From NCBI GenBank assembly GCA_040754495.1, contig JBFMCO010000026.1, forward strand, positions 1 through 18,939: 18,939 bases of DNA, written 5' to 3'. Positions within the stretch are counted from its first letter, which is position 1. The number at the start of each line of letters is the position of its first letter. This DNA comes from Candidatus Micrarchaeota archaeon. GTDB taxonomy: Archaea > Micrarchaeota > Micrarchaeia > Anstonellales > Bilamarchaeaceae. Below are positions 1 through 18,939 of this stretch, one piece after another. A program made the position numbers and the translations under genes. The notes beneath the pieces are model-generated. The model was not told the origin of the DNA. It ran no database searches and saw nothing but the letters and a program-made list of their open reading frames with translations.

Positions 1-465
1 GTAAACATCGTCGAGAGGCTGGCCAACAAGCTCATGAGGGGAGGCACCGGCGAGAAGACCTCCGGCAAGGTCATCCGCACCAAGGGGCGCATGCAGGGCA
101 AGAAGCTCCGCGCGCTCAAGATAGTGGAGGAGGCGCTCTCCATCGTGGAGGCCCAGACCAAGGAGAACCCGGTCCAGGTGCTTATCAAGGCGCTCGAGAA
201 CGCCGCCCCCCGCGAGGATGTCACGAGGGTGTCGCACGGAGGCGTGAGCTACCAGATTGCGGTGGACATATCCGCGACGAGGAGGCTTGATTTGACGCTG
301 CGCAACATCTCGCTTGCCGCGCTCATGGGCGCCTTCAACAAGCCCAAGTCGCTCCAGCAGGCCCTTGCCGATGAAATCATCAACACGGCCAAAGGGGACA
401 TGCAGGCGAGCTACGCCATAAAGAAGCGCGACGAGACCGAGAGAATGGCAAGGAGCGCGAGATGA
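1..465 (+). CDS. rps7: 30S ribosomal protein S7 (uS7), archaeal type, 5'-partial
   Basis: Frame is open from base 1 (VNIVERLANKLM...). Motifs KENPVQVLIKALENAAPREDVTR, AVDISATRRLD, LADEIINTA and YAIKKRDETERMARSAR are typical of archaeal/eukaryotic uS7. Stop TGA at 463-465. Confidence 0.97.
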   Translation, partial: VNIVERLANKLMRGGTGEKTSGKVIRTKGRMQGKKLRALKIVEEALSIVEAQTKENPVQVLIKALENAAPREDVTRVSHGGVSYQIAVDISATRRLDLTLRNISLAALMGAFNKPKSLQQALADEIINTAKGDMQASYAIKKRDETERMARSAR

Positions 466-466
466 T

Positions 467-1288
467 TTGCTGAAGCTCGAATGGCCGGACCTGAAGGGCC
501 TGGCCATAATCATTCTTATTTCCGCTTTTTTCATCGACTCCCTTCTTATCGAGCCAAACCGCTTAGTGGTAACTGAGAACAGGTTCGAGCTTCTTGAAGG
601 CAATTCTCCTGTCCGCATCGTTCTTGTGAGCGACATCCACATCGGCACCCAGAGCGAGGGCTACCTGGAGGGGGTCGTGATGAGGATAAACTCGCTCCAG
701 CCGGACATCGTGCTCATTGACGGGGACAGCATAGAGGAGAAGGATTCGGAGCTGGAATGGCTTTCGCCGCTTGCAGGAATTGATGCCCCGGCCTATGCCG
801 TTCTGGGCAACCACGATTACGGAGCGTGGGGCTGCCCTGCTTTCGAGGGAGTGAGCGGGAAGGTGGAGGCGCGCTTCGAGGAGCTTGGCATCGCCGTGCT
901 CCGGAACGAGCACGAGATGCTTGATGTGCGCGGGAGCAGGTTCGCGCTCATCGGCGTTGATGACATATGGTCGTGCATGAACAACTATTCCATGGCGAGC
1001 GAAGGAGTTCCGGACGACATGCCGAAGGTAATCCTCGTGCATAACAATCTCGGGGTGAAGCCGGAGGAAGTGAAGGGGCCAGGCCTTGTCCTTGCAGGGC
1101 ACACGCACTGCGGGCAGGTGCGGGTTCCGTTCATAACGGAATTCGTGATGGGGCCGGGTTTCGGCAGCGTGCTTGGCGGCAGGGGGAGGCTGGACAACGA
1201 TACGGAGATATATGTTACATGCGGGGTGACGTCCGGCGGGATAAGGTTCCTGACGAACCCGGAAATCAGCGTGATTGAGATAGAATAA
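467..1288 (+). CDS. Membrane-anchored metallophosphoesterase (calcineurin-like MPP, YkuE/YaeI-like)
   Basis: TTG start 1 nt after the rps7 stop, with AAGGAG upstream. N-terminal hydrophobic helix (LAIIILISAFFI). MPP motifs SDIH, GDSIE, GNHD, LVH and GHTHCGQ. Confidence 0.9.
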   Translation: MLKLEWPDLKGLAIIILISAFFIDSLLIEPNRLVVTENRFELLEGNSPVRIVLVSDIHIGTQSEGYLEGVVMRINSLQPDIVLIDGDSIEEKDSELEWLSPLAGIDAPAYAVLGNHDYGAWGCPAFEGVSGKVEARFEELGIAVLRNEHEMLDVRGSRFALIGVDDIWSCMNNYSMASEGVPDDMPKVILVHNNLGVKPEEVKGPGLVLAGHTHCGQVRVPFITEFVMGPGFGSVLGGRGRLDNDTEIYVTCGVTSGGIRFLTNPEISVIEIE

Positions 1289-1372
1289 ATAGACTTGCGG
1301 TTATTGATAACCCCAGGGTTTTGATGAAACGTTTGCCCGGAGTCGGGGCAATACAGAAGTTTCAAAGAAACA

Positions 1373-1549
1373 GCCCTCGTAGTCTAGCCTGGATAGGACG
1401 CAACCCTCCGGCGCGCTTTTTGAAAAAAAGCGCGGCAAAAACTATCTGTTTGCAAACCCTCGCAGGGCTTGCAGACAACCAGTTTTGGGCCGCCTTTTTC
1501 CAAAAGGCGGAGAGAGGTTGATGGGCGGGTTCAAATCCCGTCGAGGGCG
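1373..1549 (+). tRNA. tRNA-Arg(CCG), intron-containing (exons 1373-1411 and 1515-1549; CCA not encoded)
   Basis: Acceptor GCCCTCG/CGAGGGC, discriminator G; D-stem GTCT/GGAC with loop AGCCTGGATA; anticodon stem CAACC/GGTTG; loop CT-CCG-G|A; T-arm GCGGG-TTCAAAT-CCCGT. Spliced length is 74 nt. Confidence 0.95.
1412..1514 (+). other. 103-nt tRNA intron at canonical position 37/38 with a strict bulge-helix-bulge motif
   Basis: Central helix CTCC(1406-1409)/GGAG(1509-1512); 3-nt bulges GG|C (1410-1412) and AG|A (1513-1515); outer helix GC(1413-1414)/GC(1507-1508). Removal restores a 7-nt anticodon loop. Confidence 0.92.
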
Positions 1550-1615
1550 TGAAAACATAAGTCGCATAGTAGCCTTGACGCAAAGTGAACGAAGTTCACG
1601 ACGCGTCGAGGGCGT
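1539..1615. repeat. 12-bp direct repeat of the tRNA 3' end enclosing a compound hairpin; possible bidirectional terminator or insertion scar
   Basis: CGTCGAGGGCGT occurs at 1539-1550 and 1604-1615. Stem CCTTGACGC(1573-1581)/GCGTCGAGG(1603-1611) encloses GTGAAC-GAA-GTTCAC(1585-1599). TTTTT follows at 1615-1619, between convergent transcription units. Confidence 0.75.
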
Positions 1616-1631
1616 TTTTGCTCAATTGCCG

Positions 1632-2297
1632 TCAGTCTGCATCCTTCTTGCAGAGGTAGAACGCGAGCTTCTGGGCACTGCTTTTCTTGCGCTTCTCCAC
1701 CTCCTTTGCCGTTTTCGGAGGACGCATTATCACCTTTTCACCGGACTTCCAGTTGACCGGCGTTTCGACGGCATGCCTGGCGGAGACCTGGAGCGCGTCT
1801 ATCAGTCTCAGGATCTCGTTCAGATTCCGCCCTACGTTCATGGGGTAGTAGATGATTGCCTGGATGACGCCCTTCGGGTCGATGACGAACACGGCCCGCA
1901 CAGGCGCGGTCGTGCTGTGGCCGGGGTGTATCATGCCGAACTTCTGCGAAACGGCCATGGTGTTGTCCGCCACCATCGGGTAGTTAATCCTGCACGAGAA
2001 CATCTTCTGCAAATCCTCGCGCCATGCCAGGTGCGCATGGATGCTGTCCACGGAAACTGCGATGAGTTTTACGTTGCGTCTTGTGAATTCGGGCTCAAGA
2101 CCGGCGAACCCGGCCAGTTCCGTCGAGCAGACCGGGGTGAAATCCGCCGGATGGGAAAACAGCACCGCCCAGCTGTTCCCCTTCCACTCGCTGAAGGTAA
2201 TCTGACCCTGCGTCGTAACTGCCGTGAAATCCGGCGCCAGCGAGCCGATTTTCGGAATGCTTCCTTCCACAGGATTTGCCGATATATCCGGGGCCAT
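1632..2297 (-). CDS. Peroxiredoxin, Prx6 / archaeal AhpC-TSA family
   Basis: Motifs SHPADFTPVCSTE (peroxidatic Cys), VRAVFVIDPKG, YYPMNVGRN and TPVNW; C-terminal FYLC is a candidate resolving Cys. Start placed at ATG 2297 because a perfect GAGGTGA lies 5 nt upstream (the ORF track starts at GTG 2306, inside that site). Confidence 0.95.
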   Translation of the reverse strand: MAPDISANPVEGSIPKIGSLAPDFTAVTTQGQITFSEWKGNSWAVLFSHPADFTPVCSTELAGFAGLEPEFTRRNVKLIAVSVDSIHAHLAWREDLQKMFSCRINYPMVADNTMAVSQKFGMIHPGHSTTAPVRAVFVIDPKGVIQAIIYYPMNVGRNLNEILRLIDALQVSARHAVETPVNWKSGEKVIMRPPKTAKEVEKRKKSSAQKLAFYLCKKDAD

Positions 2298-2302
2298 TGC
2301 AT

Positions 2303-2309
2303 TCACCTC
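2303..2309 (-). promoter_or_regulatory. Shine-Dalgarno site GAGGTGA for the peroxiredoxin gene (operon-internal)
   Basis: Minus strand reads TAG-AC-GAGGTGA-ATGCA-ATG between the LUD stop and the Prx start. Confidence 0.8.
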
Positions 2310-2311
2310 GT

Positions 2312-2923
2312 CTAGAATCCAAGCACTTCATTAACGAATATTACCCTGAGCCTTCCGGGCCGGACCTCTTTATTCACTATCAGCACCTTGTTCACCGCGC
2401 TCCCCGGAACCCCGTATGCCTTCCTCGCCCTCTCGCTCTCGAGGGGCAAAACGTACTCGTAAATCCTCCTGAAGCCCTCGTCGAGGTCCTTTACAATCTT
2501 CTGCGTCCCCACTACCCAGACGACGTTGCCAGAGCCGTAAGCGTAGGCAGGAAGCTGGCTTCCTGTCTGGGAAACGACCATGACCTGCCCCTTTTCCGTG
2601 ACCGCATGCACGCTCCCCACGGTCCAGTCAGGAGCCGCTCCGAGCTTCTGCATCAGGGAGCCCTGGGTTTTCCTGTCCATGCCGTTCAGCCTGACCCTAA
2701 CCGAATCGTAATCCCCCGGCTTGTTTATCGCGTCGGCAACGCCTATCGTGCCGAGCGTGGTGGACGTCATGTCCATCACTTCCGCGCTTTTCGGGATGAT
2801 GGATAGCGCTTTAGCCTTCGCCTCAGCGCCTGAAGCAACGAAAAAAACCTCCATCCCGTTCTCCTTCAGGGCGGCCATCGTCTTCTCGACCCTGGCTTTG
2901 TCTGCAATAATGTTCCACTTCAT
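2312..2923 (-). CDS. LUD-domain protein (LutC/YkgG-like, often annotated lactate utilization protein)
   Basis: Pattern ALKENGMEVFFV...GSVHAVTEKGQVMVVSQTGSQL...VVWVVGTQKIVKDLDEG...VIFVNEVLGF matches the LUD family as I recall it. The protein contains no Cys, so no Fe-S motif. Confidence 0.75.
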   Translation of the reverse strand: MKWNIIADKARVEKTMAALKENGMEVFFVASGAEAKAKALSIIPKSAEVMDMTSTTLGTIGVADAINKPGDYDSVRVRLNGMDRKTQGSLMQKLGAAPDWTVGSVHAVTEKGQVMVVSQTGSQLPAYAYGSGNVVWVVGTQKIVKDLDEGFRRIYEYVLPLESERARKAYGVPGSAVNKVLIVNKEVRPGRLRVIFVNEVLGF

Positions 2924-2973
2924 AAAGCCACAATCTCAGTTATGGTTATAAGCATTTTCCGAAAAAGAGCTTC
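2924..2973. promoter_or_regulatory. Bidirectional TATA box (TTATAA 2946-2951) between the LUD gene and msrB
   Basis: A palindromic TTATAA lies at the exact centre of the 50-nt intergenic gap, 22 nt from each ATG. Confidence 0.65.
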
Positions 2974-3369
2974 ATGAAATCCCGCAGCGAGGAGGAGTGG
3001 AAAAAGAAGCTCACGCCAGAGCAGTATCGTGTCCTCCGGGAGAAGGGGACCGAGCTGCCCTTCAGCGGAAAGCACTGGAACAACCACGACGAGGGCGTCT
3101 ATGTGTGCGCCGGATGCGGGGCAGAGCTTTTCTCCTCCAGGACGAAGTTCGAGTCCGGAACGGGCTGGCCGAGCTTCTATAAGCCGGAAAAGGACGGCAA
3201 TGTGAAAAAAGAGGCGGACACCAGCCACGGCATGGCCAGGACCGAGGTGACGTGCGCGAAATGCGGCGGCCACCTGGGGCACGTCTTCGGGGACGGGCCG
3301 AAGCCGACCGGCCTGCGCTACTGCATCAATTCCGCATCGCTCGAATTCAAAAAAGCTAGCCGCCGGTGA
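2974..3369 (+). CDS. msrB: Peptide-methionine (R)-S-oxide reductase MsrB
   Basis: Motifs [19 protein letters not shown] and CAKC (Zn), [22 protein letters not shown] and RYCINS (catalytic Cys, no Sec codon). Confidence 0.97.
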
Positions 3370-5464
3370 GCGCGAGCTCCCTTGCGACCGCCCGGATTAT
3401 CCCGAGCTGGCGGTCCATCACGTCCTCCGGCTGGAGCGCGACAATGCGGAGGTACGAGGTGTCATCCGAGCGAAGGTCGTATGGCACGAACAGCTCGCCG
3501 GGGATGCAGGCTACGATGGGCTGGCCAAGCTCGACGCATTTGTACGCGAACTGGGCGGCCTGGGACATGTTGGGCGAGTACGTCTTGAGGGCGGTGAAGC
3601 CCCACAGCACGTAGAATGCGTTGAGCCGGTCCGGGTCCAGCAGCCCGTCCTCGTTGTAGTACGAGGGATGGAGGTAAACGCCGACCCCCTCGCGCCTCAT
3701 CCCGTCGAGCTGCTGCGCGAAATAGAGCACCCGCTCATGGACGATTTGCCGCATCTTCTGCTTGTGCTGGCGGTAGAGCTCGTCCTCAGCGGGCACCTTG
3801 CACCTCTTCGCGATGTCCTCCCACGCCTCCCACGAGGAGATGCCATAGAGCCTGAGCTGCCCGTTTTCATCCTTCTCCAGCGGAGGCACCTCCTCCCTCA
3901 GCTTGTAGAAGACGAGGTCTCCCTTGTCGATTACGTCTACCAGGCCGGCCTCCTGGAGGCGCCTGCCTATCTCCCTGACCTTTCCGGAGTGGATGTCAAC
4001 CCCGTAGCCCATCAGCACCTGGTTCGCTATCTTCCTGGTCCTGCTTGCAATCAGCTTGTGGGAGTAGTAATCTTCCGGCACGCCGAAGCTCCGTATGCGC
4101 TCGGTCACCTCTTCAAAGCTGAAAATCGGGAATTTGTGGCCGGTGCCTTTCATCTCCGTAAGCTCCTTGAGGGCGTAGAGCACCGCCGCAATCGGCGCAA
4201 GCTCCTCCTCGACCGGGCTGCCCCTCTTCATGTGCGTGTACATGTCCCCGAGCGCCCTCTGCACGTGCCTCGAGACCGGGCAGAGCGTGGGCCAGTAGAG
4301 GTAATTCATCGTGTCGAAGAAATCCGAGCGCTCGTCCGGGAAGGTGCGCGGGTCCCACAGGATTCGCATGAAGCCGACGCGCTGCCCGGGAATCGCCATC
4401 ATCTTTGAGAAGCTGGACATCTCCACTACGGGCACGCCCAGGTTCAGCCGCAGCGCGCGCTGGATGGCGTCTATCTCCTTGTCGCTGTCGCGGCGGAACT
4501 GCTCGTATATGACGTCTGCCACCACGATGATGGGGTGGCCGTATTCGCACATCTTCTCGGCCACGACGCGAAGCACCTGGTCGAACCTTTCGGGCTGCAT
4601 CGCGACGGAAAGCGGGTTGCCCACCGTGGCGAAAAGCACTACGCGGGTGTGCTCGTCTATTGTCTCGGAAAGGTGGCCGATGTCCATCTGCCCGTCAATG
4701 CCGATGCGGCAGAGCTTCACGTCGCCGTGGCTGCGGAAGGACTCTGCAAGGTGCGACACGTAAGTCCAGACAGGCATGACGACGTTGTCGGGCCTTATGC
4801 CGTTCTTGACTTCGTCCAGGATTGAAAGGAGGAATTCCGTATGCTCCCTGAGGTCCACGCCACGCTCCAGGTCGGGCCTGATGGCTTCCAGGCGGGCCAG
4901 GTCAGGCACGTGGTGGTTGGGCGGCAGGAGCAGCGCCTCGCTGAGAAGCCTGAGCGCGCCGGCCACGCCGGGAGTGATGAACACGCGCAGGTGCTCCGGG
5001 ATGCGCTCCTGGCCGGTCTTCCTGTATCCGCCGTCTACGAGCCTCAGCTTGAGGTCCTTGTCGCCGGCGATCGCATAGCCGTCGTAATCCGCCGCGCCAT
5101 GGAAGTAGATGTACCTCCTGAGGTGCCGGTGGTAGCCGTCGTAGGAGCCGAGCCCGGGGTATTTGGTCGGGTCGCCCAGCCTGCCCTCTATTATCGGGTA
5201 GACCTCCTGGCCCCCGTTCGTCGCGAACGAAATCACCTTGTCCACGTCCGTCTCGTTGAAGACGACGTCGCGGATCCTGCCCAGGTGCGATGCCCTTTCG
5301 CTGTATCTCTGCGAGAGGTACACGAATGCGCCGCGGGGCGCGATGCCTGCCTGGGGCTCGGCCTCCGGCTGCTGCCTCCCGAACAGCGCCTTCCCGCTTC
5401 CTATCGAAGCAGCCGCACCGGCAGCATCTTTCGGCAAAGGCAGTATCTTTTTCTCGTCAGCCAT
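3356..5464 (-). CDS. Fold-type I PLP-dependent aminotransferase (class I/II-like), 702 aa, with two large insertions
   Basis: Ordered motifs [24 protein letters not shown] (N283), VADVIYE (D317), SSFSK (K354, codon 4405-4403), PGQRVG, NAFY, IPGELF and YLRI (R673). Confidence 0.85.
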
Positions 5465-5467
5465 GAG

Positions 5468-6874
5468 TCATCCCAGCATGTCCCTTATCTTCATCAGCAC
5501 TTCGGAGCACAACCGCTCGAGGGCCGGCTTCGAGCAATCCCCCTCATGAGGCGTCGCAATCACGGCCTGGTGCTGCACGAACTTCTTGGTGGTGTCGTCC
5601 GGCTCGCCCCCCTTCCACAGGATGGCGTCGTTCGGCAAAACGTCCGTTGCGTATGCCATGATGCCGCCGGAGCAGAGCACCGAATAGAGCGGCTCGCTCT
5701 CGATTATCTTGTCGCGCGTGACGTTGACGAGGACGCGCGGGCGCGGCGAGAGCCGCGAGAGGCTCTCAAGGCCGATTAGCGAGCGCGTGCCCTCGTTCAG
5801 CGGAAGCGCGATGAATATGAAGTTCGCGTCCTTTATCGCCCCCTCCACGGTATCGGAATAATGGACGCCCATGTCGAGGAGGTCCTCCTTCCGGCTCCTG
5901 TTGAACGCCGTAACCCGGCAGTTGAAGCCCATCCTCGTCATCCGCGCGATTATCGAGCCTATGCTCCCGGTTCCCAGGACCGCGACGTTCGAGCGCGTGA
6001 GCGGCACCTCCGGCATGGCCAGGGCCTGCGTATCCACGCGGTTCCTCACCGAGGGGTCGTCAGGCTTCGAGAGGTCGTCGGCCCTCTGCAGGCCGTATTT
6101 CTCTGTGCAGAGGAAGAGGTAGTCGCATTTCTCGAGAATCTCCATGATGAACATCGGCCGGACGCCGTAGGCCTCCAGCTGCTCCGACGTGTCGTAGCCA
6201 TAGAGGTCGCAGTTGAAGCCGAAGCGGAGCGTCTTCGCAAGGCGCATGGCGCTGCGGTCATGCCCGATTATGCCTATGCGGATTCCGTTCAGCTCGCCGT
6301 TCATCCAGGGCTGGTCGTGCCGGTAGCGCGGCTTGTCCTTCCGGTAATACTCGTAGCTCGTTGCCCTCCTTATGCTGTCATCCACCTGCCGCGCGCGCAT
6401 GAGCATCTGCGCCACCGCCGCCTCGGCAAAATCATCCGAGTACCGGGTGAAAACGACCTGCCCGTTCCCGATGCCTGTCAGCACTGGCGCGGGGTATAGG
6501 CCGCGGACCGCAAGGGAAAGCGCATGCTCGGCGACCGAGTTCGAGCTGAATGTCGGGCAGTTCTCCACGCGGAGGCCGAGCTCCCTGGCCGCGCCCATGT
6601 CTATGTGGTCGGTCCCCACGCTCACGCTGATTATCCCCCGGGAGGGGTGGTGCTGGCTGAGGAAGTCCCTGTTGAAGAGGAACGTCCACTTGGCCACCCA
6701 GATGTCGGCATCGCTGCGTGCGGTCTGCGGTTCCAGCGGGCCGTCGTAGATGACCTCGAATCCGCCGCGGGCGAGGGACTCCGAGAGCCGCCTGCCCATT
6801 ATCTCCGGAGTATCATAGATGGCCACGCGCGGCCTCGGATGTGGGGGCTTCTCGCGGGCGGGAGGTTGAACCAT
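5468..6874 (-). CDS. D-isomer-specific 2-hydroxyacid dehydrogenase (LdhA/SerA superfamily) with an internal partial duplication
   Basis: Motifs VGTDHID, NCPTFSSNSVAEHA, VLGTGSIG, FIALPLNEGT, VNVTR, TDV and TPH. Start placed at ATG 6874 (MVQPP...), since TTTATAAA lies at 6899-6906 and the upstream extension in the ORF track is AT-rich promoter DNA. Confidence 0.88.
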   Translation of the reverse strand: MVQPPAREKPPHPRPRVAIYDTPEIMGRRLSESLARGGFEVIYDGPLEPQTARSDADIWVAKWTFLFNRDFLSQHHPSRGIISVSVGTDHIDMGAARELGLRVENCPTFSSNSVAEHALSLAVRGLYPAPVLTGIGNGQVVFTRYSDDFAEAAVAQMLMRARQVDDSIRRATSYEYYRKDKPRYRHDQPWMNGELNGIRIGIIGHDRSAMRLAKTLRFGFNCDLYGYDTSEQLEAYGVRPMFIMEILEKCDYLFLCTEKYGLQRADDLSKPDDPSVRNRVDTQALAMPEVPLTRSNVAVLGTGSIGSIIARMTRMGFNCRVTAFNRSRKEDLLDMGVHYSDTVEGAIKDANFIFIALPLNEGTRSLIGLESLSRLSPRPRVLVNVTRDKIIESEPLYSVLCSGGIMAYATDVLPNDAILWKGGEPDDTTKKFVQHQAVIATPHEGDCSKPALERLCSEVLMKIRDMLG

Positions 6875-7132
6875 AAATGTATATTTTTTATAATAGAATT
6901 TATAAATACGATGGATTTGCCACACCGTTTCACCAGGAAAAACAGAAAAGAGGAAGCGGGGGCGATATTTTTGGTGAAATTACACAGTATTGTGAGGCTA
7001 TTTAGCCGCTTTCACATGAGGGGACCCCTGTTTATCCCGGCGGGGCTACCGTATATTTATATTCCTTTCCCAACAGAGTCAAACTAATTCTAATTCGGTA
7101 ATCCTAATCTTACCGAGCTTAAGGTGTGACTA
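6875..7132. promoter_or_regulatory. Divergent promoter region for the dehydrogenase-aminotransferase unit and EF-2
   Basis: AT-rich. TTTATAAA at 6899-6906 (minus gene); TATATTTATAT near 7052-7062; SD-like AGGTG at 7122-7126 before ATG 7133. Confidence 0.6.
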
Positions 7133-9325
7133 ATGGCAAGGAAGGAATTCGTAGTCGAGGAAGCCCAGAAGCTGATGGACAACATAGAGAATGTCAGGAA
7201 TGTCGCAATCATCGCGCACGTCGACCACGGGAAGACGACGCTGACGGACAGCCTCGTGGCGAGGGCCGGCCTAATCAGCAAGGAGCTTGCCGGCCAGCAG
7301 CGCGTCATGGACTTCGACGAGCAGGAAGCCGCCAGGGGAATCACCATCAAGTCGGCCAACATCTCGCTGGGCTTCAGCTATGACGGCAAGGATTATCTCG
7401 TCAACCTCATCGACACGCCGGGCCACGTGGATTTCGGATTCCACGTGGTGCGCGCGATGCGCGCGGTCGACGGCGTGTGCCTGGTCGTGGACGCGGTCGA
7501 GGGCGTGATGCCCCAGACCGAGACCAACCTGAGGCAGGCGCTCAAGGAGAGGGCCCAGCCGGTGCTTTTCATCAACAAGATAGACAGGCTGATAAACGAG
7601 CTGAAGTTCGACGCGGCCCAGATGCAGCAGAGGTTCGTCAAGATAATCACGCAGGTGAACAAGATTATAGACACCAACGCCCCGGAGGACAAGAAGGAGG
7701 CGTGGCTCATCAAGGTGGACCGGGGCAACGTTGCCTTCGGCACGGCGTTCAACAAGTGGGCGGTTTCCTATTCGTCCATGAAGAAGTTCAACATAGGCTT
7801 CAAGGACATCTACGACAAGTGCGCTAACGGCGAGCACGCATGGCTGGTCGAGCGCAGCCCGCTCGACGAGGTGCTCCTGGAGATGATAATCAAGCACCTC
7901 CCCAACCCGAAGACCGCCCAGCCCTACCGCATCCCGGTCCTGTGGAGGAACGGGGACCTGACGACCGAGGCCGGGAAGACGATGCTCGCGTGCGACAACA
8001 AGGCAAAGCCCATAGGGGTCTGCTTCGGCGTCGCTTATGACGAGCACGCAGGAGAGGTCGCGGTCGTGAGGCTGTTCTCCGGCAGCGTCGAGAAGGGGAC
8101 GACGCTGTACGTCCACTCGAAGAAGGATTACGCCAGGGTGCAGCAGGTCGGGATATACATGGGGCCGGACAGGGTGGCGGCTAATCGTGTCATCGCCGGG
8201 AACATCGGCGCTTTCGTCGGGCTCAAGGACGTCTATGTCGGCGAGACCATATGCGGGGAGCCGATAGAGCCTTTCGAGCAGATAAAGCACTATTCCGAGC
8301 CGGTCATCACCAAGTCGCTCGAAGTGAAGGAGCAGAAGGACCTGCCGAAGCTGATTGAAGCGCTGAGGTCCATCTCCAAGGAGGACCCGACCATCAAGAT
8401 TTCCCTCAACCAGGATACGGGCGAGCACCTTGTTAGCGGCAACGGCGAGCTGCACCTGGAAATCATAGAATACAAGATACAGGTCGAGAGGAAGATACCG
8501 ATTATAACGTCCCCGCCGATAGTCGTGTACAGGGAGGCTTTGCTCGGCAGGTCCCCGGTGGTCGAGGGCAAGTCGCCGAACAAGCACAACAGGCTCAAAG
8601 TGACCGTCGAGCCCCTCGAGCCCGAGATAATCAAGGCCATTGATGAGGGGGCGGTCAAGGAGGGGAGACCCAAGGGCAGGGAGGTATGGGAGAAGCTTGT
8701 CGAGCTCGGCATGGACCGGGAGGATGCGAGGAGCATCTACGACATCCACAACTCCAGCGTCTTCATAAACGACACCAAAGGCATCCAGAACCTGAACGAA
8801 TGCGAGGAGCTTCTCGTGCAGGGATTCGAGGAAGCGCTCGACCAGGGCCCTATGGCCAAGGAGAAGATGAGCGGGGTGAAGGTCAGGCTTGTCGATGCCA
8901 CCCTCCACGAGGATAACATACACCGCGGCCCGGCGCAGATGATTCCTGCGATAAAGAGGCCCATATACGCGGCCATGCTGATTGCTGGGGTGACGCTCCT
9001 TGAGCCGAAGCAGAAGGTGCTCATAAACACCCTGCAGGAGTACGCCGGCAACGTCATCACCCTCACGAACGGAAGGAGGGGGACGCTCGTCGGGATGGAG
9101 CAGGAGGGCGAGAACGCCGCAATCACCACGGTGCTCCCGGTGGCTGAGATGTTCGGATTCGCGAACGAGCTGCGCGGGGCCACGCAGGGCAGGGCCATCT
9201 GGTACCAGGAGTATGCCGGCTACAGCAGCATGCCCAAGGAGCTTGTCTCCAAGGTCGTGAAGCAGATACGCGAGCGCAAAGGCGAGAAGCCCGAGCCGCC
9301 CACGCCGGAATTCTTCATGGAATAG
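7133..9325 (+). CDS. fusA: Archaeal translation elongation factor 2 (aEF-2), 730 aa
   Basis: Motifs AHVDHGKTT, RGITIKSA, DTPGHVDF, NKID and GELHLEI; diphthamide loop LHEDNIHRGPAQ (His597, codon 8921-8923); FGFANELRGATQGRA. Confidence 0.98.
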   Translation: MARKEFVVEEAQKLMDNIENVRNVAIIAHVDHGKTTLTDSLVARAGLISKELAGQQRVMDFDEQEAARGITIKSANISLGFSYDGKDYLVNLIDTPGHVDFGFHVVRAMRAVDGVCLVVDAVEGVMPQTETNLRQALKERAQPVLFINKIDRLINELKFDAAQMQQRFVKIITQVNKIIDTNAPEDKKEAWLIKVDRGNVAFGTAFNKWAVSYSSMKKFNIGFKDIYDKCANGEHAWLVERSPLDEVLLEMIIKHLPNPKTAQPYRIPVLWRNGDLTTEAGKTMLACDNKAKPIGVCFGVAYDEHAGEVAVVRLFSGSVEKGTTLYVHSKKDYARVQQVGIYMGPDRVAANRVIAGNIGAFVGLKDVYVGETICGEPIEPFEQIKHYSEPVITKSLEVKEQKDLPKLIEALRSISKEDPTIKISLNQDTGEHLVSGNGELHLEIIEYKIQVERKIPIITSPPIVVYREALLGRSPVVEGKSPNKHNRLKVTVEPLEPEIIKAIDEGAVKEGRPKGREVWEKLVELGMDREDARSIYDIHNSSVFINDTKGIQNLNECEELLVQGFEEALDQGPMAKEKMSGVKVRLVDATLHEDNIHRGPAQMIPAIKRPIYAAMLIAGVTLLEPKQKVLINTLQEYAGNVITLTNGRRGTLVGMEQEGENAAITTVLPVAEMFGFANELRGATQGRAIWYQEYAGYSSMPKELVSKVVKQIRERKGEKPEPPTPEFFME

Positions 9326-9379
9326 TTTTTCTTTTCCATTCTAATCCTTTTTTAAACACTCTTTACCAAAGAATAAACC

Positions 9380-10102
9380 ATGCAGCAGGCTCTCGGCGAG
9401 CGGACGCTACGTTTCAGCAAAAAGCGATTTGGCAGGTTCAGCCCGGAAACCGAGCAGCCGGCGCGGGAGGCGGTATGCGCCCGCTCGGAGGCGGTAAAGG
9501 AGCTTCTTATTTCGTTCAGGAGGCTTGCATCCGGGGCGCAGGGTGCTTGCCATCGTGATTATGAACTTGCCAAGAGGCTTGCGGGCAGGGTGGGATACTC
9601 GAAAGATGATGTGCTGGGGCTTTCCGTGGCGCTTGCCGGCGAGGAGGACAGGCGCGGCTTCATCAGGCTTGCAGGGCTGTTTCTCAGCGCGTGCGTGCAA
9701 ACGGGCCGGGAAAGCGTATACACGATAAACACGCGGGGCTTCAGCCGGCCGCTGGAGGAACTAGGGTTCTGGAACAGGAAGACGATTATTATTGACGGGC
9801 CTTCAGGCGACAGGGCAGGCCGCCTCGCGAGGAAAGGCTCTCTGCTTGTGCTCAGGGAAGGAGCAGGGGATAATATCGGGCAGGACATGACCGGGGGGAC
9901 CATCATCGCAGAGGCCGGAGCCGGGGCGATGATTGGGCACTCGATGAAGAACGGCCTGATAATTGTGAAAGGCAACGCCGGGCGGCTGGCAGGTTTCGAC
10001 ATGCAGGGTGGCGAAATCAGGCTGGAAGGAAGCTGCGGGAGCATCAGCAGCACCGTGCTCAGCGGAAGGATAACGCACCTGGGCGTGCTGCTCGTGGAGT
10101 GA
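9380..10102 (+). CDS. Hypothetical protein with C-terminal GXGXG beta-helix repeats (FwdC / GltB C-terminal-like)
   Basis: 19-aa periodic repeats AGDNIGQDMTGGTIIAEAG / AGAMIGHSMKNGLIIVKGN / AGRLAGFDMQGGEIRLEGS. Helical N-terminus. TTTAAA at 9351-9356, about 26 nt before the ATG. Confidence 0.75.
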   Translation: MQQALGERTLRFSKKRFGRFSPETEQPAREAVCARSEAVKELLISFRRLASGAQGACHRDYELAKRLAGRVGYSKDDVLGLSVALAGEEDRRGFIRLAGLFLSACVQTGRESVYTINTRGFSRPLEELGFWNRKTIIIDGPSGDRAGRLARKGSLLVLREGAGDNIGQDMTGGTIIAEAGAGAMIGHSMKNGLIIVKGNAGRLAGFDMQGGEIRLEGSCGSISSTVLSGRITHLGVLLVE

Positions 10103-10104
10103 CG

Positions 10105-10431
10105 CTACCGCTTCTTCGACAGCTGCATCTCCACCCAGTTCCTCGCCTCGCCTTCGGCGACGGGCTCGACGAGGATGCCGCGCCGGGGCTTGCCCTTCTC
10201 GAAAAACACATAGGTGGGATAGCGCTCGACTCCGTACTTGTCGGCTATGGCCTCGAATTCCTCGGCATCCATCCTGTAGAATCCGGCCTTCCCGCTGAAT
10301 TCCGCCGCGAGCTTCTTCTCGTAGTCTAGGGAGCGCCAGCAGTCTCCGCACCATGAGGCGCAGAAGACTACTACGGCCGCTTCCTCTTTCTTCAGCGACA
10401 CAGCCGGGTCCTGGGTTAGCATCCGTGTCAT
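10105..10431 (-). CDS. Thioredoxin-family protein with a WCGDC active site
   Basis: FCASWCGDC, RMDAEE, YGVERYPTYVFF (cis-Pro motif); 108 aa. Confidence 0.88.
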   Translation of the reverse strand: MTRMLTQDPAVSLKKEEAAVVVFCASWCGDCWRSLDYEKKLAAEFSGKAGFYRMDAEEFEAIADKYGVERYPTYVFFEKGKPRRGILVEPVAEGEARNWVEMQLSKKR

Positions 10432-10483
10432 GCCGAGCCTTGGGTGGGGAAGGTATTTAACGCGTTTCGGCGATGAGGTTGCC

Positions 10484-11701
10484 GTGCTGATGCTTTACGA
10501 CACCCTCAGCCGGAAGAAAAAGCCCTTCCAGCCGGCCGGACGCGGCCCGGTCCGCATCTACACGTGCGGCCCCTCGGTTTACGCCTACTCGCACATAGGC
10601 AATTTCCGCACGTACCTATTCGAGGACGTCCTGGTGCGCTACCTGCGATACAAAGGCTTCGCAGTGAAGCGCGTGATGAACATCACCGACATCGAGGACA
10701 AGGCGATAGACGAGGCGAAGCGGGAGGGGAAGAGCCTGCAGGCGCTCCAGGAGGATAAGATAAAGGCGTTCTTCTCGGATGCCGATGCCCTCGGAATGAT
10801 GAGGCCGGACGTCATCGCGAAGGCGTCCGAGCACGTGCCGCAGATGGCGAATCTCGTTGGCAGGATTTGCTCGAGGGGCTATTGCAGGAGGGAGCGAGAT
10901 GGGATATATTTCGACGTGAGGAAATTCCGCAGGTACGGGGAGCTGAGCCGCCTCCGCAACAAAAAATACCTGGGGCCTGCGCGCAGGGACGACTATGCGC
11001 TGGAGGGCTTGTGGGATTTCAGGCTCTGGAAGTTCTGGACGCGCAGCGACGGCGATGCCAGCTGGGACAGCCCGTTCGGGAGAGGCAGGCCGGGCTGGCA
11101 CATCGAGTGCAGCGCGATGGCTATGCACCACCTCGGCCCCTCGATAGACATTCACTGCGGCGGGACGGACAATATATTCCCGCACCATGAAAACGAAATC
11201 GCCCAGAGCGAGAGCGCGACCAGGAAGACGTTCGCCCGGTTCTGGCTCCACGCGCGGCACCTCACGGTCGGGAAGAAAAAGATGTCGAAGAGGGCAGGGA
11301 ACGTCTTTTATGTAAGGCAGATACTCCGGGAGGGGGTGCATCCGGACTGCCTCAGGTTCTACCTGCTCTCCGAAAGATACCGCAGGCCGCTCGACTTCAC
11401 ATGGAAACGGTTCCAGGCGAAGGTCGCCACATGCGAGCGCACGACAAGGATTATCGAAGGGCTCAGGAAGGTGCGCACCCGGGGCGGCGGGGCGCTTGGA
11501 GCCAGAATCGCTGAAAATCTCCTCGAAGGGTTCGAGAGTGCCATGGACGACGACCTTGACACCCGCCGCGCTTTCAGGGGTATTTTCGCTGCATTCGAGG
11601 AGGCCGGGGATCTCTTAAAAGCCAGACTGCTCAGGAGAGGGGACGCAACGAAAATACTCGCGGCCATGGAGAGGATAAACCGCGTCTTCAATGTTCTCTA
11701 G
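10484..11701 (+). CDS. cysS: Cysteine-tRNA ligase-like protein lacking the C-terminal anticodon-reading subdomain (~405 aa)
   Basis: Motifs YTCGPSVY, HIGN, NITDIEDK, DFRLWK, RPGWHIECSAM, GGTDNIFPHHENE, KMSKRAGN and AMDDDLDT; ends at RVFNVL*. Start is GTG 10484 or ATG 10490 (GAGGT at 10475-10479). The symbol marks homology only; tRNA charging is unproven. Confidence 0.85.
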   Translation: MLMLYDTLSRKKKPFQPAGRGPVRIYTCGPSVYAYSHIGNFRTYLFEDVLVRYLRYKGFAVKRVMNITDIEDKAIDEAKREGKSLQALQEDKIKAFFSDADALGMMRPDVIAKASEHVPQMANLVGRICSRGYCRRERDGIYFDVRKFRRYGELSRLRNKKYLGPARRDDYALEGLWDFRLWKFWTRSDGDASWDSPFGRGRPGWHIECSAMAMHHLGPSIDIHCGGTDNIFPHHENEIAQSESATRKTFARFWLHARHLTVGKKKMSKRAGNVFYVRQILREGVHPDCLRFYLLSERYRRPLDFTWKRFQAKVATCERTTRIIEGLRKVRTRGGGALGARIAENLLEGFESAMDDDLDTRRAFRGIFAAFEEAGDLLKARLLRRGDATKILAAMERINRVFNVL

Positions 11702-12480
11702 CCTAATCTGGCAAGCTTGCCCGCCTTCCGCGCGCTCTCGTACATGTAGCCGTTGAAGAGGTACGCCGCCACGACCCAGAGGATGCTTGTCCCTGCGAGG
11801 ATGGCGATATCCGGGCTCCCGAGGCCCACGCTCGATTTCAGGAGCTCGAATGCCTGCGTGCTGGGAAGGAGCCGTATCAGCGGGACGAGCCAGGCCGGAT
11901 AGACGGCCTCTATCGAGAAATAGACGCCCGAGAGCAGCACGATGACGTCCGGCCAGATGAACGCGATGTTGAATGCCTCCTCCTTCATGTAATAGCCGAG
12001 GCCGAGAGTTACCAGCCCCATGGCGAACCCTATCATGGCGAAGAAGAACAATGCCGCAAGGAATATGCCCCAGTCAGGGACGACGAAGCCGTAGAGGGCG
12101 TAAGTCGCGACAAGGTATGTGATTATCACGAAAGCGGCCTTCCAGACGCCGCTCGCAGCCGTCCCGAGCGCGAACTCCAGCCTGCTTATGGGGGACATCA
12201 GCAGGTGGGGAAGGGATTTCGACCAGTATTCGTCCACGAACGAGCTGACCATCTCGAGGTTGAGGAAGTAAATCATCCTCCAGCCCATCATGCCGAGGAT
12301 TATCATGTTTATGTAGACGCGGTCCGAGCCGAGGTATGTCGCGAAGAAGGTCAGAGTGAACAGGAATATCATCGGCCATATCACGACGTCGGCGAGCCTG
12401 AACGTGTTGCGGCGCAGCATATGCACGCTCTTGTAGAGCATCGCGTATATCCGGCTCAGGCTCTCAAGCACCGGTCTCAC
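11698..12480 (-). CDS. ABC-2 type exporter permease
   Basis: About six hydrophobic segments, ABC-2 loop PHLLMSPISRLEFALG and LLPSTQAFE. GTG start overlaps the ATPase stop. Confidence 0.88.
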   Translation of the reverse strand: MRPVLESLSRIYAMLYKSVHMLRRNTFRLADVVIWPMIFLFTLTFFATYLGSDRVYINMIILGMMGWRMIYFLNLEMVSSFVDEYWSKSLPHLLMSPISRLEFALGTAASGVWKAAFVIITYLVATYALYGFVVPDWGIFLAALFFFAMIGFAMGLVTLGLGYYMKEEAFNIAFIWPDVIVLLSGVYFSIEAVYPAWLVPLIRLLPSTQAFELLKSSVGLGSPDIAILAGTSILWVVAAYLFNGYMYESARKAGKLARLG

Positions 12481-13447
12481 CCTCTTCGGCCATTTCCTTC
12501 CTTCTTCCCCTGGCCGATGGCTTCTTGTTTATCAGCTTCAGGTACGTCTCCTCTAGCGTGGGCTCCAGCGCGCTCACGTTGTATATCTCGGCTCCGGAAC
12601 CCGAAAGCGCCCGCATTATGTCCTTCATCCTGCGGTAGCTGTCCACGGAAACGTGCACGAGGCGGGGGGAATGCAGGGACGCCTTCACGCCGCCTATTCT
12701 CCCGAGGGCTTTCAGGACCGCATCCGAATCCGAGCAGTTGACTTCTATCACCCGCTCGCCGATTATCTTCTCCTTCAGCTCCGGCACGGTGCCGACATCC
12801 AGCACCTTTCCGTGGTTGATGAACGCGATGCGGTCGCAGAGCTCCTCGGCCTCGAACATGTTGTGCGTGGTCAGGAGGATGGTGCGGCCCTCCTTCCGCA
12901 GCCTCTTTATCATTTCCCGGATGCTTATCGCGGACTCGACGTCCAGCCCCACTGTCGGCTCGTCCATTATGAGGACCTTCGGCTCGCTGAGCAGGGCCTT
13001 TCCTATCTGGAATTTCTGCTTCATCCCGGCCGAGAAGTCCTCGACCTCGAGCTTCCGGGCGCCTTCCAGGCCGACGATGCGGAGCACCTCGTCTATTTTC
13101 GCCTTCGAGTCAGGAACGTTGTAAAGCAGGCAGTAGTAGGTGAGGGCTTCTTCGCAGGAGAGCGAGAACGGCACCCCGGTGAAGCCGGACATGACATTGA
13201 GGTTCTTCTGGACCTCCTTGGAGCGCTTAATGCAGTCCACGCCGCAGACGGACGCCTCGCCCGAGTCTGGCGAGAGGATGCCGGCGAGGATGCTGATGAG
13301 GGTTGTCTTGCCCGCGCCGTTCGGGCCGAGGAGGCCGAATATCTCGCCTTCCCGGATATCCAGCGCTGCCCCTTCCAGCGCCTTGATGGTTTGGCCTCCG
13401 CTGCGGTAGGTCTTGGAGACGCCCTTCACGGAGATGACGCATCGCAT
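12464..13447 (-). CDS. ABC transporter ATP-binding subunit (DrrA/CcmA-like export type)
   Basis: Walker A GPNGAGKT, signature FSAGMKQK, Walker B LIMDEPT, H-loop TTHN. Start moved to ATG 13447 (MRCVISV...), with TAATAAAT about 25 nt upstream. Confidence 0.93.
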   Translation of the reverse strand: MRCVISVKGVSKTYRSGGQTIKALEGAALDIREGEIFGLLGPNGAGKTTLISILAGILSPDSGEASVCGVDCIKRSKEVQKNLNVMSGFTGVPFSLSCEEALTYYCLLYNVPDSKAKIDEVLRIVGLEGARKLEVEDFSAGMKQKFQIGKALLSEPKVLIMDEPTVGLDVESAISIREMIKRLRKEGRTILLTTHNMFEAEELCDRIAFINHGKVLDVGTVPELKEKIIGERVIEVNCSDSDAVLKALGRIGGVKASLHSPRLVHVSVDSYRRMKDIMRALSGSGAEIYNVSALEPTLEETYLKLINKKPSARGRRKEMAEEGETGA

Positions 13448-13482
13448 GCAAGTGAGATTGGCGGCAGGATTTATTAGGCTGA

Positions 13483-13890
13483 CTAGTTCGCGAGCGCCGT
13501 CTCCTCGCGGAGTTCCCGGACAAGGCTGTCGCGGTGGATTTGCGTCGGCAGGCAGCCGGTCTCGAACACCAGCGACTGGAGCCGGGACAGCTGCCTTGCC
13601 AGGTAAAGGTTGTCCAGGCATGCAAGGCGCACGTCCTCGAAATCAGAAAACTGGGCGTAATGCTCGAAAAGACGCAGTATGCGCGGTGCTGCCTCGGCGT
13701 CGCTGTGGAGGAGGCAGAACGCCCCGAGCGTCCTCACCGCAGCGAGCCTCTCCCTGCTGCTCGGGCTGTCCAGGTCGTCGAACTTCTCCATGCAGCGTTC
13801 CCTGAGGCGCTCAGGCTCGGCGAGGCTGCCGCTCAGCCTCAGGAAAGCGTGGTGGAAAAAAGTCAGCCTGGAGCGCTGGATTATCATCAT
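13483..13890 (-). CDS. Small hypothetical protein with HEAT/ARM-like helical repeats
   Basis: Segments SPSSRERLAAVRTLG and FEDVRLACLDNL. Start ATG 13890 chosen because a TATA-like AT box (13913-13920) lies about 26 nt upstream. Confidence 0.55.
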   Translation of the reverse strand: MMIIQRSRLTFFHHAFLRLSGSLAEPERLRERCMEKFDDLDSPSSRERLAAVRTLGAFCLLHSDAEAAPRILRLFEHYAQFSDFEDVRLACLDNLYLARQLSRLQSLVFETGCLPTQIHRDSLVRELREETALAN

Positions 13891-13912
13891 GCATCCCAAC
13901 ATTTCCGCCGGA

Positions 13913-14599
13913 TTATTTATTTTTTGCCTCCTTACCAAGCCGGCCGAGCAGTTCTCCTATGTAGCCTTCGTAGCCCGGCACCTGCGAGCGGAGCGCCACA
14001 AGGCTGTCGGCGCATTTCAGCCTGAAGAGGGCGTCGATGCATCCTTTGCGGACGTCTTCATGCGGGGAGGTGGCCGCTTCCGCCTCGAAGAGGAGCACGA
14101 CGGCCCTTTTTGTCTTTCCCTCCGGGAGGCCGGCGCAGATGCGCTCGAGGCTCTCTATCGCCCCTGCATGCGCAGCATGGCCAGGAGCCCGCAGCGCCTC
14201 CATAGCCCATACGGCTCTTTCCCTCTCAGAAGGCGGCAGGCCATGCTCCTCATGGCTATCGTGGGGCGGAAGGGGGCCCTTCTGGATTAGGACATGCCTG
14301 GCCCGCTCGTCCTCGCCGCACATCTCCATGGCCGACACGCACGCCCGGCGGATTTCTGCCGAATCCGTGGACAGCGCCTTGTTCTCGAGGAGCGAGATTA
14401 TGGGGAGGCATCGCGGCGTGCCCCGGAATGCGAGTGCAATGTCCCCGAGGACGCTTATCGCGGCAACTGAGCGCTTCTCGTCCGGGCCGTCGAGCGCCTT
14501 GAAAAGCCCGGCCGCATCGTGGAGCCCGTCGGGCTCAAGGATGCCTGCCCTCCCCCGCGGAGGTTGGCTGCCGCTCCCGCTTCCTTTATGCCTGCGCAT
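13913..14599 (-). CDS. HEAT-repeat-like hypothetical protein
   Basis: Repeats DEKRSVAAISVLG, SAEIRRACVSAM, PSERERAVWAMEAL and HEDVRKGCIDAL. ATTATAAA (14630-14623) about 27 nt upstream. Confidence 0.65.
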   Translation of the reverse strand: MRRHKGSGSGSQPPRGRAGILEPDGLHDAAGLFKALDGPDEKRSVAAISVLGDIALAFRGTPRCLPIISLLENKALSTDSAEIRRACVSAMEMCGEDERARHVLIQKGPLPPHDSHEEHGLPPSERERAVWAMEALRAPGHAAHAGAIESLERICAGLPEGKTKRAVVLLFEAEAATSPHEDVRKGCIDALFRLKCADSLVALRSQVPGYEGYIGELLGRLGKEAKNK

Positions 14600-14663
14600 G
14601 CACTTTCATATAGTTGTTACAGTTTATAATTATGTATGATAAACACTCCTGCCGAACCCCGTA

Positions 14664-15404
14664 TCATTTCGAGAAGAACATGCCCTGGAGGCGCGCCGAG
14701 TGCCTGATTCCCCGGAATCCCGCTTCCTTCAGCCTCTTCTCGACCTCCCTGTCGATGCGCCTGCCGCGCCCCTTCCCGACCGAGCCCACATAATGGAAGA
14801 GCCTGGCGCCCTTCTTGCATACGCGGTGCAGGGCGGCGTAGAATGCGGACGAGTAGAGCTCGGGCGCGTGCGAGAAGCGCGGGGGGTCGTGGATGACGAA
14901 ATCGAACATGCAGTCATCGAAGCCCTCCACCAGCTCCGCCGCGCTGCCCTTCATGAGCACCATCTTGCCGTCCTTCTCGAAAAGCGGCACGCTGAAGGGG
15001 TTCCACTGCGCCAGCGTGACGACGGCATCCGAGACCTCGCATGTGACGACGAGCTTCACGCCCGGTTCCCTCGCCGCCGCGATGGCAGTGTAGCCGAGGC
15101 CCATGCACGTGTCGAGAACCACTGCGGCGCCCCGGCGGGGGATGCCGAGCCCGCGCACGACCTCTGCCGAGTAGTCCAGCGGCGTCCTGAAGTCCCGCGT
15201 AAGCTGCATCCGCAGGCCGTCTATCTCCAGCACCGGGACGCCGTTTTGGGGCCGGAGCTTGTAGTAATGCCCTGCGAACATGTCGAGCCTTACCTCGCCC
15301 CCCTCGGTCTGGGCGTACAGGAAATCGCCGTCGGTGGTGTAGGCCACCTTGCCATCGCGCAGGAAAAGTTCCCGCTTCGCTCCCTTCTTCATCCGGGCGG
15401 TCAT
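14664..15404 (-). CDS. SAM-dependent methyltransferase, predicted archaeal type (COG2521-like)
   Basis: Motif I LDTCMGLGYTAI, TCE (motif II), HDPPRFS, ELYSSAFY and LFHYVG. Confidence 0.85.
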   Translation of the reverse strand: MTARMKKGAKRELFLRDGKVAYTTDGDFLYAQTEGGEVRLDMFAGHYYKLRPQNGVPVLEIDGLRMQLTRDFRTPLDYSAEVVRGLGIPRRGAAVVLDTCMGLGYTAIAAAREPGVKLVVTCEVSDAVVTLAQWNPFSVPLFEKDGKMVLMKGSAAELVEGFDDCMFDFVIHDPPRFSHAPELYSSAFYAALHRVCKKGARLFHYVGSVGKGRGRRIDREVEKRLKEAGFRGIRHSARLQGMFFSK

Positions 15405-15475
15405 CGCACGGTATGGGGCGGCCGCGTTTTTAAGAGAGCCACCTTTTATAAAGATATGGTAGTATAATAACTTCT

Positions 15476-16639
15476 GTGGTAATTACTGACGGGGGCAGCC
15501 AGGGCGGCGGCGAGAACGCGGCCTTGGGAACGCCCAACGGAAGCCTGCTCACAGCGCTTGACGACATAATACAGCTGGACCGGGCCTTGTGGGAGGTCAC
15601 GAAGGGGCTCCCGATAAGGACCGGCAGCATACTCAGGGTCTCGGCAGAGGACCTCCATCGCTGGCGCGTGGGGGTCACGGACGAAAACCGGGCGGAGCTT
15701 GCCAGGCTTTCCGGGGCGTTCAGGCTCAAGGACAACGCTGAGAGGGAGAGGAACCCGGCCCTTGAGAACATAGAGAGGACGTCGTTCAGCCAGTCCATGC
15801 GCAGCAGCATGGCAAGGGTCATCGCATTCGTAATCAAGGAGCTTGTGGCCGGCAGCGACGACGGGAAGCGCGAGTACGACATCTGCGACCTGGCCTGCGG
15901 GAGGGGGAGGGTGGCGACTGCGATTGCCACGGCCCTGCGCAGCGACAACCGCACGAGGGGCGTCTTCGACCGCGTCGTGTTCCACATGGTCGATTACTCG
16001 AGCCAGAAGCTGCACAAGGCACGCATCGGCGTAATGCCGTTCGACCCTAAGGCGGTGCGGCTCCATGCCATGAGCGACGAGGAGTTCCTGGCTGAGAACA
16101 AGGGCGCCATGGATTTCGTCGTTTCCCTGTGCCATTTCCACAAGAGCCCGTTCCCGGATACCCTTAGGGGGGCGGCTGGAGCGCTGAAGGAGAACGGCGT
16201 GCTTGTCAGCGGGGACTGGCATTCGCTTCTTTCCTCGCACCCGGCGCTCATCTACCAGCTTTTCGAGAGCATGCGGGTGGAGACACGGAGGCTCGACCTT
16301 TTCAGGAGCCTCATGGGGGACGCCCTCAGCCCGGATTCCATGCCGGACATGAGCATGGAGGAGCTGCGGGCGGTAGCAGACCACCAGGGGCACTGGAACG
16401 AGGTATACCATGACCTCCTGCAGGGGGCCGCGAAGTCGGCCAGGGACCCCAGGTTCTACGTCCTTGGCGCTTTCGACACCACGCGCAGGAGGGTGGAGAA
16501 GCTCGAGGAGGCCGGCCTTATCACGGACTGGAAGGAGATAACGGCCGCTTTCCCGAAGGCCAAGCTCCCGCCGCAGCCCAAGCGGATGATAAAGGATTCC
16601 GACAGGGCGTCCGTGGTCATGGGCATGAAAGGCAGGTGA
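15476..16639 (+). CDS. Class I SAM-dependent methyltransferase, large (387 aa), paralog A
   Basis: Motif I CDLACGRG, MVDYS, DFVVSLCHFH and GVLVSGDW. TTTTATAAA (15444-15452) supports the GTG start at 15476. Confidence 0.8.
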   Translation: MVITDGGSQGGGENAALGTPNGSLLTALDDIIQLDRALWEVTKGLPIRTGSILRVSAEDLHRWRVGVTDENRAELARLSGAFRLKDNAERERNPALENIERTSFSQSMRSSMARVIAFVIKELVAGSDDGKREYDICDLACGRGRVATAIATALRSDNRTRGVFDRVVFHMVDYSSQKLHKARIGVMPFDPKAVRLHAMSDEEFLAENKGAMDFVVSLCHFHKSPFPDTLRGAAGALKENGVLVSGDWHSLLSSHPALIYQLFESMRVETRRLDLFRSLMGDALSPDSMPDMSMEELRAVADHQGHWNEVYHDLLQGAAKSARDPRFYVLGAFDTTRRRVEKLEEAGLITDWKEITAAFPKAKLPPQPKRMIKDSDRASVVMGMKGR

Positions 16640-16645
16640 CACGCG

Positions 16646-17836
16646 ATGCACCTGGCGAGTACGGTTCCGGAGCTGGAAGCGCTCGAGCGCAGGTTCCAGG
16701 AAATCTGCTCTGAGCTCGTTTACCGTCCGGGTTCCCTGTTCCGCCTGGCGTCGCAGTATCTCCCGGCCTGGGGCATCGGGGCTGGTCCCGAGAATGAGGA
16801 GTATATAGAAACGCGCTCGTGCGGAAGCTATTACGATGAATGGAAAAGGGGGACCAAGGAGAGCAACGACGCCATAAAAAGGGCGGGCGACAATGCCAGG
16901 CTCCCGTACAGCAACCCGGACCTGAACCTGGAGCTCGGCATGATAGCGGCCGAGATAATACACGCGATGGCCGAGCACAAAGGGAGGATTGTCGTCGCCG
17001 ACATGGGGGCCGGCGCGGGGGACACGACCGCGGCCGTGCTCGACTTCCTAGACATGGCCGATGGCGACGGCTCAGTCGTCTCCAAGTGCCATTTCTATCT
17101 TCTCGAGCCGTCGCTTGCCAGGCTCGGTGAGGCCAAGAAGGTGCTGGAGAGCCACAGCGTGAACTCGAAGGCCCCGGTGGCTTTCACGCTCGTAGCGTCC
17201 AACCACAGGACGCACATGCCCATGCTGGCTGACGGCGCATTCGACATGGTGGTGACCAACGCGGTCTGCCACCACATGACCTTCCCGACCTACCTCCGCC
17301 AGATAAGGGAGAAGCTGGCCGCGGACGGCGTGCTCGTCATGGGAGACTGGTATACCCCGATGTGGAAGCACCCCGCCTTCGTGCTGGAGCTGCTTCGCGA
17401 GCTGGGCATGAGCAGGGAAGGGATGGAGAGGTTCGAGTTCCTCTTCGGCATAAAGAAGGGGGACATGCGCAGGCTCGAAGGCGAGCTGGAGCCGTACCAG
17501 CGGGAATCAATCAGGATGATGATAGAGTTCGAGGTCCATATCGCGACCGAGTTCCGGCGCGTGCCCGAGGAGTCGAGGCTGTTCTTCCTCGAGGCGCATG
17601 AAACCCTGGAGGACAGGCTCGCGAAGATGGCCGAGGCCGGATTCGAGACCGACCTTGACGAGCTGCGGGCCAAGCACAGGGATTTTGCCAGGACTGACAG
17701 GACGATAATGAACCTGTTCCCGAAAAGCGACTTCGCGACCGTAGTCGCAGGGGCAAAGGTAGCCGGGCGCAGCCCGGTCGCTGACAGGGCGGTGCTCAAG
17801 GCAAGGATAAAGAGCGCTCTCTCTGCCCCGCTTTAG
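16646..17836 (+). CDS. Class I SAM-dependent methyltransferase, large (396 aa), paralog B
   Basis: Motif I ADMGAGAG, LLEPS, FDMVVTNAVCHH and GVLVMGDW. AGGTGA SD (16634-16639) overlaps the upstream stop. Confidence 0.82.
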   Translation: MHLASTVPELEALERRFQEICSELVYRPGSLFRLASQYLPAWGIGAGPENEEYIETRSCGSYYDEWKRGTKESNDAIKRAGDNARLPYSNPDLNLELGMIAAEIIHAMAEHKGRIVVADMGAGAGDTTAAVLDFLDMADGDGSVVSKCHFYLLEPSLARLGEAKKVLESHSVNSKAPVAFTLVASNHRTHMPMLADGAFDMVVTNAVCHHMTFPTYLRQIREKLAADGVLVMGDWYTPMWKHPAFVLELLRELGMSREGMERFEFLFGIKKGDMRRLEGELEPYQRESIRMMIEFEVHIATEFRRVPEESRLFFLEAHETLEDRLAKMAEAGFETDLDELRAKHRDFARTDRTIMNLFPKSDFATVVAGAKVAGRSPVADRAVLKARIKSALSAPL

Positions 17837-17848
17837 GAGCTGGCTAAT

Positions 17849-18939
<1,091 letters not shown>

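Follow-up and report, generated by a model that had tools for sequence, protein, structure and literature searches.

How archaeal tRNA genes gain their introns is a question posed in concrete form by a tRNA-Arg(CCG) gene of a Micrarchaeota genome, whose 103-nt intron is framed by inverted hairpins: the copied unit can be delimited with single-base precision, and filled and empty sites are found both in tRNA genes and outside them. Is such an intron a mobile element that survives by being spliced out, a switch that controls maturation of the tRNA, or an old structural part of the precursor? We place a probability of about 0.7 on its being a spliceable BHB intron derived from a non-autonomous mobile palindrome and copied from an intron of the tRNA-Glu type.

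The tRNA-Arg(CCG) gene and its intron

The window analysed here is the entire contig C26 (18,939 nt) of a Bilamarchaeaceae-like Micrarchaeota MAG, denoted G000, that comprises 1.63 Mb in 72 contigs with 59.5% G+C and is rated 80% complete with 1.5% contamination. EF-2 (7133-9325) shares 94% identity with its counterpart in a 'Candidatus Bilamarchaeum' MAG, and the best 80 loci all belong to Micrarchaeota or DPANN MAGs, in agreement with the DPANN affiliation that the earlier note had assumed.

The tRNA gene is not visible to routine searches: ARAGORN with introns off, its default, reports no tRNA in the window, Rfam at its gathering thresholds has no match there, and even at E <= 0.1 neither the tRNA locus nor the intron is matched by Rfam. 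ARAGORN -i recovers a span of exactly 1373-1549 with a 103-nt intron, which it places 2 nt too far 5', so that the anticodon is misread as CCA. Together with a BHB search, the intron is located at 1412-1514, at position 37/38, and all stems of the cloverleaf are paired (acceptor 1373-1379/1542-1548, D 1382-1385/1396-1399, anticodon 1401-1405/1516-1520, T 1525-1529/1537-1541). A strict 3-4-3 hBHBh' motif, with an h of 5 bp, an H of CTCC/GGAG, bulges GG|C and AG|A and an h' of 2 bp, places the predicted cuts at 1411|1412 and 1514|1515; since the splice sites are fixed by this motif, the anticodon loop reads CUCCGGA, i.e. Arg(CCG). The CCA (Trp) reading was rejected: its splice sites are incompatible with a BHB, and in sister species the Arg genes have CCG followed by a purine at 37, either G or A at the equivalent place. 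No second copy of the Arg(CCG) exons is present in the G000 assembly (80% complete), this gene being the only tRNA-Arg(CCG) found. The features of the locus are the following:

1373-1411, + strand: 5' exon of tRNA-Arg(CCG), positions 1-37, with the anticodon CCG at 1408-1410 (ARAGORN -i, cloverleaf, BHB splice site)
1401-1405/1516-1520, + strand: outer helix of the BHB
1406-1409, + strand: 5' strand of the central 4-bp helix of the BHB (anticodon-loop positions 32-35), pairing with 1509-1512
1410-1412, + strand: 5' three-nt bulge, GG|C, containing the predicted 5' splice site
1412-1514, + strand: 103-nt intron with a BHB, at 37/38, of the kind seen in tRNA-Glu genes (ARAGORN -i, BHB, identity comparison)
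1412-1443, + strand: left module in inverted orientation, a perfect 10-bp hairpin (1412-1434) followed by the tail GCAAAAACT
1413-1414/1507-1508, + strand: h' of the BHB
1447-1477, + strand: central 13-bp core hairpin, common to the Glu and Gly introns of G000 and to the Glu introns of other species
1481-1510, + strand: right module, the tail AGTTTTGGG followed by a perfect 9-bp hairpin (1490-1510)
1509-1512, + strand: 3' strand of the central BHB helix, made of the right hairpin's final 2 nt and 2 linker nt
1513-1515, + strand: 3' three-nt bulge, AG|A, containing the predicted 3' splice site
1515-1549, + strand: 3' exon of tRNA-Arg(CCG), with discriminator G

This anatomy bears out the description given in the earlier note of a 103-nt intron with hairpin arms: the left arm and the reverse complement of the right arm are identical at 25 of 32 positions, each arm forms a perfect hairpin, and the central hairpin has 13 pairs, one of them G-U, and a single A/C mismatch. 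Equally sound was its statement that C/D boxes are lacking and that the intron is too short for a homing endonuclease: the 103 nt contain no RTGATGA and no CTGA of the kind that define C/D box sRNAs, and no homing-endonuclease ORF, the longest stop-free stretch being 34 codons. The T5 runs of both intron hairpins could be weak archaeal terminators.

A dispersed palindromic module

The earlier note had granted that arms found nowhere else would speak against a mobile element. A BLAST search of G000 with the intron uncovers instead a dispersed family: full-length relatives of the intron lie on C66 (88% over 100 nt), C51 and C58, there are many matches of 93-100% to the 30-nt right arm, and this arm has 18 copies at <= 6 mismatches. 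The underlying unit is a module of about 30 nt comprising a GTTTTG(R) tail, N5, TTTT, a 3-nt loop (CCY or ACT), AAAA and N5'; in reverse complement, the hairpin comes first and YCAAAAC follows. The arms of the intron are two inverted copies of this module around the core hairpin, and the module is also found singly. Perfect N5-T4-loop-A4-N5' hairpins number 35 in G000, as against none in the reversed genome. The GTTTTG...TTTT...AAAA matches in G000, selected on the tail and the T/A runs alone with the stem left free, have a fully Watson-Crick 5-bp stem in 24 of 24 cases, with seven different stem sequences among them: pairing is thus kept while the sequence changes. An earlier covariation count was discarded as circular, the hairpins in it having been picked for perfect stems.

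About 23 of the 33 tailed hairpins (~70%) lie in tRNA genes, which make up about 0.3% of G000. By our heuristic tRNA catalogue, some 25 of about 31 detected genes are interrupted and much longer than 90 nt, with spans of up to ~300 nt, and several have two introns. Module copies in these genes occur in either orientation, both at 37/38 and in D-loop introns, and either singly or as inverted pairs around variable cores. In addition, modules of the left type (hairpin plus CCAAAAAAC tail) begin directly after the discriminator of two tRNA genes, at C22:18773-18810 and at C14 ~44050-44090, where their T6 run would act as a terminator.

With its terminal inverted repeats and 18-35 dispersed copies the element resembles a MITE, and as a short palindrome with a conserved terminal tag, often in inverted doublets, the module resembles the REP/REPIN elements. 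A CRISPR-like reading, suggested by the size of 29-30 nt and the GTTTTG start, was rejected, as the copies never form direct-repeat arrays.

The tail-plus-run pattern is present in 36 of 39 genomes of the genus, mostly in 4-48 copies against 0-5 for a backwards control. Within the family, the enrichment extends to two or three further genera (g24, g28 and perhaps g23); the pattern is at background level in the remaining order. Strict-pattern copy numbers within the genus range from 0 to 48; the genomes with no strict match (G004, G016 and G019) nevertheless each show, by BLAST, single diverged copies of a GAAAC type, and are hence module-poor rather than module-free.

Probable exchange of introns between tRNA genes

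With the Arg intron, the intron of tRNA-Glu(TTC) (C66) shares 86% identity and that of tRNA-Gly(CCC) (C51) 80%, whereas the exons reach only 62-63% in these comparisons; over the three genes, intron identity is 80-86% and exon identity 62-68%. tRNA-Glu(CTC) on C58 carries the same intron type. Across species, too, the best matches of the Arg intron are found in tRNA-Glu genes (G021, G017 and G022). The comparison of orthologous Arg(CCG) genes advised by the earlier note shows that the introns of sister species are alike neither in length nor in content. Where the exons have 0-2 mismatches, the introns measure 34 nt (G004), 57 nt (G005), 58 nt (G022), 75 nt (G006), 76 nt (G021) and 88 nt (G007); the G018 gene has an intron of ~127 nt and an extra one in the D-loop, and the G013 gene, the 3' exon of which differs at 5 positions, has one of 117 nt. 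A further candidate, G016:C34 (L102), is a non-orthologous Arg(GCG) gene and was left out of the comparison. All these sister-species introns begin with a similar hairpin, all lack the core hairpin seen here, and most lack the right module. The G022 gene has only the left hairpin and has kept the upstream metallophosphoesterase gene; gene order at the Arg locus is conserved only in that genome, so that the term orthologue rests mostly on exon identity. The linker that comes after the right hairpin fits the loop of each host gene: GGAG with CUCC in Arg, GAAG with CUUU in Glu.

Most likely, an intron of the Glu type has replaced an older, shorter Arg intron in the G000 lineage, the direction of copying being that suggested by these comparisons. 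As all Arg(CCG) genes already possess an intron at 37/38 that starts with a hairpin, recombination is as possible a route as transposition for this particular copy.

Copies outside tRNA genes and empty sites

The spacer between rpl23 and rpl2 of G000 holds a copy of the module (C19:11761-11795), in which hairpin and tail are set directly on the rpl23 stop codon. It occupies this spacer in G000 and G081 and is decayed in G006, and at least nine relatives in the genus have a spacer of 10-12 nt instead. A second copy lies in frame within pyrF (OMP decarboxylase; Pfam E = 9e-24; C14:17190-17219), where 21 extra nucleotides give the loop peptide RLLGKGAPKRG; among the 29 genus genomes compared this insert is found in G000 and G018 only, the other 27 being without it. 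G018 is not the closest relative of G000 by either pyrF or rpl identity; two separate hits on the site, or repeated losses of the insert, would each account for the distribution. Further copies in G000 are located just past a stop codon on C28 (3' UTR), in a spacer on C29, and immediately downstream of the RNase P RNA gene on C61. The flanks of the rpl23-rpl2 and pyrF copies show no consistent target-site duplication; other small inserts, where RNA genes end at the 3' side, are bordered by direct repeats of 12, 16 and 23 nt.

The proposal of the earlier note that a mobile palindrome hides in tRNA genes is thus well supported by the dispersed family, by the presence or absence of the spacer copy and by the copy in pyrF, and of the three outcomes that the note listed as fatal to it none was obtained; what has to be amended is that its 'terminal repeats' are two copies of a smaller unit.

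A contrary explanation is that the modules are old structural parts of tRNA introns, used as a splice-site clamp or in the binding of a helper and homogenised by gene conversion only, with no moving element. The concentration of ~70% of the copies in tRNA genes would agree with this, as would the invariable position of the right module of 37/38 introns next to the 3' splice site, the left-hairpin intron at 37/38 in every Arg(CCG) gene examined, and the covariation of the stem as in a functional RNA. However, copies are also found where splicing is not expected (in frame in pyrF, in the rpl23-rpl2 spacer with its empty sites, and in the 3' UTR on C28), both orientations occur in transcripts, the strict pattern varies from 0 to 48 copies within a single genus, and the 34-nt Arg intron of G004 does without the tail-plus-hairpin design. 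On balance we regard a purely structural origin as improbable.

Splicing machinery and a proposed mechanism

The tRNA-splicing endonuclease EndA of G000 is a protein of 391 aa that matches PDB 4fz2 over its full length (E = 1e-132) and is of the epsilon2 type; RtcB is also encoded. PDB 4fz2 is the three-unit epsilon2 EndA of ARMAN-2, which in vitro cleaves BHB motifs of both the strict and the relaxed form (PMC3239211; PMC3488258). Strict BHB motifs at the expected sites are likewise present for the module-bearing introns on C66, C58 and C46. A permissive BHB scan over all tRNA genes yielded 52 strict motifs against ~26 in shuffles and is too noisy to serve as a statistic; hence, only matches at the 37/38 site were used. 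From the motif and the enzymes we infer that the 103-nt intron is spliced, with the cuts as predicted above.

In the reading that we prefer, namely a mobile palindrome turned spliceable intron, the intron is a protein-spliced BHB intron made of two inverted repeats of ~30 nt around a conserved core hairpin. The module behaves as a non-autonomous mobile palindrome, comparable to REP/REPIN or to the Rickettsia RPE, and would move at the level of DNA; transposition is one way in which the intron could have been copied between non-homologous tRNA genes, gene conversion using the hairpins that they share another. At the splice site, the end of the right hairpin (two base pairs' worth) and two linker bases would pair with loop positions 32-35, giving a 4-bp helix between 3-nt bulges; the three-unit epsilon2 endonuclease would cut at this BHB and RtcB would join the exons.

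A more general proposition, to which we assign somewhat less than an even chance, is that a REP-like hairpin module has served as the vehicle that creates and remodels protein-spliced introns of archaeal tRNA genes. Nearly any DNA site would be open to its insertion, whether in spacers, at gene ends or in coding loops; its stem would supply h' and part of the BHB, and it would survive best in tRNA genes because the broad-specificity epsilon2 endonuclease excises it there. If this is correct, intron gain in archaeal tRNA genes would for the first time have a defined agent.

Folding of the intron and the question of a switch

The intron is strongly structured, with a fold energy of -47.4 kcal/mol compared with -28.8 +/- 3.4 for shuffles (z = -5.6), and the earlier note had seen in it two competing folds: a long rod that exposes the BHB and a three-hairpin form that hides it. 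If so, the intron could act as a conformational switch that regulates tRNA-Arg(CCG) maturation, for example by temperature. Partition-function folding does not return a single dominant rod for the full pre-tRNA at 37 C: two fold families coexist in silico, with the terminal hairpins at P ~0.5-0.7 and the rod at ~0.27. At 25 C the values are ~0.64-0.89 and ~0.11, and at 60 C the rod is dominant (P ~0.63), so that the populations of both families and the temperature dependence of the rod are as a switch would have them.

The other half of the claim is only approximately right, in that the strict BHB is presented as such by neither fold. The rod of minimum free energy (MFE) pairs 1414 with 1509, competing with the central helix of the BHB for 1509, and hence must fray by 1-3 bp. 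In the free ensemble the strict BHB helix has a P of ~0.004; forcing the BHB costs ~3.4 kcal/mol, or ~6 if h' is included. The BHB helix can form alongside a rod whose base is frayed, or alongside a right hairpin that has lost 2 bp, and its central helix coexists with the shortened three-hairpin form (body+BHB fold, 25 C), which speaks against a switch. Furthermore, the Arg(CCG) genes of G005 and G021, with identical exons, lack the right arm and the central hairpin: the two-state design is thus not conserved among sister species. The recurrence of the architecture in Glu, Gly and other tRNAs also speaks against a control specific to Arg. Two alternative folds are the automatic result of any two inverted palindromes, and the rod/three-hairpin alternative is a by-product of this kind and no regulator; the gating of maturation suggested by the earlier note is not supported, and we consider a switch very unlikely.

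Still less credible is the view that the hairpins serve as T-rich stem-loops for termination or attenuation, and that their location in or close to tRNA genes is fortuitous. In its favour, two tail-less hairpins (C39, C45) are situated between convergent genes like bidirectional terminators, and two tRNA genes (C22, C14) have a left-type module immediately after their 3' end. Against it, a terminator would do harm within a tRNA gene that is essential and present once, neither the conserved GTTTTG tail nor the CCY loop is a feature of terminators, and one copy is translated within pyrF.

Search for a mobilising enzyme

No enzyme that would mobilise the module was found. G000 (80% complete) has neither a Y1/HUH transposase nor a reverse transcriptase. 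Y1 transposases are encoded in 9 of 40 genomes of the genus; hairpins resembling the module are absent from the ends of four Y1 transposase loci of relatives, and the arrangement of a RAYT flanked by REPs was not found. G000 has four TnpB genes, one of which, on C66, is near a tRNA-Glu gene with another gene between the two. An autonomous element with module ends was found neither at the four Y1 loci nor beside the TnpB gene of C66. As a separate observation, an IS200-type Y1 transposase gene of G018 (C1:64688-65047; L104), the ends of which are without the module, terminates ~135 nt upstream of the two-intron tRNA-Arg(CCG) gene of that genome.

Relationship to known systems

The long archaeal tRNA-Trp intron is ~100 nt in length, is located at 37/38 and contains a C/D box guide RNA. 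The Arg intron has a comparable length and the same position; unlike the former, it has no C/D boxes and no Rfam match.

The Rickettsia palindromic elements (RPE; Ogata et al., 2000), which PMC2635572 mentions, are reportedly tolerated in frame in protein-coding genes and also occur in RNA genes and spacers. The module shares these settings, having a copy in frame in a protein gene and others in RNA genes and in spacers; the RPE differ from it in being ~100-150 bp long, bacterial, unrelated in sequence and not spliced out.

With the REP/REPIN elements, which are mobilised by the Y1 enzyme RAYT (PMC3733652; PMC3686654), the module has in common a palindrome of 20-40 nt, a short tag at the end, a non-autonomous and lineage-specific character and tens of copies; the inverted doublets of REPINs, too, can adopt two forms, a pair of hairpins or a single long one (PMC3733652; PMC3686654). 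The differences are that the module is mostly found inside genes, as part of tRNA introns, whereas REPs lie outside genes, and that its tag is GTTTTG and not GTAG or CGTC; there is no RAYT-like gene in G000, and no link to the Y1 transposases of its relatives.

The nearest published parallel comes from the Thermoproteales, for which transposition of tRNA introns has been inferred without a mechanism (Fujishima et al., 2010, Mol Biol Evol 27:2233; presented in PMC4090602 and PMC3239211). According to these accounts, near-identical BHB introns are present there, as here, in tRNA genes that differ in identity and position, pointing to copying after speciation. The present case differs in that the hosts belong to another phylum (Micrarchaeota, DPANN), intron lengths run from ~50 to 130 nt and beyond, and a palindromic module is defined; this module also occurs singly outside tRNA genes, in spacers and a protein gene, copies of a kind on which the summaries of the Thermoproteales work are silent.

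ARMAN-2, 'Ca. Micrarchaeum acidiphilum', is of the same phylum and has the same three-unit EndA and many interrupted tRNA genes, including ones with introns at non-canonical positions (PMC3239211; PDB 4fz2). There, the substrate introns were of 13 and 25 nt, and no repeat family shared by introns is mentioned (PMC3239211). We found no description in the literature of such a repeat in the tRNA introns of Micrarchaeota.

The module occurs in dozens of related genomes at very different copy numbers. With a defined unit, empty sites and this spread, intron gain becomes amenable to comparative genomics and to simple biochemistry with the 4fz2 enzyme, for which purified protein and crystals have been obtained. 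There is also a practical consequence for annotation, as standard tRNA finders miss or misread genes that bear the module: ARAGORN with introns on calls the Arg gene Trp, and the Glu genes 'Stop' or 'Pyl'. The tRNA inventories of DPANN are hence distorted.

Other repeats at RNA genes

A second dispersed repeat of G000 consists of clusters of heptamer-spaced GGAAAC(C/N) / GTTTCC units, often in inverted pairs, at 22 sites (e.g. C23:10201-10260, C31:48561-48627 and C51:59143-59188); some of these clusters are within tRNA genes or adjoin them.

The archaeal RNase P RNA is encoded on the minus strand at C61:336-643 (Rfam RF00373, 71 bits, E = 1e-18); as its score is lower than the gathering score of 84, default annotation would miss the gene.

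Gene-end duplications accompany several of the RNA genes. Downstream of the tRNA-Arg gene, a 12-nt direct repeat of its 3' end (CGTCGAGGGCGT), at 1539-1550 and 1604-1615, brackets a 53-nt insert with a small hairpin, and a T5 terminator comes after the second CGTCGAGGGCGT copy. A similar duplication of ~23 nt adjoins tRNA-Gly on C23:10360-10440, and one of 16 nt surrounds an insert that contains a module, downstream of the RNase P RNA gene (C61:205-350).

Follow-up and report, generated by a model that had tools for sequence, protein, structure and literature searches.

We find that a Candidatus Micrarchaeota archaeon, a tiny symbiotic archaeon, encodes a short paralogue of cysteinyl-tRNA synthetase (CysRS), hereafter sCysRS, that combines a conserved CysRS catalytic core with the absence of the anticodon-binding domain and that, as a second copy beside a normal CysRS, probably does something other than ordinary translation. 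The gene lies in an 18,939-nt stretch of DNA (the window; contig JBFMCO010000026.1 of GenBank assembly GCA_040754495.1, positions 1 to 18,939, forward strand), and the new points are the strong positive charge of the sCysRS clade and a conserved cassette that places it with a thioredoxin-like protein and an exporter. Tentatively, we favour a reading, to us possible rather than probable, in which sCysRS ligates cysteine outside translation and belongs to a thiol/redox export cassette. Public databases label these proteins 'cysteine--tRNA ligase', a label that probably overstates their function and could cause errors when metabolism is reconstructed from DPANN genomes. Little is understood of thiol metabolism and host dependence in the organisms that carry sCysRS, and the ligase/thioredoxin/exporter cassette is small enough for direct expression and assay. 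The features discussed are:

7133–9325, forward strand: aEF-2, left flank, conserved, outside the cassette
9380–10102, forward strand: GXGXG/FwdC-like protein, left flank, conserved, outside the cassette
10105–10431, reverse strand: thioredoxin-like protein (108 aa, WCGDC active site), divergent from sCysRS
10432–10483, no strand: divergent intergenic region between the thioredoxin and sCysRS genes, with TATTTAA at 10454–10460
10484–11701, forward strand: sCysRS, short CysRS paralogue (405 aa from GTG 10484, or 403 aa if from ATG 10490), with Rossmann core, CP domain, SC fold and helical bundle and without an anticodon-binding domain
11698–12480, reverse strand: ABC-2 type permease (260 aa; Pfam ABC2_membrane), convergent with sCysRS
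12464–13621, reverse strand: DrrA-type ABC ATPase, partner of the permease (385 aa; Pfam ABC_tran and DrrA1-3_C)
14664–15404, reverse strand: methyltransferase-fold gene, right flank, conserved, outside the cassette

Architecture of sCysRS and the full-length copy in the same genome

The sCysRS open reading frame spans 10430–11701 on the forward strand (423 open codons), and the starts of its relatives align at GTG 10484 or ATG 10490, so the start at 10484 chosen in the first-pass annotation is sound. About 27 nt upstream of this GTG, the TATTTAA motif may be an archaeal TATA box driving a leaderless mRNA. The protein matches Pfam tRNA-synt_1e (5.7e-95) and scores 365.3 bits against TIGR00435 cysS, above the cut-off of 340, and its residue numbering is that of E. 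coli CysRS (checked against 1LI5). The zinc/cysteine site (C28, T68, W205, C209, H234 and E238) and the motifs H37-x-G39-N40 (HIGN) and K266-M-S-K269 (KMSK), which the first-pass annotation had described as intact, are invariant in 74 clade members, as is K73. The core also retains 93–94% of the residues that are at least 90–95% conserved in full-length CysRS, including R42, K73, K183 and Y299/R300. By contrast with these sites, two substitutions that had been singled out earlier (KIIK to KAID and KMSKS to KMSKR) lose their interest among 186 full-length relatives, of which 69% have N40 and 18% have R270, with position 76, the fourth of KIIK, variable there and unconserved in the sCysRS clade; HIGN, KAID and KMSKR thus read as ordinary sequence variation, not diagnostic of function. 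Features that do mark the clade include a one-residue insert in the CP1 loop (residues 162–171), a fall in R167 conservation from 94% to 49% and the clade-specific cysteines C129, C134, C225, C289 and C317.

At the C-terminus, the absence of the anticodon-reading tail was confirmed: the TIGR00435 match spans model positions 1–372 of 466, ending at about 372–375, and the AlphaFold2 model (pLDDT 92.9, confident throughout) has a four-helix bundle at its C-terminal end, superposing on CysRS structures with TM 0.86–0.91. Beyond that end, full-length CysRS extend by a median of approximately 62 residues. Overall, sCysRS is approximately 60–80 residues shorter than full-length CysRS, and the resident full-length copy has 79 extra residues that include the tail ...AR..K.Y..SD.IR..L...GI.LED. 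In E. coli CysRS, the anticodon contacts R427, W432, D436 and R439 lie in this C-terminal α/β domain (PMC13449415). The sCysRS stop (11699–11701) lies in a 4-nt overlap with the convergent permease gene, again as first described. Together, these comparisons support a CysRS paralogue that is presumably anticodon-blind and whose adenylation and zinc core is intact.

The same genome carries a full-length cysS on another contig (G000:C22:47444-48892), and that contig matches the rest of the genome in GC content and tetranucleotide use, which rules out a contaminant origin. A second, full-length copy and a SepRS route had both been suggested as things to look for; the former is present, so sCysRS is not the only CysRS, and the search for SepRS in the genome gave only a weak PheRS-like match. 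In the domain search, CysS_C appeared solely within the full-length cysS; neither this genome nor any of five well-assembled relatives yielded it as a free domain, which argues against a split CysRS. Approximately 85 sequence clusters of the same short form occur in Micrarchaeota (50–67% identity, all 399–424 aa, with a shared stop position), and sCysRS is present in 13 of the 28 sampled genomes of the genus and, across the phylum sample, in about one genome in ten; the alternative of a recent, strain-specific truncation is thereby excluded. The short form is nearly always accompanied by a full-length cysS (a cysS match was found in 149 of 151 genomes of the phylum sample, nearly all full-length, with approximately 20 genomes also having a short copy). 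sCysRS is 36% identical to the resident full-length CysRS; its closer relatives are the 'group 1' full-length enzymes found in other Micrarchaeota. It is not the organism's route to Cys-tRNA(Cys) and is an accessory copy across the phylum; with a full-length cysS present, it is therefore redundant for translation.

The accessory copy also differs in charge. The sCysRS of the window has a pI of 9.89 and a net charge of +25, and across its clade net charge ranges from +20 to +40 (pI about 9.9). In the same genomes the full-length CysRS lies between −14 and +4, so the short form is shifted by about +30 to +45. The positive charge, of a size to be expected in a nucleic-acid binder, is spread across the Rossmann, CP, SC-fold and helical-bundle domains.

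The thioredoxin and exporter cassette

In the genus of this genome (g1), the thioredoxin–sCysRS–permease–ATPase block is either carried or missing as one unit between the EF-2/GXGXG genes and the methyltransferase-fold gene: genus genomes without the cassette keep the aEF-2/GXGXG flank (7133–10102), and in cassette-less genomes the methyltransferase-fold gene adjoins it. More widely, at least five gene orders pair sCysRS with a DrrAB-type ABC-2 exporter, usually together with a CxxC thioredoxin or glutaredoxin: a divergent thioredoxin gene with convergent permease and ATPase genes in the genus (Trx← →sCysRS ←permease ←ATPase); ATPase→permease→sCysRS→Trx in genome G103; ATPase→permease→sCysRS→M24 peptidase, with a divergent thioredoxin gene, in family f2; sCysRS→ATPase→permease→orf→glutaredoxin, with a divergent ArsR/Phr-type regulator; and ATPase→permease→sCysRS followed by GNAT and thioredoxin genes. 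Some loci have an ArsR/Phr-type regulator, a Zip transporter or a gamma-carbonic-anhydrase-like gene near sCysRS. A role in anti-phage defence was rejected, as PADLOC matches were limited to generic ATPase hits.

The thioredoxin-like protein (Pfam Thioredoxin, 7.5e-14; TIGR01068 45 bits, below its cut-off) is the commonest neighbour, adjoining sCysRS at 10 of the 17 loci in family f1. Neither a signal peptide nor a membrane segment was found in it, and its CxxC varies among orthologues. The best family for the ATPase is TIGR01188 drrA (246 bits, below its cut-off of 312). Permease orthologues of at least 55% identity were found, within the phylum sample, only in the three other sampled genomes of the genus that carry sCysRS or its remnant. 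Strict co-occurrence of an ABC-2 pump with sCysRS does not hold, as a c9-type DrrAB operon occurs in 108 of 151 genomes, mostly without sCysRS; orthologous DrrAB operons in sCysRS-less genomes also have no adjoining thioredoxin gene. One genome (G144) has lost most of its sCysRS to deletion, leaving a remnant, and retains thioredoxin and pump; the coupling is therefore not obligatory. In family f9 a thioredoxin gene is found close to the full-length cysS, so an adjacent thioredoxin does not necessarily point to work outside translation.

Candidate functions

The first-pass annotation had offered a non-translational ligase, which is the reading we favour, and a split CysRS, which the searches for CysS_C did not support. 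In the favoured reading, sCysRS would be an accessory CysRS descendant that binds zinc, cysteine and ATP and is predicted to form cysteinyl-adenylate; having lost the domain that reads the GCA anticodon, it would pass cysteine to an acceptor other than an anticodon-selected tRNA-Cys, probably anionic in view of the charge of sCysRS. Acting within the four-gene accessory cassette, the CxxC thioredoxin-like protein would handle the thiol or disulfide state, and the DrrAB-type ABC-2 exporter would remove the product or its conjugates. Several observations speak for such a ligase: redundancy for translation in a conserved family with invariant Cys/Zn/ATP residues; neighbours conserved despite shuffled gene order, with the block present or missing as a whole in the genus; and thioredoxin genes that are missing next to DrrAB orthologues where sCysRS is missing too. 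Some subclades (members of families f2 and f7) remodel the cysteine pocket (E238T, H224A and W205T), which a translational enzyme should not tolerate. MshC and an MshC-like short clade of the phylum, whose gene sits behind a PIG-L gene, offer precedents. Against it, the charge of +20 to +40 can be accommodated only if the acceptor is anionic or if a membrane surface or partner protein is involved; the cassette has no acceptor-building enzyme (such as a glycosyltransferase or deacetylase), and no PIG-L was found in the genome; the core keeps 93–94% of the near-universal CysRS residues, among them R42, K73 and K183, which the MshC-like clade has replaced; and the f9 thioredoxin and the G144 cassette without an intact sCysRS count against the argument from the neighbours.

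A more specific version, which we consider unlikely, is a tRNA-independent cysteinylation-and-export pathway in DPANN archaea, in which sCysRS would ligate cysteine directly to an anionic acceptor (lipid, envelope polymer or metabolite) and the product would be carried across the membrane by the DrrAB-type pump, with its thiol state under the control of the CxxC thioredoxin. If true, this would be an MprF/Dlt-like system, or a new low-molecular-weight-thiol system, built from a synthetase.

The close rival to the favoured reading, in our view only slightly less likely, is an RNA-directed enzyme that works without the anticodon and still attaches cysteine to the 3′ end of tRNA-Cys or another RNA, with recognition by the acceptor stem and U73 together with non-specific electrostatics; it might act as a reserve CysRS under stress or as a resistant form, under common regulation with the efflux pump and thioredoxin, or charge a special tRNA as CysRS* does. 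The charge shift across all domains favours it, as do the retained core residues, among them Y299/R300, which lie near the acceptor stem (PMC13449415), the score above the cysS cut-off and a fold closest to CysRS. According to the CysRS identity rules, U73 alone suffices for minihelix charging (PMC9976931), and CysRS* works without an anticodon-binding domain and with an altered CP1 loop (PMC5389517), the loop in which sCysRS has its insert and unconserved R167. Zur-regulated CysRS paralogues are known as stress copies (PMC2770081), stress or metal control is hinted at by the regulator, Zip transporter and gamma-carbonic-anhydrase-like gene at some sCysRS loci, and thioredoxin near full-length cysS in f9 fits a translational neighbour as well.

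The tRNA evidence weighs on the other side. Rfam and ARAGORN found no tRNA linked to sCysRS in the window or at any of 20 related loci, apart from one locus with an unrelated tRNA-Asp at a distance of 3 kb, and no SelB-like factor was found near sCysRS loci, where the nearby translational GTPases are the housekeeping aEF-2 and aIF2-gamma. Genome-wide scans (ARAGORN with and without introns, Rfam RF00005 and two scanners of our own), which recovered only part of the tRNA set of this intron-rich, 80% complete genome, gave no clear tRNA-Cys. A hairpin with a UCA anticodon on contig C31 turned out to belong to a tRNA-Leu(CAA) with an intron; ARAGORN also predicts a 'tRNA-SeC' with a 658-nt intron in the genome. 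In our rough scan the candidate Thr-anticodon tRNAs carry discriminator U73, so U73 alone would not separate tRNA-Cys from tRNA-Thr, and an enzyme that had lost anticodon reading would risk charging tRNA-Thr, a point that favours the non-tRNA acceptor. The pocket remodelling in f2 and f7 members is hard to square with translation, a DrrAB exporter as conserved partner makes no obvious sense for a translational enzyme, and the gene is frequently lost, as its presence in fewer than half of the genus genomes and the G144 remnant attest.

Decay is improbable. sCysRS would then be a leftover of a displaced CysRS, failing or non-catalytic and kept only as a binding or regulatory protein, as its patchy distribution and frequent loss, its closeness to group 1 CysRS rather than to the resident copy and the loss of pocket residues in some subclades might suggest; however, in the clade of the window's sCysRS no catalytic residue varies among 74 sequences with no more than 50–67% identity, length and stop position are conserved, and the structure model is confident throughout. 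Still less probable is a cysteine persulfide synthase that would make cysteine hydropersulfide from cysteine without tRNA, with thioredoxin reducing or relaying the persulfide. Cysteine persulfide synthesis is a second activity reported for bacterial and mitochondrial CysRS, in which lysines of KIIK and KMSKS carry it; such chemistry has no need of the anticodon domain, sCysRS keeps K73, K266 and K269 without variation and thioredoxin is its commonest neighbour. However, the fourth KIIK position is not conserved, we know of no archaeal CysRS for which the activity has been shown, and the positive charge and exporter would be left unexplained. Least probable of all is an MshC orthologue that joins cysteine to glucosaminyl-inositol, or to a comparable amino sugar, and so makes a thiol like mycothiol: sCysRS has the domain architecture of MshC, and an acetyltransferase gene lies nearby at one locus, but it scores 223.2 bits against the MshC model TIGR03447 (cut-off 485.1), is strongly basic and falls apart from the MshC-like clade in the tree (a tree that unites the two short clades is rejected by an AU test, p 0.011).

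Comparison with known systems

Synthetase paralogues without an anticodon domain have repeatedly meant new chemistry, as with MshC, GluQRS, carrier-protein ligases and CysRS*, and the sCysRS clade would be a further case, apparently undescribed, that differs from MshC and probably from CysRS*. Compared with canonical CysRS (TIGR00435; 1LI5/1U0B), it has the same Rossmann/CP/SC-fold/helical-bundle core and residue numbering, with identical zinc ligands (C28, C209, H234 and E238) plus W205, HIGN and KMSK. It differs in lacking the α/β anticodon domain (Pfam CysS_C), in being an accessory second copy, in a net charge of about +30 instead of about −5 and in an unconserved R167.

MshC (TIGR03447; 3C8Z), the cysteine:GlcN-inositol ligase of mycothiol synthesis, is likewise derived from CysRS, devoid of an anticodon-binding domain, about 410 residues long and found beside a true CysRS. 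The MshC-like architecture proposed in the first-pass annotation therefore stands, and kinship with MshC does not: sCysRS is archaeal and strongly basic, its model fits the MshC structure less well than CysRS (TM 0.80–0.82), no MshA, MshB/PIG-L or MshD-type pathway partners were found in sCysRS cassettes, and a genome-wide search of the 80% complete genome found no gene for PIG-L, the MshB partner. The other short clade of the phylum comes closer, with 382 bits against TIGR03447, a position behind a PIG-L deacetylase gene and replacements of R42, K73 and K183; MshC itself presumably replaces R42 and K73. Occurring next to PIG-L in a different family of Micrarchaeota, this MshC-like gene is relevant to the published view that mycothiol-type genes are missing from archaea (PMC7278568).

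CysRS* of Desulfobacterales, a functional CysRS without an anticodon-binding domain and with changes in the CP1 loop, which contacts the first acceptor base pair and reads it (Mukai et al. 2017, PMC5389517), resembles sCysRS, by its description, as a second such cysS copy beside a normal cysS; the changes of sCysRS in this loop may be comparable. It is coupled genetically to selC* tRNA-Cys(UCA) and selB*, whereas sCysRS is archaeal, has no linked tRNA or SelB-like gene and neighbours an ABC-2 exporter and thioredoxin. The Zur-regulated CysRS paralogues of proteobacteria, extra copies within zinc-uptake regulons (Haas et al. 2009, PMC2770081), also keep the zinc ligands and cluster with transporters and other stress-regulon genes; they stand with COG0523 and ZnuABC, with loss of the anticodon domain not reported, whereas sCysRS stands with a DrrAB-type exporter. 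Finally, GluQRS/YadB, the amino acid:carrier-protein ligases and PoxA/EpmA, whose acceptors are a modified tRNA base, an acidic carrier protein and EF-P, respectively (PMC9437257), belong to other synthetase families and use other amino acids, and they share the recipe that sCysRS would follow: an adenylate-forming core kept, the anticodon- or tRNA-binding domain lost and a new acceptor gained.

Catalytic core and missing anticodon domain

The short CysRS paralogue (sCysRS; 405 amino acids) lies between a thioredoxin gene and the genes of an ABC-type exporter:

10105-10431, minus strand: thioredoxin, divergent from sCysRS
10484-11701, plus strand: sCysRS
11698-12480, minus strand: ABC-2 permease, convergent with sCysRS
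12464-13621, minus strand: DrrA-type ATPase

Within the open frame (10430-11701, plus strand), the starts of sCysRS relatives align with GTG 10484 or ATG 10490, and TATTTAA at 10454-10460, ~27 nt 5′ of the GTG, may be an archaeal promoter for a leaderless mRNA. The protein matched the Pfam CysRS catalytic domain (tRNA-synt_1e; 5.7e-95) and scored 365 bits against the curated cysS model (cut-off 340), covering only model positions 1-372 of 466; its residue numbering equals that of E. coli CysRS up to approximately residue 310. Across an alignment of 74 clade members, at only 50-67% identity, C28, T68, W205, C209, H234, E238, H37/G39/N40 and K266-M-S-K269 were invariant, bearing out the first-pass annotation's intact zinc/cysteine site, HIGN and KMSK. 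The same annotation had singled out KAID and KMSKR as changes; these, and HIGN, proved to be normal variation among 186 full-length CysRS relatives (N40 in 69%, R270 in 18%, position 76 variable). An AlphaFold2 model built on the clade alignment (pLDDT 92.9) was closest by Foldseek to CysRS structures (TM 0.91 to 8QHP and 0.86 to 1U0B), with MshC, the mycothiol-pathway cysteine ligase, below (0.80-0.82). Judging from its sequence, sCysRS is almost certainly still able to form cysteinyl-adenylate.

The model ends in a four-helix bundle, beyond which full-length CysRS have a median of ~62 further residues; the full-length CysRS of the window's own genome (G000) has 79, including an ...AR..K.Y..SD.IR..L...GI.LED tail. 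The anticodon contacts R427, W432, D436 and R439 of E. coli CysRS fall within the tail that sCysRS lacks (PMC13449415), and the sCysRS stop and the convergent permease gene overlap by 4 nt. Profile coverage, model, tail comparison and overlap uphold the earlier description of a protein without an anticodon-reading C terminus whose stop overlaps the permease gene, and a predicted inability to read the anticodon is firmly supported. A split CysRS with a free anticodon-binding frame, also proposed, was not borne out: the sole CysS_C domain in the 80% complete G000 assembly is that of its full-length cysS, and none occurred outside full-length cysS in five well-assembled relatives carrying the short form.

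Distribution and origin of the short form

Two other routes to Cys-tRNA had been raised, a second cysS and SepRS. The G000 assembly (1.63 Mb, 72 contigs) encodes a full-length cysS at C22:47444-48892 (484 bits, model positions 1-465), and a search of G000 for SepRS found none. Contig C22 and the window's contig have GC contents of 0.607 versus 0.604, and neither falls below the median tetranucleotide correlation of the genome. sCysRS is a paralogous copy rather than the CysRS of the cell.

Relatives in databases comprised ~85 clusters (399-424 aa, 50-67% identity; named Micrarchaeota, Bilamarchaeum and 'ainarchaeum'), followed by a sharp drop in score to full-length enzymes (467 aa, 46% identity). 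A cysS match, nearly always full-length, occurred in 149 of the 151 phylum-sample genomes; approximately 20 carry a short copy too, and the short form was the sole match in two assemblies that are fragmented or incomplete (G150 and G369). Accidental or strain-specific truncation is ruled out by the ~85 same-length clusters and by the presence of the short form in 13 of 28 other genomes of the window's genus (g1). One congener (G144) retains only the last ~86 sCysRS codons (L066:7120-7374), between permease and thioredoxin in an otherwise intact cassette, which is a recent deletion. An unpublished genome (G029) is counted only in the phylum-wide cysS and DrrAB operon tallies and the family f9 thioredoxin tally, and no claim depends on it. 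There is firm support for sCysRS as an accessory enzyme that is conserved and kept by purifying selection.

The protein shares 36% identity with its own genome's full-length CysRS and 42-46% with those of some other Micrarchaeota families. In a maximum-likelihood tree, short forms from families f1, f2, f7, f9, f11 and f15 constituted one clade (clade A; SH-aLRT 88), apart from both full-length CysRS groups; FastTree analysis of 229 sequences gave support of 97 for a grouping of 28 of the 31 clade-A rows and of 77 for one of 30, with the clade-A base nearest one full-length group ('group 1'). Short forms of family f10 (clade B, 384-388 aa) branched away from clade A, and constraining all short forms together lowered the log-likelihood by 42 units (AU p = 0.011; group names were assigned with the tree already in view). 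Because the two clades branch separately and their joint grouping is rejected, the anticodon domain was lost at least twice in the phylum. An original CysRS that was later displaced may be the ancestor of the short form. Full-length CysRS of Micrarchaeota themselves form two divergent groups (G000:C22:47444-48892; loci L025-L031, L048-L065), and the enzymes at 42-46% identity to sCysRS belong to group 1.

The tRNA genes of G000 are heavily interrupted (ARAGORN found 7, or 17 if introns were allowed, and Rfam 15, in 1.63 Mb); a candidate tRNA-Arg(CCG) with a 103-nt intron at window 1373-1549 was missed by ARAGORN and Rfam run on the window.

A shuffled cassette and a basic protein

The ABC pair lay at most two genes from sCysRS at ~26 of 31 distinct loci, and ~17 of 31 had a thioredoxin or glutaredoxin (manual count), in varied arrangements.

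Arrangements of the cassette (Trx, thioredoxin; perm, ABC-2 permease; ATPase, DrrA-type)
Window's genus, g1: Trx<- ->sCysRS <-perm <-ATPase
G103 (f11): ATPase->perm->sCysRS->Trx
G082 (f1, g3) and G039 (f15): ATPase->perm->sCysRS
Family f2-g16: divergent Trx, then ATPase->perm->sCysRS->M24 peptidase
G369: sCysRS facing Trx and ATPase
Two metagenome contigs: ArsR/Phr-type regulator<- ->sCysRS->ATPase->perm->orf->glutaredoxin
One named Micrarchaeia MAG: ATPase->perm->sCysRS, then GNAT and Trx

At one locus (L039), the ATPase was identified as DrrA (348 bits, above cut-off) and the permease scored 213 bits against DrrB, just below cut-off. In g1 genomes without sCysRS, the entire block is missing between the EF-2/GXGXG and methyltransferase flanks, and the window-type permease (≥55% identity) was restricted, in the phylum sample, to genomes with sCysRS or its remnant. 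A c9-type DrrAB operon occurred in 108 of the 151 phylum-sample genomes, standing alone, with thioredoxin missing too, in seven checked genomes without sCysRS; coupling of the DrrAB pump to sCysRS is not obligatory. Cassette thioredoxins are cytoplasmic with the motif C-(G/P/V/A)-D-C (CPSC in G103; no second cysteine in G147), and no tRNA gene was linked to sCysRS at any of the 20 related loci searched. That sCysRS, a thiol oxidoreductase and a drug-type exporter are inherited together is firmly supported.

Several neighbouring genes were also observed. In G147 and G121 (loci L036 and L037), the pump is not adjacent, a radical SAM gene precedes sCysRS, and a gamma-carbonic-anhydrase-like hexapeptide protein (L036:3527-3997; L037:5266-5721) follows 16 or 45 nt 3′ of it, respectively; gamma-carbonic anhydrases and CysRS paralogues co-occur in proteobacterial Zur regulons. 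The thioredoxin–CysRS link may be general in the phylum, since thioredoxin lies within ~2 kb of full-length cysS (from coordinates) in at least nine f9 genomes (for example, G034:C30:4095-7652, G026:C16:5772-9341 and G098:C32:817-4437). The conserved flank beside aEF-2 (9380-10102) encodes a 240-aa protein with weak GXGXG/FwdC-like similarity, whose length in certain congeners (L017, L086) reaches ~490-506 aa; formylmethanofuran use is not expected in this organism.

Clade A is strongly basic (pI 9.5-10.6, net charge +20 to +40; window sCysRS, pI 9.89 and +25), full-length CysRS of the same genomes having pI 5.4-8.8 and net charge -14 to +4. The gain is distributed over the first Rossmann half, CP domain, SC fold and helical bundle, with no more than a mild shift in clade B, and the window sCysRS ranks ~33rd by net charge among ~1,000 crude G000 ORFs. 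Of the residues with ≥90-95% conservation in full-length CysRS, clade A keeps 93-94%; it lacks Y135 and H298, and in the CP1 loop R167 conservation falls from 94% to 49% and one residue is inserted. Five to six additional cysteines are near-invariant in the window subclade (129, 134, 225, 289, 315/317), those at 129, 134, 289 and 317 occurring in 0 of 186 full-length CysRS. The additional cysteines could provide a further site for metal binding or a disulfide, or serve as thioredoxin targets. Members of f2-g16 (L044:3980-5221, L045, L046, L047) carry pocket changes E238T, H224A, H206N, E208H/Q and K73S/T, retain HIGN, KMSK and basic charge, precede the M24 peptidase in their operon and may have a different substrate; family f7 carries W205T and E208Y.

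Candidate functions and known systems

We tentatively favour, at less than even confidence, a non-translational cysteine ligase, in which sCysRS would join cysteine to an acceptor outside translation, within the thioredoxin/exporter cassette. Such an activity would explain the domain loss, the shuffled yet conserved neighbourhood, block-wise presence and absence, and pocket drift in some subclades; moreover, an anticodon-blind synthetase would endanger U73-bearing tRNA-Thr (a candidate from a rough scan). The strong positive charge would be explained only if the acceptor or a partner were anionic. That charge shift is instead what would be expected of an RNA binder without its specific RNA-binding domain under the close rival, held at slightly lower confidence, that sCysRS cysteinylates tRNA or another RNA independently of the anticodon. 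Consistent with RNA cysteinylation are the nearly canonical core, the precedent of CysRS*, a working second CysRS of Desulfobacterales without an anticodon-binding domain (PMC5389517), CysRS paralogues known in stress regulons (PMC2770081) and the thioredoxin genes near full-length cysS in f9. A cysteine persulfide synthase, a true MshC and a non-catalytic protein are less likely.

Clade B, which is not strongly basic, carries R42F, K73D and K183Q and scored 382 bits against the MshC model (cut-off 485), nearly equal to its cysS score. Three of its four loci place the clade-B gene 4 nt 3′ of a PIG-L deacetylase gene (L032:3304-5152 in G135, L034:3292-5158 in G097 and L035:3953-5793 in G099, all f10), a pair resembling MshB/MshC. 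Mycothiol genes have been reported absent from archaea (PMC7278568), a report on which such a pair in an archaeon bears.

No description of sCysRS was found in literature mentioning Micrarchaeota or DPANN together with CysRS. sCysRS is not a member of MshC: it scores below the MshC HMM cut-off, no pathway partner was found in the cassettes and no PIG-L gene in the 80% complete G000 assembly, and it is placed in a separate clade. sCysRS differs from canonical CysRS in architecture and in not being the sole route to Cys-tRNA, and from CysRS* in lacking that enzyme's defining coupling to its own tRNA and a SelB-like factor. By analogy, sCysRS would be akin to the class of truncated synthetase paralogues that includes MshC, CysRS*, GluQRS and carrier-protein ligases (PMC9437257).
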